From assembly GCA_049969715.1 (NCBI GenBank), contig JBMFOH010000001.1:4232-68231 (forward strand): 64,000 nucleotides of DNA, read 5' to 3'. The position numbers and the translations under genes are program-made. This DNA comes from a bacterium (GTDB taxonomy: Bacteria; DUMJ01). The notes under the pieces are model-generated. The model did no database searches, had not been told where the DNA came from, and saw only the letters and a list, made by a program, of their open reading frames with translations. This document shows, in pieces, positions 1 through 64,000 of the stretch; the stretch's first letter is position 1, and the number at the start of each line of letters is the position of its first letter.

Positions 1-152
1 TCACATTCTCGGCAAACTATATTCTAGATTTTCTTTCAGTTGGAGACGGACAGATAACTATATCTCTTTCTGGGGAGCTTTCTTCTGCTCTCTTTACATT
101 TGACAGTGATCCTCACTTTATCTATGTCACGATGCCGATGGAGGCAGAGTGA
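1..152 (+). CDS. dnaN: DNA polymerase III beta sliding clamp, C-terminal fragment (5' end outside window)
   Basis: Frame 3 reads TFSANYILDFLSVGDGQITISLSGELSSALFTFDSDPHFIYVTMPMEAE then TGA at 150-152. NxxYLLDxL and the ...MP-type tail are typical of beta-clamp domain III. It lies directly upstream of the S4-recF genes. Confidence 0.75.
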   Translation, partial: TFSANYILDFLSVGDGQITISLSGELSSALFTFDSDPHFIYVTMPMEAE

Positions 153-373
153 AAGAGGTAGAGATCTATACTGAAAGTATAACATTAAGTCAATTCTTGA
201 AATGGATAGGGATTGCACAGACTGGAGGAGGAGCAAAACTTTTGATCCAACAGGGATTAGTAACTGTAAATGGCAAGGTCCAGACCAAAAGAGGTAAGAT
301 ATTAAGGGAGAACGATATAGTAGGTATAAAGGGATATCCAGAAGAATTTATAATAAGAAGAAAGGTTATATGA
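149..373 (+). CDS. S4-domain RNA-binding protein (YaaA-like)
   Basis: 74 aa. LSQFLKWIGIAQTGGGAKLLIQQGLVTVNGKVQTKRGKIL matches the S4 fold of YaaA-type proteins. It has the classical dnaN-yaaA-recF position and a GTG start overlapping the dnaN stop. Confidence 0.8.
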   Translation: MKEVEIYTESITLSQFLKWIGIAQTGGGAKLLIQQGLVTVNGKVQTKRGKILRENDIVGIKGYPEEFIIRRKVI

Positions 374-1449
374 ACCTAGATCTTATTGAGCTTCTCAATT
401 ATAGGAATTATTCTCATACAACTCTTGAATTTAGCCCCTATTTTAATGTGCTTACAGGTCCTAATGGTTCAGGTAAAACCAATCTCCTTGAGGCTATACA
501 CCTTCTTGCTAATGGAGAGGTAAAGAGAGGAAGGAGGGACGCGGAAGCAATAAAATGGAATGAGACATTTTCTTGGATAAGGGGAGAAGTAAGTTATGAA
601 GACGGGAGGATTGTAAAACTTGTAGTACAGATAAATTCTAATGGAAAGGACTTTTCCATAAATGGGAAGATAAAGACCTTAAAAGAATATATAGGAACAT
701 TCTCTGTAGTTTCTATCTTTGAAGATGATGAAGAGATTATCTCAGGAGATCCTGATAAGAGGAGAGAATTTTTGGATAAGTTTATTATAAGTATTGAACC
801 TTCGTATTATTCTCTTATTACTAGATATAGAAATGTATTAGTAAGGAGGAATAGACTTTTAAAAGAGGGAACCTCAGATAAAAGACTCATAGAGGCTCTA
901 ACCGAAATCCTCCTTAAATATGGAGGGGAAATAATAAGGTCTAGGGATAGATTCATTTCTATATACAATGAATATCTAGCTAGGGAATGTAAAAGAATAG
1001 GTTTTTCTATAGAGATAGATATCCCTGAGTTTTCTGGTGATATTGAAGAGAAGGTCTCCATATATAGGAAAAGATTTGAGGCATCAAGAAAGAAAGAAGA
1101 AGTTATTGGGGCTACATTAGTAGGACCCCATAGGGATGAAGTTGTTATAAAAATGGATGGAAAGGATAGTAGAAGTTTTGCCTCTAATGGAGAGTCAAGA
1201 ATAATTGTGTTTCTTATTAAGCTTACCCAGTGGGAACTTATAAGAAGTTTAAAAAAGTATAAACCTATCTTTGTTGTTGATGAATTTTTAAATAAGCTGG
1301 ACAGAAATAATGTAAATCTTATCCTAGAGATAATAGAAGAAAAATCTCCCCAGGTCTTTCTATCAGAACTAGTAGATATTCCTATAGGTAAAAAGGGTAT
1401 TATTTTTTCTATAGAAAAAGGTGAGATCTTGAATGAAAAGACTTTTTGA
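370..1449 (+). CDS. recF: DNA replication and repair protein RecF
   Basis: Walker A GPNGSGKTNLLEAI, SMC-like signature FASNGESR, Walker B-like IFVVDEF. 359 aa, with synteny after dnaN/S4. Confidence 0.9.
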   Translation: MNLDLIELLNYRNYSHTTLEFSPYFNVLTGPNGSGKTNLLEAIHLLANGEVKRGRRDAEAIKWNETFSWIRGEVSYEDGRIVKLVVQINSNGKDFSINGKIKTLKEYIGTFSVVSIFEDDEEIISGDPDKRREFLDKFIISIEPSYYSLITRYRNVLVRRNRLLKEGTSDKRLIEALTEILLKYGGEIIRSRDRFISIYNEYLARECKRIGFSIEIDIPEFSGDIEEKVSIYRKRFEASRKKEEVIGATLVGPHRDEVVIKMDGKDSRSFASNGESRIIVFLIKLTQWELIRSLKKYKPIFVVDEFLNKLDRNNVNLILEIIEEKSPQVFLSELVDIPIGKKGIIFSIEKGEILNEKTF

Positions 1450-1849
1450 TATCTTTTTGAACCTGCCATTCCGTAATTATTCCTTACTTCCTATAGCTTG
1501 GCATAAGGTAGTAGGGGATTATGCATCAAGATTTGCTCGGGTATCTTACTATAAAAATGGTGTCCTCTATGTGGATGTTCCTGCTCCTGCCTGGTCAAAT
1601 GAGCTTTCCGTTGCTAAGTTGATGATCGTAGATGCATTAGTAAAAGAGACCGGTATATCTATCACTGACATAAAGTTTAGGGTTTATTCTTTTAATATAA
1701 AAGAGAAGGAAAATCTTGATCTTAAAGAACTTACAGATGAAGAGATAGATTATATAAACTCTTTACTCGCTGACTTAAAGTATGAAGAACTAAAAAGACC
1801 CATATTCAATATAATAGGGTATCATCTTTTGAGAAAGAAAAAGAAGTAA
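1433..1849 (+). CDS. DUF721 (YaaB/DciA-like) protein
   Basis: 138 aa. WHKVVGDYASRFARVSYYKNGVLYVDVPAPAWSNELS matches the DUF721 pattern (W..vvG ... L.v.v.s.aW..eL). It overlaps the recF end, the usual post-recF position. Confidence 0.7.
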   Translation: MKRLFDIFLNLPFRNYSLLPIAWHKVVGDYASRFARVSYYKNGVLYVDVPAPAWSNELSVAKLMIVDALVKETGISITDIKFRVYSFNIKEKENLDLKELTDEEIDYINSLLADLKYEELKRPIFNIIGYHLLRKKKK

Positions 1850-1851
1850 TC

Positions 1852-2745
1852 CTACCCTTTCAGTCCTACCTGTTCTATAGCTGTAAGATAATACTTCTGC
1901 GTAAAAAGATACAATAGAAGGCAAGGAATCATCGTAATCATAACCGCTGCCATCATCATAGGATATGATACTACGTTTGGGTTCATAGCCCCAAAACCAC
2001 TGCCTATAAAGCTTGGGTCCACAGAGAATAGTAAAGAGAGAGATATGGGCAGTGTCTTGATATTATTGAAGAATATAATGCTTCTTGCATACTCATTCCA
2101 GTACCATACAAAAGAAAAGAGTCCAACTGTGATTATTGCTGATTTTGCTAGCGGTAGATAGATATACCAAAAGCATTCAAAGAATGATGCTCCATCTATC
2201 ACTGCCGCATCTTCTAATTCCGATGGTAAGGTATTAAATACCTGTCTGAATAAAAATATACACAAGGGCGCATATATACCAAAACCAAAGAATGATGGAA
2301 CTATGAATACATTTAGGGTATCTAACCAGTTGAGGCTGTGAAAGAGTATATAGTATGGAATCATAAGTATTTGGGGTGGTATAACTAGTGTAGCAAGTAC
2401 AATCATCATAAGAATCTCTTTTCCCGGAAATTTCCCTCTACTAAATCCGTACCCTACTACAGCAGAGGATAAGACCTGTCCTATTATACAGGTACCAGTT
2501 AATTTTATAGAGTTGATGATAGAGGTAGCAAAGTCCATGGGTTTTAGAACATCTATATAGTTTCTAAGATTAATATGGTTTGGAATCCATGTTACTGATG
2601 GGTCCATATAATCCTCTATTGTCATTACGGATACTATTAAGCTTCTCAGTATTGGATATAAGAATATGAATGCTCCATCTATAAGTAGTAGATACAACAG
2701 GAGTTTAGGAAGTATGTATTTTATCTTATATTTTGAAAGTCTCAT
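1852..2745 (-). CDS. Carbohydrate ABC transporter permease (MalG-type)
   Basis: 297 aa, about 6 TM segments. EAA loop LEDAAVIDGASFFECFWYIYLPLAKS is typical of the binding-protein-dependent permease family. Confidence 0.85.
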   Translation of the reverse strand: MRLSKYKIKYILPKLLLYLLLIDGAFIFLYPILRSLIVSVMTIEDYMDPSVTWIPNHINLRNYIDVLKPMDFATSIINSIKLTGTCIIGQVLSSAVVGYGFSRGKFPGKEILMMIVLATLVIPPQILMIPYYILFHSLNWLDTLNVFIVPSFFGFGIYAPLCIFLFRQVFNTLPSELEDAAVIDGASFFECFWYIYLPLAKSAIITVGLFSFVWYWNEYARSIIFFNNIKTLPISLSLLFSVDPSFIGSGFGAMNPNVVSYPMMMAAVMITMIPCLLLYLFTQKYYLTAIEQVGLKG

Positions 2746-3632
2746 TCTTCATTCCTCTGATATCTTACAAGGTATCTCTGAGAGTAATAGTATGTAAGGA
2801 GAGTAAATGATATAACAATCCCAAGGAAGAGCCAACTTACTGCTGCCCCATAACCGAGCCTATACTGCTCAAAGCTTATATTGTATACATAGTCCATAAA
2901 GAATGGTATAACAGTTCTTCCGTGGGCGAGAACCCTGGCAATAGTAAATATATTTGTAAATGATTCTATAACTGTAAATACCATATTTATCACTGTAAAT
3001 GGAGCTAACAATGGCATAGTAATAGCCCAGAGGCTCTTCCACCAGCTGGCCCCATCTATCTGTGCCGCTTCATATATCTGTGGGTCTATACTTTGAAGAC
3101 CTGCTAAGAATATGAGCATCTGGATTCCTACCCTCCACATACCTAAGACTAGTATGGTTGAAAAGAGAGAGATTAGATTTTGGATATTTGGTTCTAACCT
3201 TATCCCGAATGTTTCTAATGTGACATTGACATTGACCATCTTACTAAAGATATCTGGCCCTATCTTTGCAACAACTACATCTGAAGCTGCTACAACTGGT
3301 AAGAAATATACAACCCTGAAGAATCCTATACCTTTGACCTTCTGATTGACTAGTATTGCAAGGATAAGTGAGAACAACATAGTAAAGGGTATGCTTATTA
3401 CCCCATAACCAAGTGTCATACCAAGGCTATACCAGAAGTCTCTATCTTCTAAAAGTGCTTCTCTATAGTTTTCGATCCCTATGAACTGACTTCCATTGAA
3501 ACTCCATTTGAAAAAACTGAGTCCGAAAGAGAAGATGAGAGGAAATACTAAAAATATCAACGCCCCTATTATCCAAGGGGATATAGCTATATAACTCATT
3601 ATCACATTTTTCTTTTTATACGTTAGTTTCAT
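2742..3632 (-). CDS. Carbohydrate ABC transporter permease (MalF-type)
   Basis: 296 aa, multi-TM. EAA loop YEAAQIDGASWWKSLWAITMPLLAP. 4-nt overlap with the downstream permease gene. Confidence 0.85.
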   Translation of the reverse strand: MKLTYKKKNVIMSYIAISPWIIGALIFLVFPLIFSFGLSFFKWSFNGSQFIGIENYREALLEDRDFWYSLGMTLGYGVISIPFTMLFSLILAILVNQKVKGIGFFRVVYFLPVVAASDVVVAKIGPDIFSKMVNVNVTLETFGIRLEPNIQNLISLFSTILVLGMWRVGIQMLIFLAGLQSIDPQIYEAAQIDGASWWKSLWAITMPLLAPFTVINMVFTVIESFTNIFTIARVLAHGRTVIPFFMDYVYNISFEQYRLGYGAAVSWLFLGIVISFTLLTYYYSQRYLVRYQRNEE

Positions 3633-4660
3633 TTCTCACCTACTAATATATAAGGTAAGATTAATAGCCCGATCAAAAATACCCATAATGGGGATGGAGG
3701 GAGGTCAAGTCTTAGAGAAATAGTTCTAGATAAGATAAGACTAGATATCTCTCCAACAGATATACCTAGGATAACAGACTTCCATCTATTATGGAGGCTT
3801 TTTATTATCATCAATCCTGACCACAGGAGTATTATAGAAACAGCTACAAGGACAAGGATAAATATACCAAGATAAACCTTTAAGGTCATTAGCCTTTCGT
3901 GAACATTAAAGACCTCATAATCACTCTCTTGGAGATGTCTAAATCTTAGTGTCCTTACTATCTCATCTTTTAGGACTGACTTTAGTGTCCCCCAACTAAA
4001 CTCTGGTTTTACTCTTATTATCACTGCATCTAACTTTTCTTCTGGATTATAAAATAATGGAATTATTACCTCTCTCTTTGGATATATAAGGTCTGCCAGT
4101 TGAGATATCATGGGAAGATAGTCCCTTAAGACTGTATATCTATTTATAATCTTTTCTATAAATGATTGGGAAAGGACTCCAACAATTATATACCTATTAC
4201 CATTTATATATAACTCACTTCTAATAGGGTCTACCTCATTTGAGAAAAAGATATTCTTTGAACTTTCAGGTATGAGTGCTACCTTCTGAAATCTCTGAAA
4301 GTCTATAGGTTTAAAGCTTCTTCCAAGTTCTACTATCCTTCCAGTTATTTGAGGAAAGTCAGGGGTTATTTCTGTTATATTCATCGGTTCTTCCTTGTCC
4401 TCAAATAAGACAGTAGTAGTAAACCTTTTTACAGTATCAACTGCTACTACTCCTTGGATCTTAGAGATAGCTTTTGCGTCCTCCCAGGTAAGTGGCTCTA
4501 GTTTCATATCTTCTGTAAAGTAGGGAGATATGGCAAAGACATTTAGCCCATAGGTAAGCGGGTTCTCTCCCAACCCTATAGTTATAGATTCCCATACAGA
4601 AAGTATAAATGAAGCCAGCATAACTGCTAATACTATCTTTACTATTGCGTTTCTAACCAT
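3629..4660 (-). CDS. MacB-type periplasmic-core-domain protein with short, degenerate FtsX-like C-terminus (YknZ-like); no ATPase partner in window
   Basis: 343 aa. N-terminal TM, then a roughly 200-aa MacB_PCD-like region (LTWEDAKAISKIQGVVAVDTV ... VALIPESSKNIFF ... YINGNRYIIVGVL). It then carries only about 85 aa of TM segments where a full FtsX domain is expected. Confidence 0.6.
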   Translation of the reverse strand: MVRNAIVKIVLAVMLASFILSVWESITIGLGENPLTYGLNVFAISPYFTEDMKLEPLTWEDAKAISKIQGVVAVDTVKRFTTTVLFEDKEEPMNITEITPDFPQITGRIVELGRSFKPIDFQRFQKVALIPESSKNIFFSNEVDPIRSELYINGNRYIIVGVLSQSFIEKIINRYTVLRDYLPMISQLADLIYPKREVIIPLFYNPEEKLDAVIIRVKPEFSWGTLKSVLKDEIVRTLRFRHLQESDYEVFNVHERLMTLKVYLGIFILVLVAVSIILLWSGLMIIKSLHNRWKSVILGISVGEISSLILSRTISLRLDLPPSPLWVFLIGLLILPYILVGEK

Positions 4661-6036
4661 TTTCCTCTTTCTATAACTATCACTCTATCATAGTCATTTA
4701 ACGGTCTACTACTGTAGGTGACTACCCTTTCAAACTGATTTACTCCAGATAAGATCTCTGCTTCATCCTCTTTTATTCCACCTATCTTTACCTTCCTCTT
4801 TCTTACTACCTTTACATTGTCTCTTATTAGCCTTGCCAACTCTCTATCGTCAGGGGTAGATGGAGTAGTTTCTACTACAAATACGTACGATTCTGTCTCT
4901 TCTGGGCTGGGAGGATTTAGATAGTAGAGAGGATTTTCTATATCTTCAGGGGATTCTTGATATATTGCAGATATTGGTACAACAGTACTCAGTTTTCTTT
5001 CCTTTATAAGTATCCTTGCATAGACAGGTATTCCTATCTTTATTTCAGGAGAATACTTATCTATCTTCCCAACGACCCTTATTCCTGAGCTTCCATTTGA
5101 CTGTTCAAATCCTTCAGAGATGGATGTAATCCTTGCAGAATATTCTTTGGTAGAGAAAGGGTCTATCTTAAACCTTATCTCCTGTCCTATGCCTACCTTT
5201 GTAATAAGCTTAGGGTCTACCAAGCAGGATACGCTAATACTATCCTCGTCAGCTATAGTAGCTAGAGGTGTTCCCGGTGAGACTGATTCACCCTTCTGAA
5301 CGAATACTGATACCACTCTTCCCTTTGTCTTAGACTTTATTTCTAGTTGGCTCTTTAGAAATGCCAATTTTTCTTGGGTATTTTTTAGAGATTTAAGTGA
5401 TATATCTATTGTCTTTTTATTTAACTGCATTTCTGTATCTGCTTGTTTTTTTAGAAGGTCATAGTTGGCTTTCGATGCCTCAAATGTAAGTCTTGCTGAT
5501 TCCACCTGATCTCTATAGTTTTTGAGGTTCATCTCTGAAATAGCTCCAACCTTAAATAGACTCTCCATCCTTTTTAGGTCTTCTTCTGCCTTTTTATAAG
5601 CCTCTTCGTCTCTTTCTAATGCTATCCTTGCCTGAGAGGTATCTATAGACTCTTTTTTAGCTTTTTCTATGTCTAGTCCTATCCTTTCTATATTTAACCT
5701 TGCCTCTTCTATCTGAAGATTTATCTCGGGAGAATCTATAAGAAATAATATCTTATTTGTATCTACATAGTCTCCAATCTTTATATTTACTGCCCTTACA
5801 TTCCCAGAGACAGTACTTTTTATAGTAGAAGTAATATTGGATTCGATATAGCCTGTGGTAGATATGTCCTGTATGAATGGCTTTCTTTCCGCCATTGCCA
5901 CAGTAACCTTTGGGTAGTGTTCAAAATAGCTCTTATTGTATACATAGCCAAGATACGTAATCCATACAAGGCTTATAATAAGTATTATAATACCTATGCG
6001 TCTTCTCAATGTCTCCCTCCAATAAAAATAAACCAT
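4642..6036 (-). CDS. HlyD-family membrane fusion (periplasmic adaptor) protein
   Basis: 464 aa. N-terminal TM anchor, barrel-sandwich segment (VSGNVRAVNIKIGDYV), long coiled-coil hairpin, C-terminal beta-barrel region (GRVVSVFVQKGESVSPGTPLATI). Confidence 0.75.
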   Translation of the reverse strand: MVYFYWRETLRRRIGIIILIISLVWITYLGYVYNKSYFEHYPKVTVAMAERKPFIQDISTTGYIESNITSTIKSTVSGNVRAVNIKIGDYVDTNKILFLIDSPEINLQIEEARLNIERIGLDIEKAKKESIDTSQARIALERDEEAYKKAEEDLKRMESLFKVGAISEMNLKNYRDQVESARLTFEASKANYDLLKKQADTEMQLNKKTIDISLKSLKNTQEKLAFLKSQLEIKSKTKGRVVSVFVQKGESVSPGTPLATIADEDSISVSCLVDPKLITKVGIGQEIRFKIDPFSTKEYSARITSISEGFEQSNGSSGIRVVGKIDKYSPEIKIGIPVYARILIKERKLSTVVPISAIYQESPEDIENPLYYLNPPSPEETESYVFVVETTPSTPDDRELARLIRDNVKVVRKRKVKIGGIKEDEAEILSGVNQFERVVTYSSRPLNDYDRVIVIERGKWLETQ

Positions 6037-6707
6037 AATATTTTGGAACTATTCATCTGATATATTATCTCTATAACCCTTATCAATCCTAATGATAATA
6101 TATATAGTCCTAATGTCTTTTTAGGGTCTATCCCTTCTGCTTTAAATGTAGCTACCAGAATAATTATACTCCATATGTTACTAATATTTATCTCCCTAAT
6201 AATCATAAATAAGATATCATTGTTAAGCATATCCCTATTAAGGGGTGAGAAGATTGTTGGTGCAAGTGCAATATCTAGGTCTTTTAGATCTACAAGTCCG
6301 TCAAATCCCTTTGCAAGTAATAGATAGGTAGATATTAGATTTGAAAATAGTATAGGAAGCAAGGAAAGAGATGAAATAAGTAGTATTTTGTCGTAGTCTA
6401 TATCCTTTACCCCAACCCTTATCACCTTTGAGATGATGAAGACCTTTACTATGCACCACAGAGGTAGTAAAAGGAATGCCAATGTAATGACAAGTCTAAT
6501 AAGGGCTTCTCCTTCAGGAAGTGTTAGAGTTGGACACATTCTTATAATTGACTCTGCCTTTAAGTATAAGACCTCTCTATGAGATGAGACAGCCATGTTA
6601 CAGATGCTAGAAATGATTCCAACCAATATTGGGAGAACATACCACCTCTTTAATCTTATCTTTCCCCACTCACTGTATGGAGATATGAGGAAGTAAAACC
6701 AACTCAT
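6006..6707 (-). CDS. Polytopic membrane protein, Yip1-like (YknW-like)
   Basis: 233 aa, about 5 TM helices with no soluble domain. Placed immediately upstream of HlyD and the MacB-like gene, as yknW is in B. subtilis yknWXYZ. The family assignment is by architecture only. Confidence 0.45.
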   Translation of the reverse strand: MSWFYFLISPYSEWGKIRLKRWYVLPILVGIISSICNMAVSSHREVLYLKAESIIRMCPTLTLPEGEALIRLVITLAFLLLPLWCIVKVFIISKVIRVGVKDIDYDKILLISSLSLLPILFSNLISTYLLLAKGFDGLVDLKDLDIALAPTIFSPLNRDMLNNDILFMIIREINISNIWSIIILVATFKAEGIDPKKTLGLYILSLGLIRVIEIIYQMNSSKILWFIFIGGRH

Positions 6708-8743
6708 CTTATTATCCTATAGTCCCATGGTTTGATCCCTTGGTATGTATGTGTAGAGTAATTCACTATAATCCTTGTTCCACTCTCATATCGTGTTTCA
6801 TATATATGTCTTGCCAACTCCTTATGGTCTATAATAAACTGATACTGTAGGTCTCCAGTTTCTCTATTTATTAGATTATACTCCCTTTTTATATCATTAA
6901 TCCAATCACTGAATTTAGAACTGAATAGGCTTTTATAAAATGTATCCCTTATTAGGAGAGGAGATCTGTAGGTAACCATACTAGAAGGGAGGGCTCCATA
7001 CTCAAGATTCTTAAGAAATTCATAGTTCCAATCCTTCCTTAGATTCATTGGTGTAAAGTTGTATCTTACTATGCCATGTAGAGCTATCTCCCAGAGGGGT
7101 ATGGTGTCGCCCCCAAAGAATCCACTTGATTCTGATGGGGCATCTATTATATGATTGATCCATTTTATTCCATAGTCACATCCACCCTCTACCATCCTAG
7201 AGCTCTCTATCATATTGGAATAACTCTCACTTGTATCGAATCTAGATTGGGGATGGTTATCATCATAGCAATCTATTAAACCATAACCTATCTTCCTCAG
7301 TTCTATAGAGGTTATTCCCAACGCCTTTGCCTCATTATAGAATCTTTGAAACCTCGATTTGGCAATGCTAGGGCACATAATAAAGCCATATCGATAGTTA
7401 TTCTGCTCTACTGGAAGCTTTACAGGATTCTTTAATGTCATCTTTCTATAGAATTCTCTAGAGTTTTGATAGATATCAAAGAGGTTTACAGAAAGGCTTA
7501 TATAGGAACCTGAATTCCTTGCTATATTTATAATATTTTTAAGTCCCTTCCATCCATCAAATGGAGGAAATGTGGTTGGGTTAGCCCCTTCAAATCCTGA
7601 CTTCTCCCATCCAACAAGAATAAAATTTACCTTTATCCCAGAGCTTTGGAGTATATTTAACATTGTCTCGATGTCTTTAAATGTAGTAAGTTTGATAATA
7701 GGATCAAATAGTTCAAATCCTCTCTTTATACCCATAAATACACTAATATCCATCACGTCTGATTTCATCTGTGGAAAGTCTTTGACCTTTTCCTTCAATG
7801 GTTTTACCCCCTCTATATTGAGAAGATAATCCCTGTATGTCTTACCTACCCCTACATAGTTTGCATCTTTATCTTTTAAAATATAGTATTTTATGCTCTT
7901 TTCTTTATTATCTACTCTCTGAGTTATACGTTTCTTCCTATATATATCCTCAAAGACCTTTCTGTAGAAAAACTTTCCACTCACGGTATAGTAGCCATTC
8001 CCTGGGGTTATCTCTTTTACGATACTAGAAAATTCTTTTCCCTCATCTAATATACCAGCGAGACCGAGATTATTCTTTATACAGGAAAATACTGGAAGTG
8101 TTATTGGGATTCGATTTATGTCAGATTCCTGGGGGGTTAGATCCCCATATACTATTTTCTCTTGGTTAACTACAGAGAATACCTTATTAAATGGAATAAT
8201 CACTCCACACCCGTCAGGAATTACGAGATATCCCTTTTCTCCTACCATACCAGCGTTTAGATAAGGAAGTACATCGATACTTACAACTGGATGTTCTTTA
8301 TCTTCTACTATCTCGTTATTTGGAATTTTTACCTCGAAGAGATTCCCTTTGCTTTCAAAAAAACTGGTAAATTTGAATCCCAGTTCAGGAAAGTTATATG
8401 TCACCTTTACTGTATTTCCATCTATTAAATATGTCCTCTTTGCATTGTAAGAAAACACATCATCTACTCTACCAAGATTTTTATCCCAGAAACTTACCAC
8501 AAATGTTGACTTTATCCTTGCATCCCAATAGTCATTTACAGATTTCCACCCTATAGGTGTGGATGTAATAGTGTATTTCCCATCCCTAATAGTTAATAGG
8601 TCATCCTTTACACTGTAATCTATACTTATCATTGCTTCTACAGATGAGGCAAAGATAAATATAGAACAAAATATTATAATAAGCCTTAGAACCCTACTAA
8701 TCTGTACCATATTTCGAGATACACCTCTTTTATAAAGGACCAA
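6704..8743 (-). CDS. Large signal-anchored/secreted protein of unknown function (possibly DUF5696 / glycoside-hydrolase-like)
   Basis: 679 aa. N-terminal hydrophobic segment LRLIIIFCSIFIFASSVEA, remainder soluble. I recognise no catalytic motif. The DUF5696 suggestion rests on size and co-location with sugar permeases and a Yip1 protein. An alternative start at 8710 (MVQISR) is possible. Confidence 0.4.
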   Translation of the reverse strand: MVLYKRGVSRNMVQISRVLRLIIIFCSIFIFASSVEAMISIDYSVKDDLLTIRDGKYTITSTPIGWKSVNDYWDARIKSTFVVSFWDKNLGRVDDVFSYNAKRTYLIDGNTVKVTYNFPELGFKFTSFFESKGNLFEVKIPNNEIVEDKEHPVVSIDVLPYLNAGMVGEKGYLVIPDGCGVIIPFNKVFSVVNQEKIVYGDLTPQESDINRIPITLPVFSCIKNNLGLAGILDEGKEFSSIVKEITPGNGYYTVSGKFFYRKVFEDIYRKKRITQRVDNKEKSIKYYILKDKDANYVGVGKTYRDYLLNIEGVKPLKEKVKDFPQMKSDVMDISVFMGIKRGFELFDPIIKLTTFKDIETMLNILQSSGIKVNFILVGWEKSGFEGANPTTFPPFDGWKGLKNIINIARNSGSYISLSVNLFDIYQNSREFYRKMTLKNPVKLPVEQNNYRYGFIMCPSIAKSRFQRFYNEAKALGITSIELRKIGYGLIDCYDDNHPQSRFDTSESYSNMIESSRMVEGGCDYGIKWINHIIDAPSESSGFFGGDTIPLWEIALHGIVRYNFTPMNLRKDWNYEFLKNLEYGALPSSMVTYRSPLLIRDTFYKSLFSSKFSDWINDIKREYNLINRETGDLQYQFIIDHKELARHIYETRYESGTRIIVNYSTHTYQGIKPWDYRIIR

Positions 8744-10521
8744 AGCTCAAGATTCACTCCCTGCAAGAATAGAACAATAGCGATACCTACTAATATACCT
8801 ATTCCAGTTACCAAAAAGATAATTAGGGTTCTTCCTGCTCCAAGTTGTTGAGTAACTTTAACATTTATTAGAAACAATCCTATACTCCATAGGATAAGTC
8901 CCCTCTGTATATAGTCGTAATATATCTTTTCTTGGAATGTTAAGAAATTACTTAGAAGAGCGATAGGAAACGAGAGAATGAGGTATGGAACTACGCACAT
9001 AGCAGTAGTTACCATACATTCCTTCCATGTTCCTAAACCATCAAAGATCTCTCCTACACCGTAGAATGTAGTGCCAGCTATAAACCACAATCCCGAAAAC
9101 ATAAGGAGTCTTCTAAAGAAGATATAATTGATTCCTTCTGTATTTGGCTGGAATATGTAGTTGACATATCTTCTATTCAGTGCGTCTATAAATGCAATAA
9201 CTAGGATGATAAAAACTCCTAATATTATGGACCTATTCTTTGAAAGTTCCAGTGTTTCTACTGGTTTATACAGCATCTTACCTATGATATTCCTGAATAT
9301 ATATAAGATCTTATCTCCCAGTAAGAAGATTACTAGTAAAAGCACTATCCCTAGTATCCCCCAGAGGAATATATATCTATAGAACAGCTCCCTCCTATAC
9401 AGGATTACAGTATTGGAATATCTTGCTTTATCTTGTGCCAATTTGAACTCTTCTAACGCCTTAGAGTATTCCTTCATAGCTAGGTATGTTTCACCAAGCC
9501 CTGAATGGATGAAGTTCATATAGTTATTTAGCCTTAATGCCTCATTCCAGAAGAAGATAGCGCTGTCATAGTCTCCATCTAGTAATGCTTTATTTGCCTT
9601 ATCTATTGTTACCATAAGCCTTGATGGATGGAAGAGTTTTACCTCCCCATCATCATACCCTACAGCTAGGTATCCATCGCTTCTTATTGCTATAGATGTA
9701 GCACTATTTCCGACGGAAAAACGTGTGACAAGAGACCCTCTCTTATCATATTTATAGACTATCCCATTTGATGAATCGAGAACAAATAGATTTTCAAGTT
9801 TATCTGTACCAATGCTTAGTATTCTTACATTTACTAAAGGTCCAATCCTCATAACTTCATAGCCCTGATAGTTTATCTTCTTTATTATAGAGAGGATTGG
9901 TGAGAACCTATCTAATGTAGGCTGAGGGATATTCCCTACAATGTATATATTCCCTAGCGGGTCTATAGAAAGGGAACTAACCATGTTTAAATCTGAGCTT
10001 CCATAATCACTCTTTATAATTGTGCCAACAAATTTCCCCTTAGGCGAGAACACTGAAGCTTCTCCTGTTCCAGCATTTACTATATATAGATAACCCCTCT
10101 CATCTACGGATAGGGTCCTCCTATACGATATATATTCATATGCATTTCCCTCTCCCTCTAAGAGAAATCTAGAGACTACTTTACCTTTTGGATCTATCTT
10201 GGAGACAAGCTTCCCATTAGTTACAGTATAGAGGTTACCCCAAGGGTCTACAGCTATTGTGTCTGCTTCTGATTCCATCTCTCTAACTAGTACTCCACTA
10301 GAAGAGTAGAGTTGTAACTTATTCTCTCTTTTATCTAGGAGGTATAGATTGTTATTATTATCAAATGCAAGGGCACTAACTTCCATAGGAAGTTTTAGTA
10401 GGGGATTCTTGCTAGAGAAGAAACTATCAAGTAAAAAATAATCAGCCTTGGCAATTGTAGATATCGCCAAGATAAACGATAAGGTAAGTAGGGTGATACA
10501 TCCTATCTTATTAAATTTCAT
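8686..10521 (-). CDS. Signal peptide + NHL-type beta-propeller + TPR + C-terminal Yip1-like polytopic membrane domain fusion protein
   Basis: 611 aa. Signal peptide MKFNKIGCITLLTLSFILAISTIAKA. About six repeats of the type A(F/V)D..GNLY(V/L)(L/T)D (e.g. IAVDPWGNLYTV, LSVDERGYLYIVN, LSIDPLGNIYIVG). TPR-like DGDYDSAIFFWNEALRLN...YLAMKEYSKALEEFKLA. Then about 5 TM helices. Confidence 0.5.
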   Translation of the reverse strand: MKFNKIGCITLLTLSFILAISTIAKADYFLLDSFFSSKNPLLKLPMEVSALAFDNNNNLYLLDKRENKLQLYSSSGVLVREMESEADTIAVDPWGNLYTVTNGKLVSKIDPKGKVVSRFLLEGEGNAYEYISYRRTLSVDERGYLYIVNAGTGEASVFSPKGKFVGTIIKSDYGSSDLNMVSSLSIDPLGNIYIVGNIPQPTLDRFSPILSIIKKINYQGYEVMRIGPLVNVRILSIGTDKLENLFVLDSSNGIVYKYDKRGSLVTRFSVGNSATSIAIRSDGYLAVGYDDGEVKLFHPSRLMVTIDKANKALLDGDYDSAIFFWNEALRLNNYMNFIHSGLGETYLAMKEYSKALEEFKLAQDKARYSNTVILYRRELFYRYIFLWGILGIVLLLVIFLLGDKILYIFRNIIGKMLYKPVETLELSKNRSIILGVFIILVIAFIDALNRRYVNYIFQPNTEGINYIFFRRLLMFSGLWFIAGTTFYGVGEIFDGLGTWKECMVTTAMCVVPYLILSFPIALLSNFLTFQEKIYYDYIQRGLILWSIGLFLINVKVTQQLGAGRTLIIFLVTGIGILVGIAIVLFLQGVNLELWSFIKEVYLEIWYRLVGF

Positions 10522-10538
10522 AGTTATAAATTATACTA

Positions 10539-11963
10539 CTATTCGAGTGCTCTTAATAGAGGATAAGCCTCTGGTAAATCTTTTATGTATTCTTTCATTT
10601 CTGAAATCTCTACTATCCCTTTATAGGCAAGTTTTACAGCAAGCTTAAGGGCTTCTATCCCAGCCTTGATTCCATCAGGATGATGATAGATCGATGTTCC
10701 AGCTAGAAACATCCTTCCATCAGCTCCGAAGACCTTTATGTTATACCCGATGTTTTTTGCGCTTAGACCTCCAGCAATAACCAGTGTCATCCCATTGTTC
10801 CCTTCAAGTTCTTCCTCCTTTAATCTCTCTATTATTGAAAACTTTTCCTCATCAGTAGGTCTTATATAACCTCTCAAGGCTGGAAGTTGCATAAATGCTA
10901 CTCCAGAGAGGGCAGCTAACAGATATACTGTTTTAGGGTCCTCACCAAAGGAGTAATTTGGATCACCTGCATATCTATTCATTCCAGCAGTATGCGCATA
11001 TATTGGAACCTTATACTGTTCTCCCATCCTATAGATCTCTTTGATACTTAGGAAATCGCCTGCAAAGTGAGGAGAGAACATCAATGCATTTGCTCCACAA
11101 TCAACTGCTACTTTGGCATACTCTAGGATCTTAAATGGACTTACTGTAATATGAGGTGCAAATATGACCCTCTTTTTCGTTGGACTTGGGCTGAAGGAAA
11201 GGTCAAAACCATTATCTTCTAGACCCTTTACTGTAAGTTTTACATAGGTTTCTAACTCCTTTATAGTAAGATGTAGGTTTTCATCTGACTTAATAAATGA
11301 TGCTCCAGCTAAGGCTGACTCCACTACACTTTTAGCAAAAAGATCAGGGGGAAGCCACTTAGGCTTTACGATAGTACCTATTATCGGTTCCTCTCTATCT
11401 ATATTTAGATACTCTCTAATCCTTCTGTGCGGCCATACCTGTCCTAGAAATCTTTTCTTAAGGGTTTCTGGAAATCTATAGTCTATGACCCTTGCAGTAT
11501 AGTCACTGAATGCATTGAATGGCTCACTGGATGTTGCCATCCTCAATTGAATTAGAGGCGTATCATCTTTATTAAAAAATTCTAATGGTGTAGCAATGGT
11601 TACTATGGCTGCCTCTAAAGATTCCTCATTGTTTGTTCCCAACAGTTTTACTTCTTTTAGCCAAGACATATGACTATCATACTCTGGCGGCTTCTCTCCC
11701 TTTTCTTGCCAGGCTTCTGTTGTCCCATGTATGAGCATCATCTCTATGGCTCTTTCTATCCCGGTAAATTCATTATCCTTCATCCTACTTGCAACATAGT
11801 ACTTTGTTTCTACAGCTTCTCCTCTGTAGGTCCTTTCGCTATTTACCTTCTCTAGGATCCTTGTCTCTATGTCCTTTCTATCTAAAAACTCTCTTCCTAT
11901 GTATGGGTGTTCAGGGACCCTCTTTAAGAGCCTTCCTGTCCCTACAATGTTCTCGCTCTTCAT
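10539..11963 (-). CDS. RuBisCO large-subunit-like protein (form IV RLP)
   Basis: 474 aa. IIGTIVKPKWLP aligns to GTI(V/I)KPKLGL. ASFIKSDENL aligns to DFTKDDENV. IYAHTAGMN aligns to HIHRAMH. IAGGLS and LAGTSIYHHPDG align to the C-terminal phosphate-binding loops. N-domain HGTTEAW aligns to ESSTGTW. Confidence 0.75.
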   Translation of the reverse strand: MKSENIVGTGRLLKRVPEHPYIGREFLDRKDIETRILEKVNSERTYRGEAVETKYYVASRMKDNEFTGIERAIEMMLIHGTTEAWQEKGEKPPEYDSHMSWLKEVKLLGTNNEESLEAAIVTIATPLEFFNKDDTPLIQLRMATSSEPFNAFSDYTARVIDYRFPETLKKRFLGQVWPHRRIREYLNIDREEPIIGTIVKPKWLPPDLFAKSVVESALAGASFIKSDENLHLTIKELETYVKLTVKGLEDNGFDLSFSPSPTKKRVIFAPHITVSPFKILEYAKVAVDCGANALMFSPHFAGDFLSIKEIYRMGEQYKVPIYAHTAGMNRYAGDPNYSFGEDPKTVYLLAALSGVAFMQLPALRGYIRPTDEEKFSIIERLKEEELEGNNGMTLVIAGGLSAKNIGYNIKVFGADGRMFLAGTSIYHHPDGIKAGIEALKLAVKLAYKGIVEISEMKEYIKDLPEAYPLLRALE

Positions 11964-12025
11964 AAATTCCTCCTAGTCTTAATGTAGTTCTCTAGGTAAT
12001 ATTTTATCACAGAAAGGTGGAATGG

Positions 12026-12054
12026 TTGACTCCCAAAACAAATTGTGATAAAAT
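12026..12054 (+). promoter_or_regulatory. Sigma-70-type promoter for the aldo/keto reductase gene
   Basis: TTGACT (12026-12031), 17-nt spacer, TAAAAT (12049-12054), about 55 nt upstream of the ATG. Flanked by the inverted repeat TTTTATCACA / TGTGATAAAA. Confidence 0.4.
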
Positions 12055-12107
12055 GTGCTGAAACGTAGAAAAACGAAATCTTCTATTCCTTATAAAGGAG
12101 GGCTAAT

Positions 12108-13250
12108 ATGCAGTATAGAAAATTTGGTAGTACCGATTTCAAGGTCTCAGCTTTGGGCTTTGGTGCAATGAGACTTCCTATTATAGGAGGAGACGAGTCA
12201 AAGATAGATGAGGCTTTGGCTATTAAAATGATAAGATACGCCATAGATAATGGAGTAAATTATGTGGATACTGCCTATGGGTATCATAGGGGAAACAGTG
12301 AGATTGTCGTAGGAAAGGCTTTAAAAGATGGATATAGAGAAAAGACTAAGTTAGCAACAAAACTCCCAGTTTGGCTTGTAAACGCAAGAGAAGATATGGA
12401 TAGACTCTTAAATGAACAGTTAAGGAAGTTAGATACAGATCATATAGATTTTTATCTCCTCCATGCCCTTAATAAGGACTCCTGGGATAAGGTGTATAAT
12501 CTAGGGGTCCTAGATTGGGCTGAAGGTGTAATAAAAAAGGGACTTATAAGATATATAGGATTCTCATTCCATGATGACCTAGATACATTTAAAAGGATAG
12601 TAGATACCTACAATTGGACATTCTGTCAGATACAGTATAACTATATGGATATCTATACACAGGCTGGACAGGAAGGGTTAAAGTACGCTGCTAATAAGGG
12701 TATAGCGGTAGTAATTATGGAACCACTAAGAGGAGGAAGATTAGCCAATCCTCCAGAAAGGGTCCTAGATGTATTTAATAGTGCCAGTATAAAGAGATCT
12801 CCAGTAGCATGGGCTCTCCTTTGGCTTTGGAATCAGCCAGAGGTTTCTACTGTATTAAGTGGGATGAGCACATTTGAACAGGTAAAAGAGAATGTAGAGA
12901 TTGCATCTCTGTCAGGGATAAATATCTTTAGCGATCAGGAACTCCAACTAATACAAAGGGTGAGGGATACCTATCTTGGTATAAAGGCTATAGATTGTAC
13001 ACAATGTAGCTACTGTATGCCTTGTCCAAATGGGGTAGATATACCTAGAAATTTCGCCCTTTATAACGAAGGAGTTAGATATAATGATTTTGGTGGACCA
13101 AGATGGCAGTATCTAAACGGCCTAAAACCAGAGGAGAGGGCAAGTAGCTGCATAAAGTGTGGAGAGTGTGAGCCAAAGTGCCCTCAGGGTCTTCCTATTA
13201 GAGACCTTTTAGATATGGTAAAATCAAAGTTTGAAGAGGCTACTACATAA
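12108..13250 (+). CDS. Aldo/keto reductase with C-terminal 4Fe-4S ferredoxin-type domain
   Basis: 380 aa. AKR N-terminus FKVSALGFGAMRLP, DTAYGYHRGNSE. C-terminal cysteine clusters CTQCSYCMPCP and CIKCGECEPKCP. Confidence 0.85.
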   Translation: MQYRKFGSTDFKVSALGFGAMRLPIIGGDESKIDEALAIKMIRYAIDNGVNYVDTAYGYHRGNSEIVVGKALKDGYREKTKLATKLPVWLVNAREDMDRLLNEQLRKLDTDHIDFYLLHALNKDSWDKVYNLGVLDWAEGVIKKGLIRYIGFSFHDDLDTFKRIVDTYNWTFCQIQYNYMDIYTQAGQEGLKYAANKGIAVVIMEPLRGGRLANPPERVLDVFNSASIKRSPVAWALLWLWNQPEVSTVLSGMSTFEQVKENVEIASLSGINIFSDQELQLIQRVRDTYLGIKAIDCTQCSYCMPCPNGVDIPRNFALYNEGVRYNDFGGPRWQYLNGLKPEERASSCIKCGECEPKCPQGLPIRDLLDMVKSKFEEATT

Positions 13251-13265
13251 GAAATTTTAGAGATC

Positions 13266-13295
13266 AAGGGCTCCTTTTAGGAGCCCTTTTTATCT
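13266..13295. terminator. Intrinsic terminator between convergent AKR and OsmC genes
   Basis: AAGGGCTCC (13266-13274), loop TTTTA, GGAGCCCTT (13280-13288), then a T-run. Confidence 0.6.
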
Positions 13296-13297
13296 TT

Positions 13298-13696
13298 TTA
13301 TATATTTACTATCTTCCAACTGTAGGTAATCTCACTTGTTTTCCTTAGCATTGCAGATACGCTACAGTATTTCTCCCTTGAGAGATCAATCGCCTTTTTT
13401 ACACTACCCTCATCAAGATTCGTTCCATAAACTACATACTCTAGGTGGATCTTAGTAAAGACCTTTGGATATTCCTGAGCCTTTTCTGCAGTTAGGTTTA
13501 TTTCGAAGTTTTTTACATCTTGTCTCATCTTCTGAAGGATGGATATCACATCCATCCCTGTACAGCCACCTAACGCCATAAGAACTAACTCCATTGGAGC
13601 AGGCCCATTTTCACTATCCATTATGACCTCTGGACTTCCATCAATATGACCTAGAAATTTGAGACCTTCTTTCTGCCAAGATACCTTTGCTTCCAT
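13298..13696 (-). CDS. OsmC/Ohr-family peroxiredoxin-like protein
   Basis: 132 aa. Both conserved cysteines are in the typical context (ALGGCTGMDV and KYCSVSAML). Confidence 0.85.
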   Translation of the reverse strand: MEAKVSWQKEGLKFLGHIDGSPEVIMDSENGPAPMELVLMALGGCTGMDVISILQKMRQDVKNFEINLTAEKAQEYPKVFTKIHLEYVVYGTNLDEGSVKKAIDLSREKYCSVSAMLRKTSEITYSWKIVNI

Positions 13697-13705
13697 CTTA
13701 TCCTC

Positions 13706-14557
13706 CTATACTATAGTTTTCTCAAAGACCAACAGTGTATGCCCCTTAGGATTTTCTATAAATCCTAGGTTTTGTAGTTCCTCTTTATAATGCCACTCCT
13801 TAGGGACTATAACCTCACAGTCTTTGATACCTTCTTTATAACCAAGATTTAATGCATAGCCTATTATCCTCTTTATGGAATCGAAATCACCATAGAGACT
13901 GGTAACTTCTATATCTTCTCTCGACCTTCTTAATATACCAAATCCTTTATAGTTTTGATCTACCAAAACAATTGCCTTATTTATCGCTCTTTCTATAGCT
14001 GTTGAACTTAACCCTTGCCATTCCCAATTCCAGTAGATGCCAATCTTCTTTAGATAAGGGATTGTATCTATACTAGTCCTTGCTATCTCCAATATTATGT
14101 TAATATCCTTAAGAAGTGCTACCATTAATCCCTCTACAGTCTGTTCCGTTGTTTTACTTGTAAAGAGGGCAAACTCTCCTACAAGCTCAAACCCCTTCCT
14201 TCTACATAGATTCTGAGAGGCTATATTTGTTGATGTTATTACATTTCTGGCTATTCTTATCTTCTTCTCTTTTAGTATATCTAAAGAGGTATCAAGAAGG
14301 AATGTTCCTATACCCATCCTTCTATAGTCAGGATGGACTCTTAACCCTTCAAGCCATGCTTCCCAACTACTTAGATAGCCTATATGAGATATCCCTACTA
14401 CCTTAGTATTTAAGACCGCCTTAATAAAGTCACCATTCTCTGATTCTATCCATTCATCAAATATATAGGGTATATAATCTCCCCAATCCCAAGTATCCTT
14501 AGTAAAGGATAGGATCTCTTCTTTATCCTCTGGTTTTACTCTCTCTAGGATAAACAT
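13706..14557 (-). CDS. GNAT-family N-acetyltransferase (two-domain)
   Basis: 283 aa. Acetyl-CoA motif A LRVHPDYRRMGIGTFLL. Confidence 0.7.
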   Translation of the reverse strand: MFILERVKPEDKEEILSFTKDTWDWGDYIPYIFDEWIESENGDFIKAVLNTKVVGISHIGYLSSWEAWLEGLRVHPDYRRMGIGTFLLDTSLDILKEKKIRIARNVITSTNIASQNLCRRKGFELVGEFALFTSKTTEQTVEGLMVALLKDINIILEIARTSIDTIPYLKKIGIYWNWEWQGLSSTAIERAINKAIVLVDQNYKGFGILRRSREDIEVTSLYGDFDSIKRIIGYALNLGYKEGIKDCEVIVPKEWHYKEELQNLGFIENPKGHTLLVFEKTIV

Positions 14558-14643
14558 TGTAAACAGTCCTTTCTTTTATCCACCTTTATAGATATAATTA
14601 TATCAGAAATGAAGATTTCACTTCTACAAGATTGGAGGATATT

Positions 14644-16311
14644 ATGATACAGGTAGAGTTTAGAGGGGCTATTAAGATAGATTTAGAGAAGCCAAGTTCT
14701 GTTAGGGAGATTATAGAAGAGAATCCGAACATCCCTAAAGAACTTTTAGGTAACAGTGATATGCCGATAGCGGTAAGATTAGAGGATAGGATAGAGGATC
14801 TGAACCTAGTTATCGAAGAGGATAAAAAATTAGACCTAATTGGAGTAAAAAATAATTTTGGCAGGAGAATATGGGAGAGAAGTTATATATTTCTTCTCAA
14901 TCTTGCCTGCAAAAAACTATTCCCTGAATTGAATATAGTCGTAGAACACTCCTATCATAAAAGTCTGTATGGAAGGTTTAGGAATTATACCCCAAGATTG
15001 AAAGATATAGAGGATATTGAAGCCAAGATGAAGAAACTGGCAGAGTTAGATATCCCTATTAGAAAAGAGGTGTGGGAGAGGGAGAAGGCACTGAAGTTTT
15101 TTGAGGAGAGGAAAGAAAATGATAAGATGAGGTTATTGAGGAATATCCAATCTGAATATGTAACATTATATCATATAGAGGACTATTATGAATATTCCTA
15201 TCTTCCATTGGCTCCATCTACAGGGTATCTGACAAATTTTGCCCTAAGGTTATATCAACCAGGATTCTTGCTTATTCTTCCCTCTGAGAAGGATATTACA
15301 GAGCTTGCAGAGTTTAAAGAGGTTGTCAGATTATTTCAGGCATTCTATGAGTATAAAACCTGGCTCGAGATCCTTGGGCTTACTAATGTGGCATCCCTCA
15401 ATGATGCTATAGAGAATGGAGAGATATCAGAGATAATAAAGGTAGCTGAGGCATTGCATGAAAAGAAGATTATTAAGATCGCTGATGAGATATGCTCTAA
15501 ACTTCCGGATCTGAGACTGGTCCTTATTGCTGGTCCTTCCTCAGCGGGTAAGACTACATTTAGCAAGAGATTACAGATTCAACTGAAGGTAAATGGGATA
15601 AGACCAGTAGTTATAGAGATGGATGATTATTTTTTATCGCCTAAAATGGTGGCTAGGGATGAGTATGGGAACTATGATTTTGATAGTCCTAAGGCATTAG
15701 ATATTAATCTCCTCAATGAGCATTTGACCCTTCTTATGAATGGCCAAGAGGTTGAGCTTCCAAAGTATAATTTTGGAAAGAAAAGGAGAGAAAAGTCAGG
15801 AAGAACGGTAAAGATAGAGGAGAATAGTATTATTGTGATGGAAGGGATCCATGCCCTTAATCCGGAATTAACCGTAGATATTCCTGGCTATATGAAATAT
15901 CACATATTTGTTAGCGCCTTGACCCATCTAAATCTGGATAATCAGAATAGGGTTCCCACTACCGATGCTAGGCTTATACGCCGTATAGTAAGGGATAGTA
16001 TATTTAGAGCTCATGGAGCTTTAGACTCTATACGCCAATGGCCCTCAGTAAGAAAGGCTGAAGACCTATACATATTTCCAAATCAGGAAAGAGCTGATGT
16101 TATGTTCAACTCAGCATTGGTATACGAATTCTCTGTCCTTAAGACTTTTATAGAACCTATGTTAAAGGCTGTCCCTCCATACTACGAGGAGTATCCAGAG
16201 GCAAAGAGGCTACTAGATATCTTATCTCACTTCCTTCCCCTTTCTCCTACTGAGGTTCCTATGACCTCAATACTTAGAGAATTTATAGGAGGAAGCTCAT
16301 TTGTCTACTGA
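14644..16311 (+). CDS. Uridine-kinase-family nucleoside kinase with N-terminal TGS / ThrRS-N-like region
   Basis: P-loop GPSSAGKTTFSKRL in the C-terminal half, with PRK/Udk-like MEGIHALNPEL. ATG at 14644 follows a GGAGGA RBS. The track ORF starts at 14632 (TTG). Confidence 0.75.
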   Translation: MIQVEFRGAIKIDLEKPSSVREIIEENPNIPKELLGNSDMPIAVRLEDRIEDLNLVIEEDKKLDLIGVKNNFGRRIWERSYIFLLNLACKKLFPELNIVVEHSYHKSLYGRFRNYTPRLKDIEDIEAKMKKLAELDIPIRKEVWEREKALKFFEERKENDKMRLLRNIQSEYVTLYHIEDYYEYSYLPLAPSTGYLTNFALRLYQPGFLLILPSEKDITELAEFKEVVRLFQAFYEYKTWLEILGLTNVASLNDAIENGEISEIIKVAEALHEKKIIKIADEICSKLPDLRLVLIAGPSSAGKTTFSKRLQIQLKVNGIRPVVIEMDDYFLSPKMVARDEYGNYDFDSPKALDINLLNEHLTLLMNGQEVELPKYNFGKKRREKSGRTVKIEENSIIVMEGIHALNPELTVDIPGYMKYHIFVSALTHLNLDNQNRVPTTDARLIRRIVRDSIFRAHGALDSIRQWPSVRKAEDLYIFPNQERADVMFNSALVYEFSVLKTFIEPMLKAVPPYYEEYPEAKRLLDILSHFLPLSPTEVPMTSILREFIGGSSFVY

Positions 16312-16747
16312 TAGCACAGATTGTGTATTCTGTAGGATCATAAGAGGGGAAGAGAAGGCTTACATAGTATTTGAAGATGATTCTTCTATAACCTTTTTAG
16401 ATATACGACCTTTATTCCCTGGGCACTGTCTTGTGGTTCCTAAACAACACTACGAAACCCTGGCTGACCTTCCTGATGACTCTATTGAGAAGATCTTCAA
16501 AAACGCCAAGCTTGTTTCTCAGGCGGTAGAGATTGCTTTAAAGGCAGACGGTTCATTTATAGGTATAAATAATAAGGTGAGCCAGAGTGTGCCTCATCTG
16601 CATATCCATATTATTCCTAGGAAAAGAGGGGATGGATTAAAGGGTTTCTTCTGGCCTAGAACTAGATATAAGGACGAGAAGGAGCTGCTAGAGATTCAGT
16701 CGATGATTAAAGCTAGTATAGAGAAGATGATAAGAGGAAAAATATGA
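16301..16747 (+). CDS. HIT-family (histidine triad) nucleotide hydrolase/transferase
   Basis: 148 aa. CVFCRI zinc-type N-terminus and histidine triad PHLHIHIIP. Overlaps the upstream kinase gene by 11 nt. Confidence 0.9.
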   Translation: MSTDSTDCVFCRIIRGEEKAYIVFEDDSSITFLDIRPLFPGHCLVVPKQHYETLADLPDDSIEKIFKNAKLVSQAVEIALKADGSFIGINNKVSQSVPHLHIHIIPRKRGDGLKGFFWPRTRYKDEKELLEIQSMIKASIEKMIRGKI

Positions 16748-18309
16748 TAGAGACACTTGAACTAAACGAACAATTTAAAAAAGCCCTTGATTTGATGGAA
16801 AATACTAATAAGAGTGTATTTATTACAGGGAAAGCTGGGACAGGAAAATCCACCCTTTTAAATTATTTTCGTTCTATTACTAAAAAGGATATTGTGGTTT
16901 TGGCACCTACAGGGGTGGCAGCAATAAATATAGGAGGAGAGACTATCCATTCCTTCTTTGGATTTAAACCAAATGTTACTATCCAGAATATTAAGAAGCT
17001 TCCCTCTACTCAGGCTAAGATCTATAAAGAGTTAGATACCATTATAATTGATGAAGTCTCTATGGTGAGGGCAGACCTCTTGGATTGTATAGACTACTTT
17101 TTACGCTTAAATGGCAAGAAGAAGAGGAAACCTTTTGGCGGTATCCAGATGGTCTTTATTGGGGACCTATATCAGCTTCCCCCTGTAGTCACATCTCTAG
17201 AGAAGGAACTCTTTACTAAGCGATATAGAAGCCAATATTTTTTTGATGCAGATGTTATGAATGAGCTCCAGATGGAATTTATTGAGTTAGAAAAGGTATA
17301 TAGACAGAAGGATGAAAGGTTTATTACCCTTCTCAATGAGATAAGGAATAATACAGTAACTGAAGGAAGTTTAGCCCTTTTAAATAGTAGAGTAGGAGCA
17401 GAGTTTAAAGATGATTCAGGTTATGTTGTTTATCTTGCCCCTTTAAATGAGACAGTAAATAGGATAAACAAGGAAAAACTTGATAGTCTAAAGGGGAAGT
17501 TGTACATATGGGAGGCGGAGATAAAAGGAGATGTAGATGAAAACTCCTGCCCTGGAGACCCTGTGCTTTTTCTTAAGAAAGGGGCACAAATTATGATGCT
17601 AAATAATGATAATAAGGGAAGGTGGGTGAACGGGTCTATTGGAATGGTTGTAGGGATAGAATCTAGAGATCGAGGGAAAGATATAATTGAGGTTCAATTC
17701 CCCGATGGTAGGGTTGAAGAAGTCCTTCCATACACTTGGGAGGTATTTCACTATAGATACAATGATGTGAAGAAGATGATAGAGACAGAATCAATAGGTT
17801 CTTTTACTCAGTATCCTCTAAAACTTGCATGGGCAGTTACTATCCATAAGAGTCAAGGTAAAACCTTTGATAAGGTTATAATTGACCTAGGAAGAGGAGT
17901 CTTTGCCCCTGGACAGGTATACGTAGCCCTAAGTAGATGTACATCATTTGAAGGTATTATACTCAAAAAGCCCATAAAGAAGGGTCATATCCACCTAGAT
18001 AGGAGGATTGTAGAGTTCCTTACTAGATTTCAGTATAGCATCTCGGAAAGGGATATGCCTCTGAAAGAAAAGATAGAATTGATAGAAAAAGCATTAAGAG
18101 AAGACCTCTATCTATCTATAGTATATCTAAAGCCTAACGATGAAAAGTCAAGAAGGATTATAAAGCCGTATGAGATAGGGAATTTTTCCTACAATGGCAA
18201 AGAGTTCCTAGGCCTTTCTGCATACTGTACAAAGAGAAAGGATGCTAGGATCTTTAGACTGGATAGGATCCTAGAGATAAGGTTAGTTAAGGGTAGTGAT
18301 ATACAATAA
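16744..18309 (+). CDS. PIF1/RecD-like SF1B DNA helicase with C-terminal WYL domain
   Basis: 521 aa. Walker A GKAGTGKST, Walker B IIIDEVSMV, GDLYQLPPV, C-terminal VALSRCTS. The last ~80 aa (LGLSAYCTKRKDARIFRLDRILEI) match the WYL pattern. Confidence 0.8.
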   Translation: MIETLELNEQFKKALDLMENTNKSVFITGKAGTGKSTLLNYFRSITKKDIVVLAPTGVAAINIGGETIHSFFGFKPNVTIQNIKKLPSTQAKIYKELDTIIIDEVSMVRADLLDCIDYFLRLNGKKKRKPFGGIQMVFIGDLYQLPPVVTSLEKELFTKRYRSQYFFDADVMNELQMEFIELEKVYRQKDERFITLLNEIRNNTVTEGSLALLNSRVGAEFKDDSGYVVYLAPLNETVNRINKEKLDSLKGKLYIWEAEIKGDVDENSCPGDPVLFLKKGAQIMMLNNDNKGRWVNGSIGMVVGIESRDRGKDIIEVQFPDGRVEEVLPYTWEVFHYRYNDVKKMIETESIGSFTQYPLKLAWAVTIHKSQGKTFDKVIIDLGRGVFAPGQVYVALSRCTSFEGIILKKPIKKGHIHLDRRIVEFLTRFQYSISERDMPLKEKIELIEKALREDLYLSIVYLKPNDEKSRRIIKPYEIGNFSYNGKEFLGLSAYCTKRKDARIFRLDRILEIRLVKGSDIQ

Positions 18310-18317
18310 TTTGTTCT

Positions 18318-19598
18318 CTAAAAATCTTTTTTAGATACCCATAGGCCCAAGGCAGGATTCTTTATAAAATAGAATTCCTCTCCATCTTCTGTTAGGTTAA
18401 ACCCTTCTTTAATCTTTTCAGGATTATATCTCCTGTAAGCTCTCTCTAACGGCATATACTTGTAATTCGCACCCTCTATCTCTTTTCTACTAAGCTTATT
18501 CACTGCATACGTAATTGTAAATCTCCCATCTGAAGAGCCATGTATGAGGTGTGCAGTTACTGATTGATTCTCCTGAAGCCCCCTATCTTCTTTAAATAAT
18601 CCTATGATCTTTTCTCTTCCTATATAGCCATATCTTCTTATAATAGTATCATTCCCTTTATCTTCTCCGAACTGTCTCACCCCAGGAGCAATTATAATAA
18701 GTTCGCCCCCATTTTTTATGGCAAGTTTTGTCCTATATATTGCTTTGTTTCCCAACCAGGTACTTTTGAATTCTTGTTCCTCTAGAAAGACAACAATTCT
18801 TTCTAGAGGCTTTTCTACAAAGGTTACGTTCTTCTCTAAACTGAGTCTTGCCGCTTCTTCAAAAGTCTTTCTCCCTCCCCCTATAAAGATTCCCCACAGA
18901 TTGGCGGAATTTCCTACTTGAGTGGTAACGGTAAGGATATACAAGATTGGGATCTCATTTAAAAGATTCTCCTCTGCATAATCAAGGACCTTTCTTACAG
19001 GATTATCTATCCTTCCGAGTATCCTTTCCATACCGTAGAAGGCACCTAAGAGGTGTGTCTTATCTATAGTTCTTTTCCCTCCACAGCCAACAAGGACATT
19101 CTTTGTATAGTTAGCCATGCCACTCACTTCATGGGGAACAACCTGACCTATAGAGATAATGAGGTCATAATTTTTATCTAAGAGTTTTTTATTTATATCT
19201 ACCTCTATAGCTTCATCAAATATTCCATCTGAAACGCTTCTAACAAAGTCCTTTGGAATCTTTCCTATATTTATTACATCTTCTCTCCAGTTATGAACTA
19301 TAAAACTCTCATTAGGTATAAACCTGCTAAACATTGATAGTTGTTCTTCTTTTGTCATTGGCATATGTGTCCCAAGGGCAGGCATTATATCTATCTTGCA
19401 ACTATTCTTAAGTAGCTCGTAAAGTATTGAGGTTATATTTCCTGCCATCGAATATCTCCTAGTTATATCTGGAGGGAGTATGAGAATCTTCTTTAGCGGT
19501 CTGTATTTCTCAATAGTAGCTTCTACTATTTCTATTAGTTCCTTTTCATTTATTCCTTTTTCCTTATCACTCCGGCATATCTCTAGCATTTCTATCAC
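18318..19598 (-). CDS. larA: LarA-family nickel-pincer-dependent 2-hydroxyacid racemase/epimerase (DUF2088)
   Basis: 426 aa. ALGTH(78), VVPH(156)EVSGMANYTK(166), DKTH(182). The H-10-K-16-H spacing equals that of the catalytic His, NPN-tethering Lys and Ni-binding His of L. plantarum LarA (174/184/200). Confidence 0.75.
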   Translation of the reverse strand: MIEMLEICRSDKEKGINEKELIEIVEATIEKYRPLKKILILPPDITRRYSMAGNITSILYELLKNSCKIDIMPALGTHMPMTKEEQLSMFSRFIPNESFIVHNWREDVINIGKIPKDFVRSVSDGIFDEAIEVDINKKLLDKNYDLIISIGQVVPHEVSGMANYTKNVLVGCGGKRTIDKTHLLGAFYGMERILGRIDNPVRKVLDYAEENLLNEIPILYILTVTTQVGNSANLWGIFIGGGRKTFEEAARLSLEKNVTFVEKPLERIVVFLEEQEFKSTWLGNKAIYRTKLAIKNGGELIIIAPGVRQFGEDKGNDTIIRRYGYIGREKIIGLFKEDRGLQENQSVTAHLIHGSSDGRFTITYAVNKLSRKEIEGANYKYMPLERAYRRYNPEKIKEGFNLTEDGEEFYFIKNPALGLWVSKKDF

Positions 19599-20543
19599 CT
19601 AAACAACTATGTTATCTGGTACCTCTCCATGTAGTATCTTTAAGATATTCCTCGCACATACCATACTTACTGAATTTACGGTTTCTTTTGAATACATCCC
19701 TATATGGGGAAGCACTATAACATTATCTAAAGAGATCAAAAGGTCTTTTACATGGGAATTCTTGTCTATGACATCTAGACCTACACCGCTGAGATGTCCT
19801 TCTTTTAAATATTTATATAGAGCGGACTCATTTACTATCTCTTCTCTAGCAGTGTTTATGATAAAGCTTCCCTTTTTCATCATCGCAATCTCCCTATCAC
19901 CTATTAGTCCTTTAGTCTGGCTAGTAAGAGGTGTGTGAATAGTCAAAAAATCTACATTTTTTAAGAGGTCTTCTAAAGAGACTAATCTTACAAATGAAAA
20001 TTCTTCCGAAAGTTTCTCTATATAGGGGTCATATGCGAGTACTTCCATATCAAAACCCCTAGCCCTCTTGGCAACCCTTTTACCTATAGCACCAAATCCT
20101 ATTATCCCCAAGGTTTTTTGATGTACATCTACGCCTATAAGTGGCTCCCAGATGCCATTCTTAACCCTTTGTGATGAAGCAGATATCCTTCTGGCAAGGT
20201 CTATTATAAGGCCAAAAGCTAGGTCAGCAACTGCCTCAGAATTCATAGAAGGAACATTTGTAACCCTTATACCAGACTCCCTGGCTCTTTCTAGGTCGAT
20301 ATTATCTGTCCCTACCCCATGTTTGCATATTATCTTTAGATTCTTTGCCTTTTCTAGCATCCTTTGAGTGATCTTATCATTTCCCACTATAATGGCATCA
20401 TATCTATCAATAATCTCCAATATATCTTCTTCTTTTGGTTCAGTGAGAAAGTCTATTTGGATTCCATTTTCCCTAAGTAGACTAACAGGCTCTTCATTTA
20501 TTCTCCCAAAAGACCTCGATGTAACAAGGACCTTCCAACACAT
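19599..20543 (-). CDS. D-isomer-specific 2-hydroxyacid dehydrogenase (PGDH/GyaR-like)
   Basis: Rossmann motif GIIGFGAIGKRVAKRA, catalytic-region PHIGMYSKE. ATG at 20543 follows a GGAGG RBS. The track ORF begins at 20567. Confidence 0.85.
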   Translation of the reverse strand: MCWKVLVTSRSFGRINEEPVSLLRENGIQIDFLTEPKEEDILEIIDRYDAIIVGNDKITQRMLEKAKNLKIICKHGVGTDNIDLERARESGIRVTNVPSMNSEAVADLAFGLIIDLARRISASSQRVKNGIWEPLIGVDVHQKTLGIIGFGAIGKRVAKRARGFDMEVLAYDPYIEKLSEEFSFVRLVSLEDLLKNVDFLTIHTPLTSQTKGLIGDREIAMMKKGSFIINTAREEIVNESALYKYLKEGHLSGVGLDVIDKNSHVKDLLISLDNVIVLPHIGMYSKETVNSVSMVCARNILKILHGEVPDNIVV

Positions 20544-20661
20544 ACCAAAATACCTCCAAAGATACAAGATTTAGATTAATTATAATTTGATTCCTGGTAT
20601 AATAGAACTCAAATCTAAATAATCTTTAGATGCTTTGATGTTTAAAGGAGGGAGAAGATTT

Positions 20662-21087
20662 ATGGAAGTAATAGATGGAAGACAGTTTTTATTCTGTCGC
20701 ATAGATAGAGAGGAAGACCTACTTAAAAGTATTATAAAGGCTATAGAAGATACTAAGTTAGATACAGGGATTGTGGTTTCTGGGGTGGGTAGCCTTTTAA
20801 AGGCTAGGATTCATATAGTAGCTTCTAATGACTTTCCTCCAGAGGATGACTTTCTAGACTTTGATGGTCCATTAGAGATTGTCTCTTTGCAGGGGATAAT
20901 AGCTAAAGGGGAGCCTCATCTCCATATCTCTATAGTGAATAGAGAGTTCAGATCATTTAGTGGACATCTAGAAGAGGGGTGTCTAATTCTCTCTCTATGC
21001 GAAATAGCTATATTGAAAGTAGAAGATCTAAAATTAGGTAGGACGGTTTTCCAAGGTACAAGGATAGGAAAGCTGATAAAGAGATAG
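20662..21087 (+). CDS. PPC/DUF296-domain protein
   Basis: About 141 aa from the ATG at 20662 (AGGAGGG RBS). The beta-rich pattern LEIVSLQGII...GEPHLHISI resembles PPC (DUF296) domains. Confidence 0.55.
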   Translation: MEVIDGRQFLFCRIDREEDLLKSIIKAIEDTKLDTGIVVSGVGSLLKARIHIVASNDFPPEDDFLDFDGPLEIVSLQGIIAKGEPHLHISIVNREFRSFSGHLEEGCLILSLCEIAILKVEDLKLGRTVFQGTRIGKLIKR

Positions 21088-21116
21088 ATACCCCCTTACT
21101 TTTATAGGTTAGTGTT

Positions 21117-22241
21117 TTAGATAAGGGATATGATTGGGTCTTTTAGAGCTTCCCCTAGGTCCCTTAGGAACATTGCTGCTGGAGCACCATCAACTACCCT
21201 ATGGTCTACTGTAAGACTCAATACTACTTCCTTTGCAATCTTTCCTCCTGGTCTTAGCGCATCTTTGATTCTTCCTATCCCAAGGATAGCTACTTGAGGT
21301 GGATTTAATATTGGTGTAAAGAAATCTATTCCATACATCCCAAGATTAGTGATAGTAAATGTGCCACCAGAAAGTTCATCAGGAAGGAGTTTCCCTTCTC
21401 TTGTCCTAGTTACAAGGTCACTTGTAATCTTAGCTATCTCGAATATATTCTTCTTCTCTGCCTCTTTTACCACTGGAACAAGTAATCCTTCCTTTACTGC
21501 CACCGCTACTCCCATATTTACCGTATCAAATCTAGTAACCCTTTCCCCATCAAAATGGGCATTTAGATTTGGGTACTCTTTTAATACTTTAGAAACAATC
21601 CTTACAAAGAAGTCGTTGATCGTTGGAATAGGGACCTTCATAGCTTCAGCCTTGATTCTTACACCCTCTCTCAATTCTATAATAGAGTCTACTTCTGCAG
21701 TGAATTCTAATGTGATATGTACAGCCTCTCTATAGATCTTGGATAGTTTCTGAGAGATTTCTCTTCTTACAGGAGAAATAATCTCACCAGTTGGAACCAT
21801 TGGTTGAGGCTGGGGAGTTGGTACAGAAACTTCCTTTTTGATAGATTCTGCATACGCTTTTATATCCTCTTCTGTAATCCTCCCACTTGGTCCAGTACCT
21901 TTTACTAAAGATAGATCTATTCCTAATTCCTTAGCTAGTCTCTTTGCTGCTGGAGAAGCCTTAATCTCTTCTACCTGAGAAGACACTTCTTCTATCTTTT
22001 CTCCCTCTTCCCCTATGATAGCTATAGGTTTCAATATAGGAACGACCTCTCCTTCCTTGGCCACAATCTTTAGGATTACCCCATCATATGGGGATTCCAC
22101 CTCCATATTTACCTTATCAGTCATTACCTCTACAATTGGTTCCCCCTTTTCTACTCTATCTCCTTCCTTCTTTATCCATTTTGTTATAGTGCCCTCTTCC
22201 ATTGTCATGCCGAGTTTCGGCATTACAAATTCTTTACTCAT
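21117..22241 (-). CDS. 2-oxoacid dehydrogenase complex E2, dihydrolipoamide acyltransferase
   Basis: Single lipoyl domain (VMTDKVNMEVESP), E3/E1-binding domain (ASPAAKRLAKELGIDL), catalytic DHRVVDGA. Confidence 0.9.
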   Translation of the reverse strand: MSKEFVMPKLGMTMEEGTITKWIKKEGDRVEKGEPIVEVMTDKVNMEVESPYDGVILKIVAKEGEVVPILKPIAIIGEEGEKIEEVSSQVEEIKASPAAKRLAKELGIDLSLVKGTGPSGRITEEDIKAYAESIKKEVSVPTPQPQPMVPTGEIISPVRREISQKLSKIYREAVHITLEFTAEVDSIIELREGVRIKAEAMKVPIPTINDFFVRIVSKVLKEYPNLNAHFDGERVTRFDTVNMGVAVAVKEGLLVPVVKEAEKKNIFEIAKITSDLVTRTREGKLLPDELSGGTFTITNLGMYGIDFFTPILNPPQVAILGIGRIKDALRPGGKIAKEVVLSLTVDHRVVDGAPAAMFLRDLGEALKDPIISLI

Positions 22242-22253
22242 AGTACCCTCCTA

Positions 22254-23225
22254 TTAGATAATCTCTTTAACTGCAGCGATAATATCTTTTTCTTGGGGGA
22301 TAAATTCATCCTCTAGTGGTCTAGAATAGGGGACAGGTGTGTCTGGAGCAGTAACCCTTATAATTGGAGCATCGAGATAATCAAAGGCATTCTCTACAAG
22401 TGTTGCTACTACCTCTGCGCCGAATCCATTAGTCTTTACCGCCTCATGAGCTACTATCACGTGCTTTGTCTTCTTTACTGATCTTACTAGGGTATCTATA
22501 TCTAAAGGTTTTAATGTTCTAGGGTCAACAACCTCTAGACTTATCCCTTCTTTTTCCAGCTCTTTTGCTGCATTCAAAGCCTTATGGACTATCATCGCTG
22601 TAGCAATTACTGTAACGTCCTTTCCTTCTCTCTTTATATCTGCCACACCAAGTGGGATCGTATATTCTTCCTCTGGTACAGGTCCTTTAAAGTTATAGAG
22701 CATCTTATGTTCTAAAAATACTACAGGATTATCGTCATTTATACTTGATTTTAGTAGCCCTTTGGCATCATAAGGTGTAGATGGCATAACTACCTTTAAC
22801 CCTGGAACGTGGACAAAGAATGCTTCTAAAGATTGGCTATGCTGGGCAGCATTTCCTCTTCCTGCTCCGCAGGGAGCCCTTAATACCATAGGGACCTTCG
22901 CCTTCCCTCCAAACATATATCTTATTTTAGCTGCCTGGTTTATAAGTTGGTCCATACCAATAGTGGCAAAGTCTACATACATAAGTTCAGCTATAGGCCT
23001 CATACCAGTAACTGCTGCTCCGGTAGCTGTTCCTACTATAGCTGCCTCAGATATTGGTGTATCCTTTATCCTATCTGGTCCAAATTCAGCAAGCATTCCT
23101 CTTGTTACACCAAAAGCTCCTCCATATACCCCTACATCTTCCCCCATAACAAAGACCCTAGGGTCCTTCCTCATCTCTTCACTCATTGCTTCTCTTATAG
23201 CTTCTGCAAATGTAATTTCTCTCAT
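22254..23225 (-). CDS. 2-oxoacid dehydrogenase E1 component beta subunit
   Basis: 323 aa. Transketolase-like pyrimidine-binding and C-terminal domains ([31 protein letters not shown]). Confidence 0.9.
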
Positions 23226-23239
23226 CTTTTTACACCTCT

Positions 23240-24211
23240 TTATGCATAGACATCTTCGGTTAAATCTTCTAGGTCTGGGAATGGGCTCTGTTTAGCAAAT
23301 TCTACTGCCTCATTGAGGTCATTTTCTACCTTCTTTTCAAGTTCTTTGTAGTTTTCCTCACTGAGAGTACCCTCGGAGATCAATCGCTCTCTAAATCTCT
23401 TGATTGGGCATTTTTCTCTCCATTCAGCCTCTTCTTCTCTTGTCCTATATGCCCTGGCATCACTACGAGAGTGTCCTCTCCATCTATATGTCTGAGACTC
23501 TATAAGGATAGGACCTTTACCTTTCCTAGCCTCTTCCACTGCCCAACTTACAGTATCATACACTGCTATTACATCATTTCCATCTACTACTACTCCTGGG
23601 ATGTTATAAGCCTTTGCTCTATCTGCCAGCTTCTCTAACCTTGTTGCCTTATTTATAGCCATAGACATACCGTAGAGGTTATTCTCTATAATATATATCA
23701 CTGGAAGGTTCCATATAGATGCAAGGTTTATAGACTCATGGAAAGATCCTTGATTGATTGCTCCGTCTCCAAAGAAACATACTACTACCTGTCCTGTTCC
23801 TCTCATCTTTATCGAAAGCCCTGCTCCTGTAGCTATTGGGATTCCTCCACCGACAACCCCATTTGCTCCGAGTATACCTATGTTTATATCTGCTATATGC
23901 ATAGAACCACCTTTACCTTTACAGTAGCCTGTCTTTCTTCCTAGGAGCTCTGCCATCATATATTTGACATCTCCTCCCTTAGCTATGCAGTGCCCATGCC
24001 CTCGGTGAGTGCTAGTAATATAATCATCCCTATTGAGAGCCTTGCAGGCACCAACTGCTGTTGCCTCTTCTCCAATATATAGGTGTGTACTTCCGTGTAT
24101 AAGGTTTAAGGAGAAGAGTTCTTCCACCTTTTCTTCGAATCCTCTTATCAGCATCATTTTATAGAGCATCTCAAGCTTATCATCCTTTGTAAGCTTCTCT
24201 GAATAACTCAT
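23240..24211 (-). CDS. 2-oxoacid dehydrogenase E1 component alpha subunit (TPP-dependent)
   Basis: 323 aa. TPP-binding motif [31 protein letters not shown]. Confidence 0.9.
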
Positions 24212-25200
24212 AGGTTACCTCCTACCTGTAAGATTTCTCTCGCAACTAACTCGTCCACAACTAAGCCTTTCAAGATATTCATCCTTAATGCACCTAATAT
24301 TGCGTTTGTCTTATTATTACCTCCTGCTACCCCTATTACGTAGGGAATATTCTTTAGGTCTTCAAGACCTAATCCTATAATCCTTTCATCTAAAGAAGAT
24401 GGTATCATCCTTCCATCTATATCATAGAATCTCCCAAGGATATCTCCTACTCCCCCTCTTTTTTCTATCTCTATCAGTTCAGCTTCCGAGACACATCCTG
24501 AACGGAAAAGTATAGAGTCTTTCCCTAAGGCTCCTATCCCTACAAGGGCTAACTCTGAACTACGTGCTAGAGATAATACCTCTTTTATATGACTTTCATT
24601 AAGTATAAGCTTCCTTATCTCAGGATTATCTACTACCATAGGTGCCCTAAGTATATAGGCATCCCCATTAAATTTGGTTGCAAGTATCTTGGCTAATTCA
24701 TCTGCATAGATAGAGGAATTTACTGGGTTCATTCCTCCTACAAGTTGCACTACCTTTAGCTCAGAGGGGGAATGTTCTTGAGGGAGACTGTTTATAACTT
24801 CATACAGTGTGGAACCCCAAGAAACACCGAGAACCTTTATCCCCTGTATCCTTCTTCTTAATAGAGCTGCTCCTCCAATACCTAGATTCTGTTTTAGAGA
24901 GGTATCACTCTCTCCAGAAGAGACAACTACAACCTCTTCTAGAGAGAATAGTTTTTCTAGTTCATCCTCCAACTGAGGGAATACCTGCCCTGGTAGCTCT
25001 AATTTTATAGATACTATGCCGGAGTCTCTAGCATAACTCAAAAATCTAGAAACGGTAGGACGAGAGAGACCTAATTTTTTTGCTATCTCCTCTTGAGTCT
25101 TCCTCTCTATATAGTATAGCAGAGCTACCTTAGAAACATTATGTATATATTCCCAGTCTTTCATATTAATAATTCTACTACAACCTTGCCATAGTTTCAA
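24208..25200 (-). CDS. SorC/DeoR-family sugar-binding transcriptional regulator
   Basis: N-terminal HTH QEEIAKKLGLSRPTVSRFL plus a C-terminal sugar-phosphate-binding-like domain. TTG at 25200 or ATG at 25164 as start. 4-nt overlap with E1 alpha. Confidence 0.8.
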   Translation of the reverse strand: MKLWQGCSRIINMKDWEYIHNVSKVALLYYIERKTQEEIAKKLGLSRPTVSRFLSYARDSGIVSIKLELPGQVFPQLEDELEKLFSLEEVVVVSSGESDTSLKQNLGIGGAALLRRRIQGIKVLGVSWGSTLYEVINSLPQEHSPSELKVVQLVGGMNPVNSSIYADELAKILATKFNGDAYILRAPMVVDNPEIRKLILNESHIKEVLSLARSSELALVGIGALGKDSILFRSGCVSEAELIEIEKRGGVGDILGRFYDIDGRMIPSSLDERIIGLGLEDLKNIPYVIGVAGGNNKTNAILGALRMNILKGLVVDELVAREILQVGGNL

Positions 25201-25277
25201 GTATTGAAATTATGTTCATTGTAATCTTATCCTCCAATTTGACATCACTAGACTTTATAATTATAATTGAAAAGGAT

Positions 25278-25877
25278 ATGAAGACAACTATATTTCTTGT
25301 ACGCCACGGAGAGAGTATATATGGTGAAGAGAGACTCTGTGGATGGAGTGATGTTCCTCTTTCGGATACTGGTAGAGAACAGGCGCGAACTTTGGCTTTG
25401 AGACTGAGAGGAACTGATCTCCAGAGGATTTTATGTAGTGATAGAGAACGTACTATAGAAACAGCTAACATTATAAATACATACCATAAGCTCCCTATAG
25501 AAATTATCCCAGAGATAAGAGAGTTAAATTATGGATTATGGGAGGGTAAAAGTTGGGAAGAGATAGAAGAAGAGTTTCCAGAAGAATATAGTGCTTGGAG
25601 AAGAGATAACACCTTGGCTACTCCCCAAGGAGAATCCCCTATAGAAGTATACTCCAGGGTAAAACTAGCGATTGATAAGATAGTATCCAAATTTTCAGGA
25701 GAAAACATCCTTATAGTAGCCCATAAATCGGTGAATAGGATTCTAATCTGTAAGATACTTGGTGGAGATTTAAGAAACTACAGAATTATAGGACAGGATA
25801 ACTGCGCATTAAATATAATAAGATATCACGATGGATTTCCGGTGATAGAAAGAATAAATGATACAGGAGTGGTATAG
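25278..25877 (+). CDS. Histidine phosphatase (phosphoglycerate mutase family)
   Basis: RHG motif LVRHGES near the N-terminus when started at ATG 25278 (RBS AAAGGA). The track ORF at 25212 is probably over-extended. Confidence 0.85.
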   Translation: MKTTIFLVRHGESIYGEERLCGWSDVPLSDTGREQARTLALRLRGTDLQRILCSDRERTIETANIINTYHKLPIEIIPEIRELNYGLWEGKSWEEIEEEFPEEYSAWRRDNTLATPQGESPIEVYSRVKLAIDKIVSKFSGENILIVAHKSVNRILICKILGGDLRNYRIIGQDNCALNIIRYHDGFPVIERINDTGVV

Positions 25878-25880
25878 AAG

Positions 25881-26828
25881 ATGGATAAGATTATAGGTAT
25901 AGATATTGGAGGAACAAAGATAGCAATTGGACGTGCTGATATAGAAGGCAACCTAGAAGAGTCTCTTAGATTCGCAACAAATGTATCACGTGGATATAAG
26001 ATGATCTTGGAAGAGATAATAGAAAAGACTAAGGAGCTATTTAAAGGACAGTCTATAAAGGCTATTGGTATTGGGTGTGGGGGACCGCTAGATTCTAAAA
26101 AGGGAAGGATCCTCTCTCCTCCCAATCTTCCTGGCTGGGATGATGTTCCAATAGTAAAGGATATAGAGAGTGTATTTGATGTTCCTGTATATCTTGAGAA
26201 TGATGCCAATGCTGCTGCATTAGGTGAGTTTCATTTTGGCGCTGGAAGAAATGTAAATAATATGGTGTATTTAACATTAAGTACAGGTATAGGGGGAGGA
26301 ATAATAGTTAATAATAAATTAGTACATGGGGTAAGAGATAGTGGAGGAGAGGTTGGACATCAGACTGTACTTCCAGATGGTCCTCTCTGTAATTGTGGTA
26401 ACAGAGGGTGTCTAGAAGCTATATCTAGTGGTACTGGAATAACAAAAAGGTTTAAAGAGAAGCTCATCTTAGGGGGAGACTCTCTTGTAAAGAGTTGGAT
26501 AAAAGATATGTCTGAGATAGATGCGAAGATGATAGCTGATGCTGCAAAGTTAGGAGATGCACTGGCAAAAGAGGTTTGGGATGAGGCTATTTATTATCTT
26601 GGAATAGGCATATCAAATATAATTACAATATTAAGCCCAGAGATGGTTGTTTTAGGGGGAAGTCTTACAAAGTATGGAGAAAGCCTCTTCATAAGGGTAA
26701 AGGAAATAGTAAAAGAAAGGGTTAAACTTGTACCAGTAGAGGAAATACCTATAGTTCAGGCAGAATTAGGAGATAATGTTGGAATTTTAGGAGCTGTAGC
26801 AGTAGGGCTCCTCGGAGAAGAGAGGTAA
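25881..26828 (+). CDS. ROK-family glucokinase
   Basis: IGIDIGGTKIAIG ATP-binding N-terminus. ROK zinc motif GHQTV...CNCGNRGCLEA. Confidence 0.85.
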   Translation: MDKIIGIDIGGTKIAIGRADIEGNLEESLRFATNVSRGYKMILEEIIEKTKELFKGQSIKAIGIGCGGPLDSKKGRILSPPNLPGWDDVPIVKDIESVFDVPVYLENDANAAALGEFHFGAGRNVNNMVYLTLSTGIGGGIIVNNKLVHGVRDSGGEVGHQTVLPDGPLCNCGNRGCLEAISSGTGITKRFKEKLILGGDSLVKSWIKDMSEIDAKMIADAAKLGDALAKEVWDEAIYYLGIGISNIITILSPEMVVLGGSLTKYGESLFIRVKEIVKERVKLVPVEEIPIVQAELGDNVGILGAVAVGLLGEER

Positions 26829-26873
26829 ATTTTTGGGAGAGTTTAAGAAGATACCATAGGTTCTATCTCAGAA

Positions 26874-28100
26874 TTAGTGGAATAGAGAGGACCCTATAGT
26901 CATCATTACTCCAGATAATAATGGGACACTTACATTATCATCTATTGGAAATGGTAAAGATTCAACTAGGGTAGCGGCAAGTGCCCCTATGAGTCCTGTG
27001 GTTAGGGAGAGAAGGTTAATACACCATAAGAAGTATGCCACTGACACTGACATTGTCATAAATCCTACTGTCCCTTCAAGGGTTTTGTTATGTGTATTAT
27101 ACTGCCAGAGGTGCCTTTTTCCGTAATTTACCCCAATAATCTTTGCCATCATATCGCCAAATGCCAGAAAACCGATACTTGCAAAGGCTATAACAAATTT
27201 AAATAGTAAAAATGCCAAGAAGATTCCAAGAAGGAACGTAGTAATGGATGATATCCGCTTCCTTTCCTTCTCTTTGTAGATTTTAAAGCCCTTTAGATGT
27301 TCCTTCTCTAAAATTCTTTCTGCTTTTTTCCAGGAGATTCTAAATATATCTGCTAAGAGTGAGATAGCTAACACAGAGCCAGCCAGTTTTAAAAGGTTAA
27401 CCTTGTTGGTAAAGAGCCCTATGATTGGGAAAGACATACTGGCAGGACGGATCATTACCCTCCAAAGTCTTATATTTTCGTCTCTCACTTTAAATAACTT
27501 CATCTCCTGCATATTTATGGCACTTCTAGCAAAGATAAATCCTATTAATAGAACTACGAAGGCTAACATCGGAGAAAATGGTATTTGAATCAAAAGGATG
27601 GCTATTAATATCGGTAGGAAGGTAACGGCTAGAAAGTTTTCATCAAAGGTGGCAAGGTATATAGCCAAGACAACAAATGCTAAATACAGAAGGTCTAGTA
27701 AGATCAATCTAGAGGGAAGAAAGGAGATTGTAACTTTTCCTAAAGAATATATAAGCATTCCAGTAGCTACTGCAACTCCTTTCCCTCCTCTAAATCCAAT
27801 ATAGAATGGATAGATATGCCCTAAAATAGCAGAGACTCCACCTAAATATGCAATACCTTCAGATGTATGTAAGATGCGTAATGCTATAAATATAGCCAAT
27901 AATCCTTTTAGAATATCATAAAATCCTGTGACTATAGCTGGAAATAATCCCACATTTCGTTTGACATTTGTTGTTCCAGCATACCTAGCTCCTATCTCCC
28001 TTATATCTACTCCTTTTATCCACTTGGTGAGAAAGTACGCAGGAGAAACTGAGCCAAGAAGGTATCCTATTAAGATAGAGGTTAAAGAGTTCAAAGCCAT
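26874..28100 (-). CDS. Fusion: PlsY-like acyltransferase domain (N) + CTP-transferase-1 / dolichol-phytol-kinase-like domain (C)
   Basis: 408 aa. N-terminal part has IGYLLGSVSPAY and HIYPFYIGFRGGKGVAVATG (PlsY motifs 1 and 3). C-terminal part has GDMMAKIIGVNYGKRHL...NKTLEGTVGF and PIDDNVSVPL, as in the CdsA/dolichol kinase superfamily. Confidence 0.7.
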   Translation of the reverse strand: MALNSLTSILIGYLLGSVSPAYFLTKWIKGVDIREIGARYAGTTNVKRNVGLFPAIVTGFYDILKGLLAIFIALRILHTSEGIAYLGGVSAILGHIYPFYIGFRGGKGVAVATGMLIYSLGKVTISFLPSRLILLDLLYLAFVVLAIYLATFDENFLAVTFLPILIAILLIQIPFSPMLAFVVLLIGFIFARSAINMQEMKLFKVRDENIRLWRVMIRPASMSFPIIGLFTNKVNLLKLAGSVLAISLLADIFRISWKKAERILEKEHLKGFKIYKEKERKRISSITTFLLGIFLAFLLFKFVIAFASIGFLAFGDMMAKIIGVNYGKRHLWQYNTHNKTLEGTVGFMTMSVSVAYFLWCINLLSLTTGLIGALAATLVESLPFPIDDNVSVPLLSGVMMTIGSSLFH

Positions 28101-28103
28101 ATA

Positions 28104-28520
28104 TTACTTTTCAAGTGCCTCTTTGGTGATCTTTTCAGCTATACGATGGACATCCTCCATATTGAAGTCGAGTGTAGGCGCTTTTTCTACCCCTTCCTTA
28201 GAGATAGTTATCTCATAGTCGTAAGGTATGTTTAATCTCTCTAATACTTTACTAGCACAACGATTGGCACAACCATTAATGACGATAAGCTTCCTAGCCC
28301 TTCGAGCAATATCTACATGTGCCTTTGATTCGGCAGCTACTGCTGTAATACAGCACATCCTTGCTTCTTCTTTGGAGTTTGTTAACTCTACTGCTACTTG
28401 ATGTCCAATCTGTCCAACACTAGCTGCCCCATCACAGGCCAAGATGATATCTAGGTGCTCCGCCTCCTTTGCACAAAGTGGTAATAACCTTACTGGTGAC
28501 TCCTGTTTTACTTCTTCCAT
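28104..28520 (-). CDS. DGC-domain (putative metal-binding) protein
   Basis: 138 aa. ILACDGAASVGQ (DGC motif) plus cysteines MCCITAV and INGCANRCAS. Separated from the PlsY-fusion gene by 3 nt. Confidence 0.6.
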   Translation of the reverse strand: MEEVKQESPVRLLPLCAKEAEHLDIILACDGAASVGQIGHQVAVELTNSKEEARMCCITAVAAESKAHVDIARRARKLIVINGCANRCASKVLERLNIPYDYEITISKEGVEKAPTLDFNMEDVHRIAEKITKEALEK

Positions 28521-28676
28521 TTTTAAAACCTCCTTCTAAAATTTTGTAATATCCTTTTTGAATAGCTTTCTTCAACTTAATCTTGTCTTTGTGTAAGTAA
28601 AGAAAGTATAAAGTTACTGTCAAGATCAGAAGTACTATCCCTGGATAAGATTCTGCATAATCTTCCCTCCAAGACT

Positions 28677-28702
28677 AAGGGCAGGCTTATAAGCCTGCCC
28701 TT
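28677..28702. other. Perfect 12-bp palindromic stem-loop between the DUF5320-like and DGC genes
   Basis: AAGGGCAGGCTT AT AAGCCTGCCCTT. The T-rich run lies only on the + side, so a terminator role for the minus-strand operon is uncertain. Confidence 0.4.
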
Positions 28703-28710
28703 ATATTGTT

Positions 28711-28953
28711 TTACTTTCCTCCTTCTAACTCTTTGATCCTAGCTTCTATCTGACTTAGTTCTTCTCTTATCCAGTCGGCTTGGTTCTTTAAGAAGCTCAA
28801 CTCCTGCTCTTTTGTTATAGGCTCGTACCCATAGACTGGTGTTCCCCAGGCTCCTGGATACCAGCATCTAGGAAGCCCTCCTCTACCCCTACCAACATAT
28901 GGCCAGGGTGGAGTTGTTCCTCTGAAACCAAATCCTCTTCCATATCCGAACAT
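28711..28953 (-). CDS. DUF5320-like small protein (Gly/Arg/Pro-rich N-terminus + coiled coil)
   Basis: 80 aa. MFGYGRGFGFRGTTPPWPYVGRGRGG followed by LKNQADWIREELSQIEARIKELE. Confidence 0.5.
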   Translation of the reverse strand: MFGYGRGFGFRGTTPPWPYVGRGRGGLPRCWYPGAWGTPVYGYEPITKEQELSFLKNQADWIREELSQIEARIKELEGGK

Positions 28954-28954
28954 T

Positions 28955-29317
28955 CTAATCGCCTCCTTCCACAGTTTTTATAAGTTTCTCCATAATTGCA
29001 AGACTTTCCTTTATGTTTATACTCCAACTCTTTAGGAAACTCTTACCTGCTTCTGTAATTGTATATACCCTTCTAGCTGGTCCTACGTCTCTTATATCCC
29101 AGTTAGAAGTTACTAGTTCTTCCATCTCCATAGCTCTTAATGTTCTATATATGATACTGGGATGAAAGCCTGAAGTATCTATACCGAGCTCTGCTAGTTC
29201 CTCTATAAGAGAGTACCCATAGGTTGGTTTCTTCGTTAAGAGAACTAGTATAGCTGGAATTAGTATGTCTCCTCCAATAAATGGTGTATGAAAACATCCT
29301 TTAAATCTTCTCCTCAT
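28955..29317 (-). CDS. PadR-family transcriptional regulator
   Basis: 120 aa. Winged-helix PAILVLLTKKPTYGYSLIEELAE...IYRTLRAMEMEELV. Confidence 0.85.
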   Translation of the reverse strand: MRRRFKGCFHTPFIGGDILIPAILVLLTKKPTYGYSLIEELAELGIDTSGFHPSIIYRTLRAMEMEELVTSNWDIRDVGPARRVYTITEAGKSFLKSWSINIKESLAIMEKLIKTVEGGD

Positions 29318-29324
29318 CTAGATA

Positions 29325-29705
29325 TCATTCCTTATGCCCTGCATGATGGCAGCCTTCGGTAAGTTCTTTGAGCCTATCCTCTTTATATGCGGATATTATG
29401 TCTTTTACTAATTCACTATTAGCTCTAAATACTGCTATTCCTGCCTCTTGGAATCCTGTTAATGCCCTTGGACCCATATCATATACGATGACTACAGTTG
29501 GATGTAAGGCTAGCATCTGGTCTTTGGCTGTCCCTCTGCCGCTGAAGTGCTCACTAACATTATTTATAGTTTCTGTGTTTATTATATTGCCTTCTTCATC
29601 TAACTCTATTACTGTGAAATATGGGGACCTACCGAAGTGCTCTGATATCCTGGCTGACAGTCCTCCGTTATCTATTGTAGGGATAATTATTCTTTCTTTC
29701 ATCAT
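29325..29705 (-). CDS. NifB/NifX-family (dinitrogenase Fe-Mo cofactor biosynthesis domain) protein
   Basis: 126 aa. Typical small NifX-like pattern: HFGRSPYFTVIELD ... VVIVYDMGPRALTGFQEAGIAVF. Confidence 0.7.
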   Translation of the reverse strand: MMKERIIIPTIDNGGLSARISEHFGRSPYFTVIELDEEGNIINTETINNVSEHFSGRGTAKDQMLALHPTVVIVYDMGPRALTGFQEAGIAVFRANSELVKDIISAYKEDRLKELTEGCHHAGHKE

Positions 29706-29839
29706 TGCCTCCTTTTATTTAATTTTTATATAGAGTATTATATCATATATATGCAATTTGTCAATATGTTTTTTAAGAGGTTAATATAGTGTATAATATA
29801 CTACTAAATAAAATTAATAAGGAAGGCATTAGATTAGAG

Positions 29840-30496
29840 ATGGGAATTATAGCTTTATTTGCTACTAGTTTCTTGGTAGGATTCTCTGGGGCATCTGCTC
29901 CAGGACCACTAATGGCATTGGTGTTAGCTCAGAGTAGCATAGGAGGGTGGAAAAAGTCATTAGAGATCGTTTCTGGCCATGCAATTCTGGAAGGGATTCT
30001 GATAATCTTACTCCTTTTAGGGCTTCAATCCTTACTTAAAACCCCAGTATTTCTTCGGTCCTTTAGTTTCTTGGGAAGTTTATTTTTGATATATATGGGG
30101 GTAAGACTATTCTTAGATATCTTTAACCACAGAGTTCCTTCTTTAAAGGACCCTAATGACTCTCCACAGATTAAGGCATATTCTTTTAATCCTTCCCTTA
30201 TTTTGGTAGGAGCCCTGACTTCTATAGCTAATCCATATTGGCTTCTTTGGTGGCTTACTATAGGGGTTTCCTTTATAGCTCAAGCTAAGAAGTATCTGGT
30301 ATTTGGTATTTTGACATTCTACATAGGGCATATCCTATCGGATTATGTATGGTATCTTTTTATAGGAATTATAGGTGGAGGATTATCTCTTCCTTTTTGG
30401 AGGAGAGTATATGGTTATATTCTTACCATAGCCTCTTTTTTTCTTGTAGGTTTTGGAATATACTTTTTACATTATGCCCTGTTAGGAGGACGATGA
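29840..30496 (+). CDS. LysE/RhtB-family amino-acid exporter
   Basis: About 6 TM. N-terminal FLVGFSGASAPGPLMALV resembles the LysE signature. An extended -10 TGTATAAT at 29790-29797 lies inside the track ORF start, so the ATG at 29840 is preferred. Confidence 0.7.
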   Translation: MGIIALFATSFLVGFSGASAPGPLMALVLAQSSIGGWKKSLEIVSGHAILEGILIILLLLGLQSLLKTPVFLRSFSFLGSLFLIYMGVRLFLDIFNHRVPSLKDPNDSPQIKAYSFNPSLILVGALTSIANPYWLLWWLTIGVSFIAQAKKYLVFGILTFYIGHILSDYVWYLFIGIIGGGLSLPFWRRVYGYILTIASFFLVGFGIYFLHYALLGGR

Positions 30497-31155
30497 TGGA
30501 TAGTTCTAGCCCATTTGATTTATTGGCAGAAGAATATGATGCTTGGTTTGAAAGAGAAGGAAAGCTTATCTTTGAATCTGAAGTTATAGCCTTCAAAGAG
30601 ATTCTTCCTCTACTTCCTAAGCCTTGGCTTGAGATAGGTGTAGGTAGTGGACGTTTTGCCCAAGCCCTTGGTATTGAGATAGGTATAGACCCTTCTCTGA
30701 GCCTTTTAGAGATAGCAAAGAAACGAGGGATAGAGGTATACCATAGTAGGGGAGAGGAACAATTTTTTGAAAGAGAGTCCTTTGGTTCGGTATTTCTGAT
30801 TGTAACTATCTGCTTTGTTGATTCTCCCCTGTTAGTGTTGAAAGAGGCTTATCGTATCTTAAAACCAGAAGGGAAGGTAGTCTTGGGATTAGTATTGAGG
30901 GATAGTCCCTGGGGTGAATTTTATTTCGCTAAAAAGCGAGAGGGACACCGTTTTTATAGATATGCAAACTTCTACTCTTTTAAAGAGGTGGAGATGTTTC
31001 TTTTGAATTCTGGATTTAAATTAGAGAAGGTTGTTTCCACACTCTTTCAAAAGCCAAATGAAGTGAAGGAATTGGAGATGCCTAGAGATGGTTTTTTTAG
31101 CGCTGCTGGTTTTACAGTAGTATTAGGGAGTAAGGTTCCCTCATGGCATCTTTAG
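30493..31155 (+). CDS. Class I SAM-dependent methyltransferase
   Basis: Motif I LEIGVGSGRFAQAL, post-I/II LKPEGKVVLG. ATG at 30493 overlaps the LysE stop (ATGATG/TGA). The upstream 48 codons of the track ORF are out-of-frame overlap with LysE. Confidence 0.75.
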   Translation: MMDSSSPFDLLAEEYDAWFEREGKLIFESEVIAFKEILPLLPKPWLEIGVGSGRFAQALGIEIGIDPSLSLLEIAKKRGIEVYHSRGEEQFFERESFGSVFLIVTICFVDSPLLVLKEAYRILKPEGKVVLGLVLRDSPWGEFYFAKKREGHRFYRYANFYSFKEVEMFLLNSGFKLEKVVSTLFQKPNEVKELEMPRDGFFSAAGFTVVLGSKVPSWHL

Positions 31156-31694
31156 TAGTAATTATTGTATGCTTAATAGTTGCAATCTCTATTAACAAAG
31201 GGATTAGAGGTATTGAGAAGAAGCCATTTCGAGGTTTTTCTCTTGTTCTCATAGCTATGACTTTGCAGGTAGTTATTTTTAATGAAAGATTCTTCTATTC
31301 CCCTTATCGATACCTTACTCCTTATATATATGTGTCTTCTCTCTTTATGCTGCTTACTGTGATACTTTTAAATCTTCAATACAGGGGATTGAGGATTGTC
31401 CTTATTGGTTTTCTTTCTAACCTTGTTGTGATAGTTGCTAATAGGGGATATATGCCGCAAGATATCAGTAAGCTTGAAGCAATGGGGAAGTTAGAGAATG
31501 TAGAGATCCTCAATAGGTTTGGGACATACTACAATGGTATTGTAATGTCTTCAAAAACACATCTTAACTTTCTTGGTGATATAATAGCCCCTACCTTTTT
31601 GAGGTCCTATGGAACTGTGCAAAGTGTTGGTGATATCATCCTAATTATAGGATTGTGCTACTTTGTCTTTGAGCTTTTCCGAAAAGAAGCCTAA
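31143..31694 (+). CDS. Small polytopic membrane protein (DUF5317-like)
   Basis: 183 aa, about 5 TM. VIVANRGYMPQ resembles the conserved NGGxMP segment I recall for DUF5317. Confidence 0.4.
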   Translation: MASLVVIIVCLIVAISINKGIRGIEKKPFRGFSLVLIAMTLQVVIFNERFFYSPYRYLTPYIYVSSLFMLLTVILLNLQYRGLRIVLIGFLSNLVVIVANRGYMPQDISKLEAMGKLENVEILNRFGTYYNGIVMSSKTHLNFLGDIIAPTFLRSYGTVQSVGDIILIIGLCYFVFELFRKEA

Positions 31695-31718
31695 GGTCTC
31701 TAGCCCTTTCTAGAACCT

Positions 31719-32600
31719 TTAATCTTCTCTTACCTTACTCATAATATTTTTTATAACCTTCTTTAATTCTAGTGTTTTTTTGTAGACCTGATTCTTTGGC
31801 AAGTTAAATCTCTTAGATACTATTTCAATGGCCTCTTTTAAAAAGACTTCTTCTTTAATTATAGTATCTATTATTAGAGCTTCTATACTTATCTCTAGTT
31901 TGGCCCCCTTAGATGTCTTCTCTTCATTATGTATTACTACTGTATATTCTCCACTCTCGGCATTTGGATCATTCTTTAGTTCTTCTAAGATATCTTGTAT
32001 CTTTCCTATGTATGACCTCTCAAAGACCTTTGTAAGTTCACAGAAAAAGGATGCAGTAGCATTGGGTAGTTCTCTAGCGATAAGTGTAGCTAGGGATACT
32101 ATCCTCTTAGGAGATTCATATAGGACCACGGTTTCTATGCCCTTTTTCTTTATATCTTTTATGACCTTTTCTCTTTCAGATTCTCTCTTGGGTAAAAAAC
32201 CTAGAAATAGAAAATGGTTTATAGGGACTCCTGATACAGAGAGGGCTGTCATAACTGCAGATGGTCCAGGTATTGGTATTACTTCTATTCCTTTTTCTCT
32301 TGCATCCTTCACTATTCTATATCCAGGGTCTGATATGCATGGGGTTCCTGCATTAGACACGATGGCTATATCCATATCCTTTTCTAGGATATAACTTATA
32401 AGCAATCTAGACCTTTCTTCTTCGTTATACTTGTGATAAGAGATTAGTTTGGTCTCTATGTTGTAATGTTTTAATAAAATAGATGTTCGTCTCGTGTCCT
32501 CGGCAGCGATTAGATCACAACTATTAAGAACCTCTATAGCTCTATAGGTGATGTCTTTTAGATTTCCTATAGGAGTGGCAACTACATACAACTTACCCAT
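31719..32600 (-). CDS. rsmI: 16S rRNA (cytidine1402-2'-O)-methyltransferase RsmI
   Basis: LYVVATPIGNLKDITYRAIEVL, AEDTRRT, tetrapyrrole-methylase fold. 293 aa with a short C-terminal extension. Confidence 0.85.
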   Translation of the reverse strand: MGKLYVVATPIGNLKDITYRAIEVLNSCDLIAAEDTRRTSILLKHYNIETKLISYHKYNEEERSRLLISYILEKDMDIAIVSNAGTPCISDPGYRIVKDAREKGIEVIPIPGPSAVMTALSVSGVPINHFLFLGFLPKRESEREKVIKDIKKKGIETVVLYESPKRIVSLATLIARELPNATASFFCELTKVFERSYIGKIQDILEELKNDPNAESGEYTVVIHNEEKTSKGAKLEISIEALIIDTIIKEEVFLKEAIEIVSKRFNLPKNQVYKKTLELKKVIKNIMSKVRED

Positions 32601-32954
32601 TATTCTCCTTTCTTATCAATATATAGAACATACATCTGCATATCCTTCAATCCTTTCAAAGGGTACATCCTTTACATTAGCTAACTACGGGTATCCTACC
32701 ACAGCTTCTTTGTTTATTTGATAAGGGTCATCAGGTCCATATAGACATATTGGGCTTGGATACAAAGTCCTATCTTTTCCTTTGAGGTAAGGTATTCATT
32801 ACTATCCCATTGAACTTATTATAGCATACAGAGGAGCCTAAACGTATCCCTCAAGTAAAAATAGAGGAGTTTCATATAAATATTGAAACCTTTATATTAC
32901 ATATGATATACTTCTCTATAGATAAAATTTTAAAAGTAGATGGAGGTTTTATAG

Positions 32955-33242
32955 GTGCCAAATACAAAGTCAGCAGAGAAGCAGCTTAGGGCTTCTAGAA
33001 GAAGAGAATTGATGAATAAGGCTGTACAGTCGAGAATAAAAACAGAGGTAAAGAAGTTTTTGGGGTATGTAAGTGCTAGAGACATTACTGCTGCTAAAAA
33101 TCAAATAATGGCTGTTTCTAGCATACTAGATAAGGCTGCCAAGAAAAATATAATTCATAAGAATACAGCAAGTAGGAAGAAATCAAGACTGATGAGGCGA
33201 CTTCATCTATTAGAAGTTAGTCTACAACAGGCTCAAGCCTAA
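32955..33242 (+). CDS. rpsT: 30S ribosomal protein S20
   Basis: PNTKSAEKQLRASRRRELMNKAVQSRIKT. 95 aa, GTG start after GGAGG. Confidence 0.9.
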   Translation: MPNTKSAEKQLRASRRRELMNKAVQSRIKTEVKKFLGYVSARDITAAKNQIMAVSSILDKAAKKNIIHKNTASRKKSRLMRRLHLLEVSLQQAQA

Positions 33243-34166
33243 ACCTATTATAAAATCTTCTATGCCGCTTTTAGGGTCTACCTCCCCTCTTTTTATCCTT
33301 CTCTCTATTGAGAGAAGGAGTTTTATTTTTTTGATGAGTTCTTCTAGTCTGTAATCTTTACTTATATTTATGATGAATCTTGCATACCCACTGGATATAT
33401 TAAACATACTGATCAGGTCTTTCTCTCTAGCGTTAATTACCTTTGTGGAAAGTATAAGCTTGTATCTTCTCCTTAAAGCAGAAAGTAACTGCATAATTTC
33501 TATATCTGAATAGTGTTCATCTTTTAAAGAAGAAAGAACATCTTGATACCTTTTCTTCTCAATCATATCTATGATCTGAAAACCGAAAAGATTTGGGATA
33601 CCCTTTATGACCTCTTTTATATCCTCTTCCTCTATCTCTCTCTTGGACCCTACCATAAGGAGTAATGTGTTCCATACTGATAGTAGGAGTGATGGAGACT
33701 GAAGAATACCTAGAGAAAGTGTATGTAGCCCTTCTTCATAGATCTCCTTCTCATAGAAAGATGCTAACCCTTTTAAGATATCCTTTATATATCTTTCCAT
33801 CTCCCAGGAACTAGGAGAGGCTAGATTGACTATCCTACCCTTTATCCCTTTTATAGGGGTATTAGTATTTACAATGATATAGATATCGTCAGGGATTGAT
33901 TTTAATCTGGGTAGGCTTTCAATATTTGCTATTATAACCCTGATATATGGGAAAAGGACATATTTAGCGTTTCTTATCTCTTTTTCTAATTCCTCCGGAG
34001 AACCAACATGTATTAGCATTGTTTCTTTCCTGGTTTTTATGGCATTAAGAATTCTAGAGATGACATCTTCTCTTAAAAAATCCATATCTCCAAAGAGGAT
34101 ATAGAGATGGGAAAGATTTCCCTCTCTTATCTCATTTATTACTTCTATGTAATCTGGTATAGGCAA
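33222..34166 (-). CDS. holA: DNA polymerase III delta subunit
   Basis: 314 aa. N-terminal pattern LYILFGDMDFL, and the comEC-holA / rpsT neighbourhood typical of Firmicutes-like gene order. Confidence 0.65.
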   Translation of the reverse strand: MPIPDYIEVINEIREGNLSHLYILFGDMDFLREDVISRILNAIKTRKETMLIHVGSPEELEKEIRNAKYVLFPYIRVIIANIESLPRLKSIPDDIYIIVNTNTPIKGIKGRIVNLASPSSWEMERYIKDILKGLASFYEKEIYEEGLHTLSLGILQSPSLLLSVWNTLLLMVGSKREIEEEDIKEVIKGIPNLFGFQIIDMIEKKRYQDVLSSLKDEHYSDIEIMQLLSALRRRYKLILSTKVINAREKDLISMFNISSGYARFIINISKDYRLEELIKKIKLLLSIERRIKRGEVDPKSGIEDFIIGLGLSLL

Positions 34167-35508
34167 TATATAATAATCCTCCTAATATGATGTAAATCGC
34201 TATTAACTCTAAGATATTTGGCGAATAATCTATTCCGTAAGTTTTAAAGTTCCCCCATTCTATGATAGCTAGTAGTATATAGAGTACAGGCTTTATTATA
34301 AAGCTTAATACAAGAGTAATAAAGGGGAATGTGAAGGTAGAGAGGACCACAATAAATCCTAGTATGGTGATTAGAGATATTATAGGGGCAACTAGGATGT
34401 TAATGAGGAAACTTATAAGGGGGATGTTGCCATTTCTGTAGAGAAGTAGAGGAGAAAGTATTGTCTGTACAGTAATGGTAGGTAGGGCAAAGTCTAGATA
34501 TCTTATCTTGATATATGGAGATATCCCTATAAGGGCAAACGTAGCAAGAAAACTTAACTGAAAGCTTGTTCCAAAGAGACTGATCGGGTCAAAGAGCAAT
34601 ATTAGTATCCCTGAAAAGGCAAGGCTAGATAGGGGGTCATAGTCTTCCTTGATAATGCGGGCTAGTATGCTTATACTCATCATAATAGTTGCCCTTAGGA
34701 TACTAACTCCAAATCCAGCTATAAATGAATACATCAAGATGATCGGGAATACAGTTAATGTCCATGTCTTGGAGAGAAAGGGAAGTAATATAGAGGTGAT
34801 TATGGAGACTTGAGCTCCTGATGCTACTAGGGTGTGTATAAGGCCAGTAACCTTAAATTTCCTATAGATGTCATAGGAAACATCTTTATCTATCCCAAGG
34901 ACCATAGCAGAGAGGACCTCTCCTTCCTCCTTACTGAAATATCCCTTTAAGTGTTCTTGGATCCTTTCTCTTAAGTTACTTAACCATCTCTTCAGAGAAA
35001 CCCTAGATTTTTCCATAACTTCTATAGATTCTGGGTATACTACCCCTATAATCCTCTTTTGAATCTGCCTGCCATTTAAATCTATGTTCTTATTTGTGTA
35101 GATTTTGCCATTTATAAGGACTATTTCATCATACTCTAGTTCCTCATTGTCTCTATTCATTACCTCTATTACCCCTCTAGATGAGGAACTATTTATAGAG
35201 AACATATCTATAAGGATGCTTTTACTCAATATCTCTTTTACTCTTCCCTTTACCTCTACATAAGAGGACTCGAATGACTTGATCTTATCTGTTGATCGTA
35301 TATAATCTTCCCAATTTTTTGATGTCCAGTAGCTAGAGAGTAGGATTATTAAGAGGAAAAAACTGACCTTCTCATTTATAAAGAGAAGGATTAATATTCC
35401 TATAATGATGGGTAAGATAAGAGAACTGGTAAACCTAAAAAGTGCTATTCCGATAATAATACTTAAGACAATGACTACTGCTGGACGATTCCACAGTTCA
35501 TTCCACAA
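34132..35508 (-). CDS. comEC: ComEC/Rec2 DNA internalisation channel (no metallo-beta-lactamase domain)
   Basis: 458 aa. N-terminal OB/DUF4131-like region then a polytopic competence domain (GLIHTLVASGAQVSI, SFQLSFLATFALI). Confidence 0.75.
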   Translation of the reverse strand: MWNELWNRPAVVIVLSIIIGIALFRFTSSLILPIIIGILILLFINEKVSFFLLIILLSSYWTSKNWEDYIRSTDKIKSFESSYVEVKGRVKEILSKSILIDMFSINSSSSRGVIEVMNRDNEELEYDEIVLINGKIYTNKNIDLNGRQIQKRIIGVVYPESIEVMEKSRVSLKRWLSNLRERIQEHLKGYFSKEEGEVLSAMVLGIDKDVSYDIYRKFKVTGLIHTLVASGAQVSIITSILLPFLSKTWTLTVFPIILMYSFIAGFGVSILRATIMMSISILARIIKEDYDPLSSLAFSGILILLFDPISLFGTSFQLSFLATFALIGISPYIKIRYLDFALPTITVQTILSPLLLYRNGNIPLISFLINILVAPIISLITILGFIVVLSTFTFPFITLVLSFIIKPVLYILLAIIEWGNFKTYGIDYSPNILELIAIYIILGGLLYIAYTRLHRSNK

Positions 35509-36064
35509 CGATCAGATCCCTTATACCATCTAATTTCTTCTTCCCTATTCCTGAGACCTTTAATAGATCCTCTATTGATTTAAATGGTCCATTAGACTCT
35601 CTGTATGAGACTATACGTTGAGCAAGAACCTCCCCTATACCAGGAAGTCCATCTAATTCCTTGCTAGAAGCAGTATTAATATTAATCTTACCTGATGAAC
35701 TAGAGCTATTATTAGTTGAACTATCTAGACCTTCGCTAATTGACTGCTTACTTTTAGATGGCACTAAAATCTTCATACCATCAGTTATGTGACTAGCAAG
35801 ATTTATACTGTCTAGGTCAGCATCAGATGTTGGCCCGCCAGCCTTCTCTACTGCATCAGCCACTCTGTCGGTAGAGTCTAGATAGTAAAGACCAGGGGAC
35901 CTTACTGCTCCACCTATATGAACAGCTACCTTTGTAGCCTCCTGGTTTTCTTCTATCCTAATAGGAAGGTTTTCCTTTTGGCTCTGAGGTCTGCTAGACA
36001 TAAATAGATATCCTCCTATTAGGATCACTATTATTCCTATGAGAAACTTCTCTCTATTAGTCAT
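35498..36064 (-). CDS. comEA: ComEA DNA receptor (SLBB + helix-hairpin-helix)
   Basis: VAVHIGGAVRSPGLYYL (SLBB). ININTASSKELDGLPGIGEVLAQRIVSYRESNGPFKSIEDLLKVSGIG (HhH pair). Confidence 0.85.
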   Translation of the reverse strand: MTNREKFLIGIIVILIGGYLFMSSRPQSQKENLPIRIEENQEATKVAVHIGGAVRSPGLYYLDSTDRVADAVEKAGGPTSDADLDSINLASHITDGMKILVPSKSKQSISEGLDSSTNNSSSSSGKININTASSKELDGLPGIGEVLAQRIVSYRESNGPFKSIEDLLKVSGIGKKKLDGIRDLIVVE

Positions 36065-36065
36065 A

Positions 36066-38510
36066 TTATCTTGTTACTATATTTATTAGCTTCTCAGGGA
36101 TACTTATTATGTCCTTTACCTCTTTACCTTCTATAAACCTTTTTATCTTTGGCAGATTTAATACGACCTTCTTTAGAACCTCTAGGTCTCTTTCTCCAGT
36201 AATAATCTTATCTCTTAACTTTCCATCTACCTGTATAACTAATTCGTACTCAAACTGTTTTATTAATTCAGGACTATAGCTAGGCCATCTTTCTAGGAAG
36301 ATACTGTTCTTATGTCCTAACATCTCCCAGAGCTCTTCTGCAATATGGGGGGTGAATGGAGAAAGGAGTAAGAGAAACGTCTTTAATGTATCTTTCACTG
36401 TGTAGCCGTTTACCTTCTTTATTGCCTCTATATTACTATTTATAAAATTACTCCATTCCATCAGTGCACTTATAGCGGTGTTAAGATGGAATCTTTCTAT
36501 GATGTCTTCTGTAACTCTCTTTATAGTAAGATGTTTCCACCTGGTTAGCTCTCTTTCTATTCCTGTATCTATACTACTATCAGGGTTGGTAGTATAAGGG
36601 GTGAGTTCTGTATAGAGTTTCCATATCCGGTTTAAGAATCTCCACATCCCTTCTAAACCTTCGTCACTCCATTCGAGCTCTTTTTCTGGGGGAGAGGCAA
36701 AGAGGATAAAGAGTCTTAGTGTATCGGCTCCATACTTTTCTACTATAGGGGAAGGTTCTACTATATTCCCCAAGGATTTTGACATAGCCACCCCATCTTT
36801 TAATACCATCCCTTGGGTAAATAGATTAGTAAAAGGTTCTTCGAAGTCTACATATCCTGCGTCATATAATACCTTAGTAAAGAATCTAGAGTATAATAGA
36901 TGTAATATCGCGTGTTCAACTCCACCTATATATCTATCTACAGGCATCCAATAATCTACTGCTTCCTCTGCAAATGGCATCTTCTCATTGTGAGGGTCGG
37001 TAAAACGTAGGTAATACCAGGAAGAGCATACAAAGGTAGCCATAGTATCTGTCTCTCTCTTTGCAGGACCACCACATTTGGGACAGGTAGTATTTACAAA
37101 TTCTTCTGATGTGGCAAGAGGAGAGATACTCCCTGGGGTGAAATCTACATCTTCAGGAAGAACTACAGGAAGGTCTTCTTCTGGGACAGGAACTGCTCCA
37201 CAGTTGGGACAGTAAACAATAGGTATAGGAGCTCCCCAGTATCTTTGTCTAGATATAAGCCAGTCTTTGAGCCTATAGTTTATCTTTATATATGCTTTCC
37301 CTTTCTTTTCTAATGATGAGACTATCCTCATCTTGGCTATCTCGTTTGGTATTCCATTAAATCCGGAAGAATTTACAAGGACTCCTTCCCCCATATAAGG
37401 GGCTTCCAATTCACCTAACGGAGATCTACCCGGTGGAAGGACTACTGTTCTTATTGGAATGTTAAACTTCTTTGCAAATTCAAAGTCCCTTTCATCATGC
37501 GCTGGGACACCCATAATTGCTCCTGTACCATATTCTTGAAGGACATAGTTAGTTACCCATACAGGTATCTCCTCTTGATTCACTGGGTTTATCGCATACA
37601 ATCCAGTAAATACCCCGAGTTTTTCTTTATCATTACCTTGGAGATTCTTGGACTTAGATATTATATCCTCTACCTCTTGAGCTCTAAATAATGGAGACTT
37701 TCTGAGGTCTTCTATAAGCGGTGAATCTACTGAGATAGCAAAGAAAGTGGCTCCAAATAGTGTATCTGGCCTTGTTGTAAAGACCTTTATATCCTTATCT
37801 ATACCTTTTACTGTGAATACAATCTCTGCCCCTTCACTCTTTCCTATCCAGTTCCTCTGCATGGTTTTTACATGCTCTGGCCAGCCATGAAGTTTGTCTA
37901 GGTCATTGAGGAGTCTCTCTGCATAATCTGTAATCTTAAAGTACCACTGCTCTAGATATCTATCTTCAACTGGAGTATGGCATCTCCAGCATCCACCATC
38001 TACCACCTCTTCATTTGCTACTACTGTCTTGCAACTTGGACACCAGTTAACCCTAGCTTTGCTTTTGTATGCTAGGCCTCTCTCATATAAGAGGAGGAAA
38101 AACCACTCTGTCCATTTATAATAGGTGGGATCACATGTTGCCAACTCTCTAGACCAATCATAAGAGATTCCTAGCCTTTTTAGCTGCTCTCTCATATTCT
38201 CAATATTACTCCATGTCCATCTTGCCGGATGAATCCCTCTTTTTATGGCAGCATTCTCAGCTGGAAGACCAAATGCGTCCCAACCCATTGGATGCAACAC
38301 ATTATATCCATTAAATCTGTAATAACGGGCAATAACATCTCCAAGGACATAATTCCTTACATGTCCCATATGGATATTCCCCGAAGGGTATGGGAACATC
38401 TCTAATATATAAGCTTTAGAAAGAGAAGAATTCTCCTTCGTCCTGTGAAGACCTTCTGAATTCCACCTTTTCTGCCACTTTTCTTCTATAACTTTAGGAT
38501 TATAATCCAT
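36066..38510 (-). CDS. leuS: Leucyl-tRNA synthetase
   Basis: 814 aa. HIGH-type [15 protein letters not shown]-type AMSKSLGN, Zn/CP1 editing region. Confidence 0.95.
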
Positions 38511-38560
38511 CCCTTATGCGTCCTCCATAATAAGTGTTAAAAAGAGTCTAATTTTTTAAG

Positions 38561-38589
38561 AGTTTATATTATCTTTAACCTTATGTCAA
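38561..38589 (-). promoter_or_regulatory. Sigma-70-type promoter for leuS
   Basis: On the minus strand: TTGACA (38589-38584), 17-nt spacer, TAAACT (38566-38561). This leaves only an approximately 45-50 nt leader. Confidence 0.4.
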
Positions 38590-38882
38590 GGGATTTTTAT
38601 ACACGCTTTATAGACTTTTGCGTAGGGTTATAAATTGGCAAAGATATTTGTTATGATAGCATAGGCTTCTAGCCTGTGCTATCAATATTTTTGCAAATAG
38701 AAACTTACCTACCACGTAAAAAGTTGAAGAATCTTTATAAGCTTGAATTATAGTGTATAATAGAAGAAAAGATTATCCATCTTTTGATTATCCTCATTGG
38801 GTGATAGGAGGTGATGAAAAGGTTTACCGATGAGGATAAGTTAAAGGAATCTTATAATTCTTATAGAAGGAGGTATTTGGTG

Positions 38883-40148
38883 ATGAAGAAGGTTTTGATA
38901 TCTGTGCTAGTGGCAATATTTTCCTTTGCTATCCTTTCGTTTGGTTTTGGGCAAGAGGTTGAGTTAAATACTATTAGTGGACCCGATGTAGACTTTCTTT
39001 TAAAGAGGGCACAGCAGTTCCAAGATAAGACAGGTGTAAGGGTAAATATTACAGTAGTTCCTTATGGTAGAGATCAAAATATAAAGCTTATGTCTTCTTT
39101 CTTGGCTGGAGGCTCTCAGTATGATGTCTATGTTATAGACTGCGTAGAGGTTCCTCAGTATGCAGAGGCAGGTTGGGCTTTGCCTATAGATGAATATGTC
39201 ACTCCAGAGATGAAGAAGGACCTTTTGCCGTTTGCTGCTGATGGAATGATGTATAAAGGACATTGGTACGGCCTCCCTTGGGCTTCAGAATGGAAGTCTT
39301 TTCTCTATAATGCAACAATGCTGGAGAAGGCTGGATATAAGGACCCTCCAAAGACATGGACACAGTTTGTAAATATCTCTAAGAAACTTCAGAATGCAGG
39401 GATAGTAAAGTACGCTACTGCTTGGTCATGGGCAGGCAAAGAGTGCCTAATATGTGATTTTGTAGCAGTGGCTGCCTCTTTTGGTGGGCAGTTCTTTGAT
39501 GAGGCTCAAAATCCTCTCTTCAATAAGGGTGTATCTGTAAAGGCTCTACAGTGGATGGTAGACAGTATATATAAGGAGAAGATCACTAACCCTGCCTCTA
39601 TTATGTGGACAGAGACTGATGTAAACAAGGCTATGGAGGCAGGAGATATAGCATTTGGTCTTAGATGGGGGTTACCTCTTGTCCCATTGAATGATCCTTC
39701 TAGGTCTAAGACAGTAGGACAGTGGAGGATAGGTCTTATGCCTTCTGTGGATGGCAAACATCCATACACAGTGTCAGGACCTATGGGTTGGGCTATCAGT
39801 TTTGGGACAAAACATAAAAAGGAAGCTATGGACTTTATCTTCTTTATGGCTGATGAGAAAGGAGCTAAATTGGCAGCTATTGAGCAGGGCGTAGTTCCAG
39901 GATGGGCATCTCTATATAAAGACCCTGACCTTATAAAGGCTGTCCCTCAGCTTGATATTATGCTTGAACAGGGTAAATTTGTAGTAAATAGACCTAGAGT
40001 TCCTTGGTACCATGACTTTTCTACAATGTTTGCGGTAGAGGTAAATTCAGCTCTTGTCCAGCAGAAGACACCTCAACAAGCCCTAAATGATGCCTATAAA
40101 AAGACGCTACAAATAAAGAAAGATTACGAGTCACGATCTAAGAAGTAG
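38883..40148 (+). CDS. Extracellular solute-binding protein, carbohydrate ABC transporter
   Basis: Signal peptide MKKVLISVLVAIFSFAILSFGFG from ATG 38883 (AGGAGG RBS), family-1 SBP fold length. The track ORF at 38811 is over-extended. Confidence 0.85.
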   Translation: MKKVLISVLVAIFSFAILSFGFGQEVELNTISGPDVDFLLKRAQQFQDKTGVRVNITVVPYGRDQNIKLMSSFLAGGSQYDVYVIDCVEVPQYAEAGWALPIDEYVTPEMKKDLLPFAADGMMYKGHWYGLPWASEWKSFLYNATMLEKAGYKDPPKTWTQFVNISKKLQNAGIVKYATAWSWAGKECLICDFVAVAASFGGQFFDEAQNPLFNKGVSVKALQWMVDSIYKEKITNPASIMWTETDVNKAMEAGDIAFGLRWGLPLVPLNDPSRSKTVGQWRIGLMPSVDGKHPYTVSGPMGWAISFGTKHKKEAMDFIFFMADEKGAKLAAIEQGVVPGWASLYKDPDLIKAVPQLDIMLEQGKFVVNRPRVPWYHDFSTMFAVEVNSALVQQKTPQQALNDAYKKTLQIKKDYESRSKK

Positions 40149-40156
40149 TAATAAAG

Positions 40157-40186
40157 GTTAGTGGCGCCTATATAGGCGCCACTAAC
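40157..40186 (+). other. Intercistronic GC-rich stem-loop between SBP and permease genes
   Basis: GTTAGTGGCGCCTATATAGGCGCCACTAAC, a perfect 13-bp stem with no T-tail. Confidence 0.5.
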
Positions 40187-40204
40187 TACATCTAGGAGAC
40201 TAGG

Positions 40205-41077
40205 ATGAGTAGAAAGACCCTTGGTTATTTACTGCTACTTCCCTCAGCTATTATCATATTGGTAGTGCTTGTATATCCAATCTTGTATTCTGGGTATCTG
40301 AGTTTCTTTGGTACATTTATTGGTCCTGGGACGCTTACTCTTACTCCAGTAGGATTGAAAAACTATATAGATACAATCAAAAGCCCTCAATGGTGGTGGG
40401 CTTTTGGAAGAACAGCTTATTTTGTTCTATATGATATTGTAGTGGGGATGAGCTTAGGTTTAGGCATAGCCCTTTTATTGAACAAAGAATTCAGGCTGAG
40501 AGGGATAGCTAGGGCACTGGTCCTTTTCCCATATGTGCTTCCAAGCATAGTAAAGGCTCTTATGTGGAAATGGATATACAACTCCGATTACGGATTCCTT
40601 AATGGGTTACTATTTCAACTTGGTCTCATAAAAGATTATATTCCTTGGCTGTCTAATCCTACCTTAGCTATCCATATGGTGATCCTTGCCAATATATGGG
40701 AAGGAACTCCTTTTGCTATTATTATGTATCTAGCTGCCTTACAGACGATACCAAAGGAACTTTATGAGGCATCTGAGGTGGACGGGGCTACCCCTTGGCA
40801 GATGTTTACTAAGATTACTTTTCCTCTTATAAAACCGATGACATTTATCTTAATAGTGATTAAAACTGTAGCTACCTTTAAGGTGTTTGATCTAGTCTAT
40901 GCGCTTACTGCTGGAGGTCCAGGGGGGAGTACTCAGGTTGTAGGATATCTTATGTATTCAACAGTATTTGACTCTTTGCAATTTGGCAAAGGTGCAGCTA
41001 TGTCTTATATACTTTTACTCATTATTTTAGTGCTTGTTTTTATATATTCTAAGCTATTCCAGAGTGAGGAGGAATAA
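40205..41077 (+). CDS. Carbohydrate ABC transporter permease (MalF-type)
   Basis: EAA loop YEASEVDGATPWQMFTKITFPLIKP. 6 TM. Confidence 0.9.
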   Translation: MSRKTLGYLLLLPSAIIILVVLVYPILYSGYLSFFGTFIGPGTLTLTPVGLKNYIDTIKSPQWWWAFGRTAYFVLYDIVVGMSLGLGIALLLNKEFRLRGIARALVLFPYVLPSIVKALMWKWIYNSDYGFLNGLLFQLGLIKDYIPWLSNPTLAIHMVILANIWEGTPFAIIMYLAALQTIPKELYEASEVDGATPWQMFTKITFPLIKPMTFILIVIKTVATFKVFDLVYALTAGGPGGSTQVVGYLMYSTVFDSLQFGKGAAMSYILLLIILVLVFIYSKLFQSEEE

Positions 41078-41925
41078 TGCATAACAATAGTAGGGTCAAA
41101 ATTATCATAGATGGTATACTTATAATTTTAGCTATGATATGGACGTTACTTCCCCTTTGGTGGACCTTCCAAACAAGTATCTCCCCAGAGGTAGATTTAA
41201 CCCGTATTCCTCCACGTTGGCTTCCCTCTTCTATAAATTTTAACTATTATAATAGCATACTTTTCAAAAAGATGGGGACTACTACTGCGTTTAGAGCAGG
41301 TATCTTTAATAGTAGTGTTATAAGTATTACTGTGGCTTTTCTCTCTGTCTTTTTAGGGTCTTTAGCTGCCTATGCTATAGTGAGACTAAACGTGTTATCA
41401 GGTCGATGGGTAATCTTTACTCTGCTTTTTGCCCAGATGATTCCTCCAGTTATACTAATTACGTCTCTTTACGTTATTGCTTCTAAGTTGCATCTACTTG
41501 ATACTAGATTCCTACTTATTTTGATATACTCTGCATTACAGCTTCCTATGGCTATATGGATCCTAAGAGGATATTTTCAGACAATCCCAAGGGAAATAGA
41601 GGATTCTGCATTGATAGATGGATGTTCTCCTTCTCAGGTACTCTTCCATATAGTGTTACCTCTTTCAGGACCAGCCCTTTTTACTACTGGGATATTTACC
41701 TTTATATCTGCTTGGGGAGAATTTCTGATGGCATTAGTTTTTACTAGTAGTCTAGCTTCAAAGACAATGCCAGTAGCTATAGCTGAATTTATGGGGCGAT
41801 TTACCGTAGACTATGGTCTTATGTGTACAGCCGGGATGATAGCATCTGTTCCGCCTATACTTATAGCCTTTATATTTCAGAGATTTATAATTCAAGGTTT
41901 AACTAGTGGAGCAGTAAAAGGATAG
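41077..41925 (+). CDS. Carbohydrate ABC transporter permease (MalG-type)
   Basis: EAA loop IEDSALIDGCSPSQVLFHIVLPLSGP. 6 TM. Confidence 0.9.
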   Translation: MHNNSRVKIIIDGILIILAMIWTLLPLWWTFQTSISPEVDLTRIPPRWLPSSINFNYYNSILFKKMGTTTAFRAGIFNSSVISITVAFLSVFLGSLAAYAIVRLNVLSGRWVIFTLLFAQMIPPVILITSLYVIASKLHLLDTRFLLILIYSALQLPMAIWILRGYFQTIPREIEDSALIDGCSPSQVLFHIVLPLSGPALFTTGIFTFISAWGEFLMALVFTSSLASKTMPVAIAEFMGRFTVDYGLMCTAGMIASVPPILIAFIFQRFIIQGLTSGAVKG

Positions 41926-41938
41926 GAGGAGATGAAAG

Positions 41939-43294
41939 ATGGCAAAGATATCAGTTATAGGAGCAGGGAGTGTGGCGTTTTCGCTAAGTTTGATACAAGA
42001 TTTTGCCCTTACTAAAGGGCTTTCTGGTAGCACGATTACTTTTATGGACATAAACGAAGATAGATTAGATATGGTTTATGGCCTTGCCTCTAGATATATA
42101 AAAGAGTTAGGTATGGATTTGAATCTGAAGAAGACATTTGACAGAGAAAAGGCTATAGATGGGGCAGACTTTGTAATAAATACGGTTAAGGTTGATGGTT
42201 ATGACTTTATGGAAGATGAAAGGACTATAGCCGAGAAGTATGGGTACTATAGAGGGATAGATGACAAGGTCAGTGACTATTACGGGGGATTCTTTGCTTA
42301 TAAACAGCTAGATTTCTTTTTGGGACTAGCAAAAGATGTGGAAAGGATAAGTCCGAATGCCTGGTTTATGCAGGTATCGAATCCAGTATTCGAAGGAACA
42401 AACCTTATAGCTAGAGAGACAAGGTTGAAAGTAGCTGGTTTTTGTCATGGAGCTCAAGGTTATAAAGATATAGTAAGGATTCTAAAACTGAATCCAGAAG
42501 AAGTTGAGGCACAGGTAGTAGGATTAAACCATTGTACCTGGCTTACTAGATTTTTATATAAGGGTAAGAATGCATATCCATTGATAGATGAATGGATAGA
42601 GAGGGAATCAGAGAGGTATTGGAAGAGCGATGAGTATCTCCATAACCCATGGGGTTACCATATAACTCCTGCTGCAGTGGAGATGTATAAACTCTATGGA
42701 CTATTCCCTATAGGTGATGCAGTAAGAAGTGTCTCTCCATGGTGGTTCAATACAGACTTAAAGACAAAGGAAAGGTGGTTCTCCTCAGGGGGACCAGATT
42801 CAGAAGTAGGCTGGACAATGTATCTATTTAGACTAAGAGAGAAGCTTAGAATGATGGAAGATATAGCAGGAGACAAAAACATTGTGATAACAGAAAAACT
42901 TCCCCCTAAGCCTAGTGGAGAGGTGATTGTTCCCTTTATCGATGCAGTAGTAAATAATAAGAAGAGTAAACTCATACTAAATATCCTGAATAATGGAGCA
43001 ATAGATGGATTTCCAGATGATGTAGTAGTAGAGGTCCCAGTAGTAGTAAGTAGGGATGGTCTTGAGAGAGAAAAAATAGGTAGACTTCCCAATCGTCTTA
43101 TGCTCCATGTAATGGTTCCAAGATGGCAAAGGATGGAAATAGTTTTGCATGCCTTTAAAGAGGGAGATAGAACAAGTCTTCTATTAATGCTTATGGAAGA
43201 CCACAGAACTAAATCTAGAGAACAGGTAGAAGCATTAATAGACGAGATACTTGCTCAACCTTGGAATGATGAAGCAAGGGAGCACTATAAGTAA
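41939..43294 (+). CDS. Glycoside hydrolase family 4 (NAD+/Mn2+-dependent alpha-glycosidase, AglA/MelA-like)
   Basis: N-terminal Rossmann KISVIGAGSVAFS, SNPVFE, GFCHG (Cys-His metal site), GLNHCTW. Confidence 0.85.
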   Translation: MAKISVIGAGSVAFSLSLIQDFALTKGLSGSTITFMDINEDRLDMVYGLASRYIKELGMDLNLKKTFDREKAIDGADFVINTVKVDGYDFMEDERTIAEKYGYYRGIDDKVSDYYGGFFAYKQLDFFLGLAKDVERISPNAWFMQVSNPVFEGTNLIARETRLKVAGFCHGAQGYKDIVRILKLNPEEVEAQVVGLNHCTWLTRFLYKGKNAYPLIDEWIERESERYWKSDEYLHNPWGYHITPAAVEMYKLYGLFPIGDAVRSVSPWWFNTDLKTKERWFSSGGPDSEVGWTMYLFRLREKLRMMEDIAGDKNIVITEKLPPKPSGEVIVPFIDAVVNNKKSKLILNILNNGAIDGFPDDVVVEVPVVVSRDGLEREKIGRLPNRLMLHVMVPRWQRMEIVLHAFKEGDRTSLLLMLMEDHRTKSREQVEALIDEILAQPWNDEAREHYK

Positions 43295-43300
43295 AAAAAG

Positions 43301-43326
43301 AAGCCACTGACAAGGGTCAGTGGCTT
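43301..43326. terminator. Bidirectional terminator hairpin between the GH4 and TolC-like genes
   Basis: AAGCCACTGAC AAGG GTCAGTGGCTT, with A-run upstream and T-rich sequence downstream. Confidence 0.6.
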
Positions 43327-43342
43327 AAGTTTAATAAATATC

Positions 43343-44401
43343 TTATTTAGACTTCTGTACTATTGGGACACCAGTTGCTAAAGCTAGGGCATCGAGGGTT
43401 CTATAGTAATTGTATACTGCTGACTTATAGTTATTTTCAGCACTCATAAGTGAAAGTTCAGTATTCATCAGTTGGATTTGTGTTATTGATCCCACTTTAT
43501 ACCTTACCTTGTCTGTATCAAGATTCTTCTGTGCTAAGGCAAGATTCTTCTCTTGTAACTTTACTTGATTTAATGCATTGATGACATTCTGATAAGAGGA
43601 TTCAATAGAGACACCTAGATTATTTAATACTTGCTGTAAATTAGACTGGGCAGTCGATAAAGAACTTTTGGCTGTTCTGATCTGGTCTTGAGGTGTGTAG
43701 TCGTTGTTAGCTAGATCAAACTGGAGTTGAGCTAATGCAACATTATTTTTTGCCTGAACTACTGTAGGAAGATTATCTTGGGCTTGTTTTTCTAATCCTT
43801 CTAGACTTATATTCACCTCATTAAAGCCTACGTCCACTAATGCTATAGGTGTAGATGAATCTATCCCTAACGATACAGCAAGTTTGTCTGTAGCACTCTT
43901 TAAATTGGCTTGCGCTTGAGTTACTAAATTCTGACTCGAGATAACATTATTTTCTGCCTGAATTACATCACTATCAGTAGCATTACCCTGTGCCCTTTTA
44001 GTCTTTGTGATATCTAGATTCTTATTAGCTATTTCTAGCTGTTTTTTTGCTAGATTCAACTGATTTTGTGCTTCTAATACTGTAAAATAGTTATCTCTTA
44101 CTGTCTGAGTGACCTGGAGTTTAGTATAGTTAAGTTGTACCTGAGCATTGTTATAACTGTTCTTTGCCTGGGTAAGTTCTAATACTAGAGTAGTAGGGTC
44201 TGCCTCCTTTTCTTCTAAGGTGGTCTTTGCATCATCTAGAGTTCTCTGTGCGTCTAACACACTAAGGTTTTGTTTTAGAGCTAAATCTATAGCCCCATCC
44301 ATAGTAAGCTGCAATGTATCCTTACTATAGGCTATAGTGCTGGTCAACAATAAGACTGTTAATAAGACTACATAAGATACCTTTTTGAACATATCTATCA
44401 C
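43343..44401 (-). CDS. TolC-family outer-membrane efflux protein (short paralogue, 352 aa)
   Basis: Signal peptide. Repeated OEP coiled-coil pattern (LDAQRTLDDAKTTLEEKE..., ALAQLQFDLANNDY..., YNYYRTLDALALATG). Confidence 0.7.
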   Translation of the reverse strand: MIDMFKKVSYVVLLTVLLLTSTIAYSKDTLQLTMDGAIDLALKQNLSVLDAQRTLDDAKTTLEEKEADPTTLVLELTQAKNSYNNAQVQLNYTKLQVTQTVRDNYFTVLEAQNQLNLAKKQLEIANKNLDITKTKRAQGNATDSDVIQAENNVISSQNLVTQAQANLKSATDKLAVSLGIDSSTPIALVDVGFNEVNISLEGLEKQAQDNLPTVVQAKNNVALAQLQFDLANNDYTPQDQIRTAKSSLSTAQSNLQQVLNNLGVSIESSYQNVINALNQVKLQEKNLALAQKNLDTDKVRYKVGSITQIQLMNTELSLMSAENNYKSAVYNYYRTLDALALATGVPIVQKSK

Positions 44402-45756
44402 TCCCTTCCTAGGACTGATTCTAGTTGTAATAAGCTGACATTATAATTTGCTACCGCCTTATCCATATCCAATTGTGCCTGCTCCAATTGGATATTAGCT
44501 GAATCTAGATCTAACTGTGTAACTAGACCTAGACTCAGTCTTGCCTCTTGATTCTTTGCTATTAATTCCTTCTGAGAGAGATTAAGCTTGGCTCTCTCTA
44601 CTTGTTCCTTATTACTCATTACTGTTTGATAGTTCTGTCTTACACTTAGCTCTACACTCTTCTTAGTATTTTCAAGGTTAAGTTTTGCCTGTTCTATCTG
44701 GAGTTGTGCCTGCTTTATTGCTTCCGTCTTACTCCCCCCATCAAAGATAGGTGTACTTATAGAGACTCCTATGCTCCAGGTATTAGATGTATTGCTACCC
44801 GTGTAATTACCTACAGGAAAAGAATACGAGAGACCCATTTGATAATTTTTGCTATCAATAGAAAGAGTAAAGGCCTGTCCGTTCTGAGGCGAATAACTTC
44901 CACTTAAACTAACAATTGTACCTGATTTTGCTGCCTCTCTGTACGCTCTTTCTGCCTCTTCTAGGTCGAATTGTGCATTTTTTAGGTCTAGGTTATTAGA
45001 CATAGCCTCTTTTATAAGGTCATCTAGAGAGAGTTCGGAAGGATTATAGGTAAAATCTCCTTCTAGTTTCACATCCTTTGGTGTTATTTCTAAGGTATTG
45101 AAGAGGGTAAGTAATGTAAGTTCTGCGTTACTTTTGGCTGAATCGAAGCTAATCTGGCTATCGTTTAGAGCTAACTGGGCATCCATAAGAGAAATCTCTG
45201 TTATTGCTTTAGCGGAAAACTGAATCTCTGCTACCTTCAGCCTCTTCTGAGCTAACGCTAGGTTGTTTTGAGCGATCTCTAGTTGCCTCTGGGCAAAAAG
45301 GGCATTATAGAATTGATTGATGACCTTTATCTCTAGATTTTTCTTGGTAGCTTCAAAGGTATTTTTTGCTTTGTAGAGCTCCCTCTGGGCTTTGAATAAG
45401 GTCAATCCAGCCGGGCTATCTTCGTTTATAACCTGGGTTAAGGAGAGGGTAGCCTTTCCTCCCTCAAAGGGCTCGGTAATAGTTCCTCCTAGATTGGTAG
45501 TAACACTCTCTTCCCCCTTAGAGTATCCTATTCCTCCATTCAGTTGTAGTTTAAAGGCTGATAAGGCACTATTGAATGCTGATTGGGCATTACTAAGCTG
45601 TACTTGAGCAATCTTTAATTCTGGGGCATTATCTATTAGTTTTAGGACATCTTCTGCCCTCCACTCCTCCTGACTAAGGGCTATGGAGGGCATCCAAACT
45701 AAATTTAGGATTGATATCAAACAGATTATAAGTACTGTTTTCATCTTATCCTTCAA
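44398..45756 (-). CDS. TolC-family outer-membrane efflux protein (452 aa)
   Basis: Signal peptide. Two OEP repeats (QVQLSNAQSAFNSALSAF..., LEIAQNNLALAQKRLKVAE..., ANYNVSLLQLESVLG). Confidence 0.75.
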   Translation of the reverse strand: MKDKMKTVLIICLISILNLVWMPSIALSQEEWRAEDVLKLIDNAPELKIAQVQLSNAQSAFNSALSAFKLQLNGGIGYSKGEESVTTNLGGTITEPFEGGKATLSLTQVINEDSPAGLTLFKAQRELYKAKNTFEATKKNLEIKVINQFYNALFAQRQLEIAQNNLALAQKRLKVAEIQFSAKAITEISLMDAQLALNDSQISFDSAKSNAELTLLTLFNTLEITPKDVKLEGDFTYNPSELSLDDLIKEAMSNNLDLKNAQFDLEEAERAYREAAKSGTIVSLSGSYSPQNGQAFTLSIDSKNYQMGLSYSFPVGNYTGSNTSNTWSIGVSISTPIFDGGSKTEAIKQAQLQIEQAKLNLENTKKSVELSVRQNYQTVMSNKEQVERAKLNLSQKELIAKNQEARLSLGLVTQLDLDSANIQLEQAQLDMDKAVANYNVSLLQLESVLGRE

Positions 45757-46823
45757 ATTACATCTCCATTAGTAGCGAAGACCTTTGGTCTTTCTCCTAG
45801 GGTTGCCCTTAAGTCGATGATCTTATTATTTCTTAAAACCTTTAATGTTATCTCCTTACCCTTTTCCCCTTTTAGTACCTTTAGCGCTAAGGTTTCCAGG
45901 GAGTCTATCTGCTCATTGTTTATCCCTATGATAATATCTCCCCTTTGGAGTTTAGCCTTCTCAGCAGGACTTCCCATAGCTATATCTGCCACTACTACTC
46001 CATAGTCTACAGGGAGGTTATAAAAGAGAGCAGTTTGACTATCTAATGTCTCTCCTGCTATTCCTAGCCAGGTATGAGCTGCATATCCCTTCTTCATTAT
46101 CTCTTCTGCTATGCCTTTAGCTATGTTACTAGGAATAGCAAAACCTATCCCTTGAGCTCCCTGATATATGGCAGTATTGATCCCTATTACTTCTCCAGAG
46201 CTATTTACTAAAGCTCCTCCACTGTTACCTGGGTTTATAGCAGCATCAGTTTGCATAAGGCTTTCAATAAGAACCCCTTTATCAGTCTGAATGCTCCTAT
46301 CTAGAGCACTTACTATACCTGCGGTTACCGTCTTACCTAAGCCAAAGGGATTTCCTATTGCTATGGCAATCTGACCTACTTTTACCTTAGAAGAGTCAGC
46401 AAGCTTGGCAGCAGGAAGGTCTGTTGCATTTACCTTTACCACCGCTATGTCTGTAAATGGGTCTCTACCTACCAACCTTCCATCTAGAGACTTTCCATTA
46501 GCCAGTGTTACCCTGATCTTTTTTGCTCCCTCTACCACATGGTTGTTCGTTAATATATACCCATCACTAGAGATTATGACCCCAGAACCTGCTCCCTCCA
46601 TTGGCACGGGCTGAAAGAAATACTGAACTACACTTACTGTATTTATATTTACTACACTTGGTCCGACCCTTTCTGCCACGTCTATATATACAGATTCCTC
46701 GTTTGTTAAGACATTTGTTTGCGCTGAAGCTGTGCTAGGATTTATCCATCTACTACCAAAAATACCTAATGCTAAACCACTTAAGAATACTACAATAGTT
46801 GAGATTATTAAGACCTTTCGCAT
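45753..46823 (-). CDS. HtrA/DegP-family serine protease with one PDZ domain
   Basis: Catalytic triad contexts TNNHVV, DIAVVKV, GNSGGAL. C-terminal PDZ (GSPAEKAKLQRGDIIIGIN). Confidence 0.9.
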   Translation of the reverse strand: MRKVLIISTIVVFLSGLALGIFGSRWINPSTASAQTNVLTNEESVYIDVAERVGPSVVNINTVSVVQYFFQPVPMEGAGSGVIISSDGYILTNNHVVEGAKKIRVTLANGKSLDGRLVGRDPFTDIAVVKVNATDLPAAKLADSSKVKVGQIAIAIGNPFGLGKTVTAGIVSALDRSIQTDKGVLIESLMQTDAAINPGNSGGALVNSSGEVIGINTAIYQGAQGIGFAIPSNIAKGIAEEIMKKGYAAHTWLGIAGETLDSQTALFYNLPVDYGVVVADIAMGSPAEKAKLQRGDIIIGINNEQIDSLETLALKVLKGEKGKEITLKVLRNNKIIDLRATLGERPKVFATNGDVI

Positions 46824-46837
46824 AACATCCTCCTTCT

Positions 46838-47836
46838 TTACTTGATATCTTCTATTAGTCTTTCTATAATATTTTGTCCTAACTGTCCTATAACAAGAAA
46901 GCTTTTGTCTTTATATTTCCAGACAATTCCTTCTATATCATCTACTCTCCAATAGAATACCTTCCTTCCACTTATATTTTTCTCTGTGGCGATTGGAGGT
47001 AATGGAGGGAGAGGTTTTATATTAAATACTAGGAAGCTCCTTATCCCATCAGAAAATTGAAGGACTATTCCATTTGGTACCTCTCTTACCCCAAGACATT
47101 CATACTCATTATTTAGTAGAGTGGGCATAGAAGATAATTCGGGATATTTCTTCTGGGCTTCTTGGATGGAGAGTATAGATTCCCCTTTCTGTTCGATCGT
47201 AGTTAAAAGTTCACTTGGTTTTTGCCATACAAATAGGGAATTATTCAAGGTTGGATTAAACTTTATCTCTGCATAGAAACTATACTGTCTTATTTTTCCA
47301 TCTGGAGAATAGAGCTCTCTTTTAAGGATAGTATATGTCTCATTGTCTATCCAAAGAGCTAATATAGGTTTTTTGTCTTCTTTGTCAGAGATAGTCACCT
47401 TTGTTATATCCCTATCTAAGAACTTAGAATGGGATTGGGTAATGTTGTAGTTCTTATATATAAGTTGAAGCTGCCTTTCCTGAAGTTGCTTTTGCTCTGG
47501 GCTAAATAGGGTTGGCTTTATAATGACTGTTCTTCTCTTTGCCTGATAATAGTATCTCTGGTTACCATCATCTATTAGGATATCTCCGGCCAATTCTGGG
47601 GGATATATATATTCTCTTCTGAATTTATTGGGAGCCATTGCAAATACCCTACTAATATTGAATTCTCTATGTCCATCAAGATATATTCCAGTGTTCTCTA
47701 CACCGACAAAACTTACCTGATTTTCTGCAGACCATGCCAAACTTAAAAGGTTAGATGGGGGTTGTGATATAGAGTGTCCTTTAATAGGAATAAGCAATAT
47801 AAAGAGTATTACTAAAAAGAAGAGTCCTCTTTTCAC
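46838..47836 (-). CDS. Periplasmic RseB/MucB-like (LolA-fold) protein
   Basis: 332 aa with signal peptide. Placed between the anti-sigma and HtrA genes, as rseB is. The N-terminal half has the beta-rich pattern of LolA-like folds. No decisive motif. Confidence 0.45.
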   Translation of the reverse strand: MKRGLFFLVILFILLIPIKGHSISQPPSNLLSLAWSAENQVSFVGVENTGIYLDGHREFNISRVFAMAPNKFRREYIYPPELAGDILIDDGNQRYYYQAKRRTVIIKPTLFSPEQKQLQERQLQLIYKNYNITQSHSKFLDRDITKVTISDKEDKKPILALWIDNETYTILKRELYSPDGKIRQYSFYAEIKFNPTLNNSLFVWQKPSELLTTIEQKGESILSIQEAQKKYPELSSMPTLLNNEYECLGVREVPNGIVLQFSDGIRSFLVFNIKPLPPLPPIATEKNISGRKVFYWRVDDIEGIVWKYKDKSFLVIGQLGQNIIERLIEDIK

Positions 47837-48285
47837 TTTATATAGTCTCCCAGCGCATTACTTACTGTGATAGCTAATCCAGGGTTATTTCTACTTATAT
47901 GTGTACCAGTGAAATCTACGTACTCTTTTACATAGGTATTTAAAGAAGGATTGGATATGTCACTAGAAGAATTCCAGATATTATTCATAGTAAAAAAAAC
48001 CAGTAATCCTATGCCAAAACCTAGTGCCAATTTAAATCCTAGGCTAAATCTTTTCTTTTTTCTCTTTTCTTCTTCTATCCTTTGAAATATCTGTGTTTCA
48101 AAATATGGACCTACCTCTAATATGGGGAAATAATCCATAAGACTATGGATCTTTTTTATACTTTCAAGATTCTTATTGCAACTTGTACAGTAGCTTAAAT
48201 GTTCCCTTATTGCCTCTATCTTCTCAGGAGGCAATTCCTTATCATAATATGCTGAAAGGAGTCTTCTTACTTCATCGCATCTCAT
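47833..48285 (-). CDS. Anti-sigma factor, zf-HC2 type, single-pass
   Basis: MRCDEVRRLLSAYYDKEL...HLSYCTSCN (H-x3-C-x2-C), central TM LALGFGIGLLVFF. Confidence 0.75.
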   Translation of the reverse strand: MRCDEVRRLLSAYYDKELPPEKIEAIREHLSYCTSCNKNLESIKKIHSLMDYFPILEVGPYFETQIFQRIEEEKRKKKRFSLGFKLALGFGIGLLVFFTMNNIWNSSSDISNPSLNTYVKEYVDFTGTHISRNNPGLAITVSNALGDYIK

Positions 48286-48862
48286 TTTCTCTTTCGACCT
48301 CCTCTACGCTCCAGAGGTCTTTTAGATAAGAGCGTAGTTTCATCCTCGCTCTGTATATCCTAGACTCCACTGTTCCTATAGGTATATTTAGCATCTCACC
48401 TATCTCCTCATAGGAAAGATTCTCCAGTTCTCTTAATACAAAAGCTGCCCGTAACTCTTCAGGAAGACTCTCTATAGCCTTCTTTATTGTCTCCTGAAGT
48501 TCGTGCCTTTCTGCCATTACCTCTGGGCTAAAATTTACAGGCTGAGCAAAGGTATTCCATGCCTCCTCTTCAATATCTTCCTCTTTATTCTTACTTTTCT
48601 CTCTCAATTTATCCATACATACATTTACCGTGATCTTGGAAATCCATGTTGAAAACTTGCTTTCCCCTTTAAAACCTCTTATGCTCTTGTAGACCTTTAT
48701 AAAGACCTCTTGAGCTATGTCCTCAGCATCATTTGTATCTCCAATAGTCCTATAGACGAGATTGAGGACGTATCTTTGATAACGCCTTATCAGGTCTCTG
48801 AAAGCATCATCGTTGCCTTTTTTAATCTTTTCAACAAGTAACTCATCTGTTTCTTCTACCAT
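48272..48862 (-). CDS. ECF-type RNA polymerase sigma factor
   Basis: Region 2 DAEDIAQEVFIKVYK, region 4 LSYEEIGEMLNIPIGTVESRIYRARMKL. 196 aa. Confidence 0.9.
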   Translation of the reverse strand: MVEETDELLVEKIKKGNDDAFRDLIRRYQRYVLNLVYRTIGDTNDAEDIAQEVFIKVYKSIRGFKGESKFSTWISKITVNVCMDKLREKSKNKEEDIEEEAWNTFAQPVNFSPEVMAERHELQETIKKAIESLPEELRAAFVLRELENLSYEEIGEMLNIPIGTVESRIYRARMKLRSYLKDLWSVEEVERENEMR

Positions 48863-48882
48863 TTTTGGCCTCTATTTAAAAA

Positions 48883-48909
48883 GACGTAAGAGAGCTTAAA
48901 TATATTCCC
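48883..48909 (-). promoter_or_regulatory. Candidate ECF-type autoregulatory promoter
   Basis: Minus strand reads GGGAAT, 17 nt, CGTC, about 20 nt upstream of the sigma ATG. It resembles the GGAAC-N16/17-CGT(C/T) ECF consensus. Confidence 0.3.
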
Positions 48910-48990
48910 AAAATATTATACTAGATTGAGATATAAAATCAAAGGGCTTGTAAATTATATCTCTTTATGATAAATTTATTACTAGTAAAT

Positions 48991-49081
48991 GGAGAGGTGG
49001 CTGAGTGGACTAAGGCGCTCGCCTGGAGAGCGAGTGGGCAGTGATACTGTCCCGTGGGTTCGAATCCCACCCTCTCCGCCA
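48991..49081 (+). tRNA. tRNA-Ser (anticodon GGA), class II with long variable arm, CCA encoded
   Basis: Acceptor GGAGAGG/CCTCTCC. Anticodon stem CTCGC/GCGAG with loop CTGGAGA. Variable arm GGGCAG..CTGTCC. T arm GTGGG TTCGAAT CCCAC. Discriminator G then CCA. Confidence 0.9.
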
Positions 49082-49090
49082 TTTTTGGAA

Positions 49091-49372
49091 GCTTCCCGGC
49101 TGTGCTAGGTGGGGAGTTAGCGGTGCCCTGAACCTGCAACCCGCTATAGCAGGACGGAACTCCTTCCTTGAGGTTAACTTAGTGCAGGCAATTTTATGGG
49201 GAATAGCTATGAAGGTTGGGCCCTATACAGCAGGGACCTACGAACCCCGTCAGGCCCGGAAGGGAGCAGCGGTAAGTAGTCATCTCTGGGTGATATAGGA
49301 TTACCTGACTGGAGCTATTTTCTCATAAAATCCTGTGTTAACGTTAATCGATTGGAAGGTGCACAGCCGGTT
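49091..49372 (+). ncRNA. ffs: Signal recognition particle RNA, long (Bacillus/Alu-domain) type
   Basis: Domain IV motif GTCAGGCCCGGAAGGGAGCAGC at about 49250-49271. The 5' GGCTGTGCTAGGTGGGGAGTTAGCGGTGCCCTGAACCTGCAACCCGC and 3' AATCGATTGGAAGGTGCACAGCCGG closely parallel the B. subtilis scRNA ends. The terminal helix CCGGCTGTGC/GCACAGCCGG is followed by TTTTT. Position upstream of dnaX matches B. subtilis. Confidence 0.8.
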
Positions 49373-49397
49373 TTTAAGTGAAGGAGATCGACTGTTA

Positions 49398-50852
49398 ATG
49401 AAGTATACTGCTCTTTACAGGAAGTGGAGGTCTCAAAGATTTAATGAAGTAGTAGGCCAAGAGCATATAGTAAAGGCTCTTACTAATGCTATAAGTATGG
49501 GTTGGATTTCACATGCCTACCTTTTCTCTGGTCCTCGAGGAACAGGTAAAACTACGGTGGCTAGAATTTTTGCTAAGTCATTAAATTGTGTAAATGGTCC
49601 TACTATTGAGCCCTGTAATAAGTGTGAGCAATGCATATCTATTCAGCAGGGCACATCTTTAGATGTAATAGAGCTTGATGCGGCTAGTAATAGGGGTATT
49701 GATGAGATAAGAAATCTGAGAGAACAAATACGTTTTGTCCCTATGGGTGGGAAATATAGAGTCTTTATAATAGATGAAGCCCATATGCTTACACAAGAGG
49801 CATTTAATGCTCTTTTAAAGACTCTCGAAGAGCCTCCCTCAAATATAATATTTATTCTTGCTACTACAGATCCTCAGAAGATCCCTCCTACTATCGCCTC
49901 TAGATGTTTAAGATTCGATTTTAGAAGGATACCTAATAATCTTATAAAGAAGCGTTTGAAGGAGATAGCTGAAGGAGAAAATGTCCCTTATGATGATGGC
50001 TCTTTGGATATCTTATCTAAGTATGCGGATGGCTCTCTAAGGGATGCATTGGCATATATGGAGGAATCCATACTCTATGGGGGAGGAAGATTAAAAGAAA
50101 AAGAGGTTATAGAATGTTTAGGGATTCCTTCAGAGTTACAAGTAAGAGATTTCCTAATCGCTATTTATAAGGGAGATATAAACAAGACTCTAGAGATATT
50201 AGATGAAATTATAGGGAGAGGAGTAGAGATAAAGGTCTTTGTGGATAACGTACTTTCTTCTCTCAAGGAGATGGCTTTTTCCAGCGAGAAGAGGTCTGGA
50301 ATAAACTGGAGTATAGATGACATAGTTAAGTGTATCTCTATCTTTGAAGACGTTTCTTCTAAACTTCGTTGGTACAGTTTTCCAAGGCTGGTGCTAGAGG
50401 TAGGAGTGGCAAAGATTATAAACATACTGAAACATCCAATAGTAGTCTCTGAGCCTGAGAAATCAGAGATACCTTCCATTGAGTTTTCTGTGGACCTTGA
50501 AAGGATAAAAGACCTATGGCCATTATTTTTGGATGCTGTCAAGAAAGAAAGTATTCGCCTCCATGCTGTTTTAAGAGAATGCTCTCCAAGGTCTTTTTCA
50601 GATGACACTCTTACAGTAAGTGTTAAGGCTGGTCTTTCCTTTCATCATGAATACTTGAACAGGATAGAGAATAAAAGGATTTTAGAGAGGATACTGCATA
50701 GTGTTCTGAAGAGGAATGTAAAGATAGATTTTATAATGGAAGATGGGAAGGAAGATAAGATAAAATCTGCTGTGAATAAGGTAGCTGAGATCTTTAATGG
50801 CTCAGTAATTGCTACTAAGAAGGAGGAAAAAAAGGATGAAGACGGGGTTTAA
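49398..50852 (+). CDS. dnaX: DNA polymerase III gamma/tau subunit
   Basis: YRKWRSQRFNEVVGQEH, Walker A GPRGTGKTT, Zn module CNKCEQC, Walker B IIDEAHML, SRC motif. ATG 49398 follows AAGGAG. The track ORF start at 49335 lies inside the SRP RNA. Confidence 0.9.
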   Translation: MKYTALYRKWRSQRFNEVVGQEHIVKALTNAISMGWISHAYLFSGPRGTGKTTVARIFAKSLNCVNGPTIEPCNKCEQCISIQQGTSLDVIELDAASNRGIDEIRNLREQIRFVPMGGKYRVFIIDEAHMLTQEAFNALLKTLEEPPSNIIFILATTDPQKIPPTIASRCLRFDFRRIPNNLIKKRLKEIAEGENVPYDDGSLDILSKYADGSLRDALAYMEESILYGGGRLKEKEVIECLGIPSELQVRDFLIAIYKGDINKTLEILDEIIGRGVEIKVFVDNVLSSLKEMAFSSEKRSGINWSIDDIVKCISIFEDVSSKLRWYSFPRLVLEVGVAKIINILKHPIVVSEPEKSEIPSIEFSVDLERIKDLWPLFLDAVKKESIRLHAVLRECSPRSFSDDTLTVSVKAGLSFHHEYLNRIENKRILERILHSVLKRNVKIDFIMEDGKEDKIKSAVNKVAEIFNGSVIATKKEEKKDEDGV

Positions 50853-51156
50853 TAGAGAGAACATATTGAAGCAGGTGCAGAGGCTTCAAGATGATATGAA
50901 GAAGGCTCAGGAGGAACTGGCAAATGAGGTAGTGGAGGGGAGCGCAGGTGGGGGGAAGATAATAGTAAGATGTAATGGTAACCAAGAGATTTTAGAAATA
51001 AAGATAGATAGAGAGGTAGTAGATGTAGAAGACATAGAAATGTTAGAAGACCTCATATTGGCAGCAGTGAGGGATGCTATGGAAAAGTCTAAGTCTTTGG
51101 CAGAAGAAAAGATGTCTATGTTTACTAAGCAGTTCGGGATTCCAGGACTTTTTTAA
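50836..51156 (+). CDS. ybaB: Nucleoid-associated protein YbaB/EbfC
   Basis: LKQVQRLQDDMKKAQEELANEVVEGSAGGGKIIVRCNGNQEILEIKID. ATG 50836 follows AGGAGG. Confidence 0.9.
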   Translation: MKTGFNRENILKQVQRLQDDMKKAQEELANEVVEGSAGGGKIIVRCNGNQEILEIKIDREVVDVEDIEMLEDLILAAVRDAMEKSKSLAEEKMSMFTKQFGIPGLF

Positions 51157-51743
51157 TGACAGAAAGTTTTAATAGACTGGTCTCAGAGTTAGAAATACTG
51201 CCTGGGATAGGGCCTAAACTTGCCTTTAGGATAGCTTATTATATATTTAAGTCTTCGTCTCAGGATATTGCCAGATTAACTCAGGCGATATCAGATGTAA
51301 AGGAGAAGGTCCGACCCTGTCCTATCTGTTTTAATCTAACCGAAGATGATATATGTGAGATATGTAAAGATCCAGCAAGAGACCGGTCTACTATTTGTGT
51401 AGTAGAGGAACCGAAGGATATAATTCCAATAGAGAATACTAGTTCATATAAGGGGCTCTACCATGTTCTTATGGGACGGATCGCTCCACTTGAAGGTATT
51501 GGACCTAAGGACCTTACAATTGAAGCCCTTTTAAGACGAATTACTCCTGAGATAAAGGAGATTATTATAGCTACAAATCTAGATATAGAAGGGGAGACTA
51601 CTGCTACCTACCTATCAAAGGTTCTTAAACCATTTGGTTTGACTGTAACTCGCCTTGCTCAAGGGCTCCCTACAGGGTCAGAGATTGAATATGCGGATGA
51701 ATTTACTTTAAGAGAAGCAATATTGGGGCGTAAACCATTCTAG
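51156..51743 (+). CDS. recR: Recombination protein RecR
   Basis: HhH LPGIGPKLAFRIAYY, C4 zinc finger CPICFNLTEDDICEICKD, Toprim domain. Confidence 0.95.
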   Translation: MTESFNRLVSELEILPGIGPKLAFRIAYYIFKSSSQDIARLTQAISDVKEKVRPCPICFNLTEDDICEICKDPARDRSTICVVEEPKDIIPIENTSSYKGLYHVLMGRIAPLEGIGPKDLTIEALLRRITPEIKEIIIATNLDIEGETTATYLSKVLKPFGLTVTRLAQGLPTGSEIEYADEFTLREAILGRKPF

Positions 51744-51744
51744 T

Positions 51745-52215
51745 ATGAAGACTTCTGGTTTTACGTTAGTAGAGCTCCTGATAGTTTTTGCAATGCTTGG
51801 ATTTATAGGAATTTTAAGCTATAATGGTATAACTAATTCGTTAGAGTATCTTTCTCTGTATAATAGTGCAGTTCTACTTGCAAATGATATAAAGGAGTGT
51901 CAAAATATAAGTATGCAGGAGGGGGTTATTAGTAGGATTGTTCTAGATATAGTAGGAGATAGGTATTATCTAGTAAAGGTAGAGAATACCCCTAAGGTTT
52001 TTAGGGCTGTTTCTCTCATTGGAGGCGTAGACCTAAACTGGACTAACTTTGCTAAATATAGGATAGAGTTCGATCCAGTAGGATGTCCTGATATGAGAGA
52101 TGTAGGTACCCCTGACAAGGGTGGTACAGTGGCTTTAAAGTCTAAAAACAGATGGGTGTATGTGATTATTACTCCGGTGACAGGTCATGTTAGAGTCTCT
52201 GAGAAATTACCATAA
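51745..52215 (+). CDS. Prepilin-type N-terminal cleavage/methylation domain protein (GspH/FimT-like minor pilin)
   Basis: MKTSG/FTLVELLIVFAMLGFIG class III signal peptide. 156 aa. Confidence 0.7.
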   Translation: MKTSGFTLVELLIVFAMLGFIGILSYNGITNSLEYLSLYNSAVLLANDIKECQNISMQEGVISRIVLDIVGDRYYLVKVENTPKVFRAVSLIGGVDLNWTNFAKYRIEFDPVGCPDMRDVGTPDKGGTVALKSKNRWVYVIITPVTGHVRVSEKLP

Positions 52216-52618
52216 AAATGGTTTTACCCTCATAGAGTTATTTATTGCTATAGTAGTTATAGCCTTAGCTATAACTGGGGTTATAGTCTTCTTTCCTACT
52301 TCGCAGAAGATTACAAGTGATCTGGCTTTGAGAAATAAGATAGCCAATAGCGTAGTCTCTAAGGTAGAAGAGCTGAAAGGATTAGGATATAAGACCTTGA
52401 AGAATTTGGTCGGAACATATAAAACTACTGATTCTTCATTAAATGAGACTCTGAAGATGTCTGAGTGGAAGAATGAATTGAACAGGCTTGTGCCTGGGTC
52501 AGAGGGAAGTATAGATATAGAGATAGGAAATATCAAATCATATCTCCTCTCTGTAAGGGTAAAGATTACTTGGGGAGATAATAAGAGCTATGAAATATTC
52601 ACATATATTGCCCCATAG
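52187..52618 (+). CDS. Prepilin-type minor pilin (PilV-like)
   Basis: Leader ...HKNG/FTLIELFIAIVVIALAITG. 143 aa. Confidence 0.7.
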   Translation: MLESLRNYHKNGFTLIELFIAIVVIALAITGVIVFFPTSQKITSDLALRNKIANSVVSKVEELKGLGYKTLKNLVGTYKTTDSSLNETLKMSEWKNELNRLVPGSEGSIDIEIGNIKSYLLSVRVKITWGDNKSYEIFTYIAP

Positions 52619-53042
52619 GATGGGCTTTACAATAATAGAGCTTCTTATTACTATGTTGGTTCTTGCCTTTGTTATTGGCATGGTATATGATGTCTATCAG
52701 ATGGGGTTGTTTGTATACAAAGATAGTGAGACTAAGCTTTGGACTACTCAAGAAGCTAGGATGTCTCTTGAGAGGATAATAAGAGAAGCTAGAGTTGCGA
52801 AGAGTCAACCTCTTCCTACTGTATTAAGTGATGGCTTTAGCTTCCAAACAAATACCGATACAATCTCCTTTCGAATAGTTGGCGATAAGATCCTTAGATA
52901 CAAGAATAATGTCGCTGGTAATATTATAGCCACTAATGTCTCCTCATTTACAGTTATACTCTCTGGCGGTTCGTATAAAATTATGATAAAATTTAAAAAT
53001 AATTATGAGGTTTCTGGAGAATTTACTCCAAGAAATAAGTAG
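52590..53042 (+). CDS. Prepilin-type minor pilin (PilW-like)
   Basis: Leader ...HRMG/FTIIELLITMLVLAFVIG. 150 aa. Confidence 0.7.
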   Translation: MKYSHILPHRMGFTIIELLITMLVLAFVIGMVYDVYQMGLFVYKDSETKLWTTQEARMSLERIIREARVAKSQPLPTVLSDGFSFQTNTDTISFRIVGDKILRYKNNVAGNIIATNVSSFTVILSGGSYKIMIKFKNNYEVSGEFTPRNK

Positions 53043-53055
53043 GTGGTGAGGGAGG

Positions 53056-54129
53056 ATGAAACTAAAAAGGGAGAATAGTATGGTAGGGTTAGATATAGGG
53101 GAATCCTCTATAAAAGCGGTAGAACTTTCCTCTAGAGAAAATGAAGTATATATAGAAGGTTTTGCCAGTCTTGTTTATCCAGAAAAGGTTATAGAGAATG
53201 GAGAATTTCAGAATGTGCCTCTCTTTGTTGACCTTCTTAGTGAACTATGGGAACATGGAAATTTTATGTCTAAAAAGGTTAGTGTCTCCTGGAAAGGAGA
53301 AAATGAATTCTTGAAGGTTTTTAATCTACCTGTCCTTCCGGAAAAGGAACTTTATGAAGCGGTTAAACTAGAGATTTCTAGTAGATATGAAGTAGATCCG
53401 AATCTTGTCGCCTTTGATTATTTCCCTTTTGAAAGGGATGAAAAGAGTAAAGAGATAAAACTACTCACTGCTGGAATCCCTAAGGAATTGGCTAGAACTA
53501 TATACACATCAATAAAAGAGAATGGTTTATATCTTGAGGCTATTGAGCCAGAGTATATATGTCAGTTAAATGTAATTCCTTTTATAGAAGAAAATTTTAT
53601 CCTTCTAAATATAGGGGCATCTGATACGATATTGTATATGAGTAACAAGGGTGTCATAAACGTTATGCGATTATTAAAATTCGGTGGCAATATGGCTACC
53701 GAAGTGATATCTTCTTCTCTCAATATCTCCCTCTTAGACGCAGAAATATGGAAGAAGGAGAAGTTATCGATAGACGTAGGCTATAGTAAGATGATAGTAA
53801 GTGAGGCGTTACTTGGAATGTTTACTCCGTTCTTAAGAGAGATCAATAGGTCTATAGAGTACTTCTATCAGGTTTCTTCTTCTTACCCTAATAGTGTAAT
53901 TCTAGATGGAGGAGGCTCACTTCTTTTTGGACTGAAAGAATATCTAGAGAGGGAATTAGCGCTTTCTGTGCGTACCCTAGATATCCCTGAGATGATAAAG
54001 AATGGAGATAAATTGGATAATAATTTTAATAGCTATTCAATCGCTTTAGGGGCAGCATTGAGCGGAATGAATTATACACCTAAATATCGTTTTGCTGCCG
54101 AACTTGAATTTGGGAGGATAACAGTATAA
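53056..54129 (+). CDS. pilM: Type IV pilus assembly protein PilM (actin-like ATPase fold)
   Basis: VGLDIGESSIKAVEL phosphate-1 motif, ILDGGGSLLFGL. 357 aa, followed by small bitopic genes. Confidence 0.8.
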   Translation: MKLKRENSMVGLDIGESSIKAVELSSRENEVYIEGFASLVYPEKVIENGEFQNVPLFVDLLSELWEHGNFMSKKVSVSWKGENEFLKVFNLPVLPEKELYEAVKLEISSRYEVDPNLVAFDYFPFERDEKSKEIKLLTAGIPKELARTIYTSIKENGLYLEAIEPEYICQLNVIPFIEENFILLNIGASDTILYMSNKGVINVMRLLKFGGNMATEVISSSLNISLLDAEIWKKEKLSIDVGYSKMIVSEALLGMFTPFLREINRSIEYFYQVSSSYPNSVILDGGGSLLFGLKEYLERELALSVRTLDIPEMIKNGDKLDNNFNSYSIALGAALSGMNYTPKYRFAAELEFGRITV

Positions 54130-54665
54130 TGTTAGACCTAGGGAGAGAATTTAAAAAAGAAGAACAGAGATTAAGGATACAGTCTCTTCTTCAGACTTTA
54201 CTTATTATCGTCTTTCTCTCTACTGGTTTTGCAAACTATTATATCTTTTGGCTAAGGGAAAACATAGTTCAGTCTGAAATAAAAAGCATCGATACTCAAC
54301 TAGCTGTTCTTCTTCCAATAGAAGATAGGATTAAGAGCAAGACCCTTCGATTAAATAGCCTTATAGCAGACAGAAAGGCAATGGAGGTAAAATTAAATGA
54401 ACCAAGAGCTAATTTAGGTCTAGTAAGAGATATCTCTATATATGCCCCTTTAGGTCTTTGGTTGACAAGTCTGAACATATCCTCTTCGGTTGTTACTTTT
54501 GATGGTTATAGTAGGTCTATCAAAGGAATAAAGGATTTTGTTCAGTCGTTGATTGATAACCTTGATAATAGTTCTCTTAGCAAAAGTAATATCCAGAGGG
54601 TAAAGTTAGAAGGTGATGAGTATTATAGTTTCCATATAGAGATAGGAAGAGGTGGAGGAAGATGA
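54129..54665 (+). CDS. pilN: PilN-like bitopic pilus assembly protein
   Basis: 178 aa, single TM after a short cytoplasmic N-terminus, position after pilM. The canonical INLLP motif is not evident. Confidence 0.55.
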   Translation: MLDLGREFKKEEQRLRIQSLLQTLLIIVFLSTGFANYYIFWLRENIVQSEIKSIDTQLAVLLPIEDRIKSKTLRLNSLIADRKAMEVKLNEPRANLGLVRDISIYAPLGLWLTSLNISSSVVTFDGYSRSIKGIKDFVQSLIDNLDNSSLSKSNIQRVKLEGDEYYSFHIEIGRGGGR

Positions 54666-55195
54666 GAGTCAGTTTCCTTGAGAATAGGAGAATACTAATA
54701 ATTTTAGTGGCAGTTATCTTTTATATTTTATGGACGACCTTTGTTGTTTATCCAAAGGGATTGGAAATCCAGCAACTTCAAAGAGAGCTCAATGAAAAAA
54801 GATTAAAGCTAATCCAAGCACAGGCCTTTCCTATTAGAGAGCGACAGTTAGATGCCGCAATTGCAGAGGAAGAGGCTAGGATAGCAAGTCTGAAGAGGAG
54901 GGTTTATACCTATAAATTCATTTCTTCTCTATTAAAGGACATAGAAGATATAAGTAAAAAATACAATATAGAGGTAGTCTCATTGGACGGACCAACTTTA
55001 CTTGAAAAGGGTGATGTCGATTTTAATTTTACAGTTACAGGAAGTTATCTAGATTTTGTCCCATGGATGTATGAATTGAGTACATTAAAGGCACTAAACT
55101 TTACTCAACTTAGTGCAAAGAGGGAGGAGAATAAAATCCTTTATAGTGGAATCTTGGAGATTTCTCCTCTAAAGGAGGAGGTAAATGGAAAGTAG
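54662..55195 (+). CDS. pilO: PilO-like bitopic pilus assembly protein
   Basis: 177 aa. TM, then coiled coil (LQRELNEKRLKLIQAQ), then a ferredoxin-like C-terminal domain. Assigned by gene order. Confidence 0.5.
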   Translation: MRVSFLENRRILIILVAVIFYILWTTFVVYPKGLEIQQLQRELNEKRLKLIQAQAFPIRERQLDAAIAEEEARIASLKRRVYTYKFISSLLKDIEDISKKYNIEVVSLDGPTLLEKGDVDFNFTVTGSYLDFVPWMYELSTLKALNFTQLSAKREENKILYSGILEISPLKEEVNGK

Positions 55196-55730
55196 AGTCT
55201 CCTTAATAATGGTCATCTCTCTTGTCTGTGTAAGTCTCTTTATAACCTTTTGGTTTTCGACCAGATTTTTGGGGGAAGAGTATCTCTCAATAAATCCTCT
55301 GCCCTCTTTACCTTTGATACCTAAGGAAAGTGTTGAAACTGCTTTTCTTTATCCTCCAGAGGTCTTTCGTGATCCATTTAAGGGACCAATTATCTCTAGA
55401 CCTAAAATAGAGACAACTCCAGTAGTGGAAACTAGAGAGATACTTCCTCCTCCTAAGGTAACTACTCCGATAGAACATGTTCCTTCTAAGGTGACTCAAG
55501 AAAAGCCTAAATCCCAAGTTGTGCAACCTCCACCCTTACCCAGATTTAAAGTTACTGGTATTATTTATGATGAAAACCCTATTGCTATAGTAGAATTTAA
55601 TGGCCAGAGTAGTATCTTAGGAGAAGAAAGCGAGATTACAAAGGATTTAAAGGTCAGAAAAATATATATAGATTCTATAGATGTCTTGTGGAAAGGGAAA
55701 AACTATAATGTAAAGTTAGGGGGTAATTAA
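55185..55730 (+). CDS. PilP-like proline-rich periplasmic protein
   Basis: 181 aa. N-terminal anchor, Pro-rich linker (PPPKVTTPIEHVPSKV...QPPPLP), C-terminal beta domain (FKVTGIIYDENPIAIVEFNG), as in PilP/PilW-type secretin partners. Confidence 0.4.
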   Translation: MESRVSLIMVISLVCVSLFITFWFSTRFLGEEYLSINPLPSLPLIPKESVETAFLYPPEVFRDPFKGPIISRPKIETTPVVETREILPPPKVTTPIEHVPSKVTQEKPKSQVVQPPPLPRFKVTGIIYDENPIAIVEFNGQSSILGEESEITKDLKVRKIYIDSIDVLWKGKNYNVKLGGN

Positions 55731-55731
55731 A

Positions 55732-58449
55732 GTGAGAAATGTTAGATTTCTAGTCCTAATATTTTTGACCATATCTTTCTTTTTGTGGAATACTTTTGCA
55801 TATGGAGCTGTTTCAGCTAGTGTAAATTGGTATATATATGATGGTAAATTTATAGTAAATGTAAGGTCTCCTCAGAGTATTAAATATGTGACATTTACCT
55901 TAGAAGACCCTTTAAGGTTTGTTCTAGATGTATACAATTCTACATTTCCTAAGACTGAAATATTCAACATAGGTATCACTCCTATTAGCACATTGAGATT
56001 ATCTCCAAGGGATGATAGCAGTTTCCGTCTTGTCTTAGATTGTGACAAGGTCCCCCAGTATAATATTAGTCTTTCTAAAGATGAAAGAAGTTTGACAGGA
56101 GAGTTTCTTCTAGAAAATTCTACCCAATTTAATCTTATTAAGAAGATACTTTATGGGAATGATAGGGTATCTATCTATAGTACAGGTTCCTTCCCATTTA
56201 AGTCTACTCTAGATACAAATCCCCCTAAATTGATATTAGAGTTTCCCTCTACATCGTTTAGCGGAGAAGTAAGTAAACTGGATAACTCCAATTTTATAGA
56301 TAAGATAATAGCATACAACTATGAAGACATATACAAGAAGATGAATACGGTAGTTGTTATTGAGCTTAAAAAACTGAAGGACCCATTGATATCTGAAGAT
56401 AAACAGTCCAAGATTGTTGCTATTGACTTTGGTGGTGCTAAAAGGACTGTAACCCCTCAAGTAGTTACCCAGATTTCTAAAAAGCCAGAGTCTCAGAAGA
56501 GTTCTATAGACCAGGGGAAAAGGGTTTCTATATCATTTAAAGATGCAGATGTGAAGGATGTCCTACAGGCACTTTCTATAAAGGCAGGAGTTAATATCCT
56601 TATAGATGAGGGGGTAAATAAAAGGCTTACACTTAGACTTGAGAATGTAACTGCTAGAGAAGGTTTAGAGATGATAACTAAAGCCTCTGGCTTAGCCTAT
56701 GAAAGATGGGATAACGGTTATATAGTAGCTACTCCCGAGAGGCTAGGATTAATATTGGATTCTGGGATTAAGAGGATTAGTCCTCCTATTTCTAAGCAAG
56801 TAGTTAGTGCAGTAGAGATAATGGGGGACATAGGGCAAGTGCAGAATGCGTTGAAGGGGGTATACCCAGAGGTAGTAACGAGTATAAGTGGGAAGTATCT
56901 AGTGATAAAAGGGGAAGAGGGCAAGGTAGAGGAAGTAAAGAAGCTAATAGCGACAATAGACAAAGCCCCAGCGGTAAGTGCAGATGTGAAGAAGGAAGCG
57001 ATAGAGATAGAGAAGATAACAGGGGACATAGAGAAGATAGTGCAATCACTAAAGGCTATATACCCCGAGTTAACGATAGTAAGTGCGAATCAGAATCTAA
57101 TAATAAAGGGAGAGGAGAGCAAGGTAAGGGAAGCGATAGGTTTAGGGAAGAAGCTAGAGTCGGAGCCTGTAGTAGCGAGTAAAGAGGAGAGGGTAAGGGA
57201 GGTAGTAAGGCTAAAGAATCTAGACAGTCAAAGTATGAAGGAAGTGCTAGCAGGTATAACAGAGGTTCAAGTAGGGGTAGTAAAGCAGACGAACACACTA
57301 ATTTTACAAGGGGATAAGAGCAAAGTAGAGGACATAAAGAAGCTAATAAATGAACTAGATGTAGGGGAGAAAGGTGAGCAAGTAAAGCAAGTAGTTAGTG
57401 CAGTAGAGATAATGGGGGACATAGGGCAAGTGCAGAATGCGTTGAAGGGGGTATACCCAGAGGTAGTAACGAGTATAAGTGGGAAGTATCTAGTGATAAA
57501 AGGGGAAGAGGGCAAGGTAGAGGAAGTAAAGAAGCTAATAGCGACAATAGACAAAGCCAAACCAGAGCAAGAGCAGATAGTAGCTAAGCCTTCAGAAAGG
57601 ACAGAGCGAGTATTCCTTACCTATGTTTCAAGTAAGGATTTTGTAGATTCTGTAAAGGGCTTATTCCCTGATGGTACTTTCGAGGTAGAGCCACCTACAA
57701 ACAGTATTATTATAAAAGGGACAGATGATATAATTAGTAGGGTGAAAGAATTTATTAAGGCGGTAGATATTCCTACCCCCCAGTATATGCTAGAAGCTAA
57801 GTTGGTAGAGGTAAATAGAGATGGGGCTTTGTTGCTAGGAATAGATAGTTCTCTCAGTGGAAATGTGAGTGTAGGGATTTCATCTAGCTCCTTTTCTTTG
57901 GAATCCTTAACATCACTGGTTTCATCTACTGTCCAGCTAAATGCCATATTAAATATGGCGCAAAGTAAGGGACTGGCAAAGGTTATAGCTGCACCAAAGA
58001 TAGCTACTAGTGATGGAAAAGAAGCGAATATATTTATAGGGGACGCTATCTACTATAATATTCCACGACCTGATGGCGGTTTCGATCTGAGACAAGTAAA
58101 TGCTGGAATAACTCTCAATGTAACTCCAAAGATGGAAAGGGACAAATCTATAGATGTAAAACTGACCCCAGAGGTATCAAGTATTACTGGTTGGACAGGG
58201 AGTGGGGCTACTGTGGCTCCTAACATTGGTACTCGGAGAGCTTCTACTGAAGTTAAGGTGAAAGATGGGGATACAATAGTAATTGGTGGTCTGATGAGGT
58301 CTTCTGATACTGAGACATTGAAGAAGGTTCCTCTATTGTCTAATATACCTATACTTGGACAGCTCTTCCAGTCTCGAGACACTAAACAGGAGGAAAGAGA
58401 ACTTATAATAATGTTAACAGTAAATGTGGTTAAGGAGGAGAATAAATAG
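55732..58449 (+). CDS. pilQ: Type IV pilus secretin PilQ with two AMIN-like domains and a five-unit N-domain array
   Basis: 905 aa, GTG start. AMIN-like units (FVLDVYNSTF...FRLVLDCDK; LILEFPSTSF...VVVIELKKL). Five ~60-aa secretin-N-like units. C-terminal secretin core (VIAAPKIATSDGKEANIFIG..., VPLLSNIPILGQLF). Confidence 0.85.
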   Translation: MRNVRFLVLIFLTISFFLWNTFAYGAVSASVNWYIYDGKFIVNVRSPQSIKYVTFTLEDPLRFVLDVYNSTFPKTEIFNIGITPISTLRLSPRDDSSFRLVLDCDKVPQYNISLSKDERSLTGEFLLENSTQFNLIKKILYGNDRVSIYSTGSFPFKSTLDTNPPKLILEFPSTSFSGEVSKLDNSNFIDKIIAYNYEDIYKKMNTVVVIELKKLKDPLISEDKQSKIVAIDFGGAKRTVTPQVVTQISKKPESQKSSIDQGKRVSISFKDADVKDVLQALSIKAGVNILIDEGVNKRLTLRLENVTAREGLEMITKASGLAYERWDNGYIVATPERLGLILDSGIKRISPPISKQVVSAVEIMGDIGQVQNALKGVYPEVVTSISGKYLVIKGEEGKVEEVKKLIATIDKAPAVSADVKKEAIEIEKITGDIEKIVQSLKAIYPELTIVSANQNLIIKGEESKVREAIGLGKKLESEPVVASKEERVREVVRLKNLDSQSMKEVLAGITEVQVGVVKQTNTLILQGDKSKVEDIKKLINELDVGEKGEQVKQVVSAVEIMGDIGQVQNALKGVYPEVVTSISGKYLVIKGEEGKVEEVKKLIATIDKAKPEQEQIVAKPSERTERVFLTYVSSKDFVDSVKGLFPDGTFEVEPPTNSIIIKGTDDIISRVKEFIKAVDIPTPQYMLEAKLVEVNRDGALLLGIDSSLSGNVSVGISSSSFSLESLTSLVSSTVQLNAILNMAQSKGLAKVIAAPKIATSDGKEANIFIGDAIYYNIPRPDGGFDLRQVNAGITLNVTPKMERDKSIDVKLTPEVSSITGWTGSGATVAPNIGTRRASTEVKVKDGDTIVIGGLMRSSDTETLKKVPLLSNIPILGQLFQSRDTKQEERELIIMLTVNVVKEENK
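56794..56967 (+). repeat. Exact 174-bp direct repeat, copy 1 (inside pilQ)
   Basis: Compared base by base with 57385-57558 and found identical. In frame (58 codons, KQVVSAVEIMGD...LIATIDKA). Confidence 0.95.
57385..57558 (+). repeat. Exact 174-bp direct repeat, copy 2 (inside pilQ)
   Basis: Identical to 56794-56967. The offset of 591 bp equals 197 codons. Confidence 0.95.
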
Positions 58450-59369
58450 TGCTTTATCGAAGAGATATTCTATCTATAGAAGACCTTACAGTAGAAGATA
58501 TAGAAGATATATTTATTATGACTGATTTTCTGAAGTCTAAAGAGAATAACTCTCATCGTCCATTATCAGGAAAATCAGTAGGATTATATTTTGAGAAACC
58601 TTCTACACGAACGAGGGTTTCATTTGAGGTAGGGGTATACCAACTTGGGGGGCATCCAGTATATCTGGATACCAAAAGTCTTCAGATAGGGAGAGGAGAG
58701 TCAATCTCTGATACGGCTAAGATTCTTTCCGGTTATTTAGATTGTATAGTGGCAAGGACACTAAAGGATGAGACAGTGAGGGAGTTAGCTTTATATGCAG
58801 ATATCCCTGTGATAAATGCCCTTACTGATTTGGAACATCCCTGTCAGGCTTTAGGAGACCTTTACACTGTAAAGGAGTATTTTGGTGATTATAAGGGGTT
58901 GAAGTTTTCTTTTGTAGGTGATGGGAATAATGTAGCCAACTCTTTACTCCTTCTCTGTTCAAAATTGGGTGTTAATTTTGCAATCGCCTCTCCTAAGGGA
59001 TATGAGATAAGAAGTGAGATAAAGGAGAAGGCTTTAAAGAACGCCAAGGTCTCTGGAGCTAATATCAGTTTCTATAATGACCCATTCGACGCAGTAACAG
59101 ATGCTAATATCATCTATACTGATGTTTGGGTAAGTATGGGGGAGGAGGAAGAGAGAGAAAAGAGAAATCTAGATTTTCAAGGTTTCCAAGTAAATATTGG
59201 ACTTGTCGGACGGGCTCATCCAAATGTGAGGATAATGCATTGTCTTCCTGCAATAAGAGGTAAAGAGATTACTGATGAAGTGATGGATGGACCTAATTCT
59301 ATAATCTTTAAACAGGCAGAGAATAGACTACATACCCAGAAGGCTGTACTTTCTTTAATCTTAGGATAG
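58449..59369 (+). CDS. argF: Ornithine carbamoyltransferase
   Basis: FEKPSTRTRVSFE, HPCQ, DVWVSMG, HCLPA (the OTCase rather than the ATCase version). GTG start abutting the pilQ stop. Confidence 0.85.
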   Translation: MLYRRDILSIEDLTVEDIEDIFIMTDFLKSKENNSHRPLSGKSVGLYFEKPSTRTRVSFEVGVYQLGGHPVYLDTKSLQIGRGESISDTAKILSGYLDCIVARTLKDETVRELALYADIPVINALTDLEHPCQALGDLYTVKEYFGDYKGLKFSFVGDGNNVANSLLLLCSKLGVNFAIASPKGYEIRSEIKEKALKNAKVSGANISFYNDPFDAVTDANIIYTDVWVSMGEEEEREKRNLDFQGFQVNIGLVGRAHPNVRIMHCLPAIRGKEITDEVMDGPNSIIFKQAENRLHTQKAVLSLILG

Positions 59370-59386
59370 AGAGAAGAAGGTAAAAT

Positions 59387-60742
59387 ATGGTAAAGACGAT
59401 ATTTGGTACAGACGGGGCAAGAGGAGTAGCTAATAGAGACCTTACCCCAGAGTTAGTATTGAAAATAGTTAAGTCAGGGGGGTATCTTTTATCAAAGGAT
59501 ATAGAGTCCCCCTTTTTTGTTGTAGGAAAAGACACAAGATGTTCGGGGGATATGATAGAAGGAGCTGTTATCGCGGGACTATGTTCAGTTGGTGCTTCTG
59601 TAATAAATGTAGGGATTTTACCTACTGCAGGAATTGCCTATCTTACTAGGAGGTTGAATGCTGCGGGAGGGATAGTGATATCTGCTTCTCATAATCCGAT
59701 AGAGTACAATGGGATAAAGTTTTTTGACTCTCGAGGTTTTAAACTTTCAGATGAGATGGAGAAGACTATTGAGACCTTTCTTGAAGAAAAGATAACACTT
59801 CCAGTAGGAAAGGGTATTGGAAGGGTTAAGATCTTAGATAGAGCTGAAGACCTCTATATAGAGTATCTTAAAGAAAAGATAGGAACTAGATTGGAAGGAA
59901 TTAGGGTGGTGGTAGATTGTGCATATGGAGCGGCTTATAGAGTAGCTCCGGCAGTGTTTGATATATTAGGGGCGGATGTATTAAGTATAAATAATGCCCC
60001 TCTAGGAGAAAAGATAAATGTAAACTGTGGAGCTACCCATCCTGAGGTTATAAGGGATAAAGTGAAAGATGTGCCAAGTAGTATTGGTGTTTCATTTGAT
60101 GGGGACGCAGATAGAGTTGTCCTTGCAGATGAGGAAGGGAATATACTCAATGGAGACTATATCCTTGCCTTATGGGGAATAGAACTATTAAAGAGAGGAG
60201 AATTGAAGAATAATACTGTTGTAGGAACTATCATGAGTAATCTAGGTTTAGAAGAAGCCCTAGCTTCCCATGGTGCGACACTTTTAAGGGCTGAGGTGGG
60301 AGATAGATATGTTCTTGAGAAGATGTTTCATTCTGACTCTGTAATAGGGGGAGAACCTTCTGGACATATCGTGTATCTTCCAGGGACAACCACAGGAGAT
60401 GGTATCTTTACCTCCCTTATGGTATTAAAGATATTGAAAGAAAAGGATAAGCCTTTATCAGCCTTTAGAGGCATTATTCCTAAATATTATCCACAAATTT
60501 CTAGGAATATAAGAGTAAGGAATAAATATGGTATAATGGAAGACGCCAAGATGAAAGATTTGATAGCCAAGGTAGATAGACTATTAATAGGTAAAGGAAG
60601 AAGTATTATAAGAGCATCTGGTACAGAGGACTTTATAAGGGTTACTTTGGAAGGGGAGGATGATTTCTTTATGAAAGAGTTGATAAATGAGATAGAGGAG
60701 GAGATAAGGAAGATAGACAATGCCTATAACAGATTGGTTTAG
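59387..60742 (+). CDS. glmM: Phosphoglucosamine mutase
   Basis: FGTDGARG, active-site SASHNPIEYNGIKF, metal loop SFDGDADR, GGEPSGH. Confidence 0.9.
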   Translation: MVKTIFGTDGARGVANRDLTPELVLKIVKSGGYLLSKDIESPFFVVGKDTRCSGDMIEGAVIAGLCSVGASVINVGILPTAGIAYLTRRLNAAGGIVISASHNPIEYNGIKFFDSRGFKLSDEMEKTIETFLEEKITLPVGKGIGRVKILDRAEDLYIEYLKEKIGTRLEGIRVVVDCAYGAAYRVAPAVFDILGADVLSINNAPLGEKINVNCGATHPEVIRDKVKDVPSSIGVSFDGDADRVVLADEEGNILNGDYILALWGIELLKRGELKNNTVVGTIMSNLGLEEALASHGATLLRAEVGDRYVLEKMFHSDSVIGGEPSGHIVYLPGTTTGDGIFTSLMVLKILKEKDKPLSAFRGIIPKYYPQISRNIRVRNKYGIMEDAKMKDLIAKVDRLLIGKGRSIIRASGTEDFIRVTLEGEDDFFMKELINEIEEEIRKIDNAYNRLV

Positions 60743-61571
60743 TAGGAAGCCAAAATATGCAGAGCTAAGACCTATAAAGAGAGAGATCCCTGAAGGCCTG
60801 TGGACGAGATGTCCTAAATGCCTTGAGATTTTATATAATAAAGAATTAGAAAAAAATCTAAGGGTTTGTCCTAAATGTGGATATCATTTTAAATTGGGTG
60901 CATTGGAAAGGATATCCCAGTTAGTTGATGAGAGTACCTTTTCTCAAATAGATGGCAATTTGGAAAGTGTTGATGCCCTTTCTTTTGATGAAAATATATA
61001 TCTAGAGAAACTTAAATCTGATAAGGAAAAGACAGGAATAAACGAGGCTATTGTAACTGGCAGATGTAAGATAGAAGGTTACCCTTGTCTTTTAGGGGTT
61101 TTTGATTTTGGTTTTATAGGCGGTAGTATGGGTTCTGTAGTAGGAGAAAGGGTTTCTAGACTTTTTGAGTATGGTGCTCAGGAAAATCTTCCTGTAATCA
61201 TAGTGTCCACCTCTGGTGGGGCAAGGATGTATGAGGGGATGCTCTCTCTGATGCAGATGGCAAAGACAAATGGAGCTTTAAATAGATACAGAGGAAGTGG
61301 AGGAGCATTTATATCCGTGCTTGCCGATCCAACTACTGCAGGGGTGTTAGCAAGTTTTGCCTCTCAAGGAGATATAATTATTACAGAACCTGGAGCCCTT
61401 ATTGGTTTTGCAGGCCCTAGGGTAATAGAACAAACGATAAAGCAGAAGCTTCCTGAAGGATTCCAAAGTTCTAACTTCGTATTTCAGCATGGAATGGTTG
61501 ATATCATAGTAGAAAGGAGTGAATTAAGATCTGTCCTAGCGAGAATAATAAAGATATGGAACCTGAAGTAG
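60720..61571 (+). CDS. accD: Acetyl-CoA carboxylase carboxyltransferase beta subunit
   Basis: Zn ribbon CPKCLEILY...CPKCGYH. FGFIGGSMGSVVGE. Confidence 0.9.
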   Translation: MPITDWFSRKPKYAELRPIKREIPEGLWTRCPKCLEILYNKELEKNLRVCPKCGYHFKLGALERISQLVDESTFSQIDGNLESVDALSFDENIYLEKLKSDKEKTGINEAIVTGRCKIEGYPCLLGVFDFGFIGGSMGSVVGERVSRLFEYGAQENLPVIIVSTSGGARMYEGMLSLMQMAKTNGALNRYRGSGGAFISVLADPTTAGVLASFASQGDIIITEPGALIGFAGPRVIEQTIKQKLPEGFQSSNFVFQHGMVDIIVERSELRSVLARIIKIWNLK

Positions 61572-62395
61572 CTTTAATAACAGCATGGGAAAAGGTTCAA
61601 TTAGCTAGACATCCCCAAAGGCCATTGACTATAGATTACATAGAAAATCTCTTCGAGGATTTTATTGAACTTCATGGAGACAGGCTCTATGGGGATGACC
61701 CTGCCCTTATTGGTGGGGTAGGTATCTTTGAGGGTAAAGGAATAGTAATTATTGGACATAATAAGGGAAAGAATATAAAAGAGAATGTGTCAAGAAATTT
61801 TGGTATGCCACATCCTGAGGGTTATAGGAAGGCACTCAGGTTGATGAAGTTAGCCGAGAGGTGGCATCTTCCTGTAGTCTCCTTTATAGATACTCCTGGT
61901 GCTTATCCTGGGATAGGAGCTGAGGAGAGGGGGCAGGCAGAGGCTATAGGAAGAAATATCCTAGAGACATTTAGCATAAGAACCCCTATTCTTGTGGTAG
62001 TAATAGGAGAAGGTGGAAGTGGCGGTGCCTTGGGGATAGGTGTAGGAGACAGGGTTATTATGCTAGAGAATGCTATATATTCTGTCATCTCTCCGGAAGG
62101 GTGTGCTGCCATTATCTGGAAGGATTCTAAGAAGGCTGAAAAGGCTGCCGAAATGCTTAAACTTACCCCCCAAGACCTGATCAAGTTTAATATTATAGAT
62201 GAGATTATTCCTGAGCCTACAGGTGGAGCTCATACAGACATAGGGAAAATGATGGAGATAATGAAGGAAGGTCTCAGAAGAAATCTAGAGATTATACGCA
62301 AGAAGGATATAGATGTTCTTTTAGAAGAGAGGTATCAAAAAATAAGAAGAATAGGAGTTTTTGAAGAAAAAAATGGTGCCGAAGGCCGGAGTTGA
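61556..62395 (+). CDS. accA: Acetyl-CoA carboxylase carboxyltransferase alpha subunit
   Basis: ARHPQRP, FIDTPGAYPGIGAEERGQAEAI, GEGGSGGALG. The last 22 nt overlap the antisense tRNA-Leu. Confidence 0.9.
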   Translation: MEPEVALITAWEKVQLARHPQRPLTIDYIENLFEDFIELHGDRLYGDDPALIGGVGIFEGKGIVIIGHNKGKNIKENVSRNFGMPHPEGYRKALRLMKLAERWHLPVVSFIDTPGAYPGIGAEERGQAEAIGRNILETFSIRTPILVVVIGEGGSGGALGIGVGDRVIMLENAIYSVISPEGCAAIIWKDSKKAEKAAEMLKLTPQDLIKFNIIDEIIPEPTGGAHTDIGKMMEIMKEGLRRNLEIIRKKDIDVLLEERYQKIRRIGVFEEKNGAEGRS

Positions 62396-62462
62396 ACCGG
62401 CATGGAGTCAAAGCTCCACTTGATTTTGAGTCAAGCGCGTCTGCCTATTCCGCCACTTCGGC
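62374..62462 (-). tRNA. tRNA-Leu (anticodon CAA), class II, CCA encoded
   Basis: Minus strand: GCCGAAG...CTTGA CTCAAAA TCAAG, variable arm GGAG..CTCC, T arm GCCGG TTCAACT CCGGC, then CTTCGGC A CCA. Confidence 0.9.
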
Positions 62463-62471
62463 TTTAAATAT

Positions 62472-62500
62472 ATTCTAAAGAAAAAAGAAGGTGATGTCAA
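62472..62500 (-). promoter_or_regulatory. Sigma-70-type promoter for tRNA-Leu, overlapping the polA start codon
   Basis: Minus strand: TTGACA (62500-62495), 17-nt spacer, TAGAAT (62477-62472), 9 nt before the tRNA 5' end. Confidence 0.45.
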
Positions 62501-64000
62501 TAGAAAAGCTTATCCTGGTAGACGGAAATGGTATAGCATATAGATGCTACTTTGCATTACCTAGACTCTCTAGCCCTAAAGGGATTCCAACTCAGGCTGT
62601 ATATGGTTTTTCTAATATTATCTTTAAAGTAATAGACGAAGAAAAGCCCTCCTATATGGCTGTGGCATTTGATACTAAGGTTCCCTCTTTTAGACATGAG
62701 ATCTATAAGGAGTACAAAGCCAAGCGACAAGAGATGCCTGAGGAGATGAGTATACAGTTTCCATATATAAAGAGACTCTTAAAAGCCCTTTCTATATCTA
62801 TATTAGAATATCCTGGATATGAAGCAGATGATATTATTGCCACTTTAGTAGAGAGATTTAGAGATAAGATGGAGATCCTCATTATCTCTGGAGATTACGA
62901 TTTGCTTACCTTGGTAGGGGAAAATGTCAAGGTAATACTTCCTCGTAAGGGGATTACTGAGACGGAGACCTTCGATGTTAAGGCTGTGGAAGAGAAACTA
63001 GGTGTTCCTCCATATAAAATTCCCTTATTTAAAGCATTGGCTGGGGATGTTTCGGACAATATAAAGGGAATAGAAGGGATAGGGAAGGTAAGTGCTGTAG
63101 AGATACTAAGAGATGTAGACAATTTAGATGACCTTATAGAGAAGATACCTATCCTACCTACTAAATTAAGGTCTAAGTTGGAAGGAAGAGAGGCTGAGAT
63201 AAGAGAGAATCTTTTTCTTGCCTCTTTAAAATGTGATGTTCCTATATCTGTGGATTTAAGTCAATTTGTTATAAAAGACATAGATAAAGAAGAACTTATA
63301 TCTATAGCATTAGAGTTGGGAATGAAGTCTATATTAAAGAGGTTTTCGTTAGAAGACCCTAGAGATAATCCAAAGGTCTCCTGTGAGAGGATTGATAGAG
63401 AAAAGTTCACAACCTTAATAGAAAATATAGATTATTTAAGTCTTGATGCTGTGATAGAAGGTTCTTATTATCCTCCCCTATTAAGGGAATTAATTATATG
63501 TATGGATGAACGTCTCTATAGAGTAGAGAAAGAGCAGAAGGAGTTGGTTGAAGACCTGTTATCTAGAGGTAAGATGTTCTCTCTCTATGATATGAAGTCT
63601 CTATATAAATGTATTAGCCCTGAAAAGAGGAAACATCCATCTGGAAATATTTTGGATGTGAGTCTTTTGGCTTATCTCCTTGACCCATCTCAAGATATAA
63701 GACTAGAAAACCTGATAAATAAATATCTGACTAGGGATATTGAAAGGCCATTAGCTATATATCAGTTAGGTCCTATATTGAGAGAAGAAGTGGTAAAGAA
63801 TGAGATGAGCGAACTTTATGAAAGGATAGAACTTCCTCTTACTAGGGTGTTAGCAGAGATGGAACTCAAGGGAGTCCTTTTGGATACAGATTATCTAAAT
63901 GAGCTTTCCAAAACACTTGAGACCTCTCTTTCCCGTATAGAAGCTTCTATATACGCCTTAGCCGGAGAGACCTTCAACATAAATTCTCCCAAACAGCTTG
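62494..64000 (+). CDS. polA: DNA polymerase I, N-terminal and central part (3' end outside window)
   Basis: Not in the ORF track because it runs off the window. ATG 62494 gives MSIEKLILVDGNGIAYRCYFALP (5'-3' exonuclease), later LAGDVSDNIKGIEGIGKV (HhH), and it is still open at ...FNINSPKQL at 64000. Confidence 0.9.
   Translation, partial: MSIEKLILVDGNGIAYRCYFALPRLSSPKGIPTQAVYGFSNIIFKVIDEEKPSYMAVAFDTKVPSFRHEIYKEYKAKRQEMPEEMSIQFPYIKRLLKALSISILEYPGYEADDIIATLVERFRDKMEILIISGDYDLLTLVGENVKVILPRKGITETETFDVKAVEEKLGVPPYKIPLFKALAGDVSDNIKGIEGIGKVSAVEILRDVDNLDDLIEKIPILPTKLRSKLEGREAEIRENLFLASLKCDVPISVDLSQFVIKDIDKEELISIALELGMKSILKRFSLEDPRDNPKVSCERIDREKFTTLIENIDYLSLDAVIEGSYYPPLLRELIICMDERLYRVEKEQKELVEDLLSRGKMFSLYDMKSLYKCISPEKRKHPSGNILDVSLLAYLLDPSQDIRLENLINKYLTRDIERPLAIYQLGPILREEVVKNEMSELYERIELPLTRVLAEMELKGVLLDTDYLNELSKTLETSLSRIEASIYALAGETFNINSPKQL

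Follow-up and report, generated by a model that had tools for sequence, protein, structure and literature searches.

CUT1 importers served by a common multitask ATPase (MsmK, MsmX or MsiK) have two BPD_transp_1 transmembrane domains (TMDs) with EAA loops and are encoded in operons without an ATPase gene, although canonical operons carry their own solute-binding protein (SBP). In C. bescii, it is experimentally established that the CUT1 importers depend on one shared ATPase, MsmK (PMC8579813). The xylan-degradation locus of this bacterium contains the operon xloEFG-Athe_0177 (NHL repeat protein)-Athe_0178 ('putative GH129')-axoFGE, including the SBP XloE, for which no size is given there; Athe_0174-0181 is induced on xylan and Avicel (PMC8579813).

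A second group of systems combines adaptors with MacB-type membrane proteins. YknWXYZ of Bacillus consists of a Yip1-family protein (YknW), an adaptor (YknX), an ATPase (YknY) and a MacB-type permease (YknZ). In MacAB-TolC and other type VII systems (MacB, LolCDE, Spr0694-0695), the membrane subunit has four TM helices with a Porter/Sabre-type core between TM1 and TM2, and mechanotransmission requires nucleotide-binding domains (NBDs) acting on the coupling helix. The NBD contacts of MacB are the N-terminal helix and the major and minor coupling helices (PMC5985334). The locus described here has features of both groups.

Layout and conservation of the locus

An ORF check of the window (the whole 64-kb stretch of DNA that was analysed) found eight minus-strand genes, and both their coordinates and the junctions listed in an earlier note on this DNA were correct. 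The gene for a MalF-type permease (MalF*) overlaps each neighbour by 4 nt (a MalG-type permease gene, MalG*, at 2742/2745 and a MacB-like gene at 3629/3632), and an overlap of the same length joins a stand-alone Yip1 gene to a DUF5696 gene (6704/6707). Longer overlaps join the MacB-like and HlyD genes (19 nt, 4642/4660) and the HlyD and Yip1 genes (31 nt, 6006/6036), and a 17-nt gap (10521/10539) separates an NHL-TPR-Yip1 fusion gene from that of a RuBisCO-like protein (RLP). For the DUF5696 protein, the ATG at 8710 is a likelier start than the TTG at 8743; the former yields 668 aa, which is also the length of database entry P0001, the latter 679 aa. With the ATG, the gene overlaps that of NHL-TPR-Yip1 by 25 nt, which the earlier list does not mention. 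The database HlyD protein (P0058, 455 aa) implies that its gene starts at 6009 and overlaps Yip1 by 4 nt. The domain assignments made earlier hold against Pfam and PDB, including the Yip1, MacB_PCD, NHL and TPR calls; Pfam supports BPD_transp_1 (twice), MacB_PCD, HlyD_3/HlyD_D23, Yip1, DUF5696 and RuBisCO_large.

Seven of the eight genes, from NHL-TPR-Yip1 through DUF5696, Yip1, HlyD, MacB-like and MalF* to MalG*, occur complete and in the same order in nine other contigs (related, metagenomic, and long enough to span the block), while four shorter contigs hold a partial block in consistent order. The block recurs at 43-95% amino-acid identity in two clades with differing flanks, so that the arrangement is more than chance, and every gene is under purifying selection (dN/dS 0.02-0.15). 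No SBP or NBD/ATPase gene occurs within the block, either in the window's locus or in the 13 related loci. A motif scan of the 64-kb window found no ORF with both Walker A and LSGGQ, and neither a UgpC/MalK-type nor a YknY-type ATPase homologue was found there. The genome also carries a secretin gene and two TolC-family OEP genes (the latter in the window), indicating that this uncultured bacterium is diderm.

The eight genes had been proposed to form a single transcription unit. Promoter and terminator scans of the block gave only chance-level results, and in two loci (L018 and L019) opposite-strand insertions separate DUF5696 from Yip1, so that the halves do not have to belong to a single operon. 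The eighth gene also falls away. Adjacency of the RLP (10539..11963, minus strand, 474 aa) to the block is confined to the sub-clade of the window (L012, L020); in clade B, an unrelated ORF of ~230 aa takes its place. The RLP gene is a sub-clade-specific neighbour, possibly co-transcribed, outside the conserved module. The protein is divergent, matching Pfam RuBisCO_large at 50.6 bits with all NCBIfam class models far under their cut-offs; its best PDB match is DK-MTP-1-P enolase (63 bits), and KPK and K-x-D-E motifs are present.

A cross-phylum importer platform

MalG* (1852..2745, minus strand, 297 aa, 6 TM) and MalF* (2742..3632, minus strand, 296 aa) match Pfam BPD_transp_1 at 51 and 32 bits, with sub-threshold NCBIfam matches to UgpE/MalG and UgpA/MalF, respectively. 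The EAA loops of both MalG* (ELEDAAVIDGAS...YLPL) and MalF* (YEAAQIDGASWWKSLWAITMPLL) are intact and invariant in the lineage loci, and this canonical form indicates that the pair still docks an NBD. For MalG*, dN/dS is 0.02-0.06, within the range given above. The lack of an adjacent ATPase, earlier regarded as an anomaly, is ordinary given the shared MsmK of C. bescii and a second CUT1 operon in the window, used as a control, which likewise has no NBD gene. The lack of an SBP in 14/14 lineage loci does depart from canonical operons, and we know of no established mechanism for a type I importer lacking a binding protein; an SBP may be encoded outside the 64 kb analysed.

Upstream lies the NHL-TPR-Yip1 protein (8686..10521, minus strand, 611 aa), a fusion of signal peptide, NHL beta-propeller, TPR and C-terminal Yip1 membrane domain. 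Pfam matches it with TPR, SBBP, SGL and Yip1 (34.7 bits when the C-terminus is scanned alone), and its PDB sequence matches include Thin NHL (E 1.6e-13) and consensus TPR (~1e-6). The DUF5696 protein (6704..8710, minus strand; Pfam DUF5696, 362 bits) has a predicted N-terminal signal peptide or anchor, which points to export, and the NHL-TPR part is extracytoplasmic as well. The AF2 model of the DUF5696 protein (pLDDT 85, pTM 0.89) resembles GH129 over the full three-domain fold; the best Foldseek matches are ZgGH129 of Zobellia (5opq/8rzk) and NagBb of Bifidobacterium (5wzn) (E ~3e-33, TM 0.67), followed by GH101 and GH36, and a profile matches GH129 sequence at E 1e-10. However, identity to GH129 is just 14-15%, and DUF5696 is a separate Pfam family. 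Glycosidase activity is doubtful, since the column of the GH129 nucleophile (NagBb D435) holds Glu470 in the lineage and is non-acidic in most family members.

A widespread, uncharacterised cross-phylum module combines NHL-(TPR)-Yip1, DUF5696 and a MalFG pair of its own. In all eight independent loci sampled from distant relatives, a giant SBP and two permease genes come first, then NHL-Yip1 and DUF5696, then two further permease genes; in Firmicutes, this upstream SBP has ~1,000 aa. Athe_0174-0181 of C. bescii has the same layout (PMC8579813), and this match, together with the annotation, leads us to infer that Athe_0178 is a DUF5696 member. The layout is also annotated in Paenibacillus cellulosilyticus (NZ_CP054609) and Butyrivibrio fibrisolvens pNP243 (NZ_CP146964), and the Paenibacillus 'YIP1 family protein' adjoining DUF5696 has the same NHL-TPR-Yip1 architecture. 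Such loci border very different CAZyme sets, a further reason to doubt that DUF5696 is a glycosidase.

Like these loci, the window's has NHL-(TPR)-Yip1 (E 1e-17 to 1e-22 to the Firmicutes partners) directly upstream of the DUF5696/GH129-like gene, followed by a MalF/MalG pair, with extracytoplasmic and membrane proteins in a carbohydrate-utilisation context and an ATPase that is usually non-adjacent. MalG* (E 1e-41 to 1e-54) and MalF* (E 1e-32 to 1e-41) match best the pair downstream of DUF5696, and are orthologous to it rather than to the SBP-linked pair. The earlier observation that no SBP or ATPase is adjacent holds across the lineage. In distant relatives, the giant SBP adjoins the module in 8/8 loci and a UgpC-type ATPase in 1/8, which partly agrees with what the earlier note had named as counting against its reading; further SBPs sometimes occur in loci of the C. 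bescii type. Conversely, the distant loci with the giant SBP have no HlyD or PCD genes, whereas the window's lineage lacks the SBP and first permease pair and has Yip1-HlyD-PCD between DUF5696 and MalF*. A YknW/YknX/YknZ-derived trio takes the place of the SBP unit as a lineage-specific feature.

The MacB-like subunit and its partners

The stand-alone Yip1 protein (6006..6707, minus strand, 233 aa), a polytopic membrane protein with 5-6 hydrophobic segments, is barely over the Pfam cut-off (29.9 vs 28.6 bits) and is the least conserved block gene (43-45% identity to clade B). No similarity was detected between it and the Yip1 domain of the NHL-TPR-Yip1 fusion. It occupies the YknW position, immediately ahead of HlyD, which is also the order in canonical YknWXYZ-type operons. 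The HlyD/YknX-type periplasmic adaptor, or membrane fusion protein (4642..6036, minus strand, 455-464 aa), has a single N-terminal TM anchor (residues 14-32) and matches Pfam HlyD_3, HlyD_D23 and Biotin_lipoyl_2 and, over cut-off, NCBIfam RND_mfp (119 bits). Its nearest relatives outside the lineage sit in canonical Yip1-HlyD-ABC_tran-PCD+FtsX operons, which bears out the comparison with YknW/X/Z drawn in the earlier note. To the HlyD of locus L025 it is 33% identical.

The MacB/YknZ-like type VII subunit (3629..4660, minus strand, 343 aa) has MacB_PCD as its sole Pfam match. Its profile matches the periplasmic domains of MacB and YknZ (5f9q) at E 5e-11 to 5e-8, and an AF2 model (pLDDT 60, low confidence) gives the order TM1, periplasmic core domain, TM2, a loop of ~6 aa, TM3 and TM4, with Foldseek matches to Spr0695, MacB, YknZ and LolCE. 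It thus shares the four-TM order, the core domain and a membrane-anchored HlyD partner with known type VII systems. Unlike in these, the cytoplasmic face is cut to a few residues: the N-terminal helix, the ERTREIG coupling helix and the C-terminal motif are all missing from the alignment (A4), and no FtsX domain matches Pfam even at E<=10. The 'degenerate FtsX' described earlier was thus right as to reduction, but the change is more specific, as the subunit has lost all three cytoplasmic ATPase-contact elements. Either the protein is static or its motion would be driven from elsewhere.

Among 1.84e9 representatives, its close relatives belong only to its own lineage (672 bits, next 63 bits). 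A second, distant PCD-only lineage (24% identical) has a MacB-like subunit of the same reduced architecture, encoded in a set of overlapping genes that also includes HlyD and BPD_transp_1. A further difference from YknWXYZ, besides the missing YknY, is that the MacB-like gene is operonically joined to type I importer TMDs; its stop and the MalF* start overlap, both in the window and in those clade-B loci that were examined, and no lineage locus has the two genes apart.

Possible function of the cassette

We propose that the seven conserved genes at 1852-10521 make up an envelope cassette that takes up an oligosaccharide or glycan, a diderm-lineage version of the CUT1 importer platform. We put the probability of this reading at about 0.5, and glycan uptake is the most likely function.

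It is also conceivable, if unlikely, that two independent systems are neighbours: an NHL-Yip1/DUF5696/MalFG importer with SBP and ATPase elsewhere, and a YknWXYZ-like efflux or envelope-protection pump borrowing an ATPase from elsewhere. CUT1 systems often use ATPases encoded in trans, the trio's families and gene order are those of YknW/X/Z, and the block is divisible, as L018 and L019 show. However, a PCD protein stripped of its NBD-docking elements cannot couple to an ATPase by the known mechanism. Three further points speak against two systems: the invariable linkage to MalF*, the recurrence of HlyD, a PCD-only protein and a BPD permease in an independent distant lineage, and the position of the trio, which is precisely that of the SBP-permease unit in Firmicutes.

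The earlier note had suggested a composite machine for glycan handling or export, of which the first part is plausible. Export or assembly of an envelope glycan, glycolipid or protein, with HlyD and the PCD protein as exit route and DUF5696 and NHL as processing or assembly factors, seems improbable. MalFG-type TMDs are known to us solely as importers, the homologous cross-phylum module is tied to SBPs and catabolic CAZymes and is xylan-induced in C. bescii, and the MacB-like part has no energy source. In favour of export, the window has genes for TolC-family OEPs, the non-conserved catalytic residues of DUF5696 would fit a non-hydrolytic role, and HlyD adaptors and MacB-type proteins normally serve export or periplasmic extraction (PMC5985334). 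That PCD, HlyD and Yip1 are decaying remnants of a pump beside a functional sugar importer, as the missing ATPase gene and shortened, Pfam-undetectable FtsX domain might suggest, is very improbable and largely refuted by conservation: frames are intact in all loci of both clades at 43-59% identity, dN/dS of the MacB-like gene is 0.10-0.15, TM3/TM4 keep many invariant residues (including G303, E304, S311, R312 and a PPxPxW motif), and the second lineage shares the reduced architecture.

In the proposed uptake cassette, a shared MsmK/MalK-type ATPase encoded elsewhere would power MalF*/MalG*. The motorless MacB-like dimer and HlyD adaptor may together make up a passive scaffold that spans the periplasm and might extend to an outer-membrane protein of the TolC family. 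Along with the NHL propeller and DUF5696, the scaffold would capture or process substrate and pass it to MalF*/MalG*, thereby standing in for the missing SBP unit. That HlyD and the PCD protein may be physically coupled to MalFG is an argument from synteny. The combination of a sugar-importer module with a pump-like adaptor pair stripped of all its ATP-motor contacts has not previously been described.

Extent and conservation of the gene block

An ORF scan reproduced the eight minus-strand genes of the string proposed in the earlier note, with every junction listed for them. Nearly all the domain calls held up as well; Pfam matched BPD_transp_1 (twice), MacB_PCD, HlyD_3/HlyD_D23, Yip1, DUF5696 and RuBisCO_large. 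Two genes probably have starts that make them shorter than their maximal ORFs: the likeliest start of the DUF5696 gene is the ATG at 8710, giving 668 aa (the database length) and a 25-nt overlap with the upstream gene, and that of the HlyD gene is 6009, giving 455 aa and a 4-nt overlap with Yip1. Hydropathy gave the expected topologies for the block's proteins. Promoter and terminator scans of 1400-12400 returned counts at or below shuffle expectation and are uninformative on operon structure.

Genome and metagenome scans with DUF5696 as the query yielded 14 related loci in two clades, with DUF5696 identities of 75-87% and 56-64%. The metagenome relatives were recovered using an alignment of the lineage, i.e. 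the window and its close relatives (A2); a single Ruminococcus protein used as the metagenome query gave no matches, and a diverse alignment (A1) was without any conserved stretch. The seven genes from NHL-TPR-Yip1 to MalG (1852-10521) occur in identical order in 9/9 loci long enough to hold the whole block. Four shorter contigs (L011, L013, L016 and L017) agree with this order, and another (L019) stops inside Yip1. The flanks vary from locus to locus. Compared with two relatives, each block gene has a dN/dS of 0.02-0.15. In two loci (L018 and L019), opposite-strand insertions separate DUF5696 from Yip1. One insertion encodes a clostripain-like peptidase; the other brings in a conventional operon of solute-binding protein (SBP) and MalFG with a ROK regulator. 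The cassette thus consists of two sub-blocks; NHL-TPR-Yip1 with DUF5696, and Yip1, HlyD, PCD, MalF and MalG.

The RuBisCO-like protein (RLP), which the earlier note included in the string, is not a member of the cassette, as it adjoins the block only in the window's sub-clade (loci L012 and L020). It is a divergent (form IV) protein that matches RuBisCO_large at 50.6 bits, with every NCBIfam class model far below cut-off and a best PDB match of 63 bits, and it falls into neither a true carboxylase form nor a known RLP class; the motifs KPK and K-x-D-E are present. The RLP is divergently paired with an aldo/keto reductase (12108-13250) that carries a fused 4Fe-4S domain, and ~2.7 kb from it is the gene (14632-16311) for a 559-aa protein whose C-terminal domain is of the phosphoribulokinase/uridine-kinase type. 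In the second clade (clade B), the RLP's position is taken by an unrelated, conserved ~230-aa cytoplasmic ORF that overlaps the NHL-TPR-Yip1 gene start (L003 1086-1766; L004 3156-3851; L005 7436-8131; also L014, L015, L018 and L019). This ORF was considered as the missing YknY-size ATPase and rejected, since it carries no P-loop, matches no Pfam family and has no equivalent in the window. Directly downstream of MalG are recF and a DciA-family gene (370-1849, plus strand), as also in L001/L002. Related contigs run on into an S4-domain gene, dnaN and dnaA, and hence the cassette adjoins the dnaA-dnaN-recF cluster in this sub-clade.

Elsewhere in the window, a PIF1-like helicase carries a fused WYL domain (16744-18309). 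Genes at 18318-20567 encode a LarA-N-like protein and a D-2-hydroxyacid dehydrogenase, and those at 21117-25200 a 2-oxoacid dehydrogenase set (E1-alpha, E1-beta and E2) together with a sugar-binding regulator of SorC type. RNA genes include tRNA-Ser(GGA), a large-type bacterial SRP RNA (184 bits) and tRNA-Leu(CAA) (48991-49366 and 62374-62462).

The Yip1-HlyD-PCD trio

The 343-aa PCD protein matches Pfam MacB_PCD and, in the PDB, the periplasmic domains of MacB and YknZ. Its model has the four-TM MacB topology with the core domain between TM1 and TM2 (pLDDT 60), and its Foldseek matches are Spr0695, MacB, YknZ and LolCE. The earlier note had described a MacB_PCD/degenerate-FtsX protein; the first half of this call was confirmed, whereas the Pfam FtsX model gives no match even at E<=10. 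An alignment with canonical YknZ-like permeases shows that three elements are missing from the protein: a cytoplasmic helix of ~20 aa at the N-terminus, the major coupling helix between TM2 and TM3 ('ERTREIGIRxAxGA') and the minor coupling helix at the C-terminus ('YPAxRAAKLDPIxALRYE'). It is precisely through these three that MacB contacts its nucleotide-binding domain (NBD) (PMC5985334). Many invariant residues are retained in TM3/TM4, and the dN/dS of the gene is 0.10-0.15. An exhaustive HMMER search of 1.84 billion representatives scored the family at 672 bits within its own lineage, followed by a drop to 63 bits; a word-indexed homology search with the PCD protein found matches within the lineage only.

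The HlyD protein matches HlyD_3 and HlyD_D23, with RND_mfp above cut-off, and has an N-terminal TM at residues 14-32. Its nearest relatives outside the lineage (21-24% identity, e.g. in Syntrophomonas) sit in operons encoding Yip1, a YknX-type HlyD, ABC_tran and MacB_PCD+FtsX, i.e. the canonical YknWXYZ layout, which bears out the likeness to YknW/X/Z suggested previously. The stand-alone Yip1 protein scores 29.9 bits in Pfam (cut-off 28.6) and is positioned upstream of HlyD as in two of those operons (L023 and L024). Similarity between the window's two Yip1 domains was not detectable, and a recent duplication is thus not supported. The anchored HlyD adaptor, the four-TM PCD permease and the upstream Yip1 (YknW) are common to the cassette and YknWXYZ/MacAB systems, but the cassette lacks the dedicated ATPase, be it YknY or the MacB NBD, as well as the coupling elements. 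Since both the NBD and the coupling elements were tested for and found absent, the cassette is not functionally a member of this family.

One other full-length relative, P0081 (24% identity), has the same reduced PCD architecture. It is encoded on a 4-kb metagenomic contig (L025; JGI 3300033156) by a row of genes with overlapping junctions, comprising a membrane protein, HlyD (33% identical to the window's), the PCD-only protein and a single, MalG-like BPD_transp_1 permease with the EAA-type loop 'HAARLDGAS'. Together with the window, this contig gives two divergent lineages in which type I importer TMDs are linked directly to HlyD and a motorless MacB-like protein. Three PCD-only database representatives (P0085, P0117 and P0170) were rejected as further NBD-less variants, being frameshifted gene calls.

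The permease pair and the DUF5696 module

Both permeases of the cassette (MalF* and MalG*) are BPD_transp_1 proteins by Pfam, and their EAA loops are canonical and invariant across the lineage. The absence of an ATPase claimed in the earlier note was upheld: no ORF in the 64-kb window contains both Walker A and LSGGQ, no UgpC-type or YknY-type homologue was found in the window, and an NBD is absent from the block and from beside it in 14/14 lineage loci. The window's other CUT1 locus (38811-43294, plus strand), a conventional one encoding an SBP, MalF, MalG and a GH4 glycosidase, served as a control within the window for the habit of sharing an ATPase, and it too is without an ATPase gene. Given the retained EAA loops and this control, the missing NBD beside MalFG is ordinary and not the anomaly it was first taken for. 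In C. bescii, the CUT1 systems are all without their own ATPase and need the shared MsmK, as shown by deletion (PMC8579813); by analogy, a shared trans-encoded MalK/MsmK-type ATPase is expected for MalF*/MalG*.

The lack of an SBP, also claimed previously, is by contrast not ordinary. Neither the window's block nor that of any of 13 related loci contains one or has one beside it, the sole SBP of the 64-kb window is part of another operon, and homologues of the Firmicutes giant or accessory SBPs were not found in the window. An SBP could still be encoded in trans, outside the window. The cassette shares its two EAA-loop TMDs with canonical CUT1 operons, but because no SBP is present it is not one of them.

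Distant DUF5696 proteins (19-29% identity) occur in a constant octet at eight independent loci, some of them on annotated replicons of Paenibacillus cellulosilyticus and Butyrivibrio fibrisolvens. The order is a giant SBP (~970-1,010 aa), two permeases, NHL-(TPR)-Yip1 (fused or split), DUF5696 and two further permeases. The giant SBPs (L021 2648-5608; L022 2312-5245; also L026-L028) have a ~580-aa N-terminal region without a Pfam match, followed by SBP_bac_1. That the genes travel with neither SBP nor ATPase therefore holds for the lineage block and fails for the SBP in these octets, where the giant SBP is present in 8/8 and an ATPase in 1/8 (UgpC-type, adjoining the Paenibacillus octet). The same layout is seen in C. 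bescii Athe_0174-0181, annotated as xloEFG, an NHL repeat protein, a 'putative GH129' and axoFGE, an operon induced by xylan and Avicel (PMC8579813). CAZymes and related genes beside the octet vary (fucose catabolism genes, RG-I lyase, GH43, GH16/GH30, alpha-amylases), and such different sets suggest that the octet is a generic uptake platform.

The cassette and the Firmicutes octet share the order NHL-(TPR)-Yip1, DUF5696 and downstream MalF/MalG. However, the upstream giant SBP and first permease pair are missing from the window and all lineage loci, and Yip1-HlyD-PCD fills the space between DUF5696 and MalF. MalF*/MalG* match the pair downstream of DUF5696 in Firmicutes (E 1e-32 to 1e-54) far more closely than they match the upstream pair linked to the SBP (E 1e-15 to 1e-29), identifying them as orthologues of the dedicated pair. 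DUF5696, NHL-TPR-Yip1 and this pair are thus a cross-phylum module. Main-text literature searches found no mention of DUF5696, Athe_0177/0178 or Csac_2415/2416, nor of 'YIP1 family protein' together with 'carbohydrate ABC transporter permease'.

The DUF5696 protein (Pfam 362 bits) was modelled by AF2 with a pLDDT of 85 and pTM of 0.89. Its top full-length Foldseek matches are the GH129 structures 5opq, 8rzk and 5wzn (E about 1e-33, TM 0.66-0.68), followed by GH101, GH36 and GH31, and it shares with GH129 enzymes a three-domain fold including a (beta/alpha)8 barrel and an N-terminal beta-sandwich. The DUF5696 profile also matches GH129 sequences (E 1e-10). The column of NagBb D435, the catalytic nucleophile, holds a conserved Glu470 in the lineage and is non-acidic in most other DUF5696 proteins; the GH129 acid/base residue falls outside the alignable region. 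With this column not conserved across the family and the CAZyme neighbours variable, an enzymatic role is doubtful, and the protein may serve in structure or binding. In the 611-aa NHL-TPR-Yip1 protein, the C-terminal Yip1 domain is above cut-off when scanned alone, and the NHL and TPR parts are matched in PDB sequences. DUF5696's Paenibacillus partner has the identical architecture.

Possible functions of the cassette

The cassette is made of recognisable YknWXYZ/MacAB and CUT1 parts joined to an uncharacterised DUF5696/NHL-Yip1 platform. The best-supported reading, to which we give roughly even odds (about 50%), is a glycan/oligosaccharide uptake system. The data show the synteny, the orthology and the domain losses, and from these we infer an import role, an ATPase in trans and a hand-off function. 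MalF*/MalG* would be powered by the shared MalK/MsmK-type ATPase, with NHL-TPR-Yip1 and DUF5696 as conserved extracytoplasmic accessories of the importer. A YknWXZ-derived, NBD-independent HlyD/PCD scaffold would stand in for the Firmicutes SBP-permease unit.

The genes might instead belong to two independent systems lying side by side, which we consider unlikely; the NBD contacts of the PCD protein are lost, PCD and MalF are never found apart, and the distant L025 contig also joins HlyD and a PCD-only protein to a BPD permease. A more specific and rather speculative form of the uptake reading is that of an ABC importer of tripartite style, assisted by an adaptor; the efflux-derived trio would have been recruited, with the PCD/HlyD assembly replacing the SBP. 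In this picture, HlyD would sit as a funnel on a motorless MacB-like dimer and might dock to an outer-membrane channel of the TolC family. The assembly would capture substrate or conduct it across the periplasm and feed it directly to MalF*/MalG*, and any conformational drive would come from the MalK-type ATPase via the importer TMDs. Two regions of the window bear on the envelope. One contains the gene for a PilQ-type secretin (AMIN, STN and Secretin_N domains; 55732-58449, plus strand), preceded by a run of small same-strand ORFs (51156-55730). The other is a minus-strand operon (43343-48862) encoding an ECF sigma factor with a zf-HC2 anti-sigma factor, a 332-aa protein that matches nothing in Pfam, a DegP-like trypsin-PDZ protease and, in tandem, two TolC-family OEPs. 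The secretin and the OEPs indicate that the organism has an outer membrane and candidate partners for the HlyD adaptor. If true, the tripartite-style reading would give the first adaptor-linked ABC import machine and the first functional MacB-family protein working without an NBD. An export machine is improbable, as the TMDs are of importer type and the homologues lie in catabolic contexts. Gene decay is contradicted by the conservation data and can practically be set aside.

The DUF5696/NHL-TPR-Yip1/MalFG module is found in polysaccharide-utilisation loci of major plant-biomass degraders (Caldicellulosiruptor, Butyrivibrio, Ruminococcus and Paenibacillus), and the diverse CAZyme sets suggest that it is accessory machinery of CUT1 importers that has gone unrecognised, and not simply a further enzyme. 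If confirmed, the cassette would be a natural experiment in which the SBP-permease unit was swapped for HlyD and a strongly conserved MacB-like protein without ATPase contacts. This would challenge the view of the MacB family as acting only by NBD-driven mechanotransmission, and would make adaptor-assisted import in a diderm bacterium a testable possibility.
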